Shown here piece after piece: positions 1 to 64,000 of a stretch of 64,000 nt of DNA (position 1 is its first letter; every line of letters begins with the position of its first letter). Both the position numbers and the translations under genes were made by a program. The notes beneath the pieces are model-generated. The model made no database searches. It saw only the letters and a program-made list of their open reading frames with translations, and was not told the DNA's origin. The stretch is from Candidatus Caccovivens sp. (GTDB taxonomy: Bacteria > Bacillota > Clostridia > Christensenellales > UBA1242): NCBI GenBank assembly GCA_051888935.1, contig JBJFCL010000039.1, positions 9,896 through 73,895 on the forward strand. The letters are read 5' to 3'.

Positions 1-94
1 GAAAAAATGGCTGACTAAGTTTGCACAAGCAATTTTTAGATTGTTCTCTCCGATTTTATAAAAACAAAAAATACATTTTGTTGGGCTTGAAGGC

Positions 95-589
95 TTGAAT
101 AAAATGTATTTTTTTTGTAACAATCTCTTTATGAAATTATGGTTGTTTTTAAAAAAGTGCTACAAGATATGTTATGTCGAAATTTGCAAAATTGTCTTGA
201 CACTGCTTTGTGCTTTGTTTTTTGTTGTTCCAGGAGTGATGTGCTGTTTGGAGTTGGCATACGCTTCACTAATAGTAAACAAATGCCCAGAACTTGATTT
301 AAGAGGAATTTTTGGATTGAGTCGAGAACTGTCTGTTGGTGAACGAGGAAAAATCTTCCTATCCTTTATTAAATTATTTTTGACCGTGTTTTTTGTGGCT
401 GTTATATCCTTTTTGATACTGAAATTTTTAGGCTTTTTCATATACACAAGCCACATAACTTTCCAATTAGGGGTTTCTTTGTGCGGAGTGTTTACACTCG
501 TATTGCGCGCAATTCCAGATTATTTTCGTTTTTTAAATCAAAGTTTCTCTCACACGCAGACTTTGAAAGCACAAAAATTTAAAAATTAG
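95..589 (+). CDS. hypothetical small polytopic membrane protein
   Basis: 164-codon ORF with a non-ATG first codon; the first ATG is at 104. The product is very hydrophobic, with 3-4 likely TM stretches (LTLLCALFFVVPGVMCCL, LFLTVFFVAVISFLILKFLGFF, VSLCGVFTLVL). No family recognised. Confidence 0.3.
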   Translation: MNKMYFFCNNLFMKLWLFLKKCYKICYVEICKIVLTLLCALFFVVPGVMCCLELAYASLIVNKCPELDLRGIFGLSRELSVGERGKIFLSFIKLFLTVFFVAVISFLILKFLGFFIYTSHITFQLGVSLCGVFTLVLRAIPDYFRFLNQSFSHTQTLKAQKFKN

Positions 590-646
590 ATGTTTTGTTT
601 GTCTTTTTGAAAGTTTTCCATTATAATTAACAATAGGAGTACGAAT

Positions 647-1195
647 TTGGACGCAAAATTATTTACAAACAGAGATGACGCTTTTAGAGGTTTTGTTGTA
701 GAGCGTAGAAATGTGCTGGACAGCGTGGATAGAGGAGATTTTGTGGAATGTTTCACTGAACTTTGCACAAAAGCGATGTCGGGAGATTGTGTGGCACAAG
801 ATGTTACTGCTTACTTTTTCAACAAGGGAATTCCAAACGAATTGCAACCTAACTATGAATACTATTTGTCTTGGGAAATTTTGGCAGGGGCAAACGGCAA
901 CGAATTTGCCATAGAAAAAATGGAATTTTTCTTAAATCCTGCACTTGAAACGATAATAAATGATGTTGACCTTTTAAAAGAGGCGATGTTACGCAGAAAT
1001 ATAACAAAAGACAATGCTTTGATGGTTATTTCAAATTTGATATGCGAAGGCATTGTGGACGAACTTCATATTGAAGCAAAAAATCTTATTAATATAACAA
1101 ATAAAGCATCACGCTATTCGCCTGAAAAAAATCGACCGTTTTTAAGCGCAATGGACAAGGCCTTGCCAAAAGTTGTGAAATTTTTGCTAAGTTAA
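647..1195 (+). CDS. hypothetical protein (possibly Sel1/TPR-like helical repeats)
   Basis: TTG start 7 nt after AGGAG. 182 aa of ordinary soluble composition. The GDCVAQDVTAYFFNKGI ... ILAGANGNEFAIEKMEFFL pattern loosely resembles Sel1 repeats. Confidence 0.45.
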   Translation: MDAKLFTNRDDAFRGFVVERRNVLDSVDRGDFVECFTELCTKAMSGDCVAQDVTAYFFNKGIPNELQPNYEYYLSWEILAGANGNEFAIEKMEFFLNPALETIINDVDLLKEAMLRRNITKDNALMVISNLICEGIVDELHIEAKNLINITNKASRYSPEKNRPFLSAMDKALPKVVKFLLS

Positions 1196-1690
1196 CTCAA
1201 CAATAAATCCTTCTTGCGAAAAACTTTCTGCAAAGATGCTGGTTATTCCAGTTATTATGCTGTTGCAAAGTTCATATTCTTCGGTTTTAATTGACAAGAG
1301 CATAAGTTTTATAACTAGCGTGTTTTCAATGGAAATCAAACTTAGAAATGCATCATTTTCTTTTACCACACAGTTGAATTTGTGTGGTTTTTTGTTTGAA
1401 AAACGCTCTCGTAGTACTTCCTCTGCGTTTTCCAATCGACACATTAAACGGTCGGATTCCAAACATTTTTTTAAGCGTTCAAGACACGCTTTCATCTTTG
1501 CAATCAACACAAAAATTTCGCCTATTAAAAGTTCCCTTTCTTCATCTTCCAGTTTGATAAAAACAAAGCCTTTGTCTTTCATTTTGTGTGCATATGCTTT
1601 TGCTATTTGTTCAAAATCTTCTGGTAGCATTTCATCATTATACAAATTTTCCATATACTCTTTTATGAAAATTGATGAAAAAAGGTACAA
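1187..1690 (-). CDS. hypothetical protein
   Basis: 167-codon ORF with normal E/K/L-rich composition, whereas the antisense ORF 1236..1703 is Ser-rich and low-complexity. The ORF-track start is TTG; an internal ATG at 1654 (MENLYNDEM...) is a likely true start. Confidence 0.4.
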   Translation of the reverse strand: MYLFSSIFIKEYMENLYNDEMLPEDFEQIAKAYAHKMKDKGFVFIKLEDEERELLIGEIFVLIAKMKACLERLKKCLESDRLMCRLENAEEVLRERFSNKKPHKFNCVVKENDAFLSLISIENTLVIKLMLLSIKTEEYELCNSIITGITSIFAESFSQEGFIVELT

Positions 1691-1823
1691 AAATATGTTG
1701 TGACACTCATTTTTTTATGAAAATGATTAACATATTGACTGATTAAAATTGTTGGCAAAGGTGTTTTTGCCAAGAAAGGTCTATGCAAAACTAAAAAAGA
1801 ATTGGAATAATAACAGTAAAAAA

Positions 1824-1846
1824 GAACCTTAATAGGTTCTTCTTTT
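1824..1846. terminator. bidirectional intrinsic terminator hairpin
   Basis: GAACCT-TAAT-AGGTTC stem-loop with an A-run upstream and a T-run downstream. Confidence 0.5.
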
Positions 1847-1854
1847 TATAATAA

Positions 1855-1875
1855 AACCCCAGATTATCTGGGGTT
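1855..1875 (-). terminator. intrinsic terminator of the coupling-protein gene
   Basis: AACCCCAGA / TCTGGGGTT 9-bp stem with a 3-nt loop, 15 nt past the stop at 1890. Read on the minus strand it is followed by TTTTATTAT. Confidence 0.6.
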
Positions 1876-1889
1876 CTGTTTATCTTTTT

Positions 1890-3887
1890 TTAGAAAGGAC
1901 TAAATCCGCTGGATTTTAAGATTTTTTTGTTTCTCAGTTTGATGTCGTAATAAACTTTTTGTGTGTCCAAACTCTTCATAATTCCTGCTTCTCTCTCAAC
2001 ATCTTTACGATAGAAGAAAGGTGTTTGATATGAAGGAGTTTGTTTGATTTTCATTGGATTGTATCTGAACAACTTGACAATGACCGTGTTGCGTTCAATT
2101 TGACCAAGTTCATATGCTGTGATAAGAGGTCTTGTTGTTCTTTGAAGTTGAACGCTGGTTGATGTGCTTCTGTCGTCTCTATCTTTTTCAGTTCTGGTTG
2201 TGGAAGTGTTGGTTTCTTCATGCATAAGTTGCACATCTCCACACATTTTTGAAAAGTCGTCACGCGTGTGCTGGTCGTCTGTTCCAAGGTAAATCTGGGC
2301 GTTGCAGTTTCCAATAATGGTTTTTGCTGCATCTGCACCATATTTTGTTTCCAACTGAGTGTATGATTGAACAGCCATTTCATACAATATATTTCTTCCA
2401 CGCGAAACTGTAATCATACTATCAAATTTTGGAATTGGTGGCAAGTTACCAAATTCTTCCAAAATAAAGTATACATGTTTTGGCAATTTTTTGTTGTTGT
2501 ATGAGTTTGCTTTATCCACCAAGCGCTTGTAAAGTTGTGACAAACACAAAATTGCAAGATTGTGACGCTCTTCTCTGTCGTCTGGGATAATCAAATAGAA
2601 TGCAGTTGGTTTGTTTGTGAAATCATCAAAACTTATATCACTTTCAGATGTAAGATAAGAAATACCAATATCGTTCATAAAGGAAATTTTTCCGTTCAAT
2701 ACGCCGATATACGATTTTGTTGTGTTTGGCGCATTGTTAATAACCGCACTGGTCATATTTGGGACATTGGAAGTTGCTTCATTTCTGCCTTGCAAAAGAT
2801 ATTTTCTTACTGTTTCAAATGGAGCGTCTGCATCTGGGTCACGGAAAGTGGCAATTTTGTAAAGATTGAAGAAGTTGAACTTTTCTTTCGTCATGCCAAG
2901 TTCTGGATTTAAACTATCTTCAAGCATTGCAAGAGCACAACCATATAAATAATCTTGCGCACCCTCTTCCCAAGTAGGGTCTTGTGCTTTTGATTTTGGT
3001 GCGATAGTGTTGCAGATTTCACGAAGTTCATTTTGTGCAAGGTCGCAGTACACTTGTTCAGCGCTTGCAACAGCAACTTTTACACTTTCGATGGAAGAAT
3101 AAGCAATTCCTTCAAATCCATACCATTCAGGACCATAAACTTCACCAGGGACTTCTCTAAATCCCAAATCTTTTGGTTTTTTGCCGTTGTTTACACGGGT
3201 GATATGATTTTTAAAATCTTTTCCCTTGTGATAGAGTTCATATGCATGGTCCATAGGATTCCAACGGGTTGAAGAGAATGGGTCACGAAGGTCCAGCGTC
3301 ATAACGCGATAGCCTTCATCTTCCAAGATTTTGCTTGTTGTGGTAAAAAGTTCACCTTTTGGGTCGGAGATAACCATACATGGTTTTTCACCAGAGTGAC
3401 CTAAAATTCTTATTGTAGGAACAAGACAGGCAGATGTTTTACCAGAAGCGGTTGTTCCGATAATCAAACAATGATACTCGTCTTTCATGCCGATGTTATA
3501 TTTGCCGTTTTCTATGGAATTTTTAAAGACAATTCCTGTGTTTTTGAGTGAAGGCAACTGAGCCCAAGTTGTTGCAATTAACCCTTTTTGAGTGCCAATA
3601 TCTCCACTTTTTAGCCATTTAGCGTCGTAAGACAAATCCATTTCTGCCCCACCTGCGGTTTTACCTTTGGATTTGTCGGCATCTTTCTTTTTAGGTCGGG
3701 ACAATAACAAGAAAAGTATTGTTAACAAAACGCCAACGCCAGCTCCAAAGAAAGCATAATCTGTTGTCAGCGAAGTGACAATGCTTGCAGGGTTTTGAGT
3801 AAAATAATGAAGAGCAACTCCGCCAGCATAACCCAAAATAATAAAAACTATGAGAGAAATGATAAAAGGTTTCAACTTTTTTGACAT
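1890..3887 (-). CDS. type IV secretion/conjugation coupling protein (VirD4/TraG/TraD family)
   Basis: 665 aa with two N-terminal TM helices. Walker A is GTTASGKTSACLVPT and the Walker B-like segment is YFILEEFGNL. Length and motif order are typical of T4CPs. Confidence 0.85.
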   Translation of the reverse strand: MSKKLKPFIISLIVFIILGYAGGVALHYFTQNPASIVTSLTTDYAFFGAGVGVLLTILFLLLSRPKKKDADKSKGKTAGGAEMDLSYDAKWLKSGDIGTQKGLIATTWAQLPSLKNTGIVFKNSIENGKYNIGMKDEYHCLIIGTTASGKTSACLVPTIRILGHSGEKPCMVISDPKGELFTTTSKILEDEGYRVMTLDLRDPFSSTRWNPMDHAYELYHKGKDFKNHITRVNNGKKPKDLGFREVPGEVYGPEWYGFEGIAYSSIESVKVAVASAEQVYCDLAQNELREICNTIAPKSKAQDPTWEEGAQDYLYGCALAMLEDSLNPELGMTKEKFNFFNLYKIATFRDPDADAPFETVRKYLLQGRNEATSNVPNMTSAVINNAPNTTKSYIGVLNGKISFMNDIGISYLTSESDISFDDFTNKPTAFYLIIPDDREERHNLAILCLSQLYKRLVDKANSYNNKKLPKHVYFILEEFGNLPPIPKFDSMITVSRGRNILYEMAVQSYTQLETKYGADAAKTIIGNCNAQIYLGTDDQHTRDDFSKMCGDVQLMHEETNTSTTRTEKDRDDRSTSTSVQLQRTTRPLITAYELGQIERNTVIVKLFRYNPMKIKQTPSYQTPFFYRKDVEREAGIMKSLDTQKVYYDIKLRNKKILKSSGFSPF

Positions 3888-3993
3888 AAAAACTCCTTAT
3901 ATAAATATATTTTAAACATAAATAATAAAAAAAGCAAGTAATTGAACATTTTATTTTCTTCATAGTCATTTATAAACACATATAATATGCCAG

Positions 3994-4022
3994 TTGCATT
4001 ATTTTTTGAGTTGTGATATAAT
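3994..4022 (+). promoter_or_regulatory. sigma-A type promoter
   Basis: TTGCAT (3994-3999), 17-nt spacer, TATAAT (4017-4022). The predicted transcription start is near 4029-4030. Confidence 0.55.
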
Positions 4023-4029
4023 ATATATT

Positions 4030-4300
4030 GTATCAAGCATAGATTCATGATGTGTCTTAGGACTGTTAACTTAAAGCACCATGTTTAGCGTAAGTGTTGC
4101 ATAAAAATCTTGAAAGTTAATTCACGCTTTATTGTGGTCGACACACCATCACAGGTCTTGATATATCCCGCTAATTGTCCATCGGGAAATCTAGGTCACT
4201 GATTCCTGTTTAAATGTGGAGTTGTTTGCTATAAAAGTAAAGGCATACACAATAAGAGCAAACAATCCAATCTATGAAGGCAGGGCAAAAGTTGGTGGCA
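4030..4300 (+). ncRNA. candidate structured 5' leader or ncRNA of unknown class
   Basis: About 300 nt with no ORF between the promoter and the ATG at 4327. Long-range pairings: TATCAAG 4031-4037 with CTTGATA 4157-4163; ATGATGTGTC 4047-4056 with GACACACCAT 4140-4149 (one mismatch); GGAGTTGTTTGCT with AGCAAACAATCC around 4218-4271; CCCG/CGGG at 4167-4195. Confidence 0.3.
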
Positions 4301-4326
4301 TATAAAAAGAGGATTTTCAAAATATT

Positions 4327-5019
4327 ATGTCAAATGTCAGTTTTGTACTTACTCAGGTTTTGGGCTTGACGGCGACATTAACACTTTGTCTCTCTTATGT
4401 TGTAAAAAGCAAAAAGTTATTTTTGGTTTTGGGACTTTGTGGAGAAATTGTGTATGGTTTGACATTCATATTTGTAGGTTCTTGGGGCGCAGGAATAATC
4501 TCCTTGTTGTCGTGCTTGCAATTTGTGGCTTTTTATCTTTATGAAAAGAAAAACAAAAAAGCACCAATTTGGATTGGATTGCTGTTTGTGGTTTTGTTTG
4601 TAATTGCTGGTTCAGTTACATTTGAAACTATTTGGGATATCATTCCAATTGCCACTTATTCGTGGTTTACTGTGACATTATATCTTAGAAGCACAAAATC
4701 CATCAGATTATTCAATATATTACCTGACTTGTCACTTGTTTTGTATGATGTTATGGTAAAGGCATATGCCAATGCTTTTGAAGATGGACTTGAATCAGTT
4801 TTTCTTATCACAATTGTGGTTGCTGATTTAGGAAAATCTAAAATCTCATTTAAGCGTGCAACACTACCAAAAAAATTCTTAAATGGAATAATAGGAGTCA
4901 AATTTTTTGACTTACAGTCCGCCATTTATGAAGATTCAATTAGTGAAATCCATAACGATATTCAAACAAAACTAACATCAGGTGTGTATGTTTTGTGTCC
5001 AATCGACAGATATGGATAG
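4327..5019 (+). CDS. polytopic membrane protein (possibly YgjV-like)
   Basis: 230 aa with about 5 TM helices in the N-terminal 160 aa and a soluble C-terminal tail. The family call is tentative. Confidence 0.5.
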   Translation: MSNVSFVLTQVLGLTATLTLCLSYVVKSKKLFLVLGLCGEIVYGLTFIFVGSWGAGIISLLSCLQFVAFYLYEKKNKKAPIWIGLLFVVLFVIAGSVTFETIWDIIPIATYSWFTVTLYLRSTKSIRLFNILPDLSLVLYDVMVKAYANAFEDGLESVFLITIVVADLGKSKISFKRATLPKKFLNGIIGVKFFDLQSAIYEDSISEIHNDIQTKLTSGVYVLCPIDRYG

Positions 5020-5047
5020 CAGGTCTAGATGGCTCGTAAGAGCAAAA

Positions 5048-5079
5048 AAAGAGAATTGCCGATTCTCTTTTTTCTTTTT
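5048..5079 (+). terminator. intrinsic terminator
   Basis: AAAGAGAAT-TGCCG-ATTCTCTTT hairpin followed by TTTCTTTTT. Confidence 0.7.
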
Positions 5080-5201
5080 GTCTTAATGTTGCATAACCTT
5101 CAATTTTCTTCTGTCATATAATAATTTGGAAACAGGCTTTGACTTTTTAGGCAAAGATGATTTCAGAAACACAATTTTTTAGATTTTCAAAGGAGGATAT
5201 T

Positions 5202-6341
<1,140 letters not shown>

Positions 6342-6430
6342 CTATTGTAAAAAAACACAAAAAAGATGGACCGTAAAAATCAAGTCGAGTCTATCTTTTT
6401 TATAATTTTTAACAAAAGGAAGGTTTATGG

Positions 6431-6459
6431 TTGTTTTTTTTAGGATAAAGATGTATAAT
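6431..6459 (+). promoter_or_regulatory. putative promoter of tRNA-Arg
   Basis: TTGTTT, 17-nt spacer, TATAAT (6454-6459), about 22 nt upstream of the tRNA 5' end. Confidence 0.4.
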
Positions 6460-6480
6460 TTACACATATAAAAAGCATTT

Positions 6481-6555
6481 GCGCCCATAGTGAAGTGGAT
6501 ATCACAAGCGTCTTCGGAACGCTTATGGAGGGTTCGAGTCCTTCTGGGCGCACCA
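6481..6555 (+). tRNA. tRNA-Arg (anticodon UCG), CCA encoded
   Basis: Cloverleaf folded by hand: acceptor GCGCCCA/TGGGCGC, anticodon stem AGCGT/ACGCT with loop CTTCGGA, T-arm GAGGG-TTCGAGT-CCTTC, 3' ACCA. Confidence 0.9.
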
Positions 6556-6678
6556 TATAAGTTGTATAAAAAGTCTTATTTAAAAATTTGATTTATTTTT
6601 GATTTTTGCAAAAAATATGATATCAAAAGTGTCGCAAAATCAAAAAGAAGAAATAAAAAAAACAGCTTTAACCTATGT

Positions 6679-7623
6679 TTAATAACCTTCTCCACTTTCA
6701 TAATATTCCAAATTTAAACAACCATGATAAAGATTTACTTTTAATGTGTCGTTTACTTCCTTATCATAATACAAATCACTGGAAACATTTACTCTGTATT
6801 CTTTATCATTAATCATAACATAAAGCTCATAAGTATCAAATCCTCTTGCATGATTTGAAAAGTGTTTGCGAACAACAACACATTCTAATTGAGAAACCTG
6901 ATTTTTTATTGCACAGTTTGTTACGTCTATAAAAGCAAGCCCAAAACCGTACGCACAAACCATAACCATTACAATAATACCAATTTTTGCGATTACGCTT
7001 TTAAAGTATTTCTTGTAAGTTTCTTTTAATATTGTAAAAGATAAAATTGTAAATGCAATTAAGATAATACCCATGGGAATAAGTGCATATAGGTAAACAC
7101 CATTGTTATTTATGTAAGTATGATAAAAAGTATTTGCAAGAGTAAATACAAACACAAATAGCGAAGGTGCAATTAATGCGTTATTATACATTTTGCCAGT
7201 TTTATACTTTGTTTTATATAAAGTATAGTCAATCGCATAATAACCAATAAAAACAATATTGTATATAAACAAAATCAAGTTGCTTATATCAGGTTTTCCT
7301 ATTAAATAACATACCAGCAATAAAATTGCATTAACTATAAATGCAAAGAATGCAAGCAAACGCTGTTTTGTATTTTTAGTTGTTAACATAATCATTATAA
7401 ACCAAGAAATTAAGTCGGCTTCTAAAAAGACAAAAATTATAATTGAGAATACATTTTTTGCAAGTGTGAAAGGTTGCGAACGATTAAATAAAATTAAAAA
7501 GATAAAGCATAATCCTAAAATCAACCATTGTATTGTTGAAAAAATGCTTTCAATTTTTGCTTGTCTTTCTTTATTACTCTTGCGTTTGTTTTTCTTTACT
7601 CTATCATCAATATCATTTTCCAT
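6679..7623 (-). CDS. hypothetical polytopic membrane protein
   Basis: 314 aa: Lys-rich N-terminus, about 7 TM helices, and an 80-aa soluble C-terminal domain. No family recognised. Confidence 0.5.
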   Translation of the reverse strand: MENDIDDRVKKNKRKSNKERQAKIESIFSTIQWLILGLCFIFLILFNRSQPFTLAKNVFSIIIFVFLEADLISWFIMIMLTTKNTKQRLLAFFAFIVNAILLLVCYLIGKPDISNLILFIYNIVFIGYYAIDYTLYKTKYKTGKMYNNALIAPSLFVFVFTLANTFYHTYINNNGVYLYALIPMGIILIAFTILSFTILKETYKKYFKSVIAKIGIIVMVMVCAYGFGLAFIDVTNCAIKNQVSQLECVVVRKHFSNHARGFDTYELYVMINDKEYRVNVSSDLYYDKEVNDTLKVNLYHGCLNLEYYESGEGY

Positions 7624-7694
7624 ACATCCATTATAGCATAAATTTATAAAAAGATATAAATTTTAAGAACGAATATAAAATAAGCTAGGAGTTT

Positions 7695-7739
7695 TGAAGT
7701 GAACCTCCTAAATTTGTCTATCTTTTAAGGTTCACTTCA
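7695..7739. repeat. 12-bp perfect inverted repeat overlapping a stop codon
   Basis: TGAAGTGAACCT (7695-7706) and AGGTTCACTTCA (7728-7739) with a 21-nt loop. The right arm contains the TGA stop of the 7737..8588 gene. No U-run follows on the minus strand. Confidence 0.6.
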
Positions 7740-8588
7740 TTTCCTAGTTTCCACTAGTTTTTTAACTTTTTTTAATTGAATTTGCTGCTGATTATATAGT
7801 TCTAAATCTGAAAAACTTTCTTTGTATTTTTTTGCAACACATTGCCCATCATAGTCTCTTGTTGGAGCAAATTCTAACGACACGACCTCTACATTTTTAC
7901 ATTTTTCAATAGCATATTCCAAATCTTTATAATCTTCTTCGGTTGCCATGATATGACCATCATAAAGTTTTCCTTCATCAGTGTAACCTAATCCTGAAAA
8001 ATGAATTTCCTTTACTTTTTCAAGAGGAAACTGATTTAAATAATCTTCAAAACTAATATTAAAATATTCAGCAGAAATTTTTGCATGTGGAATATCCAAC
8101 AACATTTTTAAATTGTATTCTTCTAGAACTTCTTTAAACAATTTTGGATAAGCGCACCACTCTTTAATACCATCAACAGGAGGTAAGTTTTCAAGTAATA
8201 TTTCAATCTTTGGAAAGTAACTTCTAATGATTTTTAAATTTTTTTCTAGGGTTTTTATATAGTCATCTTCACCATATTTATCTTTATAATCAAAATGAAA
8301 AGATAACCAAAATTGTTTTGTCAATTCCACATATTTTGAAAACTCATCAAATTTATCACACAATTTTGGGTCTAAAATAGAACCGCTTGAAGGTATTATT
8401 CCATGCAAGATAACCTTATAATTTTTTAAGGTTAATTTTTTTAAAGTTTCCAAATCCCATTTTCCGCCAGGATATTTGATGTAAGTTTCTTTATCGTTTG
8501 AGAAACTTAAAACTTCATCATTTATAAAATTAACAGCGAATTTCAATGTTTTCTCCTTGGTATGGTTTTTAAGTTTTATATTGAACAC
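7737..8588 (-). CDS. DUF692 / MNIO-like (xylose-isomerase-like TIM barrel) protein
   Basis: 283 aa. The ordered motifs LHG, SFHFD, ILLENLP, LLDIPHAKI, EIHFSG, YDGH and SLEF parallel the metal-ligand positions of DUF692 enzymes such as MbnB, as I recall them. A generic sugar-phosphate isomerase or AP-endonuclease-2 fold is the alternative. Confidence 0.5.
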   Translation of the reverse strand: MFNIKLKNHTKEKTLKFAVNFINDEVLSFSNDKETYIKYPGGKWDLETLKKLTLKNYKVILHGIIPSSGSILDPKLCDKFDEFSKYVELTKQFWLSFHFDYKDKYGEDDYIKTLEKNLKIIRSYFPKIEILLENLPPVDGIKEWCAYPKLFKEVLEEYNLKMLLDIPHAKISAEYFNISFEDYLNQFPLEKVKEIHFSGLGYTDEGKLYDGHIMATEEDYKDLEYAIEKCKNVEVVSLEFAPTRDYDGQCVAKKYKESFSDLELYNQQQIQLKKVKKLVETRK

Positions 8589-8821
8589 ATAATATCATAC
8601 ATATCAAAATAAGTTCAAGTTTAAATTGAAAATTTATTATATATTGTTGATTATCTATTATTTCTTACTTGTTCGCTAAACATTTCTTCAACAATTTGTC
8701 CCGATTTTAAAGTCAAATTGACTCTAACAAACAAAGATAAAAATTACAGAGTTTAATCGTTTTTACAAATAATTGACAAAGATTGATTTGTTTTGATAAA
8801 ATTTTAGCAAGGAAGGGGCAG

Positions 8822-10810
8822 ATGACAAAACCTATCAATGTGGAAGCGTACAAACGCATTCACGAAAATAGTCAATTAGCATTTTGCATTATTGAGGTTA
8901 TGAAAAATCAAGACAGGATTTTTGATTTTTCTTTTATTTATGCAAATCCGGCACTCTCAAAACTTTGTAATGTCTCTTTAACCCAACTTTATGAAAAACC
9001 ATTTTACCAACTTTTTCCCGATTTTGACGTCAGCATATTAAACGCCATAATAAAATCGCTGGACAATATGAAAACCGAAGATGTGCAAATGGTAATAGAT
9101 GATTCTGAAAAACTATTGCACGCCATTGTCTATCCTATTCATGATAACATATGCTCTTTGATTATTTTGGACTATTCTGAATATAACTACAAGATAAAAG
9201 AAAATCAATTTTTACAAGACACGCTCAAAGAAGTTCGTCAAGCAAATCATGTTTTTACAAAGATTGAAAAACTGTTCGGTCGTTTTGTGTTGTTGGATTT
9301 TGAAAAAGGGACATATCAATTTTTGGGAAATATTGCTCCATATCAAAACCGTATTTCGCCAAGTGGTAAATACAATAATTTTATTAAACAAATAACACAT
9401 ATGTTGATTGAGGACAAAGAACATATCTACGATATATTACAAAAAGAATTTTTAACAAAATATTTTGACAATGAAAATAAGATTATTTCTTTTATTGTTC
9501 ATATACAAAGAGATGGCGAAAAATACGAAAATTGCAGTATACTACCACTTAAATTTAATGGAACGACTTGCTGTCAAGCAATTCTCACTCAGCAAGATAT
9601 TACCAGCATCATAAAAGAAAGAGAAAAAAATGAAATTATTTTAAGCGAAGCGGTCAAAAGTGCAAAATTGGCAAATGAAGCAAAGTCAGTTTTTCTTTCA
9701 AATATATCGCATGACTTACGAACCCCTCTAAACACCATACTTGGAATGTCTTCCATAGCACAAATGAACATTGATGATAAAGCATCTGTGCTTGCTTGTC
9801 TAGACAAAATCAATATTGCTGGAAATCACCTTCTTCAAATCATAAATCAAATTTTGGATATGGCAAAAATTGAAAAAGGGAAAATGGTGTTGGACAACGC
9901 GCTTTTTTCAATAAAAGATTGTTTGGAGGAAGTTATTTCCATTGTTTCTCTAAATTGTAAAACAAAAAATATTTCACTAGAATTTTTGCAAAATTTTTCC
10001 ACGGACAAGGTTTTTGGAGATGCTTTAAAGTTAAAGCGTATGTTGTTAAATTTGTTGGACAATTCCACCAAATATACAAAAGAGAATGGGCATATTTTTT
10101 TTACAATAACTGAAAAACACTCGCAAATTGACAAATATTCTTGTTTCCAATTTATTATTGAAGACGATGGTATTGGTATGGAGCAAGACTTTGTTAAACA
10201 CATTTTTGAACCATTTGCAAGAGCAAAAAATGATTATTCACCAATAACCGATGGAGCAGGTTTGGGAATGTCAATTGCTCAAAACACTGCACATTTAATG
10301 AAGGGAGATATTGAAGTTGACTCTCAAATTGGAGAAGGAACAAAAATAACTGCCACAGTATATTTACAAAAACAAATGTATGACGACAAATTGATAGAAA
10401 ATAAGAAAGAAACAGATTCTGAAACGAGTATGACTCCAAAAAGAATACTTTTGGTCGAAGACAATGATTTAAACATTGAAGTGGCAAAAACGCTATTTGA
10501 AAGTTTGGGACACAGTGTAATTACTTGCAAAAACGGACAAGAGGCAATAGATGCACTTTTAAAACAAAGCGAAGATTATTATGATATCATTTTTATGGAC
10601 ATTCGAATGCCAGTCATGGACGGTTATCAAACCTCCAACACAATACGAAATCTTTCAATAAAAAATGCAAAAACAATTCCGATTGTTGCAATGACCGCAG
10701 ATGCTTTCGTTGAGAATATTCATCTTGCCAAGAAATCAGGAATGAATGATTTTTTGCCAAAACCAATTTCAATCAATGAAATAAAAAGAATCTTAAAAAA
10801 ATATTTATAA
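8822..10810 (+). CDS. soluble hybrid sensor histidine kinase (PAS-HisKA-HATPase-REC)
   Basis: ATG at 8822 after GGAAGGGG; the ORF-track TTG at 8783 is probably too far upstream. H-box SHDLRTPLN, N-box LLDNSTKYT, G-boxes DDGIGM and GAGLGMSIA. C-terminal receiver with LLVEDNDLN, FMDIRMPVMDG, VAMTADA and PKPI. No TM segment. Confidence 0.85.
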   Translation: MTKPINVEAYKRIHENSQLAFCIIEVMKNQDRIFDFSFIYANPALSKLCNVSLTQLYEKPFYQLFPDFDVSILNAIIKSLDNMKTEDVQMVIDDSEKLLHAIVYPIHDNICSLIILDYSEYNYKIKENQFLQDTLKEVRQANHVFTKIEKLFGRFVLLDFEKGTYQFLGNIAPYQNRISPSGKYNNFIKQITHMLIEDKEHIYDILQKEFLTKYFDNENKIISFIVHIQRDGEKYENCSILPLKFNGTTCCQAILTQQDITSIIKEREKNEIILSEAVKSAKLANEAKSVFLSNISHDLRTPLNTILGMSSIAQMNIDDKASVLACLDKINIAGNHLLQIINQILDMAKIEKGKMVLDNALFSIKDCLEEVISIVSLNCKTKNISLEFLQNFSTDKVFGDALKLKRMLLNLLDNSTKYTKENGHIFFTITEKHSQIDKYSCFQFIIEDDGIGMEQDFVKHIFEPFARAKNDYSPITDGAGLGMSIAQNTAHLMKGDIEVDSQIGEGTKITATVYLQKQMYDDKLIENKKETDSETSMTPKRILLVEDNDLNIEVAKTLFESLGHSVITCKNGQEAIDALLKQSEDYYDIIFMDIRMPVMDGYQTSNTIRNLSIKNAKTIPIVAMTADAFVENIHLAKKSGMNDFLPKPISINEIKRILKKYL

Positions 10811-10818
10811 TGACAAAA

Positions 10819-10835
10819 ATCGACATATCTCGACA
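10819..10835 (+). promoter_or_regulatory. two tandem 0A-box-like motifs upstream of spo0A
   Basis: ATCGACA (10819-10825) and CTCGACA (10829-10835) each match 6 of 7 positions of TTCGACA, the complement of the TGTCGAA 0A box. Their starts are 10 nt apart, about 50 nt upstream of the putative -10. Confidence 0.35.
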
Positions 10836-10877
10836 CTATAAACAATCAAAACTTGTTGGAACATCATATTGAGAGTG

Positions 10878-10886
10878 TGATATAAT
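10878..10886 (+). promoter_or_regulatory. extended -10 element upstream of spo0A
   Basis: TGATATAAT (TGn + TATAAT at 10881-10886), 27 nt upstream of the spo0A start. No good -35 was found. Confidence 0.35.
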
Positions 10887-10912
10887 AGATTGTATCTTTA
10901 AAGGAGCAAAAG

Positions 10913-11698
10913 TTGAAACCGAAGATAAAAGTTGTTATTATTGAAGATAACGCTATCATAACTCAGATGCTTAATGACTTAATCAGTGAACGCGAGGATA
11001 TTGAAATTGTAGAAACTTGCACAAATGGAGTTGACGGAATGACTGCCATAGACAAACATAATCCCGATGTTGTCATTTTGGATATTATAATGCCAGAGTG
11101 TGATGGTTTTACTGTCATTAAAACAGAAAAACTGAAACACCCTGAGTGCAAATTTATTGTTTTAAGTAGCCTCAACCAAGATACATTTGTTACAAAAGCG
11201 TTAGAAGTTGGTGCATCTTATTACATTATGAAGCCTTTTCAAAAGTCTACTTTAATAGAAAGAATATATGATGTTTGCAAGGCCAAAGATGAATCAACGG
11301 AATTTCAAAATTTTACTCAAAAATCTATCTCGTGTGAAGAAAGAGAACAAAAATTGTTAAATATAAAACTCTCAACTATGCTGATGAGTGTTGGCATTCC
11401 TGCAAATGCACAAGGCTATCAATATTTGCGTTCTGCAATCATTTTGGTTTTTCAACACCCAGACTATACAAATTCAATAACTAAACAAGTTTATCCAATC
11501 GTGGCAAAACAATACAATACGACTCCTGCTAGTGTTGAGCGTTCCATAAGACATGCAATTGAAATTGCTTGGAACAGAGGGAAAATAGACAAAATAAATG
11601 GTGTGTTTGGAATCGAATTATTTGGCAAATATGACAGACCCACAAATGGCGAGTTGATAGCACTATTGGCAAATAAGTTATTGCTTGAAAGTGCATAA
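10913..11698 (+). CDS. spo0A: sporulation master response regulator Spo0A
   Basis: TTG start after AAAGGAG. N-terminal receiver (VVIIEDN, VILDIIMPECDG). Diagnostic Spo0A C-terminal domain: GIPANAQGYQYLRSAI, ITKQVYPIVAKQYNTTPASVERSIRHAIEIAWNRG, RPTNGELIALLANKL. Confidence 0.92.
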   Translation: MKPKIKVVIIEDNAIITQMLNDLISEREDIEIVETCTNGVDGMTAIDKHNPDVVILDIIMPECDGFTVIKTEKLKHPECKFIVLSSLNQDTFVTKALEVGASYYIMKPFQKSTLIERIYDVCKAKDESTEFQNFTQKSISCEEREQKLLNIKLSTMLMSVGIPANAQGYQYLRSAIILVFQHPDYTNSITKQVYPIVAKQYNTTPASVERSIRHAIEIAWNRGKIDKINGVFGIELFGKYDRPTNGELIALLANKLLLESA

Positions 11699-11701
11699 AA
11701 A

Positions 11702-11730
11702 AATCAGGGGACTCCTGATTTTATTTTTTT
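11702..11730. terminator. bidirectional intrinsic terminator
   Basis: AATCAGG-GGACT-CCTGATT hairpin with an A-run before and TTTATTTTTTT after, lying between the convergent spo0A and Hpt genes. Confidence 0.7.
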
Positions 11731-12079
11731 AAGATTCCCAATTAGATTGATGAATTGTTTGGATTATTAAATTGTATTCATCTGTAAGCATTGTCCAACT
11801 TTCTTCATAATTTTTGTGATTCTTTAAGCATGACACAAATTGCTCGGTCAATTCTTTAAGTCTGACAAAGTCCAACACGGCACACACTCCTTTCAAAGTG
11901 TGAGCATCAAAGTTAGCCTTGTCGAGACGTTTGTTTTCAAGGTCTTCTTTCAGCATTTCAAATGTTGGGTCGCTCAAAAATTTAACTATAAATTTTTTTA
12001 CAAACGATTCTTCACCCAACCTATTCAAAATGTTGTTTGCATTGCCACCAACAATGTCATAAAATTCTTCCAGTGTCAC
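11729..12079 (-). CDS. Hpt (histidine phosphotransfer) domain protein
   Basis: 116 aa, all-helical composition. It carries the canonical Hpt motif FDAHTLKGVCAVLDF (HxxKG). Confidence 0.7.
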   Translation of the reverse strand: MTLEEFYDIVGGNANNILNRLGEESFVKKFIVKFLSDPTFEMLKEDLENKRLDKANFDAHTLKGVCAVLDFVRLKELTEQFVSCLKNHKNYEESWTMLTDEYNLIIQTIHQSNWES

Positions 12080-12173
12080 ATTTTACCTCTTTGGTTTTGA
12101 TTATCTCACAAACGATTTTATTTTGTCAAATTTACATTTCAATAAAGGAAAACATCACTTTGTTTACAAATTT

Positions 12174-12202
12174 TTGAAATTGAAATACTTTTGTGCTATA
12201 AT
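12174..12202 (+). promoter_or_regulatory. sigma-A promoter of the isc operon regulator gene
   Basis: TTGAAA (12174-12179), 17-nt spacer, TGcTATAAT with the -10 hexamer at 12197-12202. Confidence 0.55.
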
Positions 12203-12227
12203 AAGAATGTTAAAGCAAAGGAGAGTT

Positions 12228-12647
12228 ATGGAAATTACAGCAAAAGGCAGATATGCAGTTAGAGTTATGGCAGATATAGCCAGATTGGACGGACAATATG
12301 TTTCACTTGCAGATATTGCAAAAAGACAAGACCTTTCACTTAAATACCTTGAAAGGATTGTTTCAATGCTCTCAAAAGCAAATCTTGTGGAAAGTATGCG
12401 AGGAGCAAATGGAGGTTATCGTTTGGCAAAGGAAACAGATCAAATTTCTGTTAAAATGATTTTGGACGCAACAGGTGACAGCATAAAGATTGCTACTTGT
12501 GTGCATGGAAAAGACTGCCCCAAAGCCGACAAATGTGACACCATTGGAGTTTGGAACACTCTCAATCATCTCATTTGCGATTATTTGTCCAGCGTTTCGC
12601 TCAAAGATTTATTGAGTCAAACTTGTGAGCGCAAACTTGTAAAGTAG
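12228..12647 (+). CDS. Rrf2-family transcriptional regulator (IscR/CymR-like)
   Basis: ATG at 12228 after AAAGGAGAG; the ORF-track start at 12123 is an upstream extension. The protein begins MEITAKGRYAVRVMADIA... and has three Cys near the C-terminus (CVHGKDCPKADKC), consistent with Fe-S ligation. Confidence 0.85.
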   Translation: MEITAKGRYAVRVMADIARLDGQYVSLADIAKRQDLSLKYLERIVSMLSKANLVESMRGANGGYRLAKETDQISVKMILDATGDSIKIATCVHGKDCPKADKCDTIGVWNTLNHLICDYLSSVSLKDLLSQTCERKLVK

Positions 12648-12667
12648 TTAAAATTTTGATTAAAAAG

Positions 12668-12698
12668 TGTTGACATAGTCAACATTTATATTTATAAT
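12668..12698 (+). promoter_or_regulatory. iscS promoter overlapped by a perfect palindrome (candidate Rrf2 operator)
   Basis: TGTTGAC-ATA-GTCAACA (12668-12684) has 7-bp arms and embeds the -35 TTGACA (12670-12675). A 17-nt spacer separates it from TATAAT (12693-12698). Confidence 0.6.
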
Positions 12699-12705
12699 AA
12701 ATTCA

Positions 12706-12718
12706 TACCAATTTGGTA
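12706..12718 (+). promoter_or_regulatory. second palindrome downstream of the iscS -10
   Basis: TACCAA-T-TTGGTA, a perfect 6-bp-arm inverted repeat between the -10 and the RBS. Confidence 0.4.
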
Positions 12719-12740
12719 GGAATTAATAAGGAGAATTTTC

Positions 12741-13925
12741 ATGATTTATTTAGATAATGCAGGCACGACAAAGACAAGCAAACTTGCTCTTGATGCCATG
12801 CTCCCATTTTTTGAAGAAACATATGGCAATGCTTCAAGTTTGCACACAATGGGGCAGACAGCCAAAGAGGCACTTGAACACGCACGCGAGGTTGTTGCCA
12901 AAGTTTTAAACGCCAATCCCAGAGAAATTTATTTTACATCTGGTGGAAGCGAAAGTGACAATCAAGCAATTGTTTCGGCAAGCATTTTGGGAGAGAGAAA
13001 AAACAAAAAACACATAATAACCAGCGCTTTTGAACACCATGCAGTTTTGCACACTCTTGAAAAATTGGAAAAACAAGGTTTTGAAGTGACAAAATTGCCA
13101 GTTTACGAAGATGGCATTGTGAGAGTTGATGACCTAAGAAAAGCGATTCGACCTGACACTTGCTTGGTGACAATCATGTTTGCAAACAATGAAATTGGCA
13201 CAATTCAGCCAATTAAGGAAATTGGACAAGTTTGTCGAGAACATGGCATCATTTTCCACACCGACGCGGTTCAAGCAGTGGGGCATGTTCCAGTTGATGT
13301 CAAGGATATGAATATTGATATGCTAAGTCTTTCTGGGCACAAATTCCATGGACCGAAAGGTGTTGGGGCATTGTATTGCAGACAAGGAGTTCTTTTGAAC
13401 ACCTTTATTGAAGGCGGAGCACAAGAGCGTGGAAAGAGAGCTGGAACAGAAAATGTTGCGGGTATTGTTGGAATGACCGTGGCATTGGAAGATGCTTGCA
13501 ATCATATGGACGAGGTGGCAAAGCACGAGCAAAAACTCCGTGACAAATTGATTGACGAACTTTCAAAAATTCCTCATAGTATCTTGAATGGTAGCAGAGA
13601 ACATCGCCTCCCGAATAATTTTAACATGTGCTTTGAAGGAATTGAGGGAGAAAGCTTGTTGCTTCTGTTGGATGACAAGGGAATTTGTGCATCCTCAGGC
13701 AGTGCTTGCACTTCTGGTTCGCTGGACCCATCGCATGTGCTTCTTGCAATTGGAAGAGTACACGATGTGGCACACGGCTCGCTTAGATTGACATTATCAA
13801 AATACAACACAATGGAAGAGATAGACAAAGTAATTGAAGAAGTTCCAAAGGTGGTGGCGTATTTGCGTGAGATTTCACCTGTTTGGGACGAACTTGAAAA
13901 AGGAGAAAGAGAACATGTTATATAG
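12741..13925 (+). CDS. iscS: cysteine desulfurase (NifS/IscS type)
   Basis: 394 aa. PLP-lysine motif [12 protein letters not shown] and catalytic-Cys loop [17 protein letters not shown]. The start is 8 nt after AAGGAGAA. Confidence 0.9.
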
Positions 13926-14355
13926 TGAAAAAGTTATGGACCATTTCAGAAACCCTCGAAATGTTGGGAAAATGGACGATGCTGACGGCATTGGAGAAGT
14001 TGGAAACGCAAAATGCGGAGATATAATGAGAATGTATATCAAAGTGAAAGATGGCATAATCACAGATGTCAAGTTCATCACATTTGGCTGTGGAAGTGCA
14101 ATAGCCACCAGCAGTATGGCAACAGAACTGATTAAAGGAAAACCTGTTGAACAAGCACTTGAACTCACAAACAAAGCGGTTGTTGAAGCTTTGGACGGAC
14201 TTCCAGCATACAAACTTCATTGTTCTGTTTTGGCAGAAGAAGCGGTTAAGGCAGCGGTAAAAGATTATTATCAAAAAAACAACATTCCTTTTGATGAATC
14301 AAAATATTGTGCTGGCGATTGCCCTTGTGCACACGAACATGATGTGAGGGAATAA
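13915..14355 (+). CDS. iscU: Fe-S cluster scaffold protein IscU/NifU
   Basis: ATG at 13915 after AAAGGAGAAAGAG, overlapping the iscS stop by 11 nt. The sequence [18 protein letters not shown]...GNAKCGDIM...[11 protein letters not shown]...HCS carries the three conserved Cys. Confidence 0.9.
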
Positions 14356-14370
14356 TCATATAAATTTTGT

Positions 14371-14847
14371 ATGATAAAAGAATATGACAGGCAAAAAGCA
14401 GTTGATTATGCACGAGAGTGGGCACTTTCGCATAATCCTGCTTTTTATCATTATGCTGGCATTGGTGGAGATTGCACGAATTTCATCTCTCAGTGTCTTC
14501 TTTTTGGAGACGGAGTTATGGATTATTCACAACTTGGTTGGTTTTATCGTTCCGTCAACGACCACTCTGCAAGTTGGACATCGGTCAAATTTTTGAATGA
14601 TTTTTTATTAAGAAAGTCAGGAACAGGACCATTTGCCAGTGTTCAACCTATGAATAATTTGCAAATTGGAGACATTATTCAATTGCGTCAAAATCCGACT
14701 CATTTCAATCACACCGTCATAATTTCCAAAATAGAGAATGGAAATATTTATGTTTGTGCACATTCAAACGACGCACTAGACAAACCTTTGAGTCGATATT
14801 ATTTCAAAGAGTTGAAGGGGTTGCATATCGAAGGAATAAGGTTGTAA
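14371..14847 (+). CDS. putative amidase-domain protein (Amidase_6 / NlpC-P60-like Cys-His)
   Basis: 158 aa. GGDCTNFISQCL provides a candidate catalytic Cys, followed by a later NHTVIIS His motif. Confidence 0.55.
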   Translation: MIKEYDRQKAVDYAREWALSHNPAFYHYAGIGGDCTNFISQCLLFGDGVMDYSQLGWFYRSVNDHSASWTSVKFLNDFLLRKSGTGPFASVQPMNNLQIGDIIQLRQNPTHFNHTVIISKIENGNIYVCAHSNDALDKPLSRYYFKELKGLHIEGIRL

Positions 14848-14950
14848 ATAAAAATCAAAAAAGACTATGCTTTTATTTTTTAATGTGTAAATGCTTGATT
14901 TTTGTCTTTTTTTGTTTTATTATATGTTTATAAACAATTTAGGAGAAATT

Positions 14951-15553
14951 ATGAAAAAAATAAAGCAGTTTTTTAGTGATTTTAAAGCATTCATTTCAAG
15001 AGGAAATGTGATTGACATGGCTGTCGGAGTTATCATAGGTGGTGCTTTTTCTGCCATTGTAACTGCCTTGACAAACAAAATTATTATGCCACTCATCAAT
15101 TTGTTGTTGTCTCTTGCCGGAGGAGCAGGTTTAGAATCTGCTCGTACAATTCTCGGAAACCCTGTCTACAACACACCAGGCGATGTTGCAAGCGGAATTA
15201 ACTGGGCATCAACAATTTATATTGATTGGGGTGCATTTATAACAGCAATAATTGATTTCTTGCTTATTGCATTTGTTCTTTTCACCATATTAAAAGTTAT
15301 GATGAGCGCGCAAGGTCTTTGGAAAAAAGGAATCAAAGAGCGCCCAACAAAAGAAGAAAGAAAGATTTTGAAAGCGGAAGGCGTAAATATGAAGGATTAT
15401 CGCGAAGTTATCGTTAAGACAGCTGAACTTCGTGAGAGAAACAAACCTGCACCACAGCCTCCAAAACCAACACAAGAACAACTTTTGACAGAGATATTGG
15501 CAGAACTTAAAAAACAAAATGAAGAAAAAGAGCACGAAGAAAAACAAGCATAA
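14951..15553 (+). CDS. mscL: large-conductance mechanosensitive channel MscL (long form)
   Basis: ATG at 14951 after TAGGAGAAATT. FKAFISRGNVIDMAVGVIIGGAFSAIVTALTNKIIMPLI is the diagnostic MscL TM1 region. At 200 aa it has a long loop and a Lys/Glu/Pro-rich C-terminal extension. Confidence 0.85.
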   Translation: MKKIKQFFSDFKAFISRGNVIDMAVGVIIGGAFSAIVTALTNKIIMPLINLLLSLAGGAGLESARTILGNPVYNTPGDVASGINWASTIYIDWGAFITAIIDFLLIAFVLFTILKVMMSAQGLWKKGIKERPTKEERKILKAEGVNMKDYREVIVKTAELRERNKPAPQPPKPTQEQLLTEILAELKKQNEEKEHEEKQA

Positions 15554-15583
15554 CGCTTGTTTTTTTTAAACTAAAAAACAAAA

Positions 15584-15617
15584 AAGACACACAAATTCAA
15601 TAATGATTGTGTGTCTT
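15584..15617 (-). terminator. intrinsic terminator downstream of tRNA-Ala
   Basis: AAGACACACAA / TTGTGTGTCTT 11-bp stem with a 12-nt loop. Read on the minus strand it is followed by TTTTTTGTTTTTT. It may also stop mscL read-through. Confidence 0.65.
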
Positions 15618-15626
15618 ATTAAAAAG

Positions 15627-15703
15627 TGGTGGAGATGATGAGATTCGAACTCATGACCCCCTGCTTGCAAGGCAGGTGCTCTAGCCAACTGAGCCACACC
15701 CCC
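15627..15703 (-). tRNA. tRNA-Ala (anticodon UGC), CCA encoded
   Basis: The reverse complement reads GGGGGTGTGGCTCAGTTGGCTAGAGCACCTGCCTTGCAAGCAGGGGGTCATGAGTTCGAATCTCATCATCTCCACCA. The G3:U70 Ala identity pair is present and the anticodon loop is CTTGCAA. Confidence 0.9.
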
Positions 15704-15715
15704 AGATGCTTAAAA

Positions 15716-15744
15716 ATATTACCATATTTTAAACTAGTTGTCAA
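15716..15744 (-). promoter_or_regulatory. sigma-A promoter of tRNA-Ala
   Basis: On the minus strand: TTGACA (15739-15744), 17-nt spacer, TAATAT (15716-15721), 12 nt before the tRNA 5' end. Confidence 0.6.
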
Positions 15745-15767
15745 CAATTTTTGAAAAGATTATAAAA

Positions 15768-15792
15768 AAACTTGCAAATTTTTTGCAAGTTT
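15768..15792 (-). terminator. intrinsic terminator of the PH-domain gene
   Basis: AACTTGCAA / TTGCAAGTT hairpin followed on the minus strand by TTTTTTT. Confidence 0.65.
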
Positions 15793-15811
15793 TCTGTCTT
15801 TTTTAATGATT

Positions 15812-16207
15812 TTAGTCGTCGTGGCCATGGAATTCTGTAAGACGAATATTGTTTGCTTTGCGTTGTTCTTCCATGAGATTTGAGAACAAATCTCTTACAT
15901 AATATGGATTTTTGACATTAACAAGTCTCAAAGTTGGTTTGCTTTCATCGCTACTATACAAAGTCACAGTGCCACAATTAAGCATTTTCCCAAGTAAAGA
16001 CTGATGAAGAGAAATGTCGCAAATTCTATAAACATTGATTTCATCAATAACTGATGACAAGAATCCAATATCACAGAAAAGTTTTACCCAAGAACCTTGT
16101 TTTCTAATCAAGCGATAACGAGTAAAAGAAAGAGGCATACCCAAAAATCTTTTTCTGTCTTTCCAAATTAATTCTGCACCTTCTCCATACTTTCTTTCAA
16201 TATTCAT
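15812..16207 (-). CDS. bacterial PH-domain (bPH_2/YdbS-like) protein
   Basis: 131 aa. The KDRKRFLGMPLSFTRYRLIRK...GTVTLYSSD pattern is typical of bPH_2 proteins. Confidence 0.5.
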   Translation of the reverse strand: MNIERKYGEGAELIWKDRKRFLGMPLSFTRYRLIRKQGSWVKLFCDIGFLSSVIDEINVYRICDISLHQSLLGKMLNCGTVTLYSSDESKPTLRLVNVKNPYYVRDLFSNLMEEQRKANNIRLTEFHGHDD

Positions 16208-16293
16208 GATTAACCTCCAAATCTACTCAGTTCTATTTTACAATAAAAAATAAAAAATGTAAATACTTTTTATAACTTTAAATTAAATAAAAT

Positions 16294-16325
16294 AAAAATT
16301 CCTTGCATAAGTGCAAGGAATTTTT
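16294..16325 (-). terminator. strong intrinsic terminator of the Cys/Gly peptide gene
   Basis: AAAAATTCCTTGCA-TAAG-TGCAAGGAATTTTT, a 14-bp stem, lying 15 nt past the stop at 16340. Confidence 0.75.
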
Positions 16326-16339
16326 GCTTTTAAGTGTGA

Positions 16340-16546
16340 TTATTTGCAACCACAACCGCAGTTTGAAAGCAAAATCAAGAACAGAAGAGTTCCACAGTCA
16401 ATGCAGATTTCTCCACCTTTCATATTGCCGAATCCACAACCACAGTTTTGTAAGAGCAAAAGTAAGAAGATGAGTGAGCAGCAGTCGAAACCGCCGTTGC
16501 AATCTCTACCTACATCACCACAATTTGAGCCTCCGAAAAAGTTCAT
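16340..16546 (-). CDS. tandem-duplicated YjcZ-like Cys/Gly-rich tiny-TM peptide
   Basis: 68 aa with TAGGAGG 6 nt upstream of the ATG. Sequence: MNFFGGSNCGDVGRDCNGGFDCCSLIFLLLLLQNCGCGFGNMKGGEICIDCGTLLFLILLSNCGCGCK. It has two hydrophobic cores, each followed by NCGCG, and many Cys throughout. Confidence 0.6.
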   Translation of the reverse strand: MNFFGGSNCGDVGRDCNGGFDCCSLIFLLLLLQNCGCGFGNMKGGEICIDCGTLLFLILLSNCGCGCK

Positions 16547-16704
16547 TTGTGCCTCCTAAAAATTCTTATGTACGACTTTTATTATGCAAATTGCTTGCAC
16601 ATTAACAACATATTAAAAAATACAAAAAAATGTTAAAGAATAAATTTAATAATTTTGAACAAACTACCTTTAAAGAGGGTAACCTCAAAATTAAGGGAGG
16701 ATTT

Positions 16705-17232
16705 ATGAAGAAAAAATTTTTAAGTGTTGTTGCTGGCATTGTTGTTGCAATTGTTGGAGGAATTGCTTTGTCAGCCTGTGGACAGATGAGCAATGATTTC
16801 ATCACAAAGGCAGGGAGTGTCGAACTTGGAGGCGTAAATTTTTCCAATTCTGCAAATTTAAGCATTGACTATTGTGGCGAAAACAAATATCAAGCAAATG
16901 GAGATGTATCTGTTATGAGTGCCACACAAGCAGATGCGTTTTGGGCAGGAACTGCCAAAGAAGGTGATAATTATATCATTTTAAGCGTCAAATTCAATGT
17001 TGGTAGCACCATAGTTTATGGTTTTGATGTTGAAGGTGCAAATTTTGAAAATCCTGATGGCACAACTGTAAAGAGATACACCAACAACACAGAAAACAAT
17101 GACACTCTTGAAATCATTTTGAGAGTAAATTCAGAGAAAGAAACGTTCAAAGTTGTTGACACAGAAAAAGATGCTGACGCTGTGACTTATACTGTTGATA
17201 TGTCAAAACTTAATTACAAAACACAAGGTTAA
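16705..17232 (+). CDS. lipoprotein, unknown function
   Basis: ATG at 16705 after AAGGGAGGA. Signal peptide with lipobox: MKKKFLSVVAGIVVAIVGGIALSAC. Confidence 0.7.
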   Translation: MKKKFLSVVAGIVVAIVGGIALSACGQMSNDFITKAGSVELGGVNFSNSANLSIDYCGENKYQANGDVSVMSATQADAFWAGTAKEGDNYIILSVKFNVGSTIVYGFDVEGANFENPDGTTVKRYTNNTENNDTLEIILRVNSEKETFKVVDTEKDADAVTYTVDMSKLNYKTQG

Positions 17233-17241
17233 ACAAACTAA

Positions 17242-17270
17242 AAAACTGGCAAACTCTTGCCAGTTTTTTT
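17242..17270. terminator. bidirectional intrinsic terminator
   Basis: AAAACTGGCAA-ACTC-TTGCCAGTTTT with flanking A and T runs, lying between convergent genes. Confidence 0.75.
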
Positions 17271-17293
17271 ATTCTAAAATCAACAATCTTGAT

Positions 17294-18085
17294 TTATTTA
17301 TTTTTGTATTTTTTCTTAAATTTTTGCTGTCTTTCCCAAATAGACATAACCCATTTGTGAGGCAAAAGTTTGACCATTGCTGTTTGTGCTTTTGCAATAA
17401 AGCCATAAAGAACAACATCTTTTCTTTTCATTGCTCCCTTCATTGCTTTTTTGATTAGTTTTTCAGGGTCATACATGGCAACATATTTTGTGATAACTTC
17501 TTGCTTTGCGTTGGTCTTTGTTGCTCTATCGAAGAAAGGTGTCTTGGTCCAATATGGGCAAAGACAAGTTACACTGATTTTTCGAGATTTAAGTTCTCTG
17601 TTCAATGCTCGCGAGAAAGATAAAACATATGCCTTGCTTGCACCATACACTGCAATGTAAGGAATAGGTTGAAAAGCGGCGATTGAACCAAACTCAACAA
17701 TTCTTCCACCTTCTTTCATAAAAGGAAGTGCCAAAAGAGTGAGGTGAGTGAGAGCTTTGCAGTTTAAGTCAATCATTCCAAGTTGCGCCTGCAAACTTAT
17801 TTCGTCATAACGACCAAATTTTCCGTATCCACTTGCATTGACAAGCCATTCAACAGTCACATTTTCATTTTTAAGCGCGTTTTCAAGAGTTTCGAAACTC
17901 TCTTCTTTTGTCAAATCCAAATCAAAGAACTTGAAAGGTGTTTTAAGTTCTTCTTTCATTTTGTCCACTTCATCTGTTTGTAAAGCGACTCCCCAGATTT
18001 CGTTAAGCCCAAGTTTGTCAATTTCAAAACAAAATCTTCTACCCATACCAGAAGAAGCACCAGTTATAAGCGCAATTTTTTTCAT
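17294..18085 (-). CDS. short-chain dehydrogenase/reductase (SDR) family oxidoreductase
   Basis: ATG at 18085 after GGAGGG. TGASSGMG cofactor motif and YGASKAY catalytic YxxxK. Confidence 0.85.
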   Translation of the reverse strand: MKKIALITGASSGMGRRFCFEIDKLGLNEIWGVALQTDEVDKMKEELKTPFKFFDLDLTKEESFETLENALKNENVTVEWLVNASGYGKFGRYDEISLQAQLGMIDLNCKALTHLTLLALPFMKEGGRIVEFGSIAAFQPIPYIAVYGASKAYVLSFSRALNRELKSRKISVTCLCPYWTKTPFFDRATKTNAKQEVITKYVAMYDPEKLIKKAMKGAMKRKDVVLYGFIAKAQTAMVKLLPHKWVMSIWERQQKFKKKYKNK

Positions 18086-18173
18086 AATCCCTCCATATGT
18101 GTTGATTTTATCATTTAACAACCAATTGTGCAAAGAAATTTGGCATTATTTTTTAATAAACTTACTTTGTTCG

Positions 18174-18202
18174 TTGACTTTTGAATGATGTTTTGATAAA
18201 AT
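18174..18202 (+). promoter_or_regulatory. near-consensus sigma-A promoter of the ESCRT-like operon
   Basis: TTGACT (18174-18179), 17-nt spacer, TAAAAT (18197-18202), 34 nt upstream of the first ATG. Confidence 0.6.
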
Positions 18203-18236
18203 TTAAGTAGCAGATTATTGGCATTTTAGGGGGAAT

Positions 18237-19061
18237 ATGGAAAACATCATCACTTTTAAAGGACAAAATGTACAGTTGTTTAGCAAAATGGCGGTGCAAA
18301 ATTATTCTGCAAAAACTGCAATTATTGTGCCTGAAACTCATAATGCTATTTTGGTGAAAGACGGGCAAATGCTTCAAACATTATCGTCTGGCAAGTATCT
18401 CATTGGCAAGTTTGTTGATGTTAAAAATGAATTGGAAAGCAATTTGGAAATTTTGTTTATGTCCAAGACTGCAAAACTTAAACTTATGTGGGGAACAGCC
18501 AACAAGTTTGTTATGTATGACTCCACACTTCAAGAAAACTATGGCCTAGGAATGAGTGGAGATTTTGATGTTCAAATTGGTGACCCAAGAAAATGCTATC
18601 TTTATCTCGTCGGTGCAGATAATGACCTTACAAGTGATGCGTTGCAAGAGCGTTTAATGTCCACAGTAGTTTCCACTTTGGAAAATATTGTGATTGAATA
18701 TGTTGAAAAAAACAAGGTGATGTTCAATCAAATTTCCGCTTGTAAGCGTGAAATTTCTGCACAAGCACAAAAGCAATTAAATCAAAAGCTTATGAGTGAC
18801 TATGGTATTGCGGTTTTTTCTTTCAATATTGCAAACATTATAATAGGTGAAGAAGATTTGCAAAGACTGAATCAACAATACAAACAACTCAAAAAAACAG
18901 ATAACTTTGTTTGTCGTGAATGTGGGGCGGTTTTGCATGAAAATGACAAATTTTGCTCTTCTTGCGGAAAGAGAGTTGAAATTGGCAAGAAATGTCCAAA
19001 TTGCTTTACAGAAAATGCAGATGATGCCAAGTTTTGTTCGTCTTGTGGACAAAAACTTTAA
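18237..19061 (+). CDS. SPFH/Band-7-like protein with two C-terminal zinc ribbons (COG4260/YdjI-like)
   Basis: RBS GGGGGA. IIVPETHNAILVKDGQMLQTLSSGKYLI, LEILFMSKTAKLKLMWGT, FDVQIGDPRKC and YGIAVFSFNIANI follow the YdjI-type SPFH pattern. The C-terminus has CRECG..CSSCG and CPNC..CSSCG. Confidence 0.7.
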   Translation: MENIITFKGQNVQLFSKMAVQNYSAKTAIIVPETHNAILVKDGQMLQTLSSGKYLIGKFVDVKNELESNLEILFMSKTAKLKLMWGTANKFVMYDSTLQENYGLGMSGDFDVQIGDPRKCYLYLVGADNDLTSDALQERLMSTVVSTLENIVIEYVEKNKVMFNQISACKREISAQAQKQLNQKLMSDYGIAVFSFNIANIIIGEEDLQRLNQQYKQLKKTDNFVCRECGAVLHENDKFCSSCGKRVEIGKKCPNCFTENADDAKFCSSCGQKL

Positions 19062-19072
19062 AGGAGGGGAAT

Positions 19073-19477
19073 ATGCTGTTTGTTTACATAATTATTATGA
19101 TCGCCATTTTGGGAGTTGCAATATTCTTTATTTGCAAAGAATACATAAAAAAAGATGACTCCGCAAATGAAGGCAGTCGAGGAATAATCAAAAACAAAAA
19201 AACCATTGAAAATATGGTGGCAAATGTGGAAAGTATAATTGTTTATGCTGACGGAAATGATGTGCTTTGTCATAGACTTGTTGAGCTCAAAGACGATATT
19301 CGCTTTTTCAATCCAAGCACCAACAGCAGAGTTGCCATTGTTGACACAAAAATTGCCAACAAATTGGACGACTTAAAGATAATGGTGGCAAAGGATAACA
19401 CCCAAGAAACTTGTTTTAGACTTTTGGAAGAAGTTGAGGCATATGTTTTGGAGCGTAAAAAGGAAGAAAAGAACTGA
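19073..19477 (+). CDS. small N-terminally membrane-anchored protein, unknown family
   Basis: ATG at 19073 lies 5 nt after AGGAGGGG; the ORF-track start at 19034 overlaps the upstream gene. A single TM (LFVYIIIMIAILGVAIFFI) is followed by a roughly 105-aa helical cytoplasmic part. Confidence 0.55.
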   Translation: MLFVYIIIMIAILGVAIFFICKEYIKKDDSANEGSRGIIKNKKTIENMVANVESIIVYADGNDVLCHRLVELKDDIRFFNPSTNSRVAIVDTKIANKLDDLKIMVAKDNTQETCFRLLEEVEAYVLERKKEEKN

Positions 19478-19836
19478 TGAAAAGACAATATGAAACATCA
19501 GAGAATGTATCATCCGAAGACGCAGAGAAGGTTCTTAAAGAACTCAGACTTGGTTATCTCAATTTGTCAGATGGTGCTTTCGAGCAAGCGAAAATGTGTT
19601 TTACACTTGCACTACAATATGACAGCAAATGTGCAGATGCTTATTGGGGATTGATGTTGGAAAAATTCCAAATCAAAAATGAAGATGTTTTGGAAACAGA
19701 ACCAGTCCTTTACAAAAGTGCACTTGCATTGCCAGAATGTCAAAATGCATTGCAGTTTGCCAACGAAAAACAACTTGCTCAATATCAAAACTTGTTGGAA
19801 AGAATAGAAAAAGTCAACGAAGGTGACAACTACTAG
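19477..19836 (+). CDS. small TPR-like helical protein
   Basis: The start overlaps the upstream stop (TGATG). LGYLNLSDGAFEQAKMCFTLALQYDSKCADAYWGLMLEKFQIK resembles the TPR-like segment at the N-terminus of the 1255-aa protein (VGAYELAREQKFNEAVAEFDKILSLYPLSFESFYGKCLAKHKIV). Confidence 0.5.
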   Translation: MKRQYETSENVSSEDAEKVLKELRLGYLNLSDGAFEQAKMCFTLALQYDSKCADAYWGLMLEKFQIKNEDVLETEPVLYKSALALPECQNALQFANEKQLAQYQNLLERIEKVNEGDNY

Positions 19837-19865
19837 AAAAGTATGGAGTGAAAAGAGGAGAGATT

Positions 19866-20477
19866 ATGTGGTGGCCATTTAAAAGAAACAAATTTAAGAA
19901 TTTAAATAGAGAGGACCTTGTAAATTCCATTTGTGAACTTGAACGACAAGAACGCACAGCGGAAGCAGAAGTGTTTCAAAAAATAAAGGAAATTGATGCA
20001 CTTGTGGAAAAAGGAAAGAAAGAGAAAAACAAGGATTTGCAATTGTTTTATGCAAAGAAAATTGCACACTTAAACGAAGAGAAACAAGTTTGCATGGAGC
20101 GAGGAATGTATTTGCTTTACAACATTCGTCTTATGAACAAACTCAAAGACGCTTATGACAGCAACACTTTCTTCAAAACACAAACCAAAGTGCCCCTTTC
20201 AGAATTGCTTGTTGACCAGAAGCGCTTGGCTAAGTTTTTGAACAATGCACTTGAAACAAGAATTGCTTCCGAAGACATACTCACAAGCGCAGACGAACTT
20301 TTTGCCGAAGTTCAGTCAGCATATGATGTGAGTCAACCAATTTATGGAGTTGGCAAAACAGAAGAAGAAATTTTGACTATGTTCGAAAAAGAAAATCAAC
20401 TTGTTGATGAGCAGGAACTTGCACAAGAAAAAACAAGTGAACCTGTAAAAAAAAGAAAAGCAAAAATGGAGGAATAA
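19866..20477 (+). CDS. ESCRT-III (Snf7/CHMP4-like) superfamily protein, paralog A
   Basis: ATG at 19866 after GAGGAG; the ORF-track GTG at 19848 is less likely. 203 aa: basic N-terminus (WWPFKRNKFK), long heptad helical hairpin (KIKEIDALVEKGKKEKNKDLQLFYAKKIAHLNEEKQ...), acidic helical C-terminal half. Confidence 0.5.
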   Translation: MWWPFKRNKFKNLNREDLVNSICELERQERTAEAEVFQKIKEIDALVEKGKKEKNKDLQLFYAKKIAHLNEEKQVCMERGMYLLYNIRLMNKLKDAYDSNTFFKTQTKVPLSELLVDQKRLAKFLNNALETRIASEDILTSADELFAEVQSAYDVSQPIYGVGKTEEEILTMFEKENQLVDEQELAQEKTSEPVKKRKAKMEE

Positions 20478-20480
20478 AAA

Positions 20481-21074
20481 ATGGGACTTTTCAAATCAAA
20501 ACAACAAAAAGAAATTGAGAAAAAGATGCTTATTAAGCGCACAATCAACACTATGAACAAGCAAATAAATCGCTTGGAAGACCAAAAACAAGTGTTTATT
20601 GATGCTGCAAAGAGGGCAAAACAAAAAGGATTGGACGCACAATTCAACTTGGCTCTCTCCGGCTACAAGATGACTGTTCAACAACAAAGAAGAGCACAAG
20701 AAATGCTTTTAAATTTTGAAATAACAGCGCAGATGAAAGATGTGACCATGATGACGAGCGAGTTCTTGCGTGGAATGAGTGATATTTCAAAAGAAATGAC
20801 CCGCCTTGCAGACGCAAAAGAATTTGCAAAAATTCAAGCTCAATTTGAAGAAGCTATGGCTGCCGTTGAAACTCAAACCGACCAAATGGACAATTTTATG
20901 GAGATGAGTCAAGAAACTTTCTACAATCAAAGCAAAGACAAGTCTGGAAAAATGTCAGACGAGGAATTGGAGAAGTTTATTATGGAGCAAGCATCTCAGG
21001 ACGAACTTTCTGCGGAACAAATTGACAAGGAAATGGAAGAACTTAAAAAGAAGATTCAAGACGAAAACAACTAA
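20481..21074 (+). CDS. ESCRT-III (CHMP1/Vps2-like) superfamily protein, paralog B
   Basis: RBS GGAGGAA. 197 aa. The N-terminus is MGLFKSKQQKE. Also present: AAKRAKQKG, a helix-rich core, FEEAMAAVETQTDQMDNFM, and an acidic tail ending SQDELSAEQIDKEMEELKKKI (MIM-like amphipathic helix). Confidence 0.65.
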   Translation: MGLFKSKQQKEIEKKMLIKRTINTMNKQINRLEDQKQVFIDAAKRAKQKGLDAQFNLALSGYKMTVQQQRRAQEMLLNFEITAQMKDVTMMTSEFLRGMSDISKEMTRLADAKEFAKIQAQFEEAMAAVETQTDQMDNFMEMSQETFYNQSKDKSGKMSDEELEKFIMEQASQDELSAEQIDKEMEELKKKIQDENN

Positions 21075-21117
21075 GAATTAACAACTAGTTCAATTAAAGA
21101 TATATAAAGGAAAAATT

Positions 21118-22248
21118 ATGACAGAGACCAGCATGAATGTCTTATCCGACACCTTTGACCTTTATATGAAAAAAGGCAAAGAAGCAAAAACAAAAGGAAA
21201 CATTTCTCTTGCAAAAAGAAATTTTCTTCTTGCAAGTCAGACAATGATGCAAATGGCGAAACAGAGCCAAGGCAAACTTAAAGAAGTGCGTATGGAGCGT
21301 GCTAGACGACTTGTTGAACTTTCTGACAATTTGACCAAAACTCCTGTTAAAAACAGCAAAGATGACAGTTCAAAAGAGGAAGATGAAGACATAAAAAAAT
21401 GGCAATCTGCACAAATTCCAAATATTAAATTTAGCGATGTTGCTGGACTTGACGATGTGAAAAAAGCCATCACAATTCGAATGATAAACCCCATCAAATA
21501 TCCAGACAAATACAAAATGTATGCAAAAAAGACTGGTGGTGGAGTTCTTTTGTATGGACCTCCTGGCACAGGAAAAACTATGATTGCAAAAGCAATAGCC
21601 AATGAAGTGGGTGCAAAGTTTTATGCTGTCAAAGGTTCGGATATTGTAAGCAAATGGGTTGGAGACAGCGAAAAGAATATCAACTCTCTTTTTGAGGAGG
21701 CAAACAAACAAGACCGTGCCATTATTTTTATTGATGAAATGGACAGTCTTATCGGCAAACGCGGTGTTGACACTCACAATGATAAGCGTGTTAACGAGTT
21801 CTTACAACAAATTGATGGCTTTGCTGGCAGAAATCCAAATCTCTTGCTTCTTGGGGCAACAAACCGACCTTGGGATATTGATAGTGCAGCGATGCGTTCG
21901 GGAAGATTTTCACAAAAGATTTATCTTCCTCTCCCAGATGCTCCTGCAAGAAAATTTATGTTGGAAAAGAACATGAAAGGCGTTCCGGTGTCAAAAGATT
22001 TTAATATTGACAAAATTGTGTCACAGACCGAGATGTACAGCGGAGCGGACATTGAAGAACTTTGTGACCGAGCCAAAGATGAACCGCTTTTAAAAGCCAT
22101 TGCCACAGACAGTGTTATCGCAGTGACTAATGAAGATTTTGACAGAGTGCTTGAAGTTTTTCCTCCAAGCGTCACTGCAAAAGAATTGGCGCAGTTTGAA
22201 AATTATAACAAAGATATCAACAAATTATTGTCGAAAAATAAGAAATAA
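21118..22248 (+). CDS. Vps4/CdvC-like AAA+ ATPase with N-terminal MIT-like domain
   Basis: 376 aa. N-terminal three-helix segment: LYMKKGKEAKTKGNISLAKRNFLLASQTMMQMAKQSQGKLKEVRMERARRLVELSDNL. Acidic linker, Walker A GPPGTGKT (21556-21579), Walker B IIFIDEMD (21721-21744), second region of homology ATNRPWDIDSAAMRSGRF, and a meiotic-clade-like C-terminus PPSVTAKELAQFENY. Confidence 0.8.
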   Translation: MTETSMNVLSDTFDLYMKKGKEAKTKGNISLAKRNFLLASQTMMQMAKQSQGKLKEVRMERARRLVELSDNLTKTPVKNSKDDSSKEEDEDIKKWQSAQIPNIKFSDVAGLDDVKKAITIRMINPIKYPDKYKMYAKKTGGGVLLYGPPGTGKTMIAKAIANEVGAKFYAVKGSDIVSKWVGDSEKNINSLFEEANKQDRAIIFIDEMDSLIGKRGVDTHNDKRVNEFLQQIDGFAGRNPNLLLLGATNRPWDIDSAAMRSGRFSQKIYLPLPDAPARKFMLEKNMKGVPVSKDFNIDKIVSQTEMYSGADIEELCDRAKDEPLLKAIATDSVIAVTNEDFDRVLEVFPPSVTAKELAQFENYNKDINKLLSKNKK

Positions 22249-22257
22249 AGGGATTTC

Positions 22258-25200
22258 ATGAGAGAAAGAGCGTGTAAAAATTGTGGAGGCAAGAGTTATG
22301 AGGTTGTTGGGCAAAATATGGTGAAATGCCAATTTTGCGGAACTCTTTATGTTGACGAACACGCATCTAAGGAAGAGGAAGTTCTTCTCGTTGGTGCTTA
22401 TGAACTTGCCAGAGAACAGAAATTCAATGAAGCAGTTGCAGAATTTGATAAAATTTTGTCGCTTTATCCTCTTTCTTTTGAAAGTTTTTATGGCAAATGT
22501 CTTGCGAAGCATAAAATTGTTTTTTACAACACGCGAACAAGCAAAAAACCTCGTTTTTTCGGAGATGAAATTCCATCAATTTTGCAAGATGAAGATTTTT
22601 TGTCAGCAGTAGAAAATGCTCCAACTGAGACGGCAAAAACATATCAAGAACAAGCAAAAAAGATAGAGAAATTGCATCAAAGTTACTTGGAAAACAAAGA
22701 CACGACTTTTGATGTGGTTTTGGCGGACCCAAAACTGGACAAACAAGACGCAATCACTTTGCAAGCGGTCGAAAAATTGAAAGAAGCAGGGTTGAAACCT
22801 TATTTCTTACAAACTGTCAAAGAAAATGAAGCAACCACTTTTTGTGCTCTGAAATCTTGCAAAGTTTTTGTGTTGTTTGCAAATGACAAAAAAGGTTATA
22901 CAAATGCAGAAATCAAAAATTTGTATGATAGATATTTATATTTTATTTCACTTAAACAAAAAGCAAAATCCAGTTTGATAATTGCTCTTGACAGCAATAA
23001 TATCTCTCTTGATGTTCTGCCAAAAAAAATAACAACTTGCAAAAGCGTACTTGACTTAAATTCAACTTCATTTTTGCCTGATTTTGTCACAAAAGTGAAA
23101 GAAGAGATGTCCAAAACCATTGAAGTGATGGCGAGAATTGACACTGTCACAATTGAGAAAGTGACACCTCAAAAGAAAGAATATGTTGATGTTGAAAGTA
23201 TCGAACCAACAGACCTTGGGCACTATCATGTCGACAACATTAAACTTACAGATGAGAACAAAATAAAATGGTTATATTTGTGTTTAAAGAATGGAGATTT
23301 TGAATCCGCACAAGAAGTTGTTGAAAGCGAACTTGAAAAAAATAGTGTTTCATCGGAAATTGTGTTTGCACAAATGCTTTTGAAACGCCAAATAAAAACG
23401 CCAGATGAATTTTTTTCTAGTATCACAAATTTTCAAGACAAAGAAGAAATCGACAATCTTTTACAAAATGCCAACAAAGAATTTGCAGAGTATTTTGTGG
23501 ATAGTTTTGAAAACCTGATTATCAAACTTGACAATGAAGAATATTATGAAAAATACCTCTTGTATCTTGCAGGATTTAACACACCAAATCGTGAAAACTT
23601 TGTAAACAAAGCAGAAGATAAAGCAGTTGAAACTTTGGACGAAGATTTGATTGATATGGTGCTCAAATGTTTCAAGGCAGATGAAGTTGACAAATTTATA
23701 AATTTTTATTATTTGCTTGCTCAAAAGAGCGATGACAAAACTTATTACGAAAAAATTTTGCAAATTGACGAAGGTCATGAACAAAGCAATTTAGCAATGC
23801 TTTTATCTCATTTTAAAAGCACAGAGGACATTTTGTCCTATCAAAATCGTGAGCAAATTGAAGGAGTGTTTAAATATTTAAACGAAGATGCTCGTGCTCA
23901 TTTTGTTTCTGCCGTGGTGGATTTGATTTTGCCTGTGGCTTTTTGTGACCTTGAAAAAGCGCAATCCCAACTTGATTTTTATTTAGCATATGTGACGGAT
24001 ACAAAAAAATTGGTGGAACTTTTGAGAGAAATAGCAATAAAATTTCAAAGAATGAGATTTTTTAAAATTGCCGAGCGTTATATTTCAATAGCAATTTCCA
24101 AAGAACCTAATAGAGCGGAATTTTATTGGTTTTTGATATCCATAAAAGCACATTGCGTAAACGACAACGAAATGATTATGTCCATGAACAAAATCACTCA
24201 GTTTCCAGAGTGGGAAACACTTCTTTCTGTTGCAAATGAAAGTGAAGCTGAAAAATATGCCAATATTGCAAGCAAAATAAAACTCTACGAAGGACAAAAA
24301 ATTCCTTTAAAAGAGGAAATGTTAGACAAAAAACAACTAACAGAAAAATTAAATGATTTCATAATCAGAAATGAAAAGATTTTGCTTGAAATACAGAAAC
24401 AAGACGAAAAATATGCGAAAGGTGTGCGTTATTACAGTATGCAAATTCAACCTTTCAAAAATTATATGGAAGAATTGTCCAAAATTGAAGAATTTAGAGA
24501 TTATGAAGCAGTTTTTTCTAAAATTTGTACTCGTTTGGAACTTTTAGATTTAAATCTTTCAACTTCAATAAATGTTTCTCATCTTATGGACAGAGATGAA
24601 GGCTTGAAAAAAATATATGAAAATGCGCCAAGCATAGACGAGGAAAAAAGCAAACAAAGAAACAATGCTTCACATAAAAAGTTTTGGAAGAATTTTTTGA
24701 TTGTATTTTTGGGATTTGTTCCACTTTTGTTTACAACACTTTTGTTGGTCGTGACAACAATTGCACCAAAAGAAGTGTACATGTATTTTAATCAAGATTT
24801 CTTAGTGTACAGTGTGATATATAGCGTTGTGTTTGGAATGGTTTGTTTCGCAGTTTATGCAATAAACAAACATCAACTTAGCAAAAAGTGGAAAGTAATA
24901 GACCTTTTGCTGTTTATGATTGCTTTTGTCAATCTTTTGATTCTAACAATCGGAATATATTTTTTGCCAGGCACAGTTGGAATCACAAATGCACACGAAT
25001 TTGATGTTTTGTTACACAATGCAAGTGCTTCCAATTTTGTTTTAGAAGGAGATATTGACCTCAAAGACATTGAATGGTCACCAGTAAACTTTACAGGTAC
25101 ATTGAACGGACAAAATCATAAAATCGAAAATTTGAAATTTAAATCACAAAAATCATTGTCACTATTTGGGAGAAATAGTGGAAATATTGCCAATCTTCAA

Positions 25201-26025
25201 ATTGTTTTGTCAGATAATGAATATAAAGAAATTACAAGTTTTGCGGGTGTTGCGACTGCAAATTATGGAACAATTTCAAATTGTGTTGTGAATGGAACAC
25301 TGACAATTCAAACCAATTTAGATGCAGTTATCGGCGGGCTTGTTGGGAAAAATTATGCAGATATTGAAAATTGTCAAACATCGTTGACCATAACTATTGA
25401 TGCAGGCTATAACGATGTTGTTGTTGGCGGACTTGTTGGAATTTCAACAGAGGGGAAAATTTTGCCAGTAGTAAAGAAAAACGCTTCCAACATCACACTA
25501 AATGCAATTATGACGGATTGCAAAAAATTTGTTTGTGGCGGACTTATTGGAAAAGTTTACAATCACCAAACTTTGTCACAAAACGAATCTCATGTTGATA
25601 TTGCGATTGCTGGTTCTTCTCAAAACACAAATGTTGGTGGTTTGTTTGGGGAAGAATATTTTGCTAGTGCTGACAATTATTCAACAGGCGAAATTGATTT
25701 AACAGATGTAAGTTCGACTGCTTGCGTTGGAGGAATAACTGGACAATTTAAAAATTCCAACCGTGAAATAACAATACTTCATTCATATTCCACGATTGAA
25801 ATAATTGGAGGTTCAAACATTGTCAAAGGTGGTCTTGTTGGAGAGATGGAAGGATATATTGATTCTTGTTTTTCCAATCAAACCATTGAACTATATGGAA
25901 CAAAGACAACTCATGCAGAGACAATAAACTGCGAAAAACTTTTAAGTGAAGTATATGACCCAAAATTCAACTTTTCTGAGGATATTTGGGAGATTTCAAA
26001 AACAAATTATCCAACACTTAAATAA
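22258..26025 (+). CDS. multidomain membrane protein: zinc ribbon, TIR-like region, TPR-like array, 3 TM helices, extracellular GLUG beta-helix
   Basis: 1255 aa. The zinc ribbon is CKNCGG..CQFCG. A possible TIR-like segment starts at TFDVVLADPKLDKQDAI...CKVFVLFAND. A long helical repeat region follows. The three TM helices lie at about 24685-24975. The C-terminus begins FTGTLNGQNHKIENL and then has six GG(L/I)xG repeats (IGGLVGKN, VGGLVGIS, CGGLIGKV, VGGLFGEE, VGGITGQF, KGGLVGEM). Confidence 0.7.
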   Translation: MRERACKNCGGKSYEVVGQNMVKCQFCGTLYVDEHASKEEEVLLVGAYELAREQKFNEAVAEFDKILSLYPLSFESFYGKCLAKHKIVFYNTRTSKKPRFFGDEIPSILQDEDFLSAVENAPTETAKTYQEQAKKIEKLHQSYLENKDTTFDVVLADPKLDKQDAITLQAVEKLKEAGLKPYFLQTVKENEATTFCALKSCKVFVLFANDKKGYTNAEIKNLYDRYLYFISLKQKAKSSLIIALDSNNISLDVLPKKITTCKSVLDLNSTSFLPDFVTKVKEEMSKTIEVMARIDTVTIEKVTPQKKEYVDVESIEPTDLGHYHVDNIKLTDENKIKWLYLCLKNGDFESAQEVVESELEKNSVSSEIVFAQMLLKRQIKTPDEFFSSITNFQDKEEIDNLLQNANKEFAEYFVDSFENLIIKLDNEEYYEKYLLYLAGFNTPNRENFVNKAEDKAVETLDEDLIDMVLKCFKADEVDKFINFYYLLAQKSDDKTYYEKILQIDEGHEQSNLAMLLSHFKSTEDILSYQNREQIEGVFKYLNEDARAHFVSAVVDLILPVAFCDLEKAQSQLDFYLAYVTDTKKLVELLREIAIKFQRMRFFKIAERYISIAISKEPNRAEFYWFLISIKAHCVNDNEMIMSMNKITQFPEWETLLSVANESEAEKYANIASKIKLYEGQKIPLKEEMLDKKQLTEKLNDFIIRNEKILLEIQKQDEKYAKGVRYYSMQIQPFKNYMEELSKIEEFRDYEAVFSKICTRLELLDLNLSTSINVSHLMDRDEGLKKIYENAPSIDEEKSKQRNNASHKKFWKNFLIVFLGFVPLLFTTLLLVVTTIAPKEVYMYFNQDFLVYSVIYSVVFGMVCFAVYAINKHQLSKKWKVIDLLLFMIAFVNLLILTIGIYFLPGTVGITNAHEFDVLLHNASASNFVLEGDIDLKDIEWSPVNFTGTLNGQNHKIENLKFKSQKSLSLFGRNSGNIANLQIVLSDNEYKEITSFAGVATANYGTISNCVVNGTLTIQTNLDAVIGGLVGKNYADIENCQTSLTITIDAGYNDVVVGGLVGISTEGKILPVVKKNASNITLNAIMTDCKKFVCGGLIGKVYNHQTLSQNESHVDIAIAGSSQNTNVGGLFGEEYFASADNYSTGEIDLTDVSSTACVGGITGQFKNSNREITILHSYSTIEIIGGSNIVKGGLVGEMEGYIDSCFSNQTIELYGTKTTHAETINCEKLLSEVYDPKFNFSEDIWEISKTNYPTLK

Positions 26026-26095
26026 AATTACTCCAAAAATAATGACATTTTATTTGGATTTTTCATTTAAGTAATATGTATAGAAACACAATTTA

Positions 26096-26109
26096 GTTGA
26101 CAAGTCAAC
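26096..26109. promoter_or_regulatory. operator-like palindrome 1 upstream of the ABC exporter
   Basis: GTTGAC-AA-GTCAAC with perfect 6-bp arms; it embeds a TTGACA -35-like hexamer. Confidence 0.5.
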
Positions 26110-26135
26110 GATTATCATGCTATTATTTACAAATG

Positions 26136-26149
26136 GTTGACAAGTCAAC
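26136..26149. promoter_or_regulatory. operator-like palindrome 2 upstream of the ABC exporter
   Basis: An identical GTTGACAAGTCAAC copy exactly 40 bp downstream of copy 1. Confidence 0.5.
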
Positions 26150-26223
26150 TTTATTTTATGCTGTAAAATTATTGAAATTCAAGACGCAAATCGTTATAAT
26201 TATCAAACAAACGGAGAAAAGAG

Positions 26224-27963
26224 ATGTTTAAATTACTTAAAAATCTAAAATGGATTGATTATTTGTTTATATTGCTTGTCACGGCACTTATTGTACTGCA
26301 AGTTTTTCTTGATTTACGCCTGCCAGATTACACTGGAAACATTATGGCGGAACTTGGGAAAATGCAATTTGGTGTTGAAGTCAGTGTAAACACAATTTTG
26401 GTTAACGGTGGATATATGCTTGCTTGCGCTTTTGGAAGTTTGGCAAGTGCTGTCTGTGTGGGATTTTGCACAGCAAACATTTCATCGAGATTGGGATCTA
26501 ATCTGAGACAAAATGTTTACAACAAAATTCAAGGTTTTTCGTTGACAGAAATCAACAAATTTTCTACCGCAAGTCTTATTACTAGAACAACAAATGACAT
26601 AACTCAAATCCAGTCTTTTGTTGCAATGGGAATGCAGGCACTCATAAAAGCACCAATTCTTGCTGTTTGGTCTGTTTTAAAGATTTTAGACAAAAACTGG
26701 CAATGGTCTGTTGCAATTGGTGGAGCAATAGGATTTTTGCTTATCATGGTTCTTATCATCATCACTGTGGCTGTTCCTAAATTTAAGAAAATCCAAACTA
26801 TGACTGATGATGTAAACCGAATTACACGAGAGAATTTGACTGGAATCAGAGTTATCAGAGCGTCAAATGCCGAAGATTATCAAAATGACAAGTTTGAACA
26901 AAACAACAACAAATTGACAAAGACCAATTTGTTTGTCAATCGTGTTATGGGAATAATGAGTCCTGGAATGAACTTGCTCATGAGCGGTTTGTCGTTGGCA
27001 ATCTATTGGATTGGTGCTTATATTGTGAAGAACGAAGTCGATGTGGCAAATATGACAACATTTATGCAATATGGAATGCAGGTTATTATGGCATTTATGC
27101 TACTTATTATGATATTCATCTTGCTTCCAAGGACACTTGTCTCGGCAAAGAGATTGAACGAAGTTTTAGACACAAAGGAGAGTATTGTTTCAGGGGACTA
27201 TATTGACGACAATTCCGACGGGAAAGCATCAGTTGTGTTTGACCATGTATCTTTCAAATATCCAGAAGCAGATGAATATGTTTTGAAAGATATAAGTTTT
27301 GAAGCATACGAAGGCGAAACTGTGGCATTCATAGGTTCAACTGGGAGCGGAAAAAGCACTCTTATCAATCTTATTCCAAGACTCTATGATGCAACAGAGG
27401 GAAATATATACATTGACGGCGTTAATGTCAAAGATTATGACCTTAAAAACCTCAATAAAAAAATAGGTTATGTCCCACAACGCGGGGTGCTTTTTAGTGG
27501 CACAGTTAAGAGTAATATTGATTTTGGTGACAACAATGCAGATGATGAGACTGTCAAAAACGCAATAAAAGTTGCTCAGGCATCAAACTTTGTTTCACGA
27601 ATGAGTGATGGCATAAACAGTCCTATTGCACAAGGCGGAACGAATGTTTCAGGTGGACAAAAACAAAGACTTTCTATTGCAAGAGCGGTTGCAAGAAAGC
27701 CAGAAATCTTTATTTTTGATGATAGTTTTTCAGCGTTGGATTATAAAACTGACCGAAAACTTAGAAGTGCACTCAAAAAACACACTCAAAAAGTGACCAA
27801 ATTTATTGTTGCTCAGCGTATCGGCACAATCAAAGACGCAGACAAAATCATAGTTTTAGACAACGGAAACATGGTTGGCATAGGCACGCATGAACAGTTG
27901 CTTCAAAATTGCTCAGTTTATCAAGAAATAGCACTATCACAACTTTCAAAGGAGGAATTGTAA
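26224..27963 (+). CDS. ABC exporter half-transporter (TMD-NBD), degenerate-site subunit
   Basis: 579 aa with 6 TM helices and an NBD. Walker A GSTGSGKST, signature VSGGQKQR. Walker B is IFIFDDSFSALD, with Asp where the catalytic Glu normally sits. Confidence 0.85.
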   Translation: MFKLLKNLKWIDYLFILLVTALIVLQVFLDLRLPDYTGNIMAELGKMQFGVEVSVNTILVNGGYMLACAFGSLASAVCVGFCTANISSRLGSNLRQNVYNKIQGFSLTEINKFSTASLITRTTNDITQIQSFVAMGMQALIKAPILAVWSVLKILDKNWQWSVAIGGAIGFLLIMVLIIITVAVPKFKKIQTMTDDVNRITRENLTGIRVIRASNAEDYQNDKFEQNNNKLTKTNLFVNRVMGIMSPGMNLLMSGLSLAIYWIGAYIVKNEVDVANMTTFMQYGMQVIMAFMLLIMIFILLPRTLVSAKRLNEVLDTKESIVSGDYIDDNSDGKASVVFDHVSFKYPEADEYVLKDISFEAYEGETVAFIGSTGSGKSTLINLIPRLYDATEGNIYIDGVNVKDYDLKNLNKKIGYVPQRGVLFSGTVKSNIDFGDNNADDETVKNAIKVAQASNFVSRMSDGINSPIAQGGTNVSGGQKQRLSIARAVARKPEIFIFDDSFSALDYKTDRKLRSALKKHTQKVTKFIVAQRIGTIKDADKIIVLDNGNMVGIGTHEQLLQNCSVYQEIALSQLSKEEL

Positions 27964-27964
27964 A

Positions 27965-29764
27965 ATGCCACCAATGGGAAAAATGCATGTAACAGAAAAA
28001 GCAGAAAAGGGCACATTCAAAAAATCTATGGGAAAACTGCTCAATTATTGCAAAAAATATTGGGTTTGGATTGTTGTATCAATGATTTTGGGAGCAATTG
28101 CCACAGTTTTTCATATCATAGGTCCTAACAAAATTAGCGAAATGACCAATTTAATAAATCAAGGTCTGTATATCGGCGATATGGAAGCGGTACTTGGAGA
28201 AATCACAAAGATTGCAGTATTTTTGCTTTGCATTTATTTGATAGGAGCCGTTCTTTCATATTTGCAACATTATATTACCGTAACCGTAACCCAAAAAACT
28301 GTAAAGCGTTTTAGACAAGATATTTCCTACAAAATCAATCGACTTCCGCTCAACTATTTTGACACTCATTTGTATGGTGATGTGTTAAGCAGAGTAACAA
28401 ACGATGTTGACACGATTGGTCAAAGTCTCAACCAAAGTATTGGCAGTTTAATTTCAAATGTAATAATGTTCTTTGGTGTGCTTATCATGATGTTTGTGAC
28501 TGAGTGGATAATGGCGCTGACTGTCATAGCCACAACCATTTTAGGTTTTGGATTTGCACTGATATTTATGGCAAAATCTCAGAAATATTTCAATCAAAAT
28601 CAAAAGAATTTGGGAGAAATGAATTCTCATATTGAAGAAATCTATTCTGGACACAATGTTGTTCAACTTTTCAATGCACAGGGACAGACAGGCAAAGAAT
28701 TTAAGAAAATCAACAAAAATCTTTTAAACACAGGTTGGAAATCACAGTTTATTTCTGGAATTATGGGACCAATAATGAACTTCGTTGGAAATTTTGGTTA
28801 TGTTGCAGTTTGTATTGTTGGTGCAGTTCTTGCCAGCCAAAGAGGAATAGGATACTTTGGCACTATTGTTGCTTTTATGATTTATGTTCGCTTGTTTACA
28901 AATCCACTTTCTCAAATAGCACAATGTTTGACGAGTTTGCAATCTGCTTCTGCTGCCAGCAAGAGAGTTTTTGAATTTTTGGAAGAAAAGGAACTCTCAA
29001 ATGAAAGCAACAAAACCTTTTCTATTGAAAATGTCAAGGGTGATGTTAAATTTGAACATATAAAGTTTGGTTACAATGAAAACAAAACAATCATAAAAGA
29101 CTTTTCTGCTGACATCAAAGCGGGGCAAAAAGTGGCAATAGTTGGTCCAACTGGTGCTGGCAAAACAACACTTGTAAATCTATTGATGAGATTCTATGAA
29201 GTCAACTCTGGGGATATTAAAATTGATGGAATTTCCATCAAGGATATCAAGCGTGAGCAGGTTCATAAATTGTTTGGAATGGTTTTGCAAGATACTTGGT
29301 TGTTTGAAGGCACAATCAGAGAAAATTTGCGATATAACAATCCAGATGTCACAGATGAACAAATTGTTGAAGCGTGCAAGAATGTTGGAGTTGACCACTT
29401 TATTCAAACACTTTCTCACGGTTATGACACTGTAATTGATGATGCTGTAAATCTTTCGGCGGGACAAAAACAACTTTTGACCATTGCAAGGACCATGATT
29501 GCCAATCGTCCTATGATAATATTGGACGAGGCGACAAGTTCTGTTGACACCCGTACAGAAGTTTTGTTGCAAAATGCAATGGATAAAGTCATGGAAGGAA
29601 GGACATCGTTCATAATCGCTCATAGATTGTCGACCATAAAAAATGCAGATATAATTTTGGTCCTTAAAGACGGAGATATCATAGAGAGTGGTAATCATGA
29701 AGAACTATTAGCTCAAAATGGTTTTTACGCCGAACTTTACAACAGTCAGTTTGAAGAGGAATAA
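27965..29764 (+). CDS. ABC exporter half-transporter (TMD-NBD), consensus-site subunit
   Basis: 599 aa, starting 1 nt after the upstream stop. Walker A GPTGAGKTT and Walker B MIILDEATSSVD with the catalytic Glu. The signature is the variant LSAGQKQ. Confidence 0.85.
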   Translation: MPPMGKMHVTEKAEKGTFKKSMGKLLNYCKKYWVWIVVSMILGAIATVFHIIGPNKISEMTNLINQGLYIGDMEAVLGEITKIAVFLLCIYLIGAVLSYLQHYITVTVTQKTVKRFRQDISYKINRLPLNYFDTHLYGDVLSRVTNDVDTIGQSLNQSIGSLISNVIMFFGVLIMMFVTEWIMALTVIATTILGFGFALIFMAKSQKYFNQNQKNLGEMNSHIEEIYSGHNVVQLFNAQGQTGKEFKKINKNLLNTGWKSQFISGIMGPIMNFVGNFGYVAVCIVGAVLASQRGIGYFGTIVAFMIYVRLFTNPLSQIAQCLTSLQSASAASKRVFEFLEEKELSNESNKTFSIENVKGDVKFEHIKFGYNENKTIIKDFSADIKAGQKVAIVGPTGAGKTTLVNLLMRFYEVNSGDIKIDGISIKDIKREQVHKLFGMVLQDTWLFEGTIRENLRYNNPDVTDEQIVEACKNVGVDHFIQTLSHGYDTVIDDAVNLSAGQKQLLTIARTMIANRPMIILDEATSSVDTRTEVLLQNAMDKVMEGRTSFIIAHRLSTIKNADIILVLKDGDIIESGNHEELLAQNGFYAELYNSQFEEE

Positions 29765-29835
29765 ATTTATTTTTATCATAAAAATTAATTGAATAAAAAG
29801 GAAAGAAACAAACAAAATATCACAAGAGGTGTGTT

Positions 29836-30462
29836 ATGATGCGAGTTTTTTTCTTTATTTTGGGAGTACCAATGATGATAATGTCTTTTTTTGAGGCAAT
29901 TGATGTGTTGCCTTATGTGGAGAGTGCAAACATAATTTATGATGGGCATGTGATAGAATTGACACAGGAAGAACAATCAGATTTGCTGGAAAATGTAAAT
30001 ACAATGTTTGAAAAATCGCGCACAATGCCAGCTTTTGGAGTTGTGTTTGATGACATGTATAGAGAGATAGTCCAAGATGGTCATTTTATCTCGCTCAAAT
30101 TTCCACAAATAATAGAAGTTAATGGACTTCCTTTTGACGAGTTGGTTTTTAAAGTCGAGCCAGAGTCACAAGGATTCAATCTTATGCGAGGAATGAAAGG
30201 AATTTTTCAAGGGCGCTGTATTTACATTGATTTGCAAGATATTACAATGAATGATTTATATCAAAAAATAATCAACTTAGACAGTGTCAAAAATTTCGAT
30301 TTAAATCAAATTCCAGAACAAACTATTCAAGAAAATGAGAATGAGAAGTTTGAAAATGTGGAAAATGACGAGAATATCGAACAAAATTTGGAAGAAAACA
30401 CTGAAACTCTAAGTGACATTGCTGAAACGAAAGATATGCTGAATGATGGAAACAAGGCATAG
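29836..30462 (+). CDS. hypothetical protein with N-terminal TM and acidic C-terminal tail
   Basis: 208 aa with RBS AGAGGTG. No family recognised. The tail is rich in E/N/D (ENENEKFENVENDENIEQNLEEN). Confidence 0.45.
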   Translation: MMRVFFFILGVPMMIMSFFEAIDVLPYVESANIIYDGHVIELTQEEQSDLLENVNTMFEKSRTMPAFGVVFDDMYREIVQDGHFISLKFPQIIEVNGLPFDELVFKVEPESQGFNLMRGMKGIFQGRCIYIDLQDITMNDLYQKIINLDSVKNFDLNQIPEQTIQENENEKFENVENDENIEQNLEENTETLSDIAETKDMLNDGNKA

Positions 30463-30511
30463 ATAAGAGCAAAAAGTTTTAATAATAATAAAAAATGACA
30501 AAAATCACAAT

Positions 30512-31171
30512 ATGGATTTCATATTACTCGGATTTTTGTTATTTTTTTGTGCTGTTGGGGTATATAAAGGCTTTGTTAGGGCTGTCTTTTCTCTCCTTTC
30601 AACATTTTTAATAGCAATCATATCATGGCGAGTATGTCCAATTGTTGCAGAATGGCTGTCATCAATTATCGCTCATCCTATAAATAGCGTATTAAATGAT
30701 ATCTTAAACAATTTAGTGCCTGGCACATTTTCAGATGTTTCTCAATTTCAAGCACAAATTCTTCAAGGGAATGTTGTGTTTGCTTTTATCTTAAATTTAG
30801 TGTTGTCAAATATCACATTTGAAGGGGAATTGACAGCGGGACAAATATTGGGTCCGACGCTAAGTAATTTATTTATAAAAGTTTTGTCTTTTGTTGTGCT
30901 GTTTGTCTTGCTTTTGTTAATTGTTAGAATTTTGAGAATGTTTGTCAATAAACTTGTCAAGATTTGTGGTCTTAATGGAGTGAATCGTTTTTTTGGAGGA
31001 TTTGTGGGGCTTGTGAAAGGTTTGCTGTATTTTGTCATTTTTTATATGGTTTTTTGTGCTTTTGCAAATTTTACATTAAACGAAAATATGTTAAATTTTG
31101 TGTCAAACGGCAGTGTTTCCCAAGCATTTTATAATTGGTTTATTGAAAAAATAATCAACCTCTTTTATTAA
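30512..31171 (+). CDS. CvpA-family membrane protein
   Basis: 219 aa. The N-terminus MDFILLGFLLFFCAVGVYKGFVRAVFSLL and the four-TM layout are typical of CvpA. Confidence 0.55.
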   Translation: MDFILLGFLLFFCAVGVYKGFVRAVFSLLSTFLIAIISWRVCPIVAEWLSSIIAHPINSVLNDILNNLVPGTFSDVSQFQAQILQGNVVFAFILNLVLSNITFEGELTAGQILGPTLSNLFIKVLSFVVLFVLLLLIVRILRMFVNKLVKICGLNGVNRFFGGFVGLVKGLLYFVIFYMVFCAFANFTLNENMLNFVSNGSVSQAFYNWFIEKIINLFY

Positions 31172-31392
31172 GGTTGATAATCAAAATTCAAATTTTTTAA
31201 AAATTCTGCTTCTATTTCGTTATTTTCTGGAAGTTGAGAAGTTATTTCTTCATTTTGTTTATTTCTTTCTTCTGTTTGATTTTTTAGGTTAACCATGACT
31301 CCTATTTGGATAATAATTGCGACAAGTAAAATGCCAATCAATATGATTGACACAATTTGAAAAGCATTAAGTTTTTTCAACAGATTTTTCAT
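31168..31392 (-). CDS. DivIC/FtsB-like septation protein (tentative)
   Basis: 74 aa with a single TM followed by a short coiled-coil. Its position directly after yabP-yabQ matches the B. subtilis yabP-yabQ-divIC order. Confidence 0.4.
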   Translation of the reverse strand: MKNLLKKLNAFQIVSIILIGILLVAIIIQIGVMVNLKNQTEERNKQNEEITSQLPENNEIEAEFLKNLNFDYQP

Positions 31393-31717
31393 TGTGTTTT
31401 GCCTTCATTTTATTGTAACATTTTGTTACCCAATTTGCAACAAAATTGTTCATCAAATATCGCTGAATGGCAAAAGCGAGAGAAAATGCAATAATTGAGA
31501 AAAGACGGATTTCTCCATAATTTTTTATTAAATTTGTCACAAAAAACACAAAAAACAACGATATTGTCGCAAAAAATAACAAAATCTGTGTCAAAATTTT
31601 GTTGTTTTTAAATAAATGGCAAAAAATATTTTTGACATCAAACAGAAATCCGCACAAAAATCCGCACATTGCCAAAAATATAAATACATTAGGTTGAGTT
31701 GTAACGGCGTAAAGCAT
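31367..31717 (-). CDS. yabQ: spore cortex biosynthesis protein YabQ
   Basis: 116 aa. TTQPNVFIFLAMCGFLCGFLFD and NYGEIRLFSIIAFSLAFA match the YabQ pattern. The start overlaps the yabP stop. Confidence 0.65.
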   Translation of the reverse strand: MLYAVTTQPNVFIFLAMCGFLCGFLFDVKNIFCHLFKNNKILTQILLFFATISLFFVFFVTNLIKNYGEIRLFSIIAFSLAFAIQRYLMNNFVANWVTKCYNKMKAKHNEKSVEKT

Positions 31718-31965
31718 TATTTAAATAGCCTTTTGATAATGTTAACTTTTTCTGTTTTATGAGCATATTTGATACCGGCAATTTCTCCTTTAAATTGCAC
31801 CTCTTTATTTTCAAGGTCAAGTTTAGTAACTTCAATGTTGTTTCCACTTATGATAATGTTGCTGTCCGCAACTTCCACAACTGCCTGAGTGTTTGTTGAA
31901 GATATAACCTTTGTTGCATTGGTGATTTTTATATCTTTTCTATCAACGATTTCAATACTTTCCAT
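31717..31965 (-). CDS. yabP: sporulation protein YabP
   Basis: 82 aa. IKITNATKVISSTNTQAVVEVADSNIIISGNNIEVTKLDLENKEVQFKGEI matches the YabP beta-rich pattern. Confidence 0.7.
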   Translation of the reverse strand: MESIEIVDRKDIKITNATKVISSTNTQAVVEVADSNIIISGNNIEVTKLDLENKEVQFKGEIAGIKYAHKTEKVNIIKRLFK

Positions 31966-32021
31966 ATTTTTCTCCTATATTTCCTTTATTTTTGATTGAT
32001 TTTTTTGATATAATATAAAAT

Positions 32022-32840
32022 ATGAATAAAAAATTGATAATAGTAGAAAAAGATAAAAAAATTGTAAATTTAATCCAAGATTTTGGTTTTTCTTTTGCTG
32101 ATGTCAACAAAATGCTGAGAAACAAAGATGTGAAAGTCAATGAAAAAAATGTAAAAGAAAATGTTTCTGTCAAAATTGGTGATGAGGTTGTGTTTTTTTA
32201 TTCCGATGATATGCTTCAAAAAAAGTATGAAGTTGTGTTTGAAGATGATGATGTTATTGTTGTTTATAAAGGTGCAGGTATTGAATCTGACGGCGAAAAG
32301 GGACTTGAAACAGTTTTAAAAGCAATTGCTGTTCATAGATTGGATCGAAACACAGAAGGATTGATGGTTTTTGCCAAAAATCCAAAGGTGGCAGATTTGC
32401 TTTTGTCGGCATTCAAGAAAAAATTGGTGCACAAAACATATGTCACAGAGGTTGTGGGTCATTTTGATGTTGAACAAAAATTTACTGCCTACCTTGTTAA
32501 AGATAGTGAAAATTCAAAAGTTTGGATTGATGATAAAAAATCTCGAAATGCAACTGAAATACAAACTTTTATAAAAACACTCAAAGCGGGCAAAGAAAGT
32601 AGTCTTTTGGAAGTTGAACTCATAACCGGCAAAACTCATCAAATCAGAGCGCATTTGGCATACTTGGGTCATGCGATAATCGGTGATGGCAAATATGGCA
32701 AAAATGAAGATAACAAAAAATTTCAACAAAATCATCAAAAATTGGCTTGTTTTAGGCTAAAATTTGATTTTGTTGGAATTAAAAATTTAAATTTTGTTGA
32801 ATTTAAGAAAGAACCTAAATGGTTGGCGGAACAAAAATAA
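32022..32840 (+). CDS. RluA-family pseudouridine synthase with N-terminal S4-like domain
   Basis: HRLDRNTEGLMVFAKN contains the catalytic Asp motif, and GKTHQIRAHLAYLGHAIIGDGKYG is also present. Confidence 0.85.
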   Translation: MNKKLIIVEKDKKIVNLIQDFGFSFADVNKMLRNKDVKVNEKNVKENVSVKIGDEVVFFYSDDMLQKKYEVVFEDDDVIVVYKGAGIESDGEKGLETVLKAIAVHRLDRNTEGLMVFAKNPKVADLLLSAFKKKLVHKTYVTEVVGHFDVEQKFTAYLVKDSENSKVWIDDKKSRNATEIQTFIKTLKAGKESSLLEVELITGKTHQIRAHLAYLGHAIIGDGKYGKNEDNKKFQQNHQKLACFRLKFDFVGIKNLNFVEFKKEPKWLAEQK

Positions 32841-32862
32841 AACTTCTTTCATATCAAAAAAT

Positions 32863-33333
32863 ATGAACGAGGATTTTATCAAAGTTAATTCATATTATGA
32901 AGGATTGCTTCAAAATTTATATGCAGGCACAAAAGGTTGTTTCGCAACTTTTATGTGTTTTTTTTATCAGTTTAATCAAAGTGTCGTTTTTTCTCAAAAC
33001 AATTCTGATTGTTTTTCAGAGATATATCAATTGGAATTGAAAAATTGTGTACTTATAAGTGAACTTATATTGCGTATTGGTGGTGACAACAAATATTATT
33101 CAAGTTCAAGAAAATTTTTGACAGGTCAAAATGTTGACTACATCAAAGATTTTACAAAAATTTATCTTTTTGATATTGAATTATTGGAAATAGGCATTAT
33201 TGAAGTCAAAAATATTTATGCGAAAGTTGAAAATAAAAAGATAAAAGAAACGCTTAAAAAAGTTTTGGAAAATAAAAGAAAAGAATTAAAAATATTAAAA
33301 GAAAATTATTTTAAAAATCATTTATTAAATTAA
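32863..33333 (+). CDS. hypothetical helical protein (possibly a degenerate ferritin-like fold)
   Basis: ATG at 32863; the ORF-track start at 32794 overlaps the upstream gene. 156 aa. No metal-ligand motifs recognised and the RBS is weak. Confidence 0.35.
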   Translation: MNEDFIKVNSYYEGLLQNLYAGTKGCFATFMCFFYQFNQSVVFSQNNSDCFSEIYQLELKNCVLISELILRIGGDNKYYSSSRKFLTGQNVDYIKDFTKIYLFDIELLEIGIIEVKNIYAKVENKKIKETLKKVLENKRKELKILKENYFKNHLLN

Positions 33334-33552
33334 AAAATATCAAAAAATTAATAAAAAATCAATTTTTTTTGAAAAAAAAGTGTATTTTTTAACTATTTTT
33401 ATTATTAAATTTGATTTTTTTCTCTATCCTTGTTTTTAAGGTTTAGAGATTTTTTTTGTTTTTTATTTAATATTTGAATTTTATTTTTTTGCTTTCACAT
33501 TTGGCCTAAATATATTTTATTATTTATTATATAAATTTCTTTTGTTTTTTAT

Positions 33553-33582
33553 TTGATAAATTTACTCTAATAGTGGTAAAAT
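33553..33582 (+). promoter_or_regulatory. putative promoter of giant lipoprotein gene
   Basis: TTGATA, 18-nt spacer, TGgTAAAAT (extended -10), preceded by about 200 bp of phased A/T tracts. Confidence 0.45.
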
Positions 33583-33635
33583 ATCTCTATAAAAGAGCCA
33601 CATGGATTTGCCAAAGAAAATAGGAGAATATTCTG

Positions 33636-36600
33636 ATGAAAAAAATTAACATTGTGATTATGTCAATGTTGACATTGATACTTAGTGGAGTGCTTATGGC
33701 TTGTACTTTCAAAAAGCCAGAAGCGGAATTTAGTCAAGAGGAAATTGTTTTGTCAGTAGGCGAGACTGTTGACCTTGACCAGTATCTTTCTGTCAAAGAA
33801 ATTGAAAAGACAGATTTAAGCATTGTTGTTGCAAAGGCAGACTTGTTTGATGTTGACGGACACAAAATAACCGCACAACAAAGTGGCAGGTCTGATGTTT
33901 ATGCTTTTTATCAAAAAAACATTCTTTCATCAGTGTCGATTGTGGTTCGCAAAGCGTTTGAAGCACCAACTCATTTTGAATTTTCTCAAAAAGGCGTGAT
34001 AAGTTGGAATGTTCCGGTTTCCTATTTTGAAAATGAAAAAGAGCCGACGACCCCACAAGAATATCTTATTCAAGGAACGAGAACTGTTTATTCTGCTGAA
34101 AATCCAGACCAAATAGAAAATGTCTACAATGTAAATGAAACTGTTCAAACAAATAGTTTTGCTTTGACTGACGAAGGAGTTTACAAACTCACTGTTTCTG
34201 CAAAAGAATGCGGGTATTTTTCTCAAAGCGCACAATCCGCAGCCCAAACATTCAATTTTGGTTATATGGAAGATGTTCAACTTTCTTGGGAAAGTGAAAC
34301 GGGTATTTTAACTTGGACGCAAACTGAAAATGCGCTTTATCGCGTCAAACTTGATGGAGTGCTTTTGGACGAAAAACAAGAGCAAAATTTCAAGGATTTA
34401 TCTTCACTGATTGAAAACAAAGAAAATGGCATACATACTTTGAGCGTTTTTGTCTATGATGCAAACGGACAAAAAATGACCAAAGAAAGTCAATCCATCA
34501 GCATTGAAAAATTGGCAGAACCTGTTGTTTCTTATGATTTCTCTGCTGAAAATGGAGGTGCTATAAAAATTCAAACCTCATCAAATGCAAGTGCATACAA
34601 GATTTTTGCAACAAACACGCAAAGTGGCAATGTTTTTGAATATGACTTTGAAAACGAAGGACAAGACATCAAGACGGTTTTGCCAGAACTTGAAAAAGGA
34701 CTTTATGATATTGAGATTGTGGCTCTTGTAGATGGTGAAAATTTATTCAAAAGCAACTTATTGACTTTTGGAAAAGTTTACAAATTGGACAAACTTAATG
34801 TTTCAGGATTGGGCAATAATACAAATAATAATTTCAATATAAAAATTTCCAGTCAGGAAAGTTTGTTTAACACAAATGTTTGTGCACAATCAATAAATTG
34901 CCAAGTGACTGGATTGCAAACAGGCGAAAGTGAAAAAAATATTGCCCTTTCAGTTGAGCAATCAGGAAATTTTGATGTTTCTCTTATTCAAATGCCTATT
35001 TCTAGAACCAACTCTGTTTCAGAAGGAAATGTTTATGTTTTGAACTCTGATTCAAGCGAAATTTTGAATTTGACAAAAGTTGGAGAATTTGAAGGTCAAA
35101 TAAATCATTTTTATGAAAATGAAAAGTCAATTTTAAGTTTTTCAAAAGTGCCATATGCCAGCAATTATGAACTTTTGTATTTCAATGGAACTGATTACAT
35201 ATCGGTTGAAGCACAATGTGATATTGCTGAAAATGTGGAATTTGTTTTGTCAGCAAAGATTGAAGATTTGTTTGAAGTAGTAAACATAGAAGGGCAACAA
35301 GTTTATCAATTTAAGATTGTTGCAAAGACAAACGACGACGATGTGGCGATAAATTCTGAAAAAACAAAATCTATCGTTTTGTTGTCAGCACCAACTTCTG
35401 CAAACAGCGGAAATTCAACCAACAAGACCTACACATGGAACGCGTCTACAAATGCTGACTATTATGCTCTTGAAATTTACACTATTGACGCAGAGACTTA
35501 TAACGAACACAAAGATGATGAAAATTACACACCTTCGGGTTCGTCTTTGAAGGTTTCAACCGCAAACAATGAATATATTTTTGAAAATGTTGGCTACTAT
35601 TATGCGAAAATCTATGCAATCAGTGCAAATGAAAATTTATATATTTCGTCACAAACTTATATGAGTGAGATGTTCTATATTGCTGAGCAGTTGCAACTTG
35701 GAGATGTTGTTTTCGGTTATGATGAAACATTCAAAAATTACAGCGGATTTACGCAGGCTTCTGGTTATTTTGTGAAAGTTGAAAACACAGAAAATGTTGA
35801 CAACTTTGAGATTGCAGTTGACGACATTGCAAACATATTTGAGATTGCAGGAGACGATTTTAGTATTTATCTTTTCTCAGAAACTTTTGCACAAGCTGGA
35901 AGAGATTATGAAGTGTCAGTTGTTGCTCATGCACAAGACTCAACTTTGTATCCAAACTCTGAAAAAGAAACAATAATGGTTTCAAGACTTAGTCCTGTAA
36001 CTTACAATGATATGCAAATTGACAAGTTGACAAAAACTTTGACCATCAAAGGCAAAGAAGGAGTGAGTTCAATTTTGATTTGGGAAAGTGACAGCAACAC
36101 TGCCTCAACATTGAATGAGGGAGAAGACGCAGTTTTTGATATTTCCGCTCTTTCCAACTTTGATTTGAAATTCAATTTATATGGAGACAAATTGGCTGAC
36201 AATGTTTACAGCGGAAACAGAATTTATCTTGACAGCGAACAATCCACATTTAATTTTAGTCGTTTGGCAAGTCCAACTGATTTACGCTATTATAACGGCA
36301 GTTTGACAATGGAGCACACAGCAACCACTGCAACATCATATTATGTGCTGGATATCAATTGTAAAACAACAACTAACACTTCTTATAAGTTGTCTGTAAA
36401 ATTTGCTCAATTGGTTAGTGTTGAATACAATGGCACTGAATATCCACTTGGAGAAAAGAATGATTTTATATCATATAGCGGAACGAAAATCACGATAGAT
36501 TTGGCAAAGATAATCAATTTGATTTGCTTGGACGAAACATTGGGCGAAATTTACAACCAAGCAAAAGAAATTTCATTCTCTGCATATGCTTATCAGAAGA

Positions 36601-39600
36601 GCGAAACGAGTGGAAGAGTGACATTGTCATCTTTCTGTGCAACCACATATGAAGACTCAACAAGCACAGACTTGGTTGTGAAGAAAATGGCATCTCCTGA
36701 AATGGAATTTTCTTACACTGAAACAGATTACACATTATCGTGGGATCCAATTGATGCCAATGCGTCAGTGGAAGCTGTTACAACATACAAGATTGAAAGA
36801 AACGGCGAGGAATTTGGTTCAATTGAAGATTATTCTCTCACTGCGACATTCTCTTCATCGGAATTTGAAATAGCAACATTCTATGACCTTTGTGTGACTG
36901 CAACAAATCCAAATTTCTTGGGAGAAGGTGTTTCAAATATAGTCAGAATCTATCGTTTGAGACCTATTACAAGATTGAATTTGAATAATGATGGACAACT
37001 TGGCTTTGCTGTGCTAGATGCAAACTACAATTCTGGTGTGCAAGTCACGACCACAAGTGGAAGTGCTCTCAACACAACAGGAAAGATTGATATTTCTGAA
37101 AGTGGAGCATACACACTTAAAGTTGTTGGCAAAATTGTGAACAATGCTGATGCAAAAGTTTACTATATTGACAGCACTTCATCGACATGGACTCTCTATA
37201 ATATGGCTTCAATAAAACCATCTGACACAAGTTTGACGCTTGCAAACAACTTGCTCTCTTGGAACGCTTTTGGTGAAGGGAAAGGTTTAGGTTCGTTGGA
37301 ATATCTTGTGATATTCAAAGATGCAAACGGAAATTTTGTTCGTCACAGCACAACTTCAACAGAAGTGAATTTGCAGAACGAAACTACATTGTTTAATTCC
37401 ATCTCCACAAGTTTGTCAGCAGGCGATATCACAATCAGCGTATCAGCACACTTGACTCCATATGCAGTGACATCAGGCGGAGATATCTACTATTCACAAA
37501 ATGTGACTTTGATTGACGGCACTGTCGAAAACAACCATTATCTTTACGAAGAACATTCTTCACTCAAAAAATTGAGCACACCAGAAGTTACGGAAGTGGA
37601 ATTTGTTCATACCGACCTTGCGGACGCACAATTCCCTAATATCAAAATTTCCTTTGTTGGAAATTATGGAGATATTGGAAGATTTACAATCTTGTTAAAT
37701 GATACCGTTTTGAAGACTCTTAATATAAACAAAACAAATGATGTATATAGTTTTGAATTAACAAAAGAAGATTACAACAACGCATTACTAATTGGTGAAA
37801 CCATGACTGTCAAAGTTAGTGCCATAAGTTCGACAGACATTCCTTCTTCTGTTGGAAGTGTTGATATTGAAAGAGCATACACTTTGAAATCTTTGGCATT
37901 GGCCGAAGAAGATGGAAACTTCACACAATCTTTGGAAGTGGAATTTGAATCCGATTATTTGGATTCAACAGTTGGCGGGGTGGTTCTTGAAATTGTGTAT
38001 GACAATGGAACAGGCTCTCAAACTGCTTACGAACTTTTGTCTGTTGACAGTGTTTCAGAGAGATTATCCTTTGATTTAAGTAAATTCTTTAAAGAAAAAC
38101 TTAAAGATGGTGGAACGATTAAATTCTCCGCTTATACAAACAATTTCTCTGACGATGAAAATCATTATTTGGCATGTCCTGAAAAGAAAGAAACTCAAAC
38201 TTACAATGTCTTGAAGAGTGTTGCCACTGTCGAAAAACAAGCAGGCGGATTTGTAATAAGTGACGAACTCAACAACGACAGCACGACATATGAAATTAAA
38301 TATGGTGCAAACAAGTTTGTTGTGGGCAAAGAAGATGGTTTCTATTTTGAAGTGCCAGATGTTTGGGATAACGGCACATATAATTTGAAGATACAGGCAA
38401 AGGAAACAGGATATGTTGATTCTGTGATTACAGACATTGAGTTTGTTTTAAACAGAATAAACAAAGTGAGTGGAGTGACAATGACAAGGGTTGCTGACCT
38501 TTCCGATGTCACACTCTCTTGGGCTGCTGTTTCAAATGCAAGTGGATACATACTTAGAATGTATGCAAGTGATGATACAGACAAAGAGAATTTGCTTTAT
38601 CAATTTGATGCAACAGGAAATTCTTACAAACTTACAGAAATTTTTGGAAATAATTATTCTTCACTTTTAGATATTGGCGAAGTTACAGCGTTTGATTTGA
38701 TGAGTGATATGAATGTTACATTCACTCTTGTTGCAGTCGGCTCAGATGCCAACAACTCCAAAGCACTTGAATTTAATGCTTGTATCAAAGGTAATTCCAT
38801 GACAATCGACGACCTTAAACTTGATGATTATAGCATTCTAACTTTTGATAGTGAGATTGGACTAAGCTATCTATATAGATTTGTTGGAGCAGATGGCTCA
38901 GCTCTTTCAAATTGGAAACAAATTGACGCTGACACAGTGACAACAACACTTGACACTTCCGCAGTTGACACTGGAACATTGTTTAATGTTGAAATTGTCA
39001 AGATGGGAAGCATAAGTTCTACATCTTCTGATTATAACTTTGACCTTGACAGCATTGCGCTTACAACTGTTGGTAATGATTTGACTTATATTTTAAATGA
39101 TGAAATAGAAAAAATTGGTTATAATTCGGCATATGACTATGAGATGGTGATAACAGCCACATCAAACAGTTTCAACAAGTTGTTTGTTGGACTTGACGAA
39201 ACTGCAATTTTAGATGGAAATGTTGTGACTGTTTATCCAAGGGAAATAGTTGGGTCAAATGTGGGAGTACAAATGAACTACGCGTATTCCTTTGCAGACC
39301 TTTTAGATGCGTTTGAATCTGCTGAAATTCCGTTTAATCCAAAAGATACAGACACAGAACTTTATTTCTGGGCTTATAGAGAAACGCAAGATATAAGTGG
39401 AAGTTATGTGGTTTCCAAACCTTATAAGTTTGTTTTAAGTTTCATAAATGAAAACGACTTTGATTCAGTTACAAAAATTGGACAAATTGAAGGAGGAAAA
39501 TTTGCTGAGGATTATGCAAACACATATGTCTTGTTTGAAAATAAAGATGTAGAAAATGCATTGCAAACTTTGGGAATATATGTAAAAATTTCACAACAGG

Positions 39601-42600
39601 AAGAGGAAGGTTATACCATCACAAAATTTGTCCAAAAAGACAAACTAATTTCTCAATATTTTGACGGAATGTTTGCAATAAATTTGACAGACCTTTTTGA
39701 AGAAGAAGATCTCGTTGATTTGAGCGGAAATTTTGCTATTGCATTTGCAAAACTTCAACTTGCCACCGAAACACAAAAATATATTTTGAGTAATTGGCTT
39801 GTTTCGTCAAATGACAGTCCATTTGAATTTGAAAGATTGATGGCAGTGACTTCACTCTCTCTTAGTGCAGGAAATCTCTATTGGCAAAAACAGCAAGAGG
39901 CAGGGGATAGATACTATGTTTATTTTGCTGATGATTTAAATGACGGAAAACTTTCAGAAAATTATGCTTATTATGTTTCGACAACGACTTATTTCAACGC
40001 CTCAGACTTTGCTGGTGCTGAGCATACTTATTATATTGCAGTCCGAAGTTTGAGTCTTGATATATATCAAATTTCTTCAAAATTTAAATTTATTGAAGAA
40101 AATTCTGGCGAAGGTTTTGTTCCAGCAAAAGTGTATAAAAACCAAATAACTTCACCAATCGTGTTAAAAGATGGTGCAATATCAGTTGCTTGGGACGCAG
40201 ATGGTGATTTCTATAAAAAGTTAACTTCTGCAACCGCCAACTATGCAACACTTGCAGATGAACTTGTGAACACTACTTTCACTTCCCCATTTACTTTTAC
40301 AATCAAAAATTTGGTAGGAAACAATTTGACTTTAAGCATGAGATTTACTTCTCTCAATGCAGGCACAGAAGGTGTGAGACAAAATTTCAGTATCAATGCC
40401 AAAAATCTTCTTAGTGACCTTATTGCATTTGGAGAAGAAAACGGCTTTGATATAGAAGAGCGTTTGAATTTGCTTATACTAAATGCCAATTCAACAGAAA
40501 CAAAGTCATATCTCGACAAATTACTCACTCTCATAAAAAATGGAAGTCACGGAATTGCCAACAAAGATATTTTGTTTGATGACTACTTTGACCAATTACA
40601 ACTTGGCGGATACAAACTGGAATATTGTTTGCTTGGAAACAACACCACACTTAATTCGTCATGGCATAGTTTTAAAAATGCCAATGAAGAAAACGCTTTC
40701 TATGTAAACGAAGAACCATATGTTAGAGTTGAAAAAATTGAAAGTGAAACTGACAAGTCTTATAATGATTACAAAGTTTTTGTTAAAAAGAGCAATATTT
40801 ATAATTATATAGATGGAGAATATTTGCTTGAACAAGCAAACAACTATGTTATAAAAATTTATGACGATGTTCAAATGTATGTTTTTGCAATTACAAAAGG
40901 AATTGATGCATTTAGTTTGAGAATGTTAAACGATGCACAAGACCGAAGTGTCAATGTTTATGAGTGCAACTCAAATGGAGAGGAACTTGCAGGTGGCGAT
41001 TACTTGATGTTCTACATAAATCACAATTCAGGAGATTCTCTGCTCGGTGTTTATGGACAAGAAATTGAAAAACTTTCATTCAAGATGCAAGTCTTTGCAG
41101 TTGGAAATGATTTTTCTGCTTCAAGTAAGTCCAAATTCTTCAATTTGACACTTCTTGGATTTGGAAAAAGTTTGACAGTTAACAAAGGTGTTTTCTTATG
41201 GACACCACAATTAAACAGAAGCACCACAGTTATATACAGAAAGAGCACATCTATTGGCGATGGAGAAGTAACTGTTGATGGAAGTTTGACGACAGCCAAA
41301 TTTAGTTTAGATGGACTTGGAGACGGACTTTACAATTACATAAAATTTGTAGTGATTGGTGAGATTAAAGATAATACTATTTATGTTGATAGTGAAATTT
41401 ATCAAATTGACAACATTTACAAACTTTCCAGTCCAACATTATCAAATGAATTTGGATATATAGCAATTGACGATTCAGCAAATCTTTCTGTTTTAAATGG
41501 TTGTTATTCTGATGCAAATCCGTTTAATTATATTCTTTACAATGATGTTTCCACTTCTGGTTCTTACATAGATTTCACAGATGACAATATGGGAACAAGC
41601 AAGATTTTGTATCAACCTGGCACAACAGGAATTGTTGACCAAACTACAAACGATGATTACAATTATAAATCGACAGAACAAGATGCTTCCCAATATATGG
41701 TTTCCAGCGTTGGAACAACAGCAAAAATTGTTGCAGTTGAGGACGAAACAAACTATTATATCAAAAAACTTCACCCAGTTGATTTGGCAAGTGGTCTTGC
41801 TTCGGAAAAATATGTGGCACTAAGAAGCAATATTACAACGCTTAATAATGTTAAATATGGTATATTTGATGCCAAGATGCTAAATGCGACCACAGGTATG
41901 AAAATTGAAAATGGTATACTTACTTGGAATGAAAATTCAGGCAATACATCGGTTCAAGATGAAATACTTAAAGTTCCTGCAACAAATGGTGCAAAAGTTG
42001 TTTACAAGGTAACTGTGGTTCAATACAAACTTTCCGCATCTGCAAATGGCTATAATGAGGACAATGTTGGTGTTGAGTATTATTACTACACAACAAACAA
42101 TCAATTTGATTTTGCTCAAATTAGAGAGGACCAAATTGTTGACACAACCGAAGTAACTTATCTGAAAGCAACAGTACAAGCATTGGCTTTGTATACTTCT
42201 GACATTATGCCAAGTGGCGATTATGTTGAATTTGTTGAAGGCGGTTATGGATACGGAAAACTCAATTATGTCAAAGAAGATGGCACAACAACAAGCGTTG
42301 CAATCATTATGAGCGAAGGAGAAATTAAAAAGCAAATTGATAGACTTGAACCTATCAAGGACAATTCCTTGAAAGTTGTCAATGGCAAGATTCAATGGAA
42401 ATATACGACCGAATTTGGAATGACCAAAGATACATTGTTAAACCAATATTCTTTCGTGGTTGTGGATGCTGACGGCAAACAAATTGATGGAACTTTTGAT
42501 GTGTCAGCCCCTGAGACTAACTTGACTAATTTAGACTTTACAATAACCTTTACAGAAAAGAAAGGAGAGTTAAAATCTGGCACTCAAACATTAAAAGTTT

Positions 42601-44681
42601 ATGCAACACAAGGCAGTCAAAACAATGATGTTGTAATCAAGTCTTTTGCAAGAGAGATTGAAATAACCAAACTCAAAACAGTTCAAGCGGGAGACCAAAT
42701 AATAACCTCTGATTCTCAAACAGAGACTTTGGATTTATCCAATTTCTTTGCTGATTCAAACTCAAACATCGTGACAATGACAGTGGAATTTTTGGGAACT
42801 GACAGAACTGAAACCTTTACTTTTGACAAAACTCATTATAAGCTTTATTTGCTTAGAGAAGAGAACGATGAATTGACATATCCAAATGGGTATCTTAGCG
42901 GTTATATTGTGATTGGCGATCAGCAAATAATTAAATTGTCTTTCAAAGTCACAAATGACAGTATTGAGAATTGTCTATATTCCGATATAAGTGATGATTT
43001 CATGCTTCAACGCTCTGATTGGGGAGAAAATGGAAATATCACATGGAATGAACAGACACAGCAATTTGAGTGGGTATACAACGGCTACAACTCTTTGCAA
43101 GAAACAACAACCTCCATTTCAGTGTCAAAGTCAAATCTTACAACAAATGAAGTTTCTTTGTATTTGGACTCTGAACTCATAGAGTTATCTGAGTATACTC
43201 TTCCAGAGGGGACGCAAATAGAGATTTTGGAAGAAAGTGAAACATATACAAAAATTTCATATTCAAACGGAGAATACTTTATAAATAAGAGCGACTATCA
43301 AGAAGTTTTTGTTGATGGAGAAAACGAAACTCTGAATGTTGGGGTAATGTTTAAAGTCGTTGAAAGTAAGGACGATACATCTATAATTTGTACAGTAGAT
43401 GGAGAATATTATAAGATAGCAAGTTCAAAAATCGTTGCTCCAATTTACATTGTTGAAGTTGTTTATGGTGAAGGAGAGAGTGCTGTTAACAGAATTTACA
43501 CCACCAGCGACAATTTCTTCAAACCGACTGTTATTGGCAAAGTGGGCATAAGTGTTCGTATTAAACTTGGAAACAGCAATATTCAATCGGAAAAATTGAC
43601 TTTTAACGATGGTGGAAAAGTAGATTTCAACCTGTTTGAAAGCGGTGATGGAACAAATTTAAATCCATACAAAATTGCAAGTATAGAGCAATTTAAAAAC
43701 ATTGCAAAAAGACAGACAAAAGATACGGCATTGGTACAATATGTGGAAAACACCAGTGCAATCACAGAGAACAACCAATTCTATTTTGAACTTGCAACAA
43801 ATATTGTGCTCAGTGATGAATCTGATGAATCGACATTTTTGTCAGGTGTCCTCTTTAAAGGAAATTTTGATGGAATAATTGATGGCAAAAATTACACTGT
43901 CTCATATATTGCCAACAACACAAGTGTTTTGGAAACTCCAATACCTGTTTCTGTTGGAAATGTGCTTGGCGCAGAAAATGAAACTTCTACCACATATCGT
44001 TATGGTGTTGCATTATTTGAGTATTTGACTTCTATGTCAAAAATTTCAAATCTTAATCTTGATGTGACTTATCGTTCATCTGGCACAATTCCAAACAACA
44101 GTCTCATGGCAGGACTTACAATCAAAAACAGTGGTCGTATTGAGAATGTAAACTTGACAGGTTTCTCTTCCAACTTTGTAGGATACAGTCTACCAGGAAA
44201 AAGAGTTATAATGGTTTACAGCGGAATTGCTTCAATCAATTTGGGTAGTTCTGCAAATATCACAGATTGTCATGTTCTTACAAACATGGATATTAGTGAC
44301 TACAATCAATCCCAACTTATTTTTGTGAGCGGAATTGTGTTTACAAACTATGCAACGATTGCAAATTGTACATTTGGAAATGAGAGCACATCTGTTTCAT
44401 TGAGTGTTGTGTGTCAAGAGACTTCTGACACTGTTCAAATTGCAGGAATTGCTGTGACCAACACTTCTGGTGCAACTATAAGCAACTGCACAAATTATGC
44501 AAATATCAAAGTTGAATGTACAAAATCAGCAACAAGCAATGTAGTCACAGTTTATATGGCTGGAATTGCTGACCTTGGCGCTGGCACGATGTCATCGAAT
44601 ACAAATTCTGGAACTTTGGAACATAACAATATCAATTTAAGCAATTTGTATTATGGTGAAATTTATGCAAAGAACAAATAA
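33636..44681 (+). CDS. giant surface lipoprotein (3681 aa) with many FN3/Ig-like modules and a C-terminal beta-helix
   Basis: RBS TAGGAGAA and lipobox LSGVLMAC. There are at least 10 recurrences of an FN3-like xLxW...Y signature (VISWNVP, ILTWTQTENALYRV, TYTWNASTNADYYALEIY, TLSWDPIDA, LLSWNAFG, TLSWAAVSNASGYILRMY, NLYWQKQ, VFLWTPQ, ILTWNEN, NITWNEQ). The C-terminus has NPYKIASIEQF..FKGNFDGIIDGKNYTV followed by (A/S)GI(A/V)..N.G.I.NC repeats. Confidence 0.85.
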   Translation: MKKINIVIMSMLTLILSGVLMACTFKKPEAEFSQEEIVLSVGETVDLDQYLSVKEIEKTDLSIVVAKADLFDVDGHKITAQQSGRSDVYAFYQKNILSSVSIVVRKAFEAPTHFEFSQKGVISWNVPVSYFENEKEPTTPQEYLIQGTRTVYSAENPDQIENVYNVNETVQTNSFALTDEGVYKLTVSAKECGYFSQSAQSAAQTFNFGYMEDVQLSWESETGILTWTQTENALYRVKLDGVLLDEKQEQNFKDLSSLIENKENGIHTLSVFVYDANGQKMTKESQSISIEKLAEPVVSYDFSAENGGAIKIQTSSNASAYKIFATNTQSGNVFEYDFENEGQDIKTVLPELEKGLYDIEIVALVDGENLFKSNLLTFGKVYKLDKLNVSGLGNNTNNNFNIKISSQESLFNTNVCAQSINCQVTGLQTGESEKNIALSVEQSGNFDVSLIQMPISRTNSVSEGNVYVLNSDSSEILNLTKVGEFEGQINHFYENEKSILSFSKVPYASNYELLYFNGTDYISVEAQCDIAENVEFVLSAKIEDLFEVVNIEGQQVYQFKIVAKTNDDDVAINSEKTKSIVLLSAPTSANSGNSTNKTYTWNASTNADYYALEIYTIDAETYNEHKDDENYTPSGSSLKVSTANNEYIFENVGYYYAKIYAISANENLYISSQTYMSEMFYIAEQLQLGDVVFGYDETFKNYSGFTQASGYFVKVENTENVDNFEIAVDDIANIFEIAGDDFSIYLFSETFAQAGRDYEVSVVAHAQDSTLYPNSEKETIMVSRLSPVTYNDMQIDKLTKTLTIKGKEGVSSILIWESDSNTASTLNEGEDAVFDISALSNFDLKFNLYGDKLADNVYSGNRIYLDSEQSTFNFSRLASPTDLRYYNGSLTMEHTATTATSYYVLDINCKTTTNTSYKLSVKFAQLVSVEYNGTEYPLGEKNDFISYSGTKITIDLAKIINLICLDETLGEIYNQAKEISFSAYAYQKSETSGRVTLSSFCATTYEDSTSTDLVVKKMASPEMEFSYTETDYTLSWDPIDANASVEAVTTYKIERNGEEFGSIEDYSLTATFSSSEFEIATFYDLCVTATNPNFLGEGVSNIVRIYRLRPITRLNLNNDGQLGFAVLDANYNSGVQVTTTSGSALNTTGKIDISESGAYTLKVVGKIVNNADAKVYYIDSTSSTWTLYNMASIKPSDTSLTLANNLLSWNAFGEGKGLGSLEYLVIFKDANGNFVRHSTTSTEVNLQNETTLFNSISTSLSAGDITISVSAHLTPYAVTSGGDIYYSQNVTLIDGTVENNHYLYEEHSSLKKLSTPEVTEVEFVHTDLADAQFPNIKISFVGNYGDIGRFTILLNDTVLKTLNINKTNDVYSFELTKEDYNNALLIGETMTVKVSAISSTDIPSSVGSVDIERAYTLKSLALAEEDGNFTQSLEVEFESDYLDSTVGGVVLEIVYDNGTGSQTAYELLSVDSVSERLSFDLSKFFKEKLKDGGTIKFSAYTNNFSDDENHYLACPEKKETQTYNVLKSVATVEKQAGGFVISDELNNDSTTYEIKYGANKFVVGKEDGFYFEVPDVWDNGTYNLKIQAKETGYVDSVITDIEFVLNRINKVSGVTMTRVADLSDVTLSWAAVSNASGYILRMYASDDTDKENLLYQFDATGNSYKLTEIFGNNYSSLLDIGEVTAFDLMSDMNVTFTLVAVGSDANNSKALEFNACIKGNSMTIDDLKLDDYSILTFDSEIGLSYLYRFVGADGSALSNWKQIDADTVTTTLDTSAVDTGTLFNVEIVKMGSISSTSSDYNFDLDSIALTTVGNDLTYILNDEIEKIGYNSAYDYEMVITATSNSFNKLFVGLDETAILDGNVVTVYPREIVGSNVGVQMNYAYSFADLLDAFESAEIPFNPKDTDTELYFWAYRETQDISGSYVVSKPYKFVLSFINENDFDSVTKIGQIEGGKFAEDYANTYVLFENKDVENALQTLGIYVKISQQEEEGYTITKFVQKDKLISQYFDGMFAINLTDLFEEEDLVDLSGNFAIAFAKLQLATETQKYILSNWLVSSNDSPFEFERLMAVTSLSLSAGNLYWQKQQEAGDRYYVYFADDLNDGKLSENYAYYVSTTTYFNASDFAGAEHTYYIAVRSLSLDIYQISSKFKFIEENSGEGFVPAKVYKNQITSPIVLKDGAISVAWDADGDFYKKLTSATANYATLADELVNTTFTSPFTFTIKNLVGNNLTLSMRFTSLNAGTEGVRQNFSINAKNLLSDLIAFGEENGFDIEERLNLLILNANSTETKSYLDKLLTLIKNGSHGIANKDILFDDYFDQLQLGGYKLEYCLLGNNTTLNSSWHSFKNANEENAFYVNEEPYVRVEKIESETDKSYNDYKVFVKKSNIYNYIDGEYLLEQANNYVIKIYDDVQMYVFAITKGIDAFSLRMLNDAQDRSVNVYECNSNGEELAGGDYLMFYINHNSGDSLLGVYGQEIEKLSFKMQVFAVGNDFSASSKSKFFNLTLLGFGKSLTVNKGVFLWTPQLNRSTTVIYRKSTSIGDGEVTVDGSLTTAKFSLDGLGDGLYNYIKFVVIGEIKDNTIYVDSEIYQIDNIYKLSSPTLSNEFGYIAIDDSANLSVLNGCYSDANPFNYILYNDVSTSGSYIDFTDDNMGTSKILYQPGTTGIVDQTTNDDYNYKSTEQDASQYMVSSVGTTAKIVAVEDETNYYIKKLHPVDLASGLASEKYVALRSNITTLNNVKYGIFDAKMLNATTGMKIENGILTWNENSGNTSVQDEILKVPATNGAKVVYKVTVVQYKLSASANGYNEDNVGVEYYYYTTNNQFDFAQIREDQIVDTTEVTYLKATVQALALYTSDIMPSGDYVEFVEGGYGYGKLNYVKEDGTTTSVAIIMSEGEIKKQIDRLEPIKDNSLKVVNGKIQWKYTTEFGMTKDTLLNQYSFVVVDADGKQIDGTFDVSAPETNLTNLDFTITFTEKKGELKSGTQTLKVYATQGSQNNDVVIKSFAREIEITKLKTVQAGDQIITSDSQTETLDLSNFFADSNSNIVTMTVEFLGTDRTETFTFDKTHYKLYLLREENDELTYPNGYLSGYIVIGDQQIIKLSFKVTNDSIENCLYSDISDDFMLQRSDWGENGNITWNEQTQQFEWVYNGYNSLQETTTSISVSKSNLTTNEVSLYLDSELIELSEYTLPEGTQIEILEESETYTKISYSNGEYFINKSDYQEVFVDGENETLNVGVMFKVVESKDDTSIICTVDGEYYKIASSKIVAPIYIVEVVYGEGESAVNRIYTTSDNFFKPTVIGKVGISVRIKLGNSNIQSEKLTFNDGGKVDFNLFESGDGTNLNPYKIASIEQFKNIAKRQTKDTALVQYVENTSAITENNQFYFELATNIVLSDESDESTFLSGVLFKGNFDGIIDGKNYTVSYIANNTSVLETPIPVSVGNVLGAENETSTTYRYGVALFEYLTSMSKISNLNLDVTYRSSGTIPNNSLMAGLTIKNSGRIENVNLTGFSSNFVGYSLPGKRVIMVYSGIASINLGSSANITDCHVLTNMDISDYNQSQLIFVSGIVFTNYATIANCTFGNESTSVSLSVVCQETSDTVQIAGIAVTNTSGATISNCTNYANIKVECTKSATSNVVTVYMAGIADLGAGTMSSNTNSGTLEHNNINLSNLYYGEIYAKNK

Positions 44682-44705
44682 TAAGATATTGCACGAAAAA
44701 ATAAA

Positions 44706-44738
44706 AAAAGTGGCGAAATTGCTCGTCACTTTTTTATT
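44706..44738. terminator. bidirectional intrinsic terminator
   Basis: AAAAGTGGCGA-AATTGC-TCGTCACTTTT hairpin (one G:U pair) between convergent genes, with flanking A and T runs. Confidence 0.7.
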
Positions 44739-44752
44739 ATTTCAAACTCTTA

Positions 44753-46585
44753 TTAAATCTCGCCTCTAAGCATCTTGCCTTTTTCTCTTAGACGCATATT
44801 GTGGTCAAGAATAATTTTTCTTATTCGGATAGATTTTGGTGTTACTTCCAAATATTCATCATCGCCCAAAAATTCAATACAGTCTTCAAGGCTCATGATT
44901 CTTGGAGGAGTAAGTCTTAGAGCATCATCAGAGCCAGATGAACGGCAGTTTGAAAGGTGTTTTGTCTTGCAAACATTGACAACGATATCTCCACCTTTTG
45001 GGTTTGTGCCCACAACCATTCCGCCATAGACATCAACGCCCGCACCGATAAAGAGTTCTCCTCTCTCTTGTGCGTTGTAAAGCCCATAAACGATTGCTTT
45101 TCCAGTTTCATGAGCAATAAGTGCTCCAAATTCACGGCGATTGATTTCACCTTTGTAAGGTTCATAATCATAGAATATAGAGTTGATAATTCCTTCACCA
45201 CGAGTGTCAGTCAAGTATTCTGACTTAAATCCAAAGAGTCCTCGTGATGGAATCAAAAATTCCATTCTCATACGATTTCCATGTGGAGTCATGTTTTGGA
45301 GGTCGCCTTTACGAACTCCCATTTTATTCATAACTGTTCCAACACAATCTTCTGGAACATCAAGGAAAAGTCTGTCAATAGGTTCGCATTTCACTCCGTC
45401 AATGACCTTGATCAAAACTTTTGGCTGACTTACTTGGAATTCATAACCATCTCTTCTCATATTTTCAATTAAAATTGATAGGTGCATTTCACCACGACCA
45501 CGAACTTTAAACTTGTCTGCCGTATCTCCATCTTCAACACGAAGTGAAAGGTCTTTGACTGCCTCTTTGTAGAGTCTGTCGCGAAGATGTCTTGATGTGA
45601 CAAATTTTCCTTCTTTTCCAGCGAAAGGACTGTCATTGACCATGAATGTCATTTCCACGCTAGGTTCGGCAATTTTGACAAATTCAATAGGTTCGATATT
45701 TGCTTCATCGCAAATTGTGTCGCCAATAGTAACATTTTCAAGTCCTGCAACGCAGACAATCTCTCCGGCACTGGCACTTTCCACATTGACGCGTTTAAGT
45801 CCTTCATAAACAAACAAACTTACAACTTTTGATTTAACCTTTTTGTCTGGGTCATGATAGTTTGTCACAACAACATTTTGTCCAACTTTTATTGTCCCTC
45901 TATCAATTTTTCCAACAGCAAGTTTTCCAACATAATCATTGTGTTCTGCTGATGAAACAAGCATTTTGAGAGGTTCTTCTGCGTTTCCTTGTGGAGCAGG
46001 AATGTGACTTATGATTGTTTCAAACAAAGGTTTCATATCTGTGCCTTTGACATTTTGGTCAACAGAAGCGATTCCTTCTCTTGCAGACGCAAAAACAAAA
46101 GGAGAGTTGAGTTGGTCTTCGTCGGCATCAAGTTCCAAAAACAATTCAAGCACTTCATCAATAACTTCTTTAATGCGGGCATCTGGTCTGTCGATTTTGT
46201 TGATTACAACCACAACTTTTAGTCCAAGAGACAATGCTTTTTCAAGTACGAAGCGTGTTTGAGGCATTGGTCCTTCATATGCATCAACCACCAAAAGAAC
46301 ACCATCTACCATTTTGAGAACTCTTTCAACTTCTCCGCCGAAGTCAGCGTGTCCCGGGGTGTCTATGACATTGATTTTTATACCATTATAAAAGCAAGAA
46401 GTGTTTTTTGACAAAATGGTTATGCCTCTTTCTCTTTCAAGAGCATTGCTGTCCATGACCCTATCTTCAACCACTTGATTTTCTCTAAAAACATTTCCTT
46501 GTTTCAAAAGTTCGTTGACCAATGAAGTTTTGCCATGGTCAACGTGAGCGATAATTGCGACGTTTCTTATGTTATTGTTTTCCAT
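44753..46585 (-). CDS. typA: translational GTPase TypA/BipA
   Basis: 610 aa. [36 protein letters not shown] and NKIDR are the G motifs, and the EF-G-like domain order is present. Confidence 0.92.
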
Positions 46586-46680
46586 TTTTTATTTCCTTTT
46601 TTTATTAAAACCTAAATAGTATAGCATTATTTTAAAGAAAACACAATAGAAGAACACAATTTTTTTATTTTTCCAAAAAT

Positions 46681-46709
46681 TTGACATCATTCGACAATTA
46701 TGATATATT
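46681..46709 (+). promoter_or_regulatory. sigma-A promoter with an exact 0A box in the spacer
   Basis: TTGACA (46681-46686), 17-nt spacer, TATATT (46704-46709). TTCGACA, the exact complement of TGTCGAA, is at 46690-46696. Confidence 0.4.
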
Positions 46710-46726
46710 AATTCAAGGAGAACTTT

Positions 46727-47503
46727 ATGTTTGAATTAGAACATATTTTATGGATTGTATTTTCATTGTTAGCAGTAGGATTGATTCTTTTTGGGTTGCA
46801 TTTCATCAAATCACAAAAATACAAGAATCTGGTCCTTTTTATTTTTGCGATTTGTTGTTTTGGAGTTCATATTTCAACAATGTATACATCGTTTTTTAAC
46901 AATGGAGGAATGGGAACTGCATTAGACAATCAATTATTTCCAATATTTTTTTGTAATTATATGATGTATTTGTTGCTGATTGCCAGTTTGTGGCCAAACA
47001 AAAACAGTAAATTCTTTAAAATCTTTGCAACATTTTTGGCTTATGGTGGGACATTTGGTGCATTGATTACATTGTTTGTTACTCCTCCTGGATTTTCCAG
47101 TTGGAGTACTTTGGAATCCGCATTCTCACATACATTTTTATTGCTAGGCAGTTTGTGGTTGTTTGTTGGCGGTTATGTAAAAATTAGCGTTTACAATGTT
47201 ATTCCATACTCATTTGGATTGCTTTCTTGCGGAGTGGTTGGTGGAATTGTTGAGTTGATTTTCTATCTTGGCGGTATGCCAAGTCCAAACGCTATGTATT
47301 TGGTGCATGGACCACATGAATTGCCAGAATTTCAATGGTGGATGTTTGTGATATGTATGCTGGCTATTGTGTTTGCATTTACAGCAATATGGGAGTGGTG
47401 TACTCGCAAAAAAGAAGATAGATGGTATCATTCAACAAAAGATTTGTCATTATATTTCAAAACCAAAGACAACAAAACAGAAAATGACGAAAAAGTATGC
47501 TAA
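46727..47503 (+). CDS. polytopic membrane protein (possibly YwaF/TIGR02206-like)
   Basis: 258 aa with RBS AAGGAGAA and about 7 TM helices. The family call is weak. Confidence 0.5.
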   Translation: MFELEHILWIVFSLLAVGLILFGLHFIKSQKYKNLVLFIFAICCFGVHISTMYTSFFNNGGMGTALDNQLFPIFFCNYMMYLLLIASLWPNKNSKFFKIFATFLAYGGTFGALITLFVTPPGFSSWSTLESAFSHTFLLLGSLWLFVGGYVKISVYNVIPYSFGLLSCGVVGGIVELIFYLGGMPSPNAMYLVHGPHELPEFQWWMFVICMLAIVFAFTAIWEWCTRKKEDRWYHSTKDLSLYFKTKDNKTENDEKVC

Positions 47504-47516
47504 AAAGCATATTTTT

Positions 47517-48359
47517 TTAAACTTTTCCCCGTTTTTTCAACATGATATAAGCCACTAGCATACCGGCAAAAACGACTACAACTGCACTTGCATACCAAAC
47601 CGCTCTGTTTGGGGAAGTTACCCAAAAGGTGATTGTGTTGTCGCTCTTTATGTCTTCTGTGCTTTTGATAAACACATTATGTGAATATGTCCCATCATCA
47701 TACATACACTCGGACATTAGACCAGTGTTTTGAGTGGCAAAGTCATAGATGTAAACACCTTCATCAAAAATATCCAAAACTGCCTGTTTTTTGTCGCTGG
47801 ACATATGAGAGTTTTCGCACCAAGCTTCCACGGCAAGAGTGCAAACTCTCTTAAAATTTTCTGCGGAACTTTCACTTGAAAAAACAAAAGAAGATTGAAT
47901 TTTTGTTTTTTTAACAAAAAATCCGCTTGAAATGGTTTTGGAGGAAGTTGAAGTGTTGTTGTCTTCGTTGTTTTCACTTCCAAAAAATTTTTGCTGTGCA
48001 TTTAAATTGTCAAAAGTTATGGTAAAACCCAGTCCGTCAACATCAGCAAAAAACACAACTCCGCCAACTGAACACCCTTCAATTTCTTTTTGTTTGTAAG
48101 TTTTGGAAAGTGCATTGACATATGTGGTGAGATAAAATTTGAAAGTATTGATTTCACTTGGCGTAAACTGCAACAATTCAAGTTCTTGGGAATTGATTGG
48201 AAACGAATAAGAAAGTTCAATTTTTCCAGTGTTTTGCGCTCTCCTTGCCACGCGAAAGGCATTTGTTTCAAGATATGACACATTTTCAGCACATGCGACA
48301 TCTGCAAAACAAAAAGTCAAAGCGAAGAACAAAAAAAGGATACAAATAGTTTTTTTCAC
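47517..48359 (-). CDS. secreted protein with C-terminal membrane anchor, unknown function
   Basis: 280 aa. Signal peptide MKKTICILFLFFALTFCFADVACA and C-terminal TM AVWYASAVVVVFAGMLVAYIML followed by KKRGKV. Confidence 0.5.
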   Translation of the reverse strand: MKKTICILFLFFALTFCFADVACAENVSYLETNAFRVARRAQNTGKIELSYSFPINSQELELLQFTPSEINTFKFYLTTYVNALSKTYKQKEIEGCSVGGVVFFADVDGLGFTITFDNLNAQQKFFGSENNEDNNTSTSSKTISSGFFVKKTKIQSSFVFSSESSAENFKRVCTLAVEAWCENSHMSSDKKQAVLDIFDEGVYIYDFATQNTGLMSECMYDDGTYSHNVFIKSTEDIKSDNTITFWVTSPNRAVWYASAVVVVFAGMLVAYIMLKKRGKV

Positions 48360-48503
48360 ACAATATTTATACTCGTTTTGTTGATTGTATATTCTTTTTG
48401 GAAAAAATTAAACAAATATAATTCAAAATATTGGAGAAAGATTTTTTTAAAATTGACAAATTGATGTTTTATTGTTATACTTAAATTATTAAAAGGGGAA
48501 ATC

Positions 48504-48758
48504 TTGAAAAGTACGGAAAAACAAGAACTTAAAAAGAAATTGTCTCGCATTGGGCTGTTTTTGCTCATAGTTTTTCTGCCTATGCTCTTGGTTTGCATCT
48601 TGCTCCAAGTGGCAGGAGTGAAAGAACAATGGATTAGCATTATGGTTCTTGTTGTGCTGATGTTCATTTTGTTTTTTATCTATATCTTTATTTGCACAAA
48701 ATTGGACGCTAGAAAAAAAGAACGCATGAGCAAGAAAAAAGACCCTTTTTCGGATTAG
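48504..48758 (+). CDS. small two-TM membrane protein
   Basis: 84 aa. TTG start after AAAAGGGGAAATC, and the ORF ends 10 nt before dnaB. Confidence 0.4.
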   Translation: MKSTEKQELKKKLSRIGLFLLIVFLPMLLVCILLQVAGVKEQWISIMVLVVLMFILFFIYIFICTKLDARKKERMSKKKDPFSD

Positions 48759-48767
48759 GAGAAAGTT

Positions 48768-50135
48768 ATGGCAGATTACAAAATTTTACCAAACAGTCTG
48801 GAAGCGGAACAAGCAATTTTGGGTTGTGTATTACTTGATAATGATGCACAAATGGATATCTTTGCGAAGTTAAATCCAAATGATTTTTATTCAGAATCTC
48901 ACAAAAACATCTTTGATAGTATGCTCAAAATATACAGCAAAAGCATACCTGTTGATTTTGTCACACTCACAAACCAGTTGGAAGTTGAAAAGAAGTTGGA
49001 AAGCATTGGCGGAATTGACTATGTTACTTACTTGACAAATGTTGTTCCATCATCTGCAAACTTTGAGCATTATCTTAACATTGTGAAAAATAATTCTCTC
49101 AGGCGTCATCTGGTGGCTGAGGCACAGGAAATTATCAAAAATGCATTTGACACAGAAGATGCTGATTCTGCCATGCAGTTTGCAGAAAAAGTGATATTTG
49201 ACCTCTCTCAAAAAGAAAGTTCTTCTGACCTTGAACTTGTCGGAAAGCCTGGTGGAACACTTACGAATGTTTTGAAACAAATCTCTGAACTTGCTGAAAA
49301 CAAAGGCAAAATGCGTGGAATTCCAACAGGATACAAAGAATTTGATGAAATCACAAACGGACTTCAAAAGAGCGATTTGATTTTGCTTGCTGCTCGTCCG
49401 GGTGTCGGAAAAACTTCTTTTGCCATGAATATTGCAGTCAATTCTGCAATAAATGATGGTTCAAAAGTGGCAATATTCTCGCTTGAAATGTCCAAAGAAC
49501 AACTTATGCAAAGAGCATTGGCTTCTCTTGCAAAAGTCAATTTGGCAAATGTGCTTCGTGGGAGCATGGATTCCGAAGAATGGAAGAGAATTTGGACAGC
49601 GGAGAAAAAGTTGGCACAAAGTTCAATCTTTGTTGACGACTCCTCAATGGTAACTCCATTCGATATTATTTCAAAGTGTCGAAAACTCAAAATGACAGAA
49701 GGCCTTGACCTAATTGTGATTGACTATCTTCAACTTATGACAATGGGAAAGGCGTCAAGAGAATCTCGTGTTCAAGAAGTAAGCGATTTGACAAGAACAT
49801 TGAAAATTGCTGCAAAAGAACTCAATGTTCCAATCATTTTGCTCTCACAACTTTCCCGTGCAGTTGAAACTCGTGAAGGGTTTGAAGGACACAAACCTGT
49901 TTTGAGCGACCTTCGTGATTCTGGCTCAATCGAGCAAGATGCAGATATTGTGCTCTTCCTCTACAACCCAGAGAAATACAACGATGTTGTCACGGAAGAT
50001 CCACCTGGAACAAACTATTTGCTTATTTCCAAACACAGAGCAGGGCGTGTTGGTGAAGTCAAACTCAAATGGGTGGGAGAATACACGACTTATCTCAATT
50101 TTGACGAGCAAGTTCAAGTTGAAGAACAAAAATAG
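48768..50135 (+). CDS. dnaB: replicative DNA helicase DnaB
   Basis: 455 aa. LPNSLEAEQAILGCVLLDN, Walker A ARPGVGKTSFAMN, Walker B IVIDYLQLM, and the SDLRDSGSIEQDAD motif. Confidence 0.92.
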   Translation: MADYKILPNSLEAEQAILGCVLLDNDAQMDIFAKLNPNDFYSESHKNIFDSMLKIYSKSIPVDFVTLTNQLEVEKKLESIGGIDYVTYLTNVVPSSANFEHYLNIVKNNSLRRHLVAEAQEIIKNAFDTEDADSAMQFAEKVIFDLSQKESSSDLELVGKPGGTLTNVLKQISELAENKGKMRGIPTGYKEFDEITNGLQKSDLILLAARPGVGKTSFAMNIAVNSAINDGSKVAIFSLEMSKEQLMQRALASLAKVNLANVLRGSMDSEEWKRIWTAEKKLAQSSIFVDDSSMVTPFDIISKCRKLKMTEGLDLIVIDYLQLMTMGKASRESRVQEVSDLTRTLKIAAKELNVPIILLSQLSRAVETREGFEGHKPVLSDLRDSGSIEQDADIVLFLYNPEKYNDVVTEDPPGTNYLLISKHRAGRVGEVKLKWVGEYTTYLNFDEQVQVEEQK

Positions 50136-50143
50136 GAGGGAAT

Positions 50144-50956
50144 ATGAAGAGAAAATGGTTTTTTACAATTTTAATTCTGGCAGTAGTTGCTGTGGTTTTG
50201 ACAATTGTTTTTATCAATTTGTTTAGAGAAAAAGACACAAAACAATTATCTGAAAAAGTAAATTCTGTTACAACAGCAGGTTATCTGTCTGAGGATAGTG
50301 AAGAATATGCCATTATAAACGCATATTTTGATGATGTTTATTTAAAACTCACCACTGGCGAAGAAAAAGCGGAAGTAAAAAACTACCAAGACACATACAA
50401 AGCATATGTTCTGGCTGGCAAGTTTTTTAATAGTCAGTTGGTTTTCAGCGAATACACAGAGACATATAAAAACAATCGTAAAATTATAGAGAAATCATTT
50501 GAAAATGCACAAGAAGCAACAAACAGTTTTAAGCAATATATCATTGACAATAAAGAAGTTGTTGGAGACAGTGATTATTGGACGGCAAACACTTGGGCTA
50601 ACTGCAAAGGTTTTGCAAGCACAATGTTTTTAGAGACTGTTGACGCGTTTAATCTATTGCAACTTGTATATCAAGCGTCTGTTCCTTCAAAACTTATGAA
50701 AAATGACCTCACTGGTTTAGTTTTTGACACAATGACAGAATTTTCTGAGCAGACAAAAGAAAACTTGAACAGTGATGAAGGATGTGGACTTAAATTATAC
50801 AATTTAGTCTATATTTACTTAACTGGAAATGGAGAAAAACTTATCCTCAATTTCAATTATAATTATAATTCTCAAACAAAAGTTGCCAATATAAAAGAAA
50901 ACGGCAAAGAAAGTGTATATTATCAAGATTTCCTTGAAGGAAGAATTGAAAATTAA
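50144..50956 (+). CDS. hypothetical N-terminally anchored extracytoplasmic helical protein
   Basis: 270 aa. The start lies after AGGAGGGAAT and there is a single TM (FFTILILAVVAVVLTIVFINLF). Confidence 0.5.
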   Translation: MKRKWFFTILILAVVAVVLTIVFINLFREKDTKQLSEKVNSVTTAGYLSEDSEEYAIINAYFDDVYLKLTTGEEKAEVKNYQDTYKAYVLAGKFFNSQLVFSEYTETYKNNRKIIEKSFENAQEATNSFKQYIIDNKEVVGDSDYWTANTWANCKGFASTMFLETVDAFNLLQLVYQASVPSKLMKNDLTGLVFDTMTEFSEQTKENLNSDEGCGLKLYNLVYIYLTGNGEKLILNFNYNYNSQTKVANIKENGKESVYYQDFLEGRIEN

Positions 50957-50966
50957 GAGGTGGGTT

Positions 50967-52055
50967 ATGAAGATAAAACATATCATTTTAAGTATAACTT
51001 TGGCAGTGTTAGGCATTTTTACAACATTGTCACTTTCAGGTTGTGGAGAGGTGAGTTTGGATACTCTCCAAAGTAATTTCGAGAAATTGGACGCCACATA
51101 TGCAAAATATTCAGAAGTATTTACAACTGGCGTTTGTGAAAGCATGAACACAAAATATCTTGTTGATTATGGCGACATTGTCAATGGTTATGTGTCGGAA
51201 AACAAAGAGGAATATCGAGAACTTTCCAGAGTTTATAATATCACTTTGGCAATTTCCAGCGACTATATAGACAACAACAAGTCTTATATACTTAATTTTA
51301 GCGAAGAAAATTTAAACGAAAATTCAAAAGAATGTGTAAAAGCACTAAATGAAAGTTTGGAGGATTACACAAACAGTATTGAAAAATTTGTCAGTGCAAG
51401 AAAATCATTAATTACTCATTTTGAACAGTTTAATGGACAACTTGAAGAAAAAGACAATTTGGCGTTTTTAAGAAAATTTAAAAAGCAATATGGTGCACTT
51501 GTTGAAAAGAATGTGATTCTTTCCACAAATTTAGCAAAAAGTGTTGAATCTACGGAAATTTTTGATATTTTGAAGCGTGGAACGCCTATTGCAAACGACA
51601 CAAAGATAATAAAAGAATATATTCGTGCAAAATTACTTCCAATTTTCAGTGAATTTAAAATTACTGAAATGGAAAACAACCTTTATTGGGGAGCATATAG
51701 CAGTATTAGCACACCAGCAAAACAAAGAATCGACGATCTTATGGCAGAATTGGACAACGAATTTGAAGACTATAAATCGAAATTTGTTGATGGAAACGAA
51801 AACTTCAAGGTTATGACAAAAGATGAAATGAGCGATTTGTTGGATATAGTTGATGAATTTTTGGTGGAGGCGAATAGTTATTTTCAATCGTTGCACGGCT
51901 TTGATGTCAGTGCACTTGTAGAGAATTGCGACATTGACCTTGAAGAATACAAAAAAACCAACATTTATGCAGAGATATATTTGCAAAAAATGGAACAATT
52001 TATTGAAATTTCACTTGGAAATTTTACTGACAATGTACTTTCATACATTTATTAA
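50967..52055 (+). CDS. lipoprotein, unknown function
   Basis: ATG at 50967 after AAGAGGTGGG; the ORF-track start at 50913 overlaps the upstream gene. Lipobox in MKIKHIILSITLAVLGIFTTLSLSGC. Confidence 0.6.
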   Translation: MKIKHIILSITLAVLGIFTTLSLSGCGEVSLDTLQSNFEKLDATYAKYSEVFTTGVCESMNTKYLVDYGDIVNGYVSENKEEYRELSRVYNITLAISSDYIDNNKSYILNFSEENLNENSKECVKALNESLEDYTNSIEKFVSARKSLITHFEQFNGQLEEKDNLAFLRKFKKQYGALVEKNVILSTNLAKSVESTEIFDILKRGTPIANDTKIIKEYIRAKLLPIFSEFKITEMENNLYWGAYSSISTPAKQRIDDLMAELDNEFEDYKSKFVDGNENFKVMTKDEMSDLLDIVDEFLVEANSYFQSLHGFDVSALVENCDIDLEEYKKTNIYAEIYLQKMEQFIEISLGNFTDNVLSYIY

Positions 52056-52070
52056 TATTAGGAGAAAATA

Positions 52071-53702
52071 ATGGATTACAAAAAACTTGCTGACTTGTTG
52101 TTTGGCGATAACAAACTTACTGTTGAAGAGATTGAGGAAAAATATCCTAAGAGAGAACTGAAAAGTGGTGCTCATGTGACGCGTTTTGCCCCAAGTCCAA
52201 CTGGCTATATGCATTTGGGCGGATTTTTTCAGGCTCTTATTGATTACAATCTTGCCAAACGCAGTGGCGGAGTGTTTTATTTGAGAATTGAGGATACTGA
52301 CCAAAAAAGAGAAGTTGCTGGCGCAAGTGCAATTATTATGGGAATTTTGACGGAATATGGACTGACGCCTGATGAATACGAACTTAAAGGTGGTGTGACT
52401 GTTGGGGATTATGGTCCTTATTATCAAAGTGAACGCAAAGAAATTTATAAAGCGTATGCAAAAAAACTTGTAAGTGAAGGGAAAGCGTTTCCATGTTTTT
52501 GTCGCAAAACAGAAGGTCTTTCCGATGTCAAAGAGAAGCGCGAAAAGAAATTTGCAGTTGGAATAAATGAAGATAAAGACCCTTGTCGAAATTTGACTTT
52601 GGAACAGGTTGAACAAAATCTTAAAGAGGGAAAAAAGTTTGCCATAAGATTGAAATCTCAGGGCGACGGCACAAAGAAGATTAAATTTGTGGACGGAGCA
52701 AAGGGCGAAGTGGAAATTTTGGAAAACTACTTAGATGCCATTCTCTTGAAAGATGACATGATGCCGACCTATAATTTTGCGCATGCTGTCGACGATACTC
52801 TTATGGGAACGACGGTTGTTGTGCGAGGAGAAGAATGGTTGCCATCTTATCCGTTGCATGCTGAAATTTTTAATGCTCTCGGATTCAAACAACCAAAATA
52901 TATTCATTCGCCACTTATTTACAAACTCAATGAAAAAGGTAATAAAAATAAGATATCGAAGCGCAAGCACCCAGAGGCAGACATGAGATTTTTCGATAAA
53001 GAAGGATATGAAAAGCGTGCAGTGATTGAATATCTTATGAATTTAATAAATTCAAATTTTGAATCTTGGAGAAAAATAAATCCGACTGCTGACATTATGG
53101 AATTTCCTTTTAACGCGTTCAAAATTACGGCAAACACACCAATTTTTGATTTTGTGAAACTCAACGATGTGTCAAAAGAAATAATTTCAAGATATACTGC
53201 CGAAGAGTGCTATAACGAACTTCTTGCTTGGGCAAGAGAATATTCTTTGGAAAATGTGGATTATCTTGTGAAAGATAAAGAATATGTCACAAAAATTTTG
53301 AATATCGACCGAGAAAAACCAAAACCAAGAAAAGATATATACAAATGGAGTATGTTTTTTGATTTGTTCGATTATATGTTTGGAGTTCCTGCACATTATG
53401 AACTTGAAGAGGTAAATAAGCACAATTTTGAAGAGGTTGTGAAAAATTATAAAAAATATATCAATCTTTCATCAAAAGATGCATGGTTTGAAAACATAAA
53501 AAAGATGTCTAAGGATTTTGGTTATGCAATCGACAACAAAGAATACAAAGCAAATCCAGACAAATTCAAAGGAAATGTTGCCACTGTTTGTGAATATTTG
53601 AGAGTGGCAATAACTGGCAGAAAAAATTCACCAGATTTGTATGAAATTATGACTCTTCTTGGAGAAAAAGAAGTGTTGGAAAGATTGTCTCAATTTGCGT
53701 AA
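52071..53702 (+). CDS. gltX: glutamate--tRNA ligase (long form)
   Basis: 543 aa. RFAPSPTGYMHLGG is the class I HIGH region, followed by YLRIEDTDQKRE and the KMSKS-equivalent KISKRK. Confidence 0.8.
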   Translation: MDYKKLADLLFGDNKLTVEEIEEKYPKRELKSGAHVTRFAPSPTGYMHLGGFFQALIDYNLAKRSGGVFYLRIEDTDQKREVAGASAIIMGILTEYGLTPDEYELKGGVTVGDYGPYYQSERKEIYKAYAKKLVSEGKAFPCFCRKTEGLSDVKEKREKKFAVGINEDKDPCRNLTLEQVEQNLKEGKKFAIRLKSQGDGTKKIKFVDGAKGEVEILENYLDAILLKDDMMPTYNFAHAVDDTLMGTTVVVRGEEWLPSYPLHAEIFNALGFKQPKYIHSPLIYKLNEKGNKNKISKRKHPEADMRFFDKEGYEKRAVIEYLMNLINSNFESWRKINPTADIMEFPFNAFKITANTPIFDFVKLNDVSKEIISRYTAEECYNELLAWAREYSLENVDYLVKDKEYVTKILNIDREKPKPRKDIYKWSMFFDLFDYMFGVPAHYELEEVNKHNFEEVVKNYKKYINLSSKDAWFENIKKMSKDFGYAIDNKEYKANPDKFKGNVATVCEYLRVAITGRKNSPDLYEIMTLLGEKEVLERLSQFA

Positions 53703-53820
53703 AAAATATTTGAAAAAAATAATTAAAAAAATAAAATATTATTAAAAATTTAATTTTTTATTAAAAAATGCATTATTTTTGCAATTTTTAATTAAAAATA
53801 AATAATTTTTGGAGAAAAAT

Positions 53821-54876
53821 ATGAAAAAAATTATTCTTACAGGAGACAGACCGACAGGCAATTTGCATATTGGTCATTATGTTGGTTCAATAGCAAACAG
53901 ATTAAGGTTGCAGGAAGAGGGAGACTTTGAAAAGTTTTATATCATGATTGCAGACACGCAAGCGCTGACTGACAATGCAGACAATGTTGACAAAGTAAAA
54001 AACAATATTATCCAAGTGGCAATCGATTATTTGTCAGCAGGAATTGACCCAAACAAAGTCAACATTTTTATTCAATCACAAGTGCCAGAACTTGCTGAAA
54101 TGACCATGTACTTTATGAATTTGGTTACAGTTGCAAGACTTAATCGTAATCCAACCGTAAAAGATGAAATGAAGCAAAGAGGTTTTTCTTCTTCAATTCC
54201 GGTAGGTTTTTTGTGCTATCCTATCAGTCAAGCATCTGATATTGTTGCTTTCAACACAACTTGTGTACCTGTTGGAGATGACCAACTTCCAATGTTGGAA
54301 CAAACTCGTGAAATTGTGCGAAGTTTTAACAACACTTATGGCGAAGTTTTGACACTCCCAGAGCCATTTTTGCCAGATAATAAGGCGTGTTCGCGTCTTG
54401 TTGGCACAGATGGGGGACTTAAAATGAGTAAGTCTGCTGGAAATTGTATTTATTTAAAAGATGAACCAGAAATAATAAAGCAAAAAGTTATGAACTGCTA
54501 TACCGACCCAAATCATATCAAAGTTTCTGACCCAGGACAAGTTGAAGGGAATGTTGTTTTTGCTTATCTTGATGCATTTGCAAGACCTGAGCATTTTGAA
54601 AAATATCTTCCAGAATACAAAGATTTGGATGAACTTAAAGCGCATTACCGCAAAGGTGGTTTGGGTGATGTCAAGATAAAATTGTTTTTAAACAATATCT
54701 TGCAAGAGCTTTTGGAACCGATTAGAACCAGAAGAAAAGAACTTGAAAAAGACATAGACGGCATATATCGCATGCTTTTTGAAAATGCAAAGTCTGCTCG
54801 GGAAGTGGCTTCTGCGACTCTATCTCGAATGAAAAAAGCTATGGGAATTGATTACACAAAATTTTTACAAAAATAA
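53821..54876 (+). CDS. trpS: tryptophan--tRNA ligase
   Basis: ATG at 53821 after GGAGAAAAAT. GDRPTGNLHIGHYVG (HIGH), IADTQALTDN and KMSKSAGN. No T-box-like leader in the 118-nt AT-rich upstream spacer. Confidence 0.88.
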   Translation: MKKIILTGDRPTGNLHIGHYVGSIANRLRLQEEGDFEKFYIMIADTQALTDNADNVDKVKNNIIQVAIDYLSAGIDPNKVNIFIQSQVPELAEMTMYFMNLVTVARLNRNPTVKDEMKQRGFSSSIPVGFLCYPISQASDIVAFNTTCVPVGDDQLPMLEQTREIVRSFNNTYGEVLTLPEPFLPDNKACSRLVGTDGGLKMSKSAGNCIYLKDEPEIIKQKVMNCYTDPNHIKVSDPGQVEGNVVFAYLDAFARPEHFEKYLPEYKDLDELKAHYRKGGLGDVKIKLFLNNILQELLEPIRTRRKELEKDIDGIYRMLFENAKSAREVASATLSRMKKAMGIDYTKFLQK

Positions 54877-54896
54877 AAAACATTAAAATATCACTT

Positions 54897-54930
54897 AAAA
54901 ATCACAAAAAAATTGTGATTTTTTTATTAT
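54897..54930 (+). terminator. intrinsic terminator of trpS
   Basis: AAAATCACAA-AAAAAA-TTGTGATTTT hairpin followed by a T-run. Confidence 0.7.
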
Positions 54931-55150
54931 TTTTTAAACTTTTAAGAATATTTTTAATTTTTTATTTATTTTTATTTTATTTAATTTTTTTCACTTTACA
55001 TTTATGATAAAATCCGAAATTATATATATATTAAATTATATATAATTTATTTTCTTTATTTGTTTGCAGAGAGACATAAAATTGTTGTAAAATATTAATG
55101 TAAACGAATTTGTGTTTGACATTAGTTTTGAAAAGGCCAAGGAGAATTAA

Positions 55151-58100
55151 ATGAAAAAGAAATCTGTATTTTTCACCTTGTTAATTTGTGTATTGAGCGT
55201 CTTTGGGGCGTTTGGATTTTTTGATGTGAATTTTGCTTCTGCAACAAGCACATCTGCAAGTGTTTGGGACGGGGAAAAACAAACCACACAACCTTCCGAC
55301 CTTGATTTTTACATAGATGGAGCAAAATATTACATAAGAAGTGCGAAAGGGTTGGCTTATTTTGCCAATACTATAAACACAAAGTCGGGATATCAAACTT
55401 ATAGCGGTTGCACAATTTATCTTGAAACGGACATTGACTTGTACAATAAGTCTTGGATTGAAACAAAGTTTTGGACTCCAATTGGAAACGAGACTCAATA
55501 TTTTCAAGGAACTTTTGATGCGCAAAATCACACAATTTTCAATTTAAACGTAAGCACAGCAGATGGAAATTATGCTGGGCTTTTTGGTTTTACAACTGGA
55601 ACGATTAAAAATTTAAAAATCAAAAATGCAAATATTTCATCTTCTGTCAAATATGTTGGCGTGATTGCAGGTGGTGTGGGACTAAGCACATCCTCCTCTC
55701 AAAGAAGAATTGAAAAATGTGCAGTTGGAGGAAGTATAACAATAAACTCAACTAACACAAATGTTGGTGGTTTGGTGGGTTGTGTAAACAAATCCACAAT
55801 TTATCGTTCATTTTCGGAAGTTGTTATCAATGGTGGTACAGCAAGTGAAAATTCAATAGGTGGGATTGTGGGATTTGCAAATGCAAGCACAATAGACCAA
55901 TGTTATAATGCTGGAAACATTACAACTACATCACAATCAAAAGGTTACGCTGGTGGAATTGTGGGCGAAACAACCACTGGCAATGTCACAATAAACAATT
56001 CTTATAACACCGCAAATGTTGCAGGCTTTGCGAATGCTGGCGGAATTGTGGGTAGAAACGAAGGAAGTCTAACTTTGAAATTCGTTTATAACACTGGTGA
56101 AATTTCTGCGACAAATTGTGGAGGAATTATCGGTTTTAACAATTCTCAGGCAAGCATTTTAAATGCGATGAATTTGAATGAAAACGTGCAAAACCTTTAC
56201 AACGAAAACAGTTCTGCTTCAACCGATGAAACAAATGTATATAATTATGTCAACATACAAACTTTGGCAAAAACTCGGGAATTTTACACAAGCAACTATT
56301 TCTCGACCGATTGGGATTTTTCAACAGTTTGGAATATTTCAACAAGCAAAAACAACAGTCTGCCGTATCTGATTAATGTCAATTATTCAGCGGATAACGA
56401 TGTTGACTATTCTTTTGAAACTACACTAAAAGGTTCAGGAATTGCTGGTGACCCTTATCAAATATACACTGCTGGTGATTTGGGTTGGTTGTCCTTTAAT
56501 TATTCAAATTTTTCGGGCAAATATTTTGCTCTTCAAAACGACATTGACCTTTCTGGCAAAACATGGCAACCAATTGGAGATAGCACAATTCCATTTTCTG
56601 GTGTATTTGATGGAAATGGATACACAATTTCCGGAATGACTTGCTCACTTCAAGAACAATTTGGTTGGCATGGTCTTTTTGGTGTGACAGGCGATGCGGT
56701 CATCAAAAATTTGACGGTTTCTGATGTAAAAATAATAAACTCTGGCAATGCCAACACCATAAAAGATTATGAAGGTTACATGGGGTCTTTTGTTGGAGAA
56801 ATAAAAGGGAACACCTATATCATAAACTGTACAGATCGCTCAGGAATAAGCGATTTGTGGACTGTGCGTCATGTTGATGGTGGAACTCTTTATGCCATCT
56901 ACGGAAAACGAAATGCCAATTTGGACGGACTGGTCGATGAAACTACTTTGAAACTTGGAACAAATACCGTCACAAAAGGTTACGATATTGAAATTTTTGG
57001 TGATAAAGGAAATTTCTACAAACCAGATGGGTCAATTTATATGGGAACCTATCATATTTTGGCAGATAAGAGTTTGACCAAAGTTATTGATGTAACTGCG
57101 ATAGACTCCACATTTGGACAAGGAGCGCAAAGCGATGACTTTGGAATGCTTCCAACCACTTCGGAATATTTTGGAAAACAAGATGTTCTTATAAAACGCG
57201 GTTACAAATTGGATGGATACAAATACAATTATTCAGGCAATACCGTGGAAGGTTCACTTTCACCAAATAATATTGTGCTTGGACTTACTGCTGTTTGGAA
57301 AGAAAGAACGATAACTTTGACTGTGGATTATAATTCATATGAAAGGGACAATTTTGGAGCAACGGAAACTGTTACAAAAGAATTGGTCGTAGAATATGAC
57401 TCATTTGTGGGAGATTATCCAAAAATTTATGAAAGCCCTGTAACAAGAAAAGGATTTGAAATTGAAGGAATTTATAAAGAGTACAAAGATAAAGAATTTT
57501 CAAATTTAATTGTTGAGAATGCTTTTATCAATGATTCTTATTCAAAAACTCTTTTTGCAAAATGGATTGGCAAAGACACTGACGATGCAAAAAGTCAGAT
57601 TAGGATTGTGTTCAACAAAACAGAAGACATCTTTGCAGATAATTTTGATATTTCCGATGCTGTTAAATCAGTGAAATTAAACAATTCAAGCGGACAAAAT
57701 TCAATTTCAGGTACTTTGAGCGGAAATGGTGTATCAATCGACTATAACACGCTTTATAGTGATTCCGTTGACAACTGGCTCAACTTAAAGTTGGAATTAA
57801 ATGACGGATATGAATTTGCCGGCGATGTGTTTTATGATGGATTGCATAGTTCAATTGACCCAAAATTTGGTGTTTTGACCTTGACCGGATATACTTCTGT
57901 TGACAGTGATACTAAAATGCCATATGTAAATGGAATTCAAGGATTCAACAATGTTAAATTTTATAATCTTTCGGGTGACTATACAATAAACATCTCTCTT
58001 AAAAGAAGTTCTTATTCAAACACAATAACCATTGGAAATGGCGTGGTTTTCGGTGTTGCACCAAACTTGGTTGAGACAAATCAAGAGGGAAAAATTCAAC

Positions 58101-61100
58101 CTCAGGCACTTATGAATGAAACTTTTATTTATAATTTTTATAGTGGTGCAAATGAAAATTTGAGCAGTGCTTTCGGATTTAGCAAAGACAATGTTTTTGT
58201 GGGTTATGATTTTGAAAACAACAAAATTCTTACATCAAACACCATATATGACGCAAACACTCTTGACACAAAATATACCAATGGCAGTCAAATAAGACTG
58301 ACATATGGAGTTGACACTGCTAGATATTTTGTTTACGAAATGACCACAGAGACAATTGACGGAAAAGAAACAAGGATTGTGACCTTATACGAGACAAACG
58401 CAAGTTGGGAAAGTTTTGAAAAAATTGTCACATTATCGACATCAGATGATATTAACTACAAAGCAGAATGGCTTTCAAAGTCAAGTTACACATACATTTT
58501 TTCCACAGAAGACGACAACTTGGTGTTTAACAACATAACTCCATTAAATTATATGTCTGATGACAATAAGATGTATGGCAATAACAATAAAGAAACAAAA
58601 TTTTTAATGAGTTTTACAGATATCAATGCTCTTCTAAACGAACAAAATCAAGTACAAAACATTCAAGCAGTTACTGCATACACAAAAGCTGTTTTCAATT
58701 ACAATTTTGTGGAAAAAGTTGGAGACGAATTGCGTCCAATTGAAAATGCTCCAATTTTTACCACACAAGAAACAGCAAAAGATATATCAGAAAATGGAAC
58801 GCTTGCATTTTCGTTTGAGGCATCACGCTACTATAAATTTGCAAGTGACGAAGAGATATCTTTATATAATAAATATAATGTTTCAAATTATAATCTAAAA
58901 TTTGTTGTATCAAATGTTTCAGATGATAGTGACAAATCATGGGAAAAGACATTTAATGATACAAACTACAAATCAAATGAATATTTCCAAAATATTTTAA
59001 CAGATGCTTCGACAGCAAATCCTTCAATGAATTTTATTAAAGGAACAAGAGATGAAAGCACAAAGGAATTTGCTCCGGACACCTTTACTTTTGAATTGCC
59101 TTTTGCTCAAAATGGATTGAAGGCGGGATATTATGAAGTTTATATTGTCTGCGAACCAGTTTTATATCAATTGGGAATTGACACACAGTTTGTGGATTAC
59201 AGCAAGACAATTAACGGAGAAAGACCAACCACATTTGAAGATGAAACAGGACATGGAATAATCACAACCGCAAGCAATTTGTCAAACGCACAAAGCAACA
59301 TGGAAGATATCTTATATTCCGACGAAATTTCAATCTCGACAACTCTTGGCGAAAACGAAGCATATGAATTTTATGGTTGGTATTTTGAAGGAGAAAATTA
59401 TTGTGGATATATTGATATCAAAGATATAAATTATTCATTTATTTATAACGATAGATATTTAAGTAATTTAGAAAATAATAATGGAACGCGATATGGTTTA
59501 AATATTACTGCCGTTTACACAAAAAAAGAAGCCAAAGTTGAAATTTCTGACCGAGTTGTTTTGTACGATGAAAACGGGAGCGGTGTGGAGCAAGAATATA
59601 ATGCAACAAATCTACAACTTGCATTCAGTTTGAATAAACAAAATGTTTACAACTATAAAATTGAAGACGAAAAAGATACGTCGTTGCATGGTTTACAAAT
59701 TTCAAAGACTGGCAATCATGCAGATGGATATTATATTCTTGGTTGGGAATTAAGAAGCGGGAATGAAGTTGTTGAAAGATATCTGCCAGAAGCAGATGAA
59801 GTGTTGGATGTTTTTGATTTATATGAACTTGTAAAAAATCAAATCGAAAATGGACAAACAGACAGTAGTCACACATTTACTCTTGTTCCTATTATCAAAC
59901 AAAAGAGTGTGGAAATTTATTTTCATTCCGGAGCAATTGGAGATTATAAACAAGGAAAAGATGGTCATGTTTTTGATGTAAATAAAACTGAAACAACGGA
60001 TAGTGTTTATAGTTATAGTACATTGTTTAAGAACTCTACAATTTATCTTGGGGAAGAACTCAATGGTGTTGTTATGGACAACCAATTTGCAAGTCGAACT
60101 GGTTACCATATGCCAAGCAACAATTATTGGAACTGGGTTGACAAAAACAACTCTGAAAATAAAGGAACTTTAAATGGCTCATCAGTTACGCTTTCAGCAA
60201 GATTTTTTGCATACGGACAAATGAAGGCAGAGTTGCATTTCTATCGAGTTTGGGAAGCAAATGAATATTATGTCAAATTTAATGGCAATGGTGCAACAAG
60301 TGGAAGCATGTCGCGTCAAACATTAACTTATGACACAGCAAGTTTGCTAAATTCAAACAAGTTTGCAAGAGCAGGATATGAATTTGCTGGTTGGGCGACC
60401 GAGTCTGAGGGAGAAAAAGTTTACGACAATCAAGAAAGTGTTGAAAATTTGTCTGATGGCAATGGTGCAGAAGTGGAACTTTTTGCCGTTTGGACACCTA
60501 AACAATATAAGATTAGAATCTTTACAAATGGTGCAGAGAGTTTCAATGGTGAAAATATAGTTTTTGATGAGCAATTGACAAACGCTTATGATGAGACAAT
60601 AACATTTGCCAATACCTTTAATGAAATCAACATTGATTCATTTAATGCTGAAAGAAGTGGGTATAAATACTCGGGTATTTACACAAAAAATAAAACCAAA
60701 ATCACAAACAGTACAATTTTTGACAACAATTTGTATGGTTTCAATTTTAATGATGATTATGTGTTAAGTTTGTATATTGGTTGGGAATTTGACACTTCAA
60801 AGTTGTCACTTGGTGGCGTAAATTCAAACTTGGGAACTTTGGTTTACAATGCATATGACCAAACTATTGAACTTTCACAAGCTTTTAAAAATGCCATTAC
60901 AAATGGATATGTTGTTGATAAAGACGAATATGAACATCTTGTTATCAGTATGCCTGAAAACTGGCACACAAGCGTTTTGTTAACTCTCACAAGCACACAG
61001 ATTGGTCTTGTTGAAAATGCTCGAAACACTTTCTTTAAAGTTAAAGATGCGGGTTCTTATTATGTGAATCTGGAAATTTCGCTGAAAGATGAAACTGAAT

Positions 61101-64000
61101 ACTTATCTCTTGGAACTGTCAACACCAAGACATTGTCGTTTTATGTGACGGTCAACAAAGCAGAAATTGTTGGGAAGACAAACAGCGACGCCCTTATTGT
61201 TAGTGCAAAGAAACTTTTGGGAATTTATTGTACGGAAGCGGAAAAAAGTGCAATAAATAGTTGCCAAACTTTTGCAGGGATAGGAAATATTTTGGGACTT
61301 TCTGGAAAAACTGATGCCGAAATTGCTGAATTTATTTTCACAAAATATTATAAAATGCTGACAAATGTTGGTGTAATATATACAACTTACAAAAATTGGA
61401 CTTTTGAAGATTTTGAAACTTTTAAAGAAGAAAATCCTGATTCTGTAAGCGGATTGTTGGCAAATTTCAGTTTGGTTGATTTTTATGAATATGGTGCCCA
61501 AGATTACACATTGTCAGGTTATGACAAAACGATTTATCTAGATAGTGAAGATGTTTCTTCTGTTGAACTTTCGATTGAAGAAAGAAAAATCTTTGCCTAT
61601 GGAAATTTTGCTCCAAAGAACTCATATGACCTTCGTTTGTATTTGTCAGGTGATGCTATCGACAATTACAATGTGCTTCAAGACGATGAAGGGAACTATT
61701 ATGTTGTTGCAGGGAAAGTGCTTTTATTGCCAGAAATTTTGGTTTTGGAAAATCAAGAAAACAACAAATACACTTATTTCAATGGAAACTTGATAAATGT
61801 TGTTGTTGATTGGCAAGGGGATAGAGAAAGTTTTGAATATGACTATAAAACTTATTATCTTTTGAAAGACAAAATATATCTTAGTGCAAATGTTTATACA
61901 TCAAACATTGGTCGCTATGACTTGGACACAAATTATAATTTTAAAGATGGCTCAAACTATCTATACTTTGACGATGTCTCAATTGTCGAAAAGATATCTG
62001 ATACTGAGATTGTGAATGTCACAGAACATTTTGGTCTTACCATGAAAGAGAATGATATTTTCACAATTTTGAGTACCAAAGGAATGGCAAGTTTTGATAT
62101 CTCTGCAAGATATTTAACTATTGAAGATGGAATAACATATTTTAATATTCTTCCTACAAGTCTTTTTGAGGGTTTATTGAAAATAACTTCTGTGACCTAT
62201 GACAAAGATGGTGCACTTAAAACCACGCAAAACATGAATGGACTTTCTGTTGGAAATTTTGAAGATGATGGGGTTCCTCTTTTCCAAATACTTGCCAATA
62301 ACGATAATTCCGTTTCTATTCTTGTCAATCAAAGTGTAAGGAAGATTGTTGTCAACACTGCCACAAACTTTGTCAATGATTATGTTGGATTATACAAATG
62401 GACAACTTCATATATCGGCTATGTCGATGGGACAATGGAAACCAATGGGAATTACGAAATTGATGTTTCGTCATTAACTTTGACTGATGAAGGAGTGTCA
62501 GAGTTCTTCTATTATGCGGTTTATACTGACCTTGTTCAAGTGAATTACAAACTCAATCTTCCAGACGGATACGCAAATTCTTCTACCACTTCATCACTCA
62601 AATTGGGAAATTCGACCTATGACCATTTGAATATTCCATCAGAAAAAGGATTGATTTTAACCAATTTATACTTAACAAAATTGGACGGAACAAAAGTTAA
62701 TCTTTTGGAACAGCCTTCAAGTTTGTTTACTGGTGAAAATGGAGTTTTTGTTGGACTCAGCACGAGTGCTAGACACACAAAAATCATGCTGGAAGCAACT
62801 TGGAAAGCAGAGGAAATAATTTGTGAACAACTTATCACTTCAAAAACTTTGCCAGTGTCAACATTTAATAGACTTTACGCGTCAGAAGTTGCATATATTG
62901 AAAACAAAAATGAAACGCTTTACACTTATTCTTATGGTTGGTATAAGGACGGCGAGTTGGTTAGCACAAATGAACAACTTAAATTGACAAACAACGGTTC
63001 GTATGATGAAAGCGGAAATTATAGTTTGAAAATCACAGCGACATTGAAGAAATTGTTTGAATCATCGGTTGACAATGTTCAAGATGCGACCACTTCGACA
63101 GAACTAAGTTTTGATATGCTGTTTATGAGAAACAAGGTGCAAGGAATCTTTTTGCCTGAGCAGACAAGTTGTACTTATGATTCTTATGAACATATCAAGG
63201 ATTGGGAAGTTGTCTTTGAAATTGCACAATATGATGAATATATTGAAGGTTACAACATCGCAAATGAGCAAGGTTATCGCTATATTGAAACTGGTTCAAT
63301 TAAATTTGAAGCAAAAATTGGCTCTTCAAATGTTTCCACGATGAAAAATGCTGGAATTTACACAATAAACATTTTGATAGATGAAAATATTTATGAAGTT
63401 GGAGAAAGTTTGTCAACAACTTTCCAATTCACAGTATTGCCTTATGAGTTTGATTTGTTAGAAAAAGACATCAAAATGTCTAAATCTTTTAATGTTCAAG
63501 AGGGAGATTTAGAATATAAAACAACTTTGGTTAATAATGAGGAAATCACTTTGATTTTCACAAGAGATTTTGGTGAAGATGTTGGGGAATACAATCTCTA
63601 TATGTCAGATATTTTGGGAGATGTAAAAGGAAATTATTTGTTCAAAGCGGGAGACTCTGTTGTGTTTGAAAACGGCAGTTTGACGACCGAAGGACAGACA
63701 GAGTCAATTGGAATTTTTGAAATTGTTTCAAGTGGACGACTTTTGGTTAAATATGACACCAGTTCCACTTTGCCAGCGCAGATTTCAGCAGATTACAATG
63801 CGCAAGGATACACTATTTCATTGGAAGACAATTTCGTGCTTAAAATTTACAAAGCAGGTGCAGTTTTCAAAACCTTGACATTGAAGTTGTATGATGAATA
63901 TTCCAAGAAAGATGTGTCATCGCAAATGCGAGAGATTCTCAACAATCACATCTCTGCTTTGACTGCAAAATTCTATGATTCAACTTCAAAAGACTGCATT
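55151..64000 (+). CDS. giant secreted surface protein, partial (at least 2950 aa, runs off window end): GLUG beta-helix modules plus Listeria-Bacteroides repeats
   Basis: It is absent from the ORF track because no stop occurs before 64000; I translated several stretches in frame. RBS AAGGAGAA and signal peptide MKKKSVFFTLLICVLSVFGAFGFFDVNFASA. FQGTFDAQNHTIFNL is followed by GG(I/L)VG repeats. A second module is GDPYQIYTAGDL..FSGVFDGNGYTISGM. A Listeria-Bacteroides type repeat reads YYVKFNGNGATSGSM...GYEFAGWATESEGEKVY...LFAVWTP (about 60270-60500), with more near 57180-57560 and 59330-59530. Confidence 0.85.
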   Translation, partial: MKKKSVFFTLLICVLSVFGAFGFFDVNFASATSTSASVWDGEKQTTQPSDLDFYIDGAKYYIRSAKGLAYFANTINTKSGYQTYSGCTIYLETDIDLYNKSWIETKFWTPIGNETQYFQGTFDAQNHTIFNLNVSTADGNYAGLFGFTTGTIKNLKIKNANISSSVKYVGVIAGGVGLSTSSSQRRIEKCAVGGSITINSTNTNVGGLVGCVNKSTIYRSFSEVVINGGTASENSIGGIVGFANASTIDQCYNAGNITTTSQSKGYAGGIVGETTTGNVTINNSYNTANVAGFANAGGIVGRNEGSLTLKFVYNTGEISATNCGGIIGFNNSQASILNAMNLNENVQNLYNENSSASTDETNVYNYVNIQTLAKTREFYTSNYFSTDWDFSTVWNISTSKNNSLPYLINVNYSADNDVDYSFETTLKGSGIAGDPYQIYTAGDLGWLSFNYSNFSGKYFALQNDIDLSGKTWQPIGDSTIPFSGVFDGNGYTISGMTCSLQEQFGWHGLFGVTGDAVIKNLTVSDVKIINSGNANTIKDYEGYMGSFVGEIKGNTYIINCTDRSGISDLWTVRHVDGGTLYAIYGKRNANLDGLVDETTLKLGTNTVTKGYDIEIFGDKGNFYKPDGSIYMGTYHILADKSLTKVIDVTAIDSTFGQGAQSDDFGMLPTTSEYFGKQDVLIKRGYKLDGYKYNYSGNTVEGSLSPNNIVLGLTAVWKERTITLTVDYNSYERDNFGATETVTKELVVEYDSFVGDYPKIYESPVTRKGFEIEGIYKEYKDKEFSNLIVENAFINDSYSKTLFAKWIGKDTDDAKSQIRIVFNKTEDIFADNFDISDAVKSVKLNNSSGQNSISGTLSGNGVSIDYNTLYSDSVDNWLNLKLELNDGYEFAGDVFYDGLHSSIDPKFGVLTLTGYTSVDSDTKMPYVNGIQGFNNVKFYNLSGDYTINISLKRSSYSNTITIGNGVVFGVAPNLVETNQEGKIQPQALMNETFIYNFYSGANENLSSAFGFSKDNVFVGYDFENNKILTSNTIYDANTLDTKYTNGSQIRLTYGVDTARYFVYEMTTETIDGKETRIVTLYETNASWESFEKIVTLSTSDDINYKAEWLSKSSYTYIFSTEDDNLVFNNITPLNYMSDDNKMYGNNNKETKFLMSFTDINALLNEQNQVQNIQAVTAYTKAVFNYNFVEKVGDELRPIENAPIFTTQETAKDISENGTLAFSFEASRYYKFASDEEISLYNKYNVSNYNLKFVVSNVSDDSDKSWEKTFNDTNYKSNEYFQNILTDASTANPSMNFIKGTRDESTKEFAPDTFTFELPFAQNGLKAGYYEVYIVCEPVLYQLGIDTQFVDYSKTINGERPTTFEDETGHGIITTASNLSNAQSNMEDILYSDEISISTTLGENEAYEFYGWYFEGENYCGYIDIKDINYSFIYNDRYLSNLENNNGTRYGLNITAVYTKKEAKVEISDRVVLYDENGSGVEQEYNATNLQLAFSLNKQNVYNYKIEDEKDTSLHGLQISKTGNHADGYYILGWELRSGNEVVERYLPEADEVLDVFDLYELVKNQIENGQTDSSHTFTLVPIIKQKSVEIYFHSGAIGDYKQGKDGHVFDVNKTETTDSVYSYSTLFKNSTIYLGEELNGVVMDNQFASRTGYHMPSNNYWNWVDKNNSENKGTLNGSSVTLSARFFAYGQMKAELHFYRVWEANEYYVKFNGNGATSGSMSRQTLTYDTASLLNSNKFARAGYEFAGWATESEGEKVYDNQESVENLSDGNGAEVELFAVWTPKQYKIRIFTNGAESFNGENIVFDEQLTNAYDETITFANTFNEINIDSFNAERSGYKYSGIYTKNKTKITNSTIFDNNLYGFNFNDDYVLSLYIGWEFDTSKLSLGGVNSNLGTLVYNAYDQTIELSQAFKNAITNGYVVDKDEYEHLVISMPENWHTSVLLTLTSTQIGLVENARNTFFKVKDAGSYYVNLEISLKDETEYLSLGTVNTKTLSFYVTVNKAEIVGKTNSDALIVSAKKLLGIYCTEAEKSAINSCQTFAGIGNILGLSGKTDAEIAEFIFTKYYKMLTNVGVIYTTYKNWTFEDFETFKEENPDSVSGLLANFSLVDFYEYGAQDYTLSGYDKTIYLDSEDVSSVELSIEERKIFAYGNFAPKNSYDLRLYLSGDAIDNYNVLQDDEGNYYVVAGKVLLLPEILVLENQENNKYTYFNGNLINVVVDWQGDRESFEYDYKTYYLLKDKIYLSANVYTSNIGRYDLDTNYNFKDGSNYLYFDDVSIVEKISDTEIVNVTEHFGLTMKENDIFTILSTKGMASFDISARYLTIEDGITYFNILPTSLFEGLLKITSVTYDKDGALKTTQNMNGLSVGNFEDDGVPLFQILANNDNSVSILVNQSVRKIVVNTATNFVNDYVGLYKWTTSYIGYVDGTMETNGNYEIDVSSLTLTDEGVSEFFYYAVYTDLVQVNYKLNLPDGYANSSTTSSLKLGNSTYDHLNIPSEKGLILTNLYLTKLDGTKVNLLEQPSSLFTGENGVFVGLSTSARHTKIMLEATWKAEEIICEQLITSKTLPVSTFNRLYASEVAYIENKNETLYTYSYGWYKDGELVSTNEQLKLTNNGSYDESGNYSLKITATLKKLFESSVDNVQDATTSTELSFDMLFMRNKVQGIFLPEQTSCTYDSYEHIKDWEVVFEIAQYDEYIEGYNIANEQGYRYIETGSIKFEAKIGSSNVSTMKNAGIYTINILIDENIYEVGESLSTTFQFTVLPYEFDLLEKDIKMSKSFNVQEGDLEYKTTLVNNEEITLIFTRDFGEDVGEYNLYMSDILGDVKGNYLFKAGDSVVFENGSLTTEGQTESIGIFEIVSSGRLLVKYDTSSTLPAQISADYNAQGYTISLEDNFVLKIYKAGAVFKTLTLKLYDEYSKKDVSSQMREILNNHISALTAKFYDSTSKDCI

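Follow-up and report, generated by a model that had tools for sequence, protein, structure and literature searches.

A putative operon in an uncultured gut Clostridia bacterium that pairs a Snf7-type ESCRT-III protein with a Vps4-like ATPase, an SPFH protein and a large receptor-like membrane protein

Introduction

According to recent reviews, the pairing of Snf7/ESCRT-III proteins with Vps4 is absent from bacteria. Sporadic bacterial Snf7-clade and PspA proteins that adjoin AAA+ ATPases have been described, together with Vps4-like ATPases that were transferred to bacteria, and ATP-dependent membrane remodelling has been proposed for them (Ravi et al. 2024, PMC11237479). In the contexts given there, a TM-Snf7 protein accompanies an ABC transporter and PBPB-OmpA, a TPR+6TM protein takes the place of Snf7 beside a Vps4-like ATPase, and a double AAA protein occurs with PspA (PMC11237479). 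In Bacillus subtilis, the SPFH protein YdjI is experimentally required for bringing PspA to the membrane (PMC8581546). SPFH proteins also occur in the archaeal “Meth_adaptin” ESCRT loci, which combine an SPFH, coiled-coil and Zn-ribbon protein with Zn-ribbon or TM-linked putative cargo/receptor proteins (Makarova et al. 2024, PMC10936438).

Here, we analysed a gene cluster from an uncultured gut bacterium (Bacillota, class Clostridia) in which genes for an SPFH scaffold and a large, receptor-like membrane protein accompany the pair formed by a Snf7-type ESCRT-III protein and a Vps4-like ATPase. No description of this cluster was found in the searchable literature, nor was the combination of an SPFH/Zn-ribbon protein, two helical proteins, a MIT-AAA protein and a Zn-ribbon/TPR/TIR-like protein found in the main text and supplement of PMC11237479.

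Results

Layout of the locus

The window, i.e., the whole stretch of 64,000 nucleotides that was analysed, contains seven co-directional open reading frames on the + strand (g1–g7, 18237–26025), the coordinates of which were checked in the window:

18174–18202, + strand, sigma-70-like promoter TTGACT-17-TAAAAT with extended -10 TG (10/12 matches; consensus match only)
18237–19061, + strand, g1, 274 aa
19073–19477, + strand, g2, 134 aa
19477–19836, + strand, g3, 119 aa
19866–20477, + strand, g4, 203 aa
20481–21074, + strand, g5, 197 aa
21118–22248, + strand, g6, 376 aa
22258–26025, + strand, g7, 1255 aa

The genes are as tightly packed as a preliminary description had reported, with gaps of 11 nt (g1/g2), 3 nt (g4/g5), 43 nt (g5/g6) and 9 nt (g6/g7) and a CTGATG stop/start overlap between g2 and g3 at 19475–19479, and a purine-rich ribosome-binding site precedes every start except that of g3. 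The mechanical reading frame of g4 begins with GTG at 19848; position 19866 was chosen because homologues begin with MWWPF and a GGAG-type ribosome-binding site lies upstream of it. The promoter-like site named in the preliminary description is indeed present, inside the 103-nt gap between a divergent SDR gene and g1 that is the sole sizeable intergenic gap of the cluster, but such sites are only slightly commoner than in shuffled sequence (49 found vs 36 ± 6), so that the match by itself is weak evidence. A convincing + strand terminator was not found within the cluster, again as claimed before: the lone internal match, at 24201, is one of eight where 7.5 are expected by chance. This layout suggests that g1–g7 form one operon with a single transcript.

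The ESCRT-III-like proteins and the ATPase

Profile and motif evidence identifies g5 as a genuine ESCRT-III protein of Snf7 type, not PspA type. Its family profile matches CHMP2A (1.7e-6) and CHMP3 (0.005) and also CHMP1B and CdvB in the PDB, 23 of 78 family members match Pfam Snf7, and no match to PspA_IM30 or PspA/Vipp1 was obtained in Pfam and PDB profile searches. The family HMM further recovers the ESCRT-III gene of a Thermococcus ESCRT locus (E 3e-25), which g5 itself matches by tblastn with 26% identity over 95% coverage (E 2e-9). In g5, MGLFKSK forms the N-terminal motif, the core is basic, the linker acidic, and the C-terminal helix amphipathic and MIM1-like; a loose pattern for this last motif fits 37 of the 78 family members.

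The architecture of g6 in an AF2 model supports a Vps4-type ATPase, with a MIT-like three-helix bundle (aa 6–70), a disordered linker (76–98), one classical AAA cassette (AAA E 1.7e-42), a lid in which no beta-domain insertion is seen in the model, and a C-terminal helix (354–373; Vps4_C 18.5–21.4 bits). The N-terminal profile matches MIT domains (2mpk 3e-6, Sulfolobus CdvC MIT 0.005) as well as the N-termini of archaeal Vps4 proteins (7e-6 and 2e-9), and residues 24–365 align to positions 26–366 of the 370 in the NCBIfam CdvC model. The protein retains intact Walker A (GPPGTGKT) and Walker B (IFIDEMD) motifs, and its pore loop (SKWVGDSEK) and arginines (RSGRF) are likewise preserved. Membership of the Vps4 clade is not clear, and the ATPase domain is as near to Cdc48 D2 as to Vps4: the CDC48 model gives 214 bits vs 207 for CdvC, the ATPase and lid find their best-scoring counterparts in p97 D2, AFG2, katanin and fidgetin-like proteins, and Foldseek ranks Metallosphaera sedula Vps4 (TM 0.83) and p97 D2 nearly equally. 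In a small and poorly resolved neighbour-joining tree, g6 joins neither the sampled archaeal Vps4 clade nor the CDC48 clade. The earlier label of a Vps4-like MIT-AAA+ ATPase thus holds for the domain order, less so for phylogenetic placement. Contact between the MIM1-like helix of g5 and the MIT-like bundle of g6 is suggested at motif level only.

A second ESCRT-III-like protein had been claimed for g4, which we regard as an unproven candidate paralogue. Its helical-hairpin-like AF2 model (pLDDT 63; hairpin H15–52/H56–100, then H118–153 and H166–189) has no significant Foldseek match; the top 40, none of them significant, include Asgard ESCRT-IIIB, CdvB2, CdvB and CHMP2A/3. Profile similarity of g4 to the g5 family is weak: hhalign gives a collinear alignment of 163 columns with E 0.0056 and a probability of 6.5%.

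The membrane-associated partners

Domain profiles confirm g1 as a YdjI-type SPFH protein (Band_7_1, E 9e-15) with a C-terminal double zinc ribbon (DZR 3.9e-11; Zn_Ribbon_1 in two stretches), as previously described, and the hydropathy scan detected no TM segment in this presumably soluble protein. The TM anchor proposed for g2 is likewise found, as an N-terminal helix (aa 1–26) followed by a cytoplasmic helical tail; domain and family profile searches gave no family assignment. Weak similarity to TPR_8 was found in g3, which by blastp matches g7 at aa 340–412 and 602–679 (E 1e-4 and 3e-5) and also resembles the helical region of TIR proteins from a distant locus (L083) and a 1257-aa protein from another (L086). 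By these matches, g3 is a free-standing TPR-like “YWGL” module, paralogous to a module that is present three times in g7, a relationship that the preliminary description had missed.

The predicted topology of g7 is receptor-like, its N-terminal region lying in the cytoplasm and its GLUG region outside the cell, on either side of three TM helices:

22258–22392, + strand, zinc ribbon, aa 1–45 (CxxC...CxxC in alignment)
22708–23157, + strand, TIR-like domain, aa ~151–300 (homology to Zn-ribbon/TPR/TIR_2 proteins)
24685–24990, + strand, TM region with helices at aa ~810–838, 846–871 and 877–911 (hydropathy scan)
24994–26022, + strand, GLUG ectodomain, aa 913–1255 (Pfam Glug)

Membrane crossing and the GLUG region had been noted before, and the ectodomain scanned alone matches Pfam Glug with E 3.4e-6 (27.5 bits, cut-off 20.5). 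The C-terminus probably lies outside, because an odd number of helices follows the 800-aa N-terminal region. That region, a Zn-ribbon/TPR-like/TIR-like module, had been overlooked; it is homologous to Zn-ribbon/TPR/TIR_2 proteins of a distant locus (L064; E 2e-20 and 2e-15) and to proteins of L083, and Pfam TIR does not match g7 itself. The W..NEW motif of the TIR proteins from these two loci is replaced by KNLY/KHLF throughout the window clade, and judged from this alignment the TIR-like domain of g7 has lost its catalytic Glu and would be catalytically dead.

Conservation and genomic setting

We surveyed 80 species-representative genomes that carry the cluster, across which order and strand are conserved: g5 was found in place in 80, g6 in 79, g4 in 77, g1 in 76, g7 in 74, g2 in 59 and g3 in 54, gene order is preserved in ~75, and in 79 the Snf7 gene lies directly beside the MIT-AAA gene. 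Linkage is therefore strongly conserved, which removes the objection that it might not extend to related genomes. Mean identity is 81–84% for g4, g5 and g6 (at least 51 species; g4 83% over 51) vs 58% for g1 and 44% for g7, the fastest-evolving gene of the cluster. Within g7, the zinc ribbon is best conserved (82% vs 35–53% elsewhere), and the ectodomain averages 35% identity among orthologues. A slowly changing g4–g6 core beside a variable g7 ectodomain is consistent with a motor that is held constant and a sensor that diversifies.

The neighbourhood in the window consists of housekeeping genes and is not a defence island, and the cluster has the same gene as its downstream neighbour in 57 of the 80 species. 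No division or sporulation genes adjoin the cluster in the annotated part of the window, and nothing was found that bears on the sporulation or engulfment role suggested previously. The window version contains no protease or nuclease and no recognisable effector, relatives were not found in phage or viral collections, and PADLOC returned no system-level match to the core.

Among distant relatives, the Snf7 and MIT-AAA genes adjoin in seven of eight informative contexts (contigs of 40–67% GC), and the SPFH Band_7_1 gene, which shares the cluster in near relatives, is often present as well. Some of these relatives encode Zn-ribbon/TPR/TIR_2 proteins with an intact W..NEW motif, others Trypsin_2 proteases positioned after the ATPase gene, and in some Snf7 is fused to a RuvB-like ATPase and a NERD nuclease or to an FtsK/HerA-type ATPase; the FtsK-type fusion matches SspH at 1e-53. 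Among relatives, a BrxL-like gene and a TerD cluster also adjoin the core. With active TIR, trypsin, NERD and FtsK/RuvB modules in the family, envelope surveillance or conflict becomes the likelier biology.

Discussion

Function of the cluster

We consider it reasonably probable that the operon encodes a bacterial ESCRT-type machine for ATP-driven membrane remodelling or repair tied to envelope surveillance. From the observed homology, domain architecture, linkage and conservation we infer interactions, trigger and physiological outcome as follows. The Snf7-type g5, probably with its divergent neighbour g4, would use its basic N-terminal core to polymerise on the membrane from the cytoplasmic side. 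A membrane patch would be marked and organised by the SPFH/zinc-ribbon protein g1 with the help of the small TM protein g2, on the model of B. subtilis YdjI, with YdjG/H, recruiting PspA. The patch may be linked to the cell surface by g7, through its GLUG ectodomain, three TM helices and a cytoplasmic part made up of the zinc ribbon, three TPR-like modules and the dead TIR-like domain, of which g3 would supply a free TPR-like copy. The MIT-like bundle of the g6 hexamer could then dock on the conserved MIM1-like C-terminal helix of g5, the KWVG pore loop would thread subunits, and ATP would power remodelling or disassembly of the polymer, so that a damaged or marked patch may be constricted, sealed or shed.

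The active TIR proteins, trypsin-like proteases and RuvB-NERD/FtsK fusions of relatives make it probable that the family began as a conflict (anti-invader) system or overlaps with one, and the window clade looks like a domesticated version without an effector. That the cluster is chiefly an anti-phage or abortive-infection system, in which the receptor/TIR module senses attack while ESCRT-III, Vps4 and SPFH disrupt the membrane or shield the cell from the system's own effectors, is unlikely. Such an active or decaying defence system would account for these modules, for the BrxL-like gene and TerD cluster, and for the rapid evolution of the g7 ectodomain, and g6 resembles IetA-type ATPases (PADLOC models, E 1e-38). 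Against it, the likeness to IetA is generic AAA similarity (NCBIfam IetA, 110 bits against a cut-off of 510), the catalytic Glu of the TIR domain is gone, and the core matches no PADLOC system. Housekeeping neighbours, a shared downstream gene that suggests vertical inheritance instead of a patchy defence island, and the lack of relatives in the phage and viral collections searched point the same way, and a conflict role in the window clade is doubtful because neither a protease, a nuclease nor another recognisable effector is encoded.

A housekeeping machine for cytokinesis, vesicle budding or sporulation membrane fission in this Clostridia lineage, comparable to archaeal Cdv or EV-forming ESCRT, seems distinctly improbable. 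The highly conserved core motor and stable chromosomal context would suit it, archaeal ESCRT systems perform such jobs (PMC10936438, PMC7619361), and the Snf7::FtsK fusions of relatives could be understood as clearing DNA from a membrane neck as it closes; the TIR, trypsin and NERD links of relatives, however, are not division-like, nor are division or sporulation genes annotated beside the cluster. Very improbable, in our view, is that g6 is a Cdc48-like unfoldase for quality control or extraction of soluble or membrane proteins, with the helical proteins as adaptors or substrates and an ESCRT likeness that is ancestral only. The scores of its ATPase domain and lid and its position outside the archaeal Vps4 clade are in line with such an unfoldase, but an authentic archaeal ESCRT-III, itself next to a Vps4 gene, aligns with g5 from end to end, g5 retains the N-terminal motif, charge asymmetry and C-terminal helix, and the MIT-like domain of g6 matches those of archaeal Vps4. 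The SPFH and TM protein partners, moreover, argue for action at the membrane, as in the remodelling machine that we favour.

Comparison with known systems

IetAS, which consists of the AAA ATPase IetA and the S8 protease IetS, likewise joins a classical AAA protein to a serine protease, cf. the Trypsin_2 genes after the ATPase in relatives, whereas the window cluster has no protease. IetA of a Pseudomonas putida plasmid (L098) has no MIT-like domain match and no Snf7 neighbour, and the tree, with its unresolved backbone, pairs IetA with a haloarchaeal ATPase, not with the g6 family.

With eukaryotic ESCRT-III/VPS4, the cluster shares the MIT domain, single AAA cassette and Vps4_C-like helix of g6 and, in g5, an MGLF N-terminus, basic core, acidic tail and MIM1-like terminal helix; among solved structures, CHMP2A and CHMP3 match the g5 family best. 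In contrast to the eukaryotic system, the cluster shows no link to ESCRT-0/I/II, Vta1 or ubiquitin, the predicted lid of g6 lacks the beta-domain insertion, and ESCRT-III is represented by no more than one or two paralogues.

In the B. subtilis ydjFGHI module for envelope stress, which comprises PspA, YdjG/YdjH and YdjI, a Band_7_1 SPFH protein with a C-terminal zinc ribbon is also co-encoded with an ESCRT-III-superfamily protein and with integral membrane partners, one of which is a Zn-ribbon protein (PMC11237479). The polymer there is of PspA type, whereas g5 is of Snf7 type, and the Ydj system includes a TPM-domain protein (YdjH), absent here, and no counterpart of the dedicated MIT-AAA ATPase.

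Archaeal ESCRT, represented by the euryarchaeal “main clade” locus on a Thermococcus peptonophilus plasmid (L095), shares the adjoining ESCRT-III and MIT-AAA genes; the Thermococcus ESCRT-III and g5 both have an N-terminal ...(F/W)KSK..KEIE.K motif and a C-terminal amphipathic helix, and the MIT-like domain profile of g6 matches archaeal Vps4 N-termini. The present cluster differs in that its host is a bacterium, its ATPase domain groups apart from the sampled archaeal Vps4s, and it has, in place of wH/ESCRT-II-like, adaptin-appendage, kinase and phosphatase components, a TIR-like/TPR-like/GLUG receptor and a YdjI-type SPFH protein.

Operon structure and conservation

The seven open reading frames of the operon are co-directional and encode, in order, an SPFH protein (g1), a small transmembrane protein (g2), a TPR-like protein (g3), a helical candidate (g4), a Snf7-type protein (g5), an MIT-AAA ATPase (g6) and a receptor-like protein (g7). 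The main features, in a window of 34% GC, are:

18174-18202: promoter-like site TTGACT-17-TAAAAT (extended -10 TG), lying between the divergent SDR gene and g1
18237-26025, + strand: genes g1-g7

The tight junctions of the preliminary description were confirmed from the coordinates: g1 and g2 are 11 nt apart, the stop of g2 and the start of g3 overlap in CTGATG, and gaps of 3, 43 and 9 nt separate g4/g5, g5/g6 and g6/g7, respectively. Purine-rich ribosome-binding sites precede six of the seven starts, and the true start of g4 is most likely the ATG at 19866 (MWWPF...), because all homologues begin there. No convincing terminator was found inside the cluster (8 predicted, 7.5 expected), as had been noted at first reading. 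The single near-consensus promoter proposed there is present as a site, but such matches barely exceed shuffled sequences in this AT-rich DNA (49 vs 36 +/- 6), and its function as the promoter of the operon is therefore plausible, not proven.

A locus survey was seeded with a six-sequence g5 alignment, since broader g5 alignments had no conserved stretch, and covered 80 species-representative genomes of uncultured gut Clostridia, including Ca. Caccovivens, Ca. Coproplasma and Christensenella-like MAGs. Gene order and strand are the same across these genomes, so the arrangement is not chance, and the linkage of g6 to the ESCRT-III gene is kept in 79 of the 80 species loci.

Table. Presence of each gene among the 80 species-representative genomes, and mean identity to the window copy over the 51 species with all seven genes.
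Gene: presence; mean identity
g1 (SPFH): 76; 58%
g2 (small transmembrane protein): 59; 64%
g3 (TPR-like): 54; 56%
g4 (helical candidate): 77; 83%
g5 (Snf7-type): 80; 84%
g6 (MIT-AAA): 79; 81%
g7 (receptor-like): 74; 44%

Conservation within g7 is uneven, at 82% for the zinc ribbon and 35% for the ectodomain. The pattern is that of a conserved motor combined with a fast-diversifying outward-facing part, and the zinc ribbon is likely the interface of g7 to the core.

The surrounding genes are housekeeping in nature (MscL, tRNAs, an ABC exporter pair, TypA, DnaB, GltX), and 57 of the 80 species keep the downstream ABC gene in synteny. Several further features of the window were recorded:

1890-3887, - strand: TraG/VirD4-type coupling protein (T4SS-DNA_transf, 1.8e-50)
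5157-6341, + strand: collagen-triple-helix-repeat protein
14891-15553, + strand: MscL-like channel, judged by eye from the sequence, some 3 kb ahead of the operon
15812-16207, - strand: small open reading frame after the MscL-like one
26096-26109 and 26136-26149: 14-bp palindrome GTTGACAAGTCAAC, present twice
26224-29764: ABC exporter pair
33636-44681, + strand: one open reading frame of 3681 aa, a giant uncharacterised protein with no Pfam match at E<=1e-5

The genes at 1890-3887 and 5157-6341 lie near a tRNA-Arg at 6481 and may mark the remnant or edge of a conjugative element. The neighbourhood of the MscL-like gene is envelope-related. The first palindrome copy overlaps the -35 hexamer of a promoter-like site at 26097, upstream of the exporter pair, and both copies are probably operator sites for a repressor.

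The ESCRT-III-like proteins

As a single sequence, g5 matched nothing in direct Pfam, NCBIfam, PADLOC or PDB searches, and its homology emerged only from family profiles. The g5 family comprises 339 clusters at 50% identity. A profile built from 78 members matched CHMP2A in the PDB (E 1.7e-6, residues 8-143), with an alignment that covers the hairpin region (alpha1-alpha2), followed by CHMP3 (0.005), CHMP1B and CdvB. Pfam Snf7 (PF03357) was matched individually by 23 of the 78 members (best 1e-6). The window g5 itself falls under the threshold of this model, as does a genuine archaeal ESCRT-III protein from Thermococcus (20.5 bits) used for calibration. A tblastn search with g5 led to the ESCRT-III gene on a Thermococcus peptonophilus plasmid (26% identity, 95% coverage, E 2e-9), which stands in a typical euryarchaeal ESCRT locus with a S/T kinase, Vps4 and PP2C; the Thermococcus ESCRT-III scores E 3e-25 against the g5-family HMM. 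The two proteins have an N-terminal motif in common (MVRLWKSKEEKEIERK in g5, MGLFKSKQQKEIEKK in Thermococcus), as well as a basic core, an acidic linker and a C-terminal amphipathic helix. Across the g5 family, the first 60 aa contain 25% K/R, and the linker contains 25% D/E and 5% K/R. The terminal helix is of the type I..(L/M)..LKK, a loose pattern that fits 37 of the 78 members, and is predicted to be a MIM1-like motif. Judged from the profile matches, the Thermococcus relationship and the shared features, and given that the archaeal protein scores likewise low on Pfam Snf7, g5 is an ESCRT-III protein of the Snf7 type.

The second helical protein, g4, gave no match in direct Pfam, NCBIfam and PADLOC scans or in a single-sequence PDB search, and its profile retrieved no ESCRT-III protein from the PDB. 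Against the g5 family, hhalign gives a collinear alignment of low significance (E 0.0056, probability 6.5%). The AF2 model of g4 (mean pLDDT 63) contains a hairpin at 15-52/56-100 (pLDDT about 80-85) followed by three helices; Foldseek found no significant match for it (best E 0.19), and the top 40 include Asgard ESCRT-IIIB, CdvB2, CdvB, CHMP2A/3 and Vipp1. A Thermococcus 202-aa hypothetical protein was considered as a g4 relative and set aside, the g4 HMM score (E 0.014 among 331 ORFs) being too weak. The initial proposal of two ESCRT-III-like proteins thus stands for g5, with g4 a candidate only for a divergent paralogue. A PspA-type identity was rejected for both: neither g4 nor g5 matches PspA_IM30 (PF04012), which is also missing among the families listed for the 78 g5-family members, and PDB profile searches with both proteins returned no PspA or Vipp1 chain at E<=10.

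The MIT-AAA ATPase

The g6 protein matches Pfam AAA in one stretch (E 1.7e-42), together with AAA_lid_3, and the motifs GPPGTGKT, IIFIDEMD, SKWVGDSEK and RSGRF are readable, with Walker A/B, aromatic pore loop and arginine fingers intact. The Vps4_C family (PF09336) is borderline against a cut-off of 21.3 bits, at 18.5 bits with the whole protein and 21.4 bits with the C-terminal fragment; many close orthologues carry a precomputed match, and for calibration the Thermococcus Vps4 scores 35.8 bits and the Halomicrobium Vps4-like protein 18.3 bits. In the AF2 model (pLDDT 71), a three-helix bundle at 6-70 (helices 6-26, 29-49 and 53-70, pLDDT about 80-87) is followed by a disordered linker (76-98), the AAA fold with its lid, and a terminal helix (354-373); the beta-domain insertion is absent from the predicted lid.

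The N-terminus of g6 as a lone sequence matched neither the PDB nor Pfam. A profile of 17 members, however, matched the MIT domain of an oomycete chitin synthase (2mpk, 3e-6), the Sulfolobus CdvC MIT domains (2w2u, 0.005; 2v6y, 0.04) and the VPS4A/B MITs (0.2-1). TPR designs also score against this profile, so the MIT signal is partly a generic helical-repeat one. Pfam MIT is matched by three of the 17 members (best 3e-4), and the profile itself matches the N-termini of the Thermococcus Vps4 (7e-6) and the Halomicrobium protein (2e-9). With an MIT-like bundle, a linker, a single AAA cassette, a lid and a terminal helix, the architecture of g6 is that of Vps4.

Placement by sequence relationship is another matter. 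The NCBIfam CdvC model aligns with residues 24-365 over positions 26-366 of 370 at 207 bits, far under its equivalog cut-off, and the CDC48 model scores 214 bits. Foldseek on the full g6 model, which confirms no more than the AAA fold, because the MIT domain is not separable, put p97 D2 about level with Metallosphaera sedula Vps4; for the lid and C-terminus, the top-scoring matches are p97 D2, AFG2, katanin and fidgetin-like proteins. In a neighbour-joining tree of 21 AAA modules (265 columns, 200 bootstraps), built without eukaryotic, crenarchaeal or Asgard Vps4, katanin or PAN sequences, the Thermococcus and Halomicrobium proteins and the first ATPase of the distant locus L089 formed a 100% clade, and CDC48 D1 and D2 a 94% clade. 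The g6 family fell outside both, with its own support at 15-52% and a poorly supported backbone. Of the early description as a Vps4-like MIT-AAA+ ATPase, the architecture with its MIT-like bundle holds up, and membership of the Vps4/CdvC clade is not established. IetA and TRIP13 were discarded as identities of g6, the resemblance being generic AAA similarity.

Orthologues of g6 vary in form. The one in locus L070 (2439-4550) is a tandem fusion of 704 aa in which both the AAA cassette and the Vps4_C stretch occur twice. Those of L062, L074, L061 and others are extended at the C-terminus by about 110-150 aa that match no family.

SPFH, membrane-anchored and receptor-like components

The first gene encodes a soluble SPFH protein (Band_7_1, E 9e-15, 55.3 bits vs a cut-off of 24) with two C-terminal zinc ribbons (Zn_Ribbon_1, DZR and Zn_ribbon_3 above cut-offs). 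B. subtilis YdjI is reported to have the same architecture (PMC11237479), which bears out the YdjI-like assignment made at first reading; likewise, the single N-terminal transmembrane helix of g2 agrees with its supposed membrane anchoring. The g3 protein is a small TPR-like module that is paralogous to two internal g7 segments (E 3e-5 and 1e-4) and resembles the region ahead of the TIR domain in related proteins.

The 1255-aa g7 begins with a zinc ribbon, a TPR-like module similar to g3 and a TIR_2-homologous region. The TIR-like region is similar to the stand-alone Zn-ribbon/TPR/TIR proteins of the Coproplasma-type locus L064 (E 2e-20 and 2e-15); the alignment with one of these TIR_2 proteins (E 2e-20) spans residues 6-391 of g7, which also aligns with the TIR proteins of the distant loci L083 and L087. 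No Pfam TIR match (PF13676 / PF01582) was obtained with residues 1-347. The catalytic Glu motif, W..NEW in the L064 and L083 proteins, is replaced by KNLY, KHLF or KHIY in the window g7 and nine orthologues, which probably makes the TIR-like domain an inactive scaffold. Next come a long helical stretch with two more g3-like modules, three hydrophobic helices at about 810-911 and a C-terminal GLUG region (27.5 bits), in keeping with the transmembrane GLUG protein described initially. We infer that the C-terminus lies outside the cell, because the number of helices is odd.

Distant relatives and defence-related modules

More distant members of the g5 family (24-35% identity) lie on contigs of 40-67% GC, and a g6-like MIT-AAA gene adjoins the g5-family gene in seven of eight informative cases. 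Band_7_1 genes recur in the distant clusters L083, L086 and L087. Around this core, L083 has a 589-aa Zn-ribbon/TPR/TIR protein, a second AAA, a Sel1-trypsin protein and a Snf7::RuvB-like fusion, L086 a Snf7::FtsK fusion, a further Snf7 gene and a 1257-aa LRR_5 protein, and L087 a Snf7::RuvB::NERD fusion, a trypsin and a TIR_2 + DUF6273 protein. The Coproplasma-type locus L064 carries two TIR_2 proteins between g5 and g6 and a Trypsin_2 after g6, and a BrxL-like gene adjoins the cluster in L062. The label "TLR-like" for the proteins at the g7 position of L086 and L087 was toned down after a crude hydropathy scan, which gave no transmembrane segment for the L087 protein and, for that of L086, a single one located after the LRR.

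Some of these loci are of interest in their own right. The Snf7/MIT-AAA/SPFH/TIR/trypsin cluster of L083 (1-17812, GCA_964368715.1) lies directly beside a TerD cluster with a cation P-type ATPase, four TerD genes and the Ter-associated biosynthetic neighbours C-C_Bond_Lyase, ATPgrasp_Ter and PRTase_2. On a 64% GC contig, L089 (261-4659) encodes two g4-like proteins followed by an AAA ATPase that joins the Vps4s of Thermococcus and Halomicrobium at 100%, and after it a g5-like protein and a g6-like ATPase; by sequence, the locus appears to hold two adjacent ESCRT-III/ATPase pairs that differ in type. The Halomicrobium salinisoli plasmid locus (L096, 5284-7266), where a 225-aa hypothetical protein without a match to the g4 or g5 profiles lies directly upstream of the 430-aa MIT-like AAA ATPase, looks like a haloarchaeal ESCRT-type locus; its flanks include a PQQ beta-propeller gene some 3.6 kb upstream and, some 3.7 kb downstream, a PP2C gene.

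Against PADLOC-DB 2.0, g1-g5 match nothing and only g6 is matched, through generic AAA similarity to the IetA/TRIP13 models; the core is not recognised as any described system. The accessory proteins of the relatives correspond to PADLOC entries at the domain level only (TIR, RT-protease-like trypsin, SspH-like FtsK, PglW). No relatives were found in viral collections (IMG/VR, GenBank phages), and a phage or mobile origin was dismissed, the sole plasmid match being the archaeal Thermococcus ESCRT locus.

Proposed function and alternatives

We consider it reasonably probable that g1-g7 form an ESCRT-like membrane remodelling or repair system. In such a system, g5, probably with g4, would polymerise on the inner face of the membrane at a site recruited and delimited by g1 with g2 and/or g7, in parallel to the action of YdjI with YdjG/H on PspA in B. 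subtilis (PMC8581546). The g7 protein would couple this site to the cell surface, the MIT-like domain of g6 would bind the C-terminal MIM1-like helix of g5, and ATP would be used to remodel the polymer, which could result in membrane sealing, constriction or shedding.

With their TIR, trypsin and NERD modules, the relatives speak for a connection of the family to envelope surveillance or biological conflict. That the system is primarily an anti-phage one seems unlikely to us. Compared with its relatives, the window clade has lost recognisable effectors, and it looks vertically inherited; a domesticated role in envelope maintenance is thus most likely here. A function in division, vesicle formation or sporulation is rather improbable; the preliminary description had thought a role in sporulation or engulfment conceivable, but nothing among the window genes examined links the operon to sporulation. 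Lowest of all we place a non-membrane unfoldase, which we think very improbable.

A bolder reading, which we hold only tentatively and as a whole consider doubtful, is that the operon represents the first bona fide ESCRT machine native to Bacteria, a Snf7-type polymer with an MIT-AAA disassemblase, and belongs to a widespread and previously unrecognised family of receptor-coupled membrane-scission systems. Zn-ribbon/TPR/TIR proteins, some fused to transmembrane segments and variable C-terminal domains (GLUG, LRR, DUF6273), would sense envelope attack and trigger an SPFH-organised, Vps4-like-driven excision or sealing of the affected membrane. If true, this would be a bacterial counterpart of eukaryotic ESCRT plasma-membrane repair, wired to TIR immune signalling.

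Significance and comparison with known systems

At least 80 species carry the conserved operon, in which a Snf7-type protein and an MIT-AAA ATPase are encoded together, and its distant relatives reside on contigs that differ widely in GC. It provides a concrete bacterial system in which ATP-driven ESCRT-III remodelling is testable. It bears on the origin and horizontal spread of ESCRT and on the link between SPFH scaffolds and ESCRT-III across the domains of life, and the TIR, trypsin and NERD modules of the relatives suggest that prokaryotic immunity may include an arm for membrane repair or scission. Its hosts are uncultured Clostridia abundant in the gut, where the system may play a part in vesicle production or in resistance to phages.

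A full-text literature search returned no description of the cluster, which is not to say that it is unpublished. Ravi et al. (2024) reported sporadic bacterial links of Snf7/PspA with AAA+ proteins as well as Vps4 transfers, in contexts unlike that of the window (PMC11237479). Current syntheses are at odds with the window cluster, among them a 2025 review which stated that a Vps4-like ATPase appears absent in bacteria, leaving open how bacterial ESCRT-III-superfamily polymers are disassembled (PMC7619361). Among known systems, archaeal ESCRT loci, like the window, pair ESCRT-III with an MIT-AAA ATPase, and the archaeal "Meth_adaptin" type also includes an SPFH/coiled-coil/Zn-ribbon protein (PMC10936438). 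The B. subtilis ydjFGHI operon has the same SPFH type and the same logic, but its polymer is PspA and it has no ATPase.

What the first reader, a model, noticed from the sequence alone, without database searches (positions are those of the whole stretch)
19866..20477. Second, divergent ESCRT-III-like paralog (Snf7/CHMP4-like layout) directly upstream
Seen in sequence: 203 aa with a basic aromatic N-terminus (MWWPFKRNKFK) that could insert into membrane. KIKEIDALVEKGKKEKNKDLQLFYAKKIAHLNEEKQ mirrors the KKHGTKNKRAALQALKRKK hairpin-tip region I recall from Snf7/CHMP4. An acidic helical C-terminal half follows (EEEILTMFEKENQLVDEQELAQEK), then a basic tip (KKRKAK). Two different ESCRT-III-type subunits next to one ATPase would resemble the nucleator-plus-remodeller arrangement of eukaryotic and Asgard systems, rather than the single-gene PspA arrangement.
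Basis: partly seen in the sequence, partly recalled or inferred. Interest (0 to 1): 0.7.

Follow-up and report, generated by a model that had tools for sequence, protein, structure and literature searches.

The report
Second ESCRT-III-like subunit in Clostridia
This 203-residue gene of an uncultured gut Clostridia bacterium most likely encodes a very divergent ESCRT-III-type membrane-remodelling subunit. It sits in a conserved operon with a second such subunit and a Vps4-style ATPase, a pairing that recent reviews describe as absent from bacteria.

Summary
It defines an unannotated protein family ('A'). A genome scan found 114 encoding stretches, and all 80 loci kept come from uncultured Clostridia genomes (Caccovivens, Coproplasma and Christensenellaceae-type MAGs).

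The family nearly always sits in the order SPFH/Band_7_1 protein, small membrane protein, A, B, AAA ATPase.

Standard searches (Pfam, NCBIfam, PDB sequence profiles) find nothing for A. Three other lines of evidence do point to ESCRT-III:
- With a diverse alignment, AlphaFold2 gives a confident long helical hairpin followed by two further helices (mean pLDDT 78).
- The best Foldseek match is Asgard ESCRT-IIIB, but it is not significant (E=0.07).
- Profile-profile comparison with a validated ESCRT-III profile gives P about 1-3e-5 (probability 74-81%), in register over the hairpin. This is far above shuffled and reversed controls, and at the level of the accepted PspA-to-ESCRT-III link.

Neighbour B is a clearer Snf7 relative and carries a conserved C-terminal motif with MIM1 spacing; A has none. 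The ATPase has a Vps4-like layout, but its AAA domain is as close to Cdc48 as to CdvC.

The specific CHMP4 affinity and the 'nucleator' role remain inference.

The parts
18237..19061 (+). First gene of the operon. It encodes a soluble SPFH protein (Band_7_1) with two C-terminal zinc ribbons, the same architecture as B. subtilis YdjI. A promoter-like site lies just upstream at 18174-18202.
   Evidence: Pfam gives Band_7_1 at E=9e-15 and zinc-ribbon/DZR models at E about 1e-11 to 1e-12. The promoter-like site is TTGACT-17-TAAAAT with a TG. The gene is present upstream of A in 73 of the 80 loci and in distant contigs. The YdjI architecture 'Band-7+ZnR' is listed in the supplement of PMC11237479.
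19034..19477 (+). Small single-pass membrane protein ('TM147'). Its real start is probably the ATG at about 19073 (MLFVYIII...). It is the likely membrane anchor of the SPFH/A module.
   Evidence: The ORF and its sequence are, and the N-terminal hydrophobic helix is visible in the sequence. There is no Pfam family. A small gene lies between the SPFH gene and A in 53 of 80 loci and in L081, L083 and L084.
19477..19836 (+). TPR-like 119-aa protein found only in the clade closest to the window.
   Evidence: It gives only faint TPR hits. A stand-alone homologue is found only in L001-L022; in L041, L075 and L079 the match falls inside a much larger gene.
19866..20477 (+). The finding: protein A, 203 aa, a divergent ESCRT-III-like subunit. 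Predicted parts: an N-terminal aromatic/basic motif MWWPFKRNKFK (residues 1-13); alpha1 at 15-52 (nt 19908-20021); a hairpin tip EKN; alpha2/3 at 56-107 (nt 20031-20186); alpha4 at 118-152 (nt 20217-20321); the conserved IYG...(D/E)xxLLAxFE motif with an alpha5-like helix at 159-191 (nt 20340-20438); and a variable acidic tail.
   Evidence: ORF, start codon and ribosome-binding site. Family and conservation. AlphaFold2 model. Foldseek. hhalign against ESCRT-III with controls. Charge asymmetry. Motif counts.
20481..21074 (+). Protein B, 197 aa, a divergent Snf7-family ESCRT-III protein whose translation is coupled to A. Its N-terminus MGLFKSK resembles CHMP3 MGLFGK. A conserved C-terminal motif IDKEMEELKKKI (residues 181-192, nt 21021-21056) has MIM1 spacing.
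   Evidence: Pfam Snf7 is the most recurrent match, in 23 of 43 members. The best E-value is 5.4e-4, and the matches are nearly full-length and collinear. hhalign against ESCRT-III gives global P=2.5e-6 to 5e-6, probability 70-77%, while the best shuffled global score is 16.8 against the observed 32.1. There is no similarity to PspA/Vipp1. The MIM1-spaced motif is present in 76 of 79 members.
21118..22248 (+). AAA ATPase, 376 aa, with a Vps4-like layout: an N-terminal three-helix MIT-like domain (residues about 8-75, nt 21139-21342), a charged linker, one classical AAA domain with pore loop SKWVGDSEK, and a C-terminal Vps4_C-type helix.
   Evidence: Pfam AAA at E=1.7e-42. NCBIfam CdvC at E=3e-61 covers residues 24-365 of the protein and positions 26-366 of the 370-position model, but scores below the curated cut-off; CDC48 scores E=3e-63. 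BLASTP to validated human VPS4B gives 37% identity starting at residue 1. Vps4_C is found in 25 of 25 members. The MIT evidence is weak.
22258..26025 (+). Last gene of the operon, encoding 1255 aa. It has an N-terminal zinc ribbon and a TPR-like cytoplasmic region, three hydrophobic segments at about residues 800-905, and a C-terminal GLUG/beta-helix-like domain that is probably outside the cell.
   Evidence: ORF. Pfam gives only faint GLUG, TPR and pectate-lyase-like hits. Homologues occur in most loci, but at variable positions relative to B and the ATPase.

Best explanation
[quoted passage not shown] It is one of two different ESCRT-III-type subunits encoded side by side in a chromosomal operon of uncultured Clostridia.

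Proposed mechanism (all steps inferred):
1. The soluble YdjI-like SPFH protein and the small membrane protein mark or sense a membrane site and recruit A. A inserts its aromatic/basic N-terminus (MWPFK...) into the bilayer and polymerises through its alpha1-alpha2/3 hairpin and its alpha5-like IYG/LLAMFE helix.
2. B co-assembles with A.
3. B's C-terminal motif with MIM1 spacing is bound by the MIT-like N-domain of the AAA ATPase. The ATPase then threads subunits through its pore (loop KWVG) and so remodels or disassembles the polymer, driving membrane repair, scission or vesiculation.

What is shown:
- The gene and the family are real.
- Gene order is conserved down to 20% identity.
- The hairpin fold is predicted with high confidence.
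- A matches ESCRT-III at the profile level, well above controls.
- B matches Snf7.
- The motifs are conserved.

What is inferred: polymerisation, membrane binding, the SPFH-A contact, the B-ATPase contact, and the cellular role.
For: - Fold: AlphaFold2 with 46 diverse sequences gives mean pLDDT 77.7. Helices 15-52 and 56-107 form a hairpin (pLDDT 87-97), followed by helices 118-152 and 165-191. This matches the alpha1 to alpha5 layout of open ESCRT-III.
- Foldseek against the PDB: the top hit in both runs is Asgard ESCRT-IIIB 9ftl (probability 0.96 and 0.99). About half of the top 30 hits are Vipp1, PspA, CHMP1B, CHMP2A/3 or IST1.
- hhalign against a validated ESCRT-III profile: local P=1.3e-5 to 2.9e-5 (probability 74-81%) and global P=7e-6 to 1.5e-4. 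The alignment is in register, with N-terminal motif opposite N-terminal motif and hairpin tip opposite hairpin tip. Controls: shuffles reach at most 22.9 against the observed 40.0; the reversed alignment scores 14.5; decoy families from the same operon give P=0.013 to 0.89. Calibration: PspA/Vipp1 against the same profile gives local P=6.6e-5.
- Charge asymmetry typical of ESCRT-III: +3.8 in the N-half and -11.1 in the C-half across 120 members.
- Context: A is followed by B in 77 of 80 loci, directly so in nearly all (L042 has the big gene in between). The operon also holds the ATPase and is preceded by SPFH. This holds even for the most divergent family member, at 20% identity.
- B is a Snf7-family protein. 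It carries a MIM1-spaced C-terminal motif in 76 of 79 members, against 0 of 120 for A.
- The ATPase aligns with VPS4B from residue 1.
- Precedent for SPFH recruitment: B. subtilis PspA needs the SPFH protein YdjI and membrane partners to reach the membrane (PMC8581546).
Against: - No curated model (Pfam Snf7, PspA_IM30, NCBIfam) and no PDB sequence detects A, even when 46 members are scanned singly.
- No Foldseek hit is significant (best E=0.067). BAR domains, SNAREs, a Borrelia surface protein and designed helical bundles are mixed in with the ESCRT-III hits.
- The hhalign signal depends on alignment diversity and on the broad ESCRT-III profile. It is weak with shallow A alignments and with sub-profiles (P=0.006 to 0.28). 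The probabilities are 74-81%, not above 95%.
- The A-to-B similarity is marginal.
- Helices 118-152 are predicted at only pLDDT 54-70.
- Long helical hairpins can arise by convergence.
- The central MIM1 arginine is an invariant glutamate in B.
- The MIT assignment of the ATPase N-domain is weak.
- The ATPase has the RSGRF second-region-of-homology motif of Cdc48/FtsH-type AAA proteins, rather than the RRRF of Vps4.
Confidence: 0.7

Rival explanations
1. A is not homologous to ESCRT-III. On this view it is a lineage-specific coiled-coil adaptor or regulator that links the SPFH protein and the membrane anchor to the real ESCRT-III protein B, in the way CdvA or other PspA-associated coiled-coil proteins do. 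Its hairpin and charge pattern would then be convergent.
For: - Every direct HMM search is negative.
- Foldseek E-values are not significant, and generic helical proteins are interleaved with the ESCRT-III hits.
- The A-to-B similarity is marginal.
- A travels with SPFH and the small membrane protein, and in one contig does so without B or the ATPase (L083).
- Ravi et al. describe unrelated coiled-coil proteins next to PspA/Snf7 genes (PMC11237479).
Against: - The profile-profile match to ESCRT-III is in register, collinear from the N-terminal motif to the alpha5 region, and far above the shuffled, reversed and decoy controls.
- The best structural match is an ESCRT-III filament subunit in both models.
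- The N-terminal motif, helix lengths and charge asymmetry all fit ESCRT-III.
Confidence: 0.2
2. A is an ESCRT-III superfamily protein of the bacterial PspA/LiaH branch. On this view the operon is a Psp-type envelope-stress system (PspA with a YdjI-like SPFH protein) that later acquired B and an ATPase.
For: - The SPFH(+ZnR), membrane protein and A trio mirrors the B. subtilis pspA-ydjGHI operon.
- A keeps this trio when B and the ATPase are absent or displaced.
- PspA next to a two-AAA-domain ATPase has been reported in Clostridium.
Against: - hhalign of A against a validated PspA/Vipp1 profile gives no signal: global P=0.99, local P=0.05. However, that profile holds only two sequences.
- No PspA_IM30 hit appears among the families reported for the 46 members scanned.
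- The match is to the Snf7/CHMP profile instead.
Confidence: 0.1
3. The operon is not a housekeeping membrane-remodelling machine. On this view it is an anti-phage or other conflict system built around an IetA-like AAA ATPase, with A and B as effectors or sensors.
For: The ATPase gives hits to the PADLOC IetA models (E=1e-38) and to the NCBIfam IteA model (E=8e-32). SPFH proteins and zinc-ribbon proteins do occur in defence islands (own knowledge).
Against: - The IetA and TRIP13 hits are generic AAA similarity, and no other operon protein matches any PADLOC model.
- No IetS-type protease partner is present.
- The flanking genes are housekeeping genes (NifU, MscL, SDR, ABC exporter), with no mobile-element genes.
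- The operon proteins lose identity together across the 80 loci, which looks like vertical inheritance rather than the patchy spread of defence systems.
Confidence: 0.05

Closest known systems
Two-subunit Asgard archaeal ESCRT-IIIA/ESCRT-IIIB plus Vps4 (e.g. Heimdallarchaeota ESCRT-IIIB, PDB 9ftl; PMC11804906, PMC11791191)
   Same: - Two different ESCRT-III-type genes lie next to one AAA ATPase that has an N-terminal MIT-type domain.
- Only one of the two subunits carries a C-terminal motif with MIM1 spacing.
- 9ftl is the best structural match of the A model.
- Both A and B have a basic N-half and an acidic C-half.
   Different: - The host is a bacterium (Clostridia).
- No ESCRT-I, ESCRT-II or ubiquitin genes are present. 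Instead there is an SPFH protein, a small membrane protein and a 1255-aa membrane protein.
- Sequence similarity is far below family thresholds.
- The ATPase has a Cdc48-like RSGRF motif. It appears to lack the Vps4 beta-domain, judging from its length and the VPS4B alignment rather than from a direct test. In sister lineages it carries an extra SpoVK-like AAA domain.
B. subtilis PspA-YdjG-YdjH-YdjI envelope-stress module (PMC8581546)
   Same: An ESCRT-III superfamily protein is encoded together with a soluble Band-7/SPFH protein that carries a zinc ribbon, and with small membrane proteins. In Bacillus these recruit PspA to the membrane.
   Different: - Here the ESCRT-III-like proteins match Snf7 rather than PspA_IM30.
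- There are two of them.
- A Vps4-style AAA ATPase is part of the operon.
- The gene order is SPFH first.
Crenarchaeal CdvA-CdvB-CdvC cell-division system
   Same: An ESCRT-III homologue is paired with a CdvC/Vps4-type ATPase. The NCBIfam CdvC model aligns over nearly the whole ATPase at E=3e-61. An additional helical partner is encoded upstream.
   Different: - The CdvC score is far below the equivalog cut-off (207 against 650 bits).
- There is no PRC-barrel CdvA.
- B has no winged-helix domain.
- A role in division has not been tested.
Bacterial PspA plus two-AAA-domain ATPase dyads, and bacterial Vps4-like ATPases without Snf7 (Ravi et al. 2024, PMC11237479)
   Same: These are bacterial ESCRT-III superfamily genes next to classical AAA ATPases, including in Clostridium. 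The roughly 690-aa ATPase variants seen here in sister lineages also have two AAA domains.
   Different: - In those reports the partner is a bona fide PspA_IM30 protein, or Snf7 is missing altogether and replaced by a TPR+6TM protein.
- The SPFH, membrane protein, A, B, MIT-like AAA operon is not described there or in the reviews searched.

Membership tests
ESCRT-III superfamily (protein A) | A long alpha1-alpha2/3 helical hairpin forms the core. | tested here: met
   AlphaFold2 predicts helices 15-52 and 56-107 with a 3-residue turn. With the 46-sequence alignment the hairpin has pLDDT 87-97, and it is also present with the shallow alignment. This is a prediction, not an experimental structure.
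ESCRT-III superfamily (protein A) | Further helices alpha4 and alpha5 follow a hinge, giving the five-helix core. | tested here: inconclusive
   Helices 118-152 (pLDDT 54-70) and 165-191 (about 82) are predicted in the right order and with the right lengths. Confidence is moderate, and their packing could not be inspected.
ESCRT-III superfamily (protein A) | Detectable sequence or profile homology to Snf7 (PF03357) or PspA_IM30 (PF04012). | tested here: inconclusive
   hmmscan and hmmsearch are negative. hhalign against a validated ESCRT-III profile is positive at P=1.3e-5 to 2.9e-5, probability 74-81%, well above controls and equal to the PspA-to-ESCRT-III benchmark. It is negative against the PspA/Vipp1 profile. 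The result is supportive but below the certainty usually required.
ESCRT-III superfamily (protein A) | Structural similarity to solved ESCRT-III subunits. | tested here: inconclusive
   The top Foldseek hit is Asgard ESCRT-IIIB (probability 0.96 and 0.99; TM-score 0.42-0.50), and many Vipp1, CHMP and IST1 hits follow. The best E-value is 0.067, and no hit reaches E<=1e-3.
ESCRT-III superfamily (protein A) | An N-terminal membrane-binding motif (alpha0) together with a basic N-half and an acidic C-half. | tested here: met
   The motif M-W-(W)-P-F-K-x-K-[FY] is conserved at the N-terminus. Net charge is +3.8 in the N-half and -11.1 in the C-half across 120 members. Membrane binding itself was not tested.
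ESCRT-III superfamily (protein A) | Self-assembly or co-assembly into membrane-bound polymers. | not testable with these tools
   This needs purified protein with EM or liposome assays, or multimer structure prediction, which was not available.
Snf7 family PF03357 (protein B, the neighbour) | A match to the Pfam Snf7 model. | tested here: inconclusive
   23 of 43 members match over nearly the whole model (positions 6-157 of 171), but all score below the gathering threshold (best 20.1 against 27.3 bits, E=5.4e-4). hhalign gives global P=2.5e-6, probability 77%.
Vps4/CdvC ATPases (the operon ATPase) | An N-terminal MIT domain. | tested here: inconclusive
   Pfam MIT is found in 3 of 25 N-domains (best E=1.4e-3). 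The top PDB profile hit is 2mpk (chitin synthase 1) at E=0.05; I know that entry from memory as an MIT domain. hhalign against a small MIT profile recalled from memory and not separately checked gives P=0.023. The BLAST alignment to VPS4B runs through the MIT region.
Vps4/CdvC ATPases (the operon ATPase) | A single AAA domain of the Vps4 (meiotic-clade) type, with the Vps4 second region of homology and a beta-domain. | tested here: not met
   - There is a single AAA domain with pore loop SKWVGDSEK, like Vps4.
- The second region of homology reads RSGRF, as in Cdc48/FtsH/PAN, where VPS4B has RRRF.
- The alignment to VPS4B ends before the beta-domain region, and the protein is 68 residues shorter.
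- The CDC48 and CdvC models score equally, and both are far below their cut-offs.
- Conclusion: the ATPase is Vps4-like in architecture, but orthology is not supported.
Vps4/CdvC ATPases (the operon ATPase) | A C-terminal Vps4_C helix. | tested here: met
   PF09336 matches 25 of 25 C-termini (best E=2e-7). However, the alignment to p97 D2 also extends through this region, so the feature does not discriminate.
PspA/Vipp1 family PF04012 (protein A) | Profile similarity to PspA_IM30. | tested here: not met
   No PspA_IM30 hit appears in the Pfam output for the family. hhalign against the validated E. coli PspA plus Synechocystis Vipp1 profile gives global P=0.99 and local P=0.05. That profile is small (two sequences).

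The most novel reading that the evidence does not exclude
A vertically inherited bacterial membrane-remodelling machine of the ESCRT-III/Vps4 type may exist in uncultured Clostridia. It would consist of two distinct ESCRT-III subunits, one coupled through a motif with MIM1 spacing to an MIT-like AAA ATPase, and would be recruited by a YdjI-like SPFH protein.

Because the ATPase looks Cdc48-derived, and sister lineages carry a two-AAA form, this could be an independent bacterial re-invention of the Vps4 solution, or else a very old transfer. [quoted passage not shown]
Probability: 0.5. Interest if true: 0.85.

Novelty: new variant of a known kind. Interest (0 to 1): 0.7.

Why it matters
Recent reviews state that a Vps4-like ATPase 'appears absent in bacteria' (PMC7619361). 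[quoted passage not shown] Liu et al. 2021 left open whether any ATPase assists bacterial ESCRT-III proteins.

The operon around this gene offers a concrete candidate in bacteria. It has two ESCRT-III-type subunits, one with a C-terminal motif of MIM1 spacing, next to a Vps4-style ATPase. It is tied to an SPFH protein of the kind that recruits PspA in Bacillus.

If confirmed, it would give three things:
- A bacterial model for ATP-driven ESCRT-III remodelling.
- A test case for whether the 'two subunits plus ATPase' logic is ancient, transferred or convergent.
- Two new protein families (A and B) that current Pfam and NCBIfam models miss.

Protein A matters specifically because it makes the system a two-subunit one, and because it appears to be the link to the SPFH module.

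Tried and rejected
- Pfam, NCBIfam and PADLOC scans of A found no hits.
- Scanning 46 diverse A members singly against Pfam gave only scattered coiled-coil noise, with no Snf7 or PspA.
- PDB sequence-profile searches with the A alignments (shallow and diverse) found nothing meaningful. The best hits were a phage coat protein and COG2 at E=0.04 to 0.17.
- hhalign of shallow A and B alignments found nothing. This showed that alignment diversity is essential.
- The search for related loci with the 46-sequence alignment failed because no block was conserved enough. It was rerun with 10 closer sequences.
- Assigning A or B to a eukaryotic A-type or B-type ESCRT-III subfamily did not work. The sub-profiles are too thin, and both proteins score slightly better against the CHMP2/3/1 group, which is not informative.
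- Merging B with ESCRT-III into one profile did not improve the match to A.
- hhalign of the ATPase N-domain against a three-sequence MIT profile gave P=0.023, against 0.051 for the reversed control, which is inconclusive.
- PDB searches meant to rank Vps4 against Cdc48 were swamped by two-domain p97 entries. The best single-domain chain was fidgetin-like 1.
- The defence-system reading gained no support beyond generic AAA hits.
- Literature searches found no description of this operon.
Full report
**1. The observation**

The window region 18.2-26.0 kb carries seven tightly packed genes on the + strand. The ORF list gives 19848-20477 with a GTG start. The ATG at 19866 has a strong Shine-Dalgarno sequence (AGAGGAGAG) six bases upstream. 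It also yields the N-terminus MWWPFK..., which all homologues share.

The next gene, B, starts 3 nt after A's stop codon, and its ribosome-binding site lies inside the end of A. A promoter-like site lies upstream of the first gene (18174-18202), and the next strong ones come only after 26.1 kb. This fits a single operon from 18237 to 26025. The flanking genes are ordinary chromosomal genes: NifU, an amidase, MscL, bPH_2, an SDR and an ABC exporter.

**2. The family and its surroundings**

A has 259 homologues at E<=1e-3 among 90%-identity clusters, all unnamed 'hypothetical proteins' from Clostridia MAGs. It has 101 representatives among 50%-identity clusters, about 50 of them full length and reaching down to 20% identity.

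A scan of one genome per GTDB species found 114 encoding stretches. All 80 loci that were kept come from uncultured Clostridia genomes such as Candidatus Caccovivens, Coproplasma, Stercoripulliclostridium and Christensenellaceae-type MAGs.

In those 80 loci the order SPFH, small membrane protein, A, B, AAA ATPase is almost universal, and the few gaps lie mostly at contig ends. The most divergent family member (P0336, 20% identity) still sits in Band_7_1, 96-aa gene, A, B (33% identical to the window's B), AAA.

The rearrangements are informative:
- In L042 the order is SPFH, TM, A, big gene, B, AAA.
- In L028, L030 and L033 it is A, B, big gene, AAA.
- In L083 an A-like gene follows Band_7_1 and a small gene, but is followed by a trypsin-like protease, and no B or ATPase lies within the contig.

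So A travels with the SPFH module, and B travels with the ATPase.

**3. What direct searches say**

Pfam and NCBIfam give nothing for A. For the window's B they give only noise. PDB sequence-profile searches with shallow and diverse alignments of A and B are negative. Scanning 46 A members singly against Pfam gives no Snf7 or PspA hit among the families reported.

B behaves differently. Among 43 diverse B members, Pfam Snf7 is the most frequent match: 23 members, best E=5.4e-4. The matches are collinear and nearly full length (protein 13-168 against model 6-157 of 171), although all score below the gathering threshold.

**4. Structure prediction for A**

With 26 close homologues, AlphaFold2 gave mean pLDDT 61 but already showed a confident hairpin. 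With the 46-sequence diverse alignment the mean pLDDT is 77.7. The predicted helices are 15-52 and 56-107 (block pLDDT 87-97), 118-152 (54-70) and 165-191 (about 82). This is the helix order and length pattern of an open ESCRT-III subunit: alpha1, fused alpha2/3, alpha4, alpha5.

Foldseek against the PDB put the Asgard ESCRT-IIIB filament subunit 9ftl first for both models (probability 0.96 and 0.99; E=0.12 and 0.067). Vipp1, PspA, CHMP1B, CHMP2A/3, IST1, Snf7 and CdvB2 fill much of the list. No hit is significant, however, and BAR domains, SNAREs and designed bundles are interleaved. The structure is consistent with ESCRT-III but not decisive.

**5. Profile-profile tests**

No HHpred database was available, so I built reference profiles myself. 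Their profiles hit the corresponding PDB chains at E=1e-42 to 1e-148, and also Asgard ESCRT-IIIB at 2.4e-14. A database search with the ESCRT-III alignment returned only PF03357-annotated proteins, including YLR025W at 99% identity. Eighty-six of these were added to make an extended ESCRT-III profile.

hhalign results:

| Query against the extended ESCRT-III profile | Local | Global |
|---|---|---|
| B family | P=1.3e-4 | P=2.5e-6 to 5e-6 (probability 70-77%) |
| A, 125-sequence alignment | P=2.1e-5 to 2.9e-5 (74-77%) | P=7.7e-5 to 1.5e-4 |
| A, 46 most diverse sequences | P=1.3e-5 (81%) | P=7.1e-6 (66%; 206 collinear columns) |
| PspA/Vipp1 (accepted homologues, for calibration) | P=6.6e-5 (64%) | P=2.7e-7 (89%) |

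- B shows nothing against PspA/Vipp1, and its block-shuffled controls reach a global score of at most 16.8 against the observed 32.1.
- The local alignment of A covers residues about 17-96 against Snf7 24-109. That is the hairpin, with the EKGK tip opposite TKGN. The global alignment also puts MWPFK opposite the xLFG N-terminal motif, and A's (D/E)xxLLAxFE region opposite the acidic helix after alpha4 of Snf7.
- Controls for A: 40 column- or block-shuffles gave a local score of at most 22.9 (observed 40.0) and a global score of at most 11.3 (observed 23.9). The reversed alignment scored 14.5 and 3.5. The SPFH and TM147 families from the same loci gave P=0.89 and 0.013.
- A against PspA/Vipp1 is negative.
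- A against B is collinear end to end but marginal: global P=4e-4, score 21.4 against a best of 19.0 in 60 shuffles.
- The A signal vanishes with shallow alignments and weakens with sub-profiles. Subfamily assignment (CHMP4-like or otherwise) is therefore not possible.

**6. Other ESCRT-III hallmarks**

Both families have a basic N-half and an acidic C-half: A +3.8/-11.1 and B +9.0/-11.8, compared with Snf7 +7/-26 and CHMP1B +13/-12. Both start with an aromatic/hydrophobic-plus-basic motif (A: MWPFK.K; B: MGLFKSK), like Snf7 MWSSLFGW and CHMP3 MGLFGK.

B ends in a strictly conserved I-[DE]-K-E-L-E-E-L-[KR]-K-K-[IM] motif, 3-10 residues from the C-terminus and preceded by a variable acidic linker. 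The MIM1 spacing pattern [LIVM]xx[ERK][LIMF]xx[LIM][KR] occurs there in 76 of 79 B proteins and in 0 of 120 A proteins. It also matches the CHMP1B, CHMP2A and CHMP3 MIM1 sequences. The central Arg of canonical MIM1 is an invariant Glu in B.

A's conserved C-terminal element is instead I-Y-G-x(4-5)-(D/E)-x-x-L-L-A-x-F-E, found in 99-114 of 120 members, followed by a variable tail.

**7. The ATPase**

It has one AAA domain (Pfam E=1.7e-42). The NCBIfam CdvC model aligns over nearly its whole length (E=3e-61). The CDC48, FtsH and PAN models score about the same, and all are far below their cut-offs.

BLASTP to human VPS4B (recalled sequence, validated at 993 bits against 7l9x) gives 37% identity in one alignment that starts at residue 1 of both proteins and runs through the MIT region. 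The pore loop SKWVGDSEK matches SKWLGESEK.

Independent MIT evidence is weak. Pfam MIT is found in 3 of 25 N-domains (best E=1.4e-3). The top PDB profile hit is 2mpk (chitin synthase 1) at E=0.05, an entry I recall as an MIT domain. hhalign against a small recalled MIT profile gives P=0.023.

Vps4_C is found in 25 of 25 C-termini, but the p97 D2 alignment also extends through this region. The second region of homology reads RSGRF (Cdc48/FtsH type), not RRRF, and the Vps4 beta-domain appears to be missing.

Across lineages the ATPase occurs in three forms. One is about 372 aa. One is about 500 aa with a C-terminal extension. One is about 690 aa with an extra SpoVK/CbbX-like AAA domain between the conserved N-domain and the classical AAA domain. 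It is therefore Vps4-like in architecture and probably in function, but it is not demonstrably a Vps4 orthologue.

**8. The other operon members**

The first gene encodes a soluble Band_7_1 SPFH protein with two zinc ribbons. This is the architecture listed for B. subtilis YdjI ('Band-7+ZnR'). YdjI, together with the membrane proteins YdjG and YdjH, is required to bring PspA to the membrane (PMC8581546).

The small protein after it has a single N-terminal transmembrane helix. The last gene encodes a 1255-aa protein with a zinc ribbon and TPR-like cytoplasmic part, three hydrophobic segments, and a GLUG/beta-helix-like C-terminal domain. PADLOC recognises nothing except generic AAA similarity.

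**9. Interpretation**

The best-supported reading is that A is a very divergent ESCRT-III superfamily subunit, and the second of two in this operon. By analogy with PspA-YdjI, the SPFH protein and the small membrane protein recruit A. A and B then form a mixed polymer on the cytoplasmic membrane. The MIT-like ATPase engages B's C-terminal motif and remodels the polymer. Only the sequence, fold-prediction and gene-order parts of this are shown; every interaction and the cellular role are inferred.

The rivals are:
- A convergent coiled-coil adaptor (about 0.2).
- A PspA-branch origin for A (about 0.1).
- A conflict or defence system (about 0.05).

**10. Relation to the literature**

Bacterial ESCRT-III superfamily proteins (PspA, Vipp1) are well known. 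Ravi et al. 2024 reported Vps4-like ATPases in bacteria without Snf7, and PspA next to two-AAA ATPases in Clostridium. The 2024-2025 overviews nevertheless state that Vps4-plus-ESCRT-III systems are absent from bacteria. No paper in the searchable library describes this operon.

I therefore rate it as a new variant of a known kind. It comprises new, unmodelled families within the ESCRT-III superfamily, arranged in a bacterial two-subunit-plus-ATPase system linked to SPFH.

Noticed in passing
window 21118-22248; loci L023-L079 (e.g. L032:8209-10302, L024:8179-9735): The operon's ATPase exists in three forms across lineages, and all three share the same MIT-like N-domain. One is about 372 aa with a single AAA domain. 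One is about 500 aa with a low-complexity/beta-rich C-terminal extension. One is about 690 aa with an additional SpoVK/CbbX-like AAA domain (GNPGTGKT) inserted before the classical AAA domain.
   Followed up: partly
L083:4765-7456 (Logan SRR7774474 contig): A distant A-like gene (P0309, 27% identity) follows Band_7_1 and a 109-aa gene. It is followed by a trypsin-like protease, and no B or ATPase gene lies in the roughly 1.1 kb of contig left after the A-like gene. This suggests that SPFH, small protein and A form a separable module.
   Followed up: partly
L081:838-4948 (JGI 3300073248 contig): Upstream of the most divergent copy of the operon lie PP2C phosphatase, Ser/Thr kinase and VWA genes, plus a 360-aa gene with no Pfam hit, all on the same strand. 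This may be a phospho-signalling input to the system.
   Followed up: no
window 19477-19836 and 22258-26025: A stand-alone homologue of the 119-aa TPR-like gene occurs only in the clade closest to the window. In L041, L075 and L079 the gene gives BLAST cross-hits to large proteins, which in L075 and L079 are the same ORFs matched by the 1255-aa protein. It may therefore be a split-off or duplicated fragment of that gene.
   Followed up: no
window 21021-21056 (B residues 181-192) and all B homologues: B's C-terminal motif keeps MIM1 spacing, but it has an invariant glutamate where canonical MIM1 has the arginine that contacts the MIT domain. If the motif does bind the N-domain, the charge pair may be reversed.
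   Followed up: partly
window 14951-15553 and 15812-16207 (-): An MscL mechanosensitive channel (with a long charged C-terminal extension) and a bPH_2 protein lie 3-4 kb upstream of the operon. Both are membrane-stress-related, but they are separated from the operon by unrelated genes and lie partly on the other strand.
   Followed up: no
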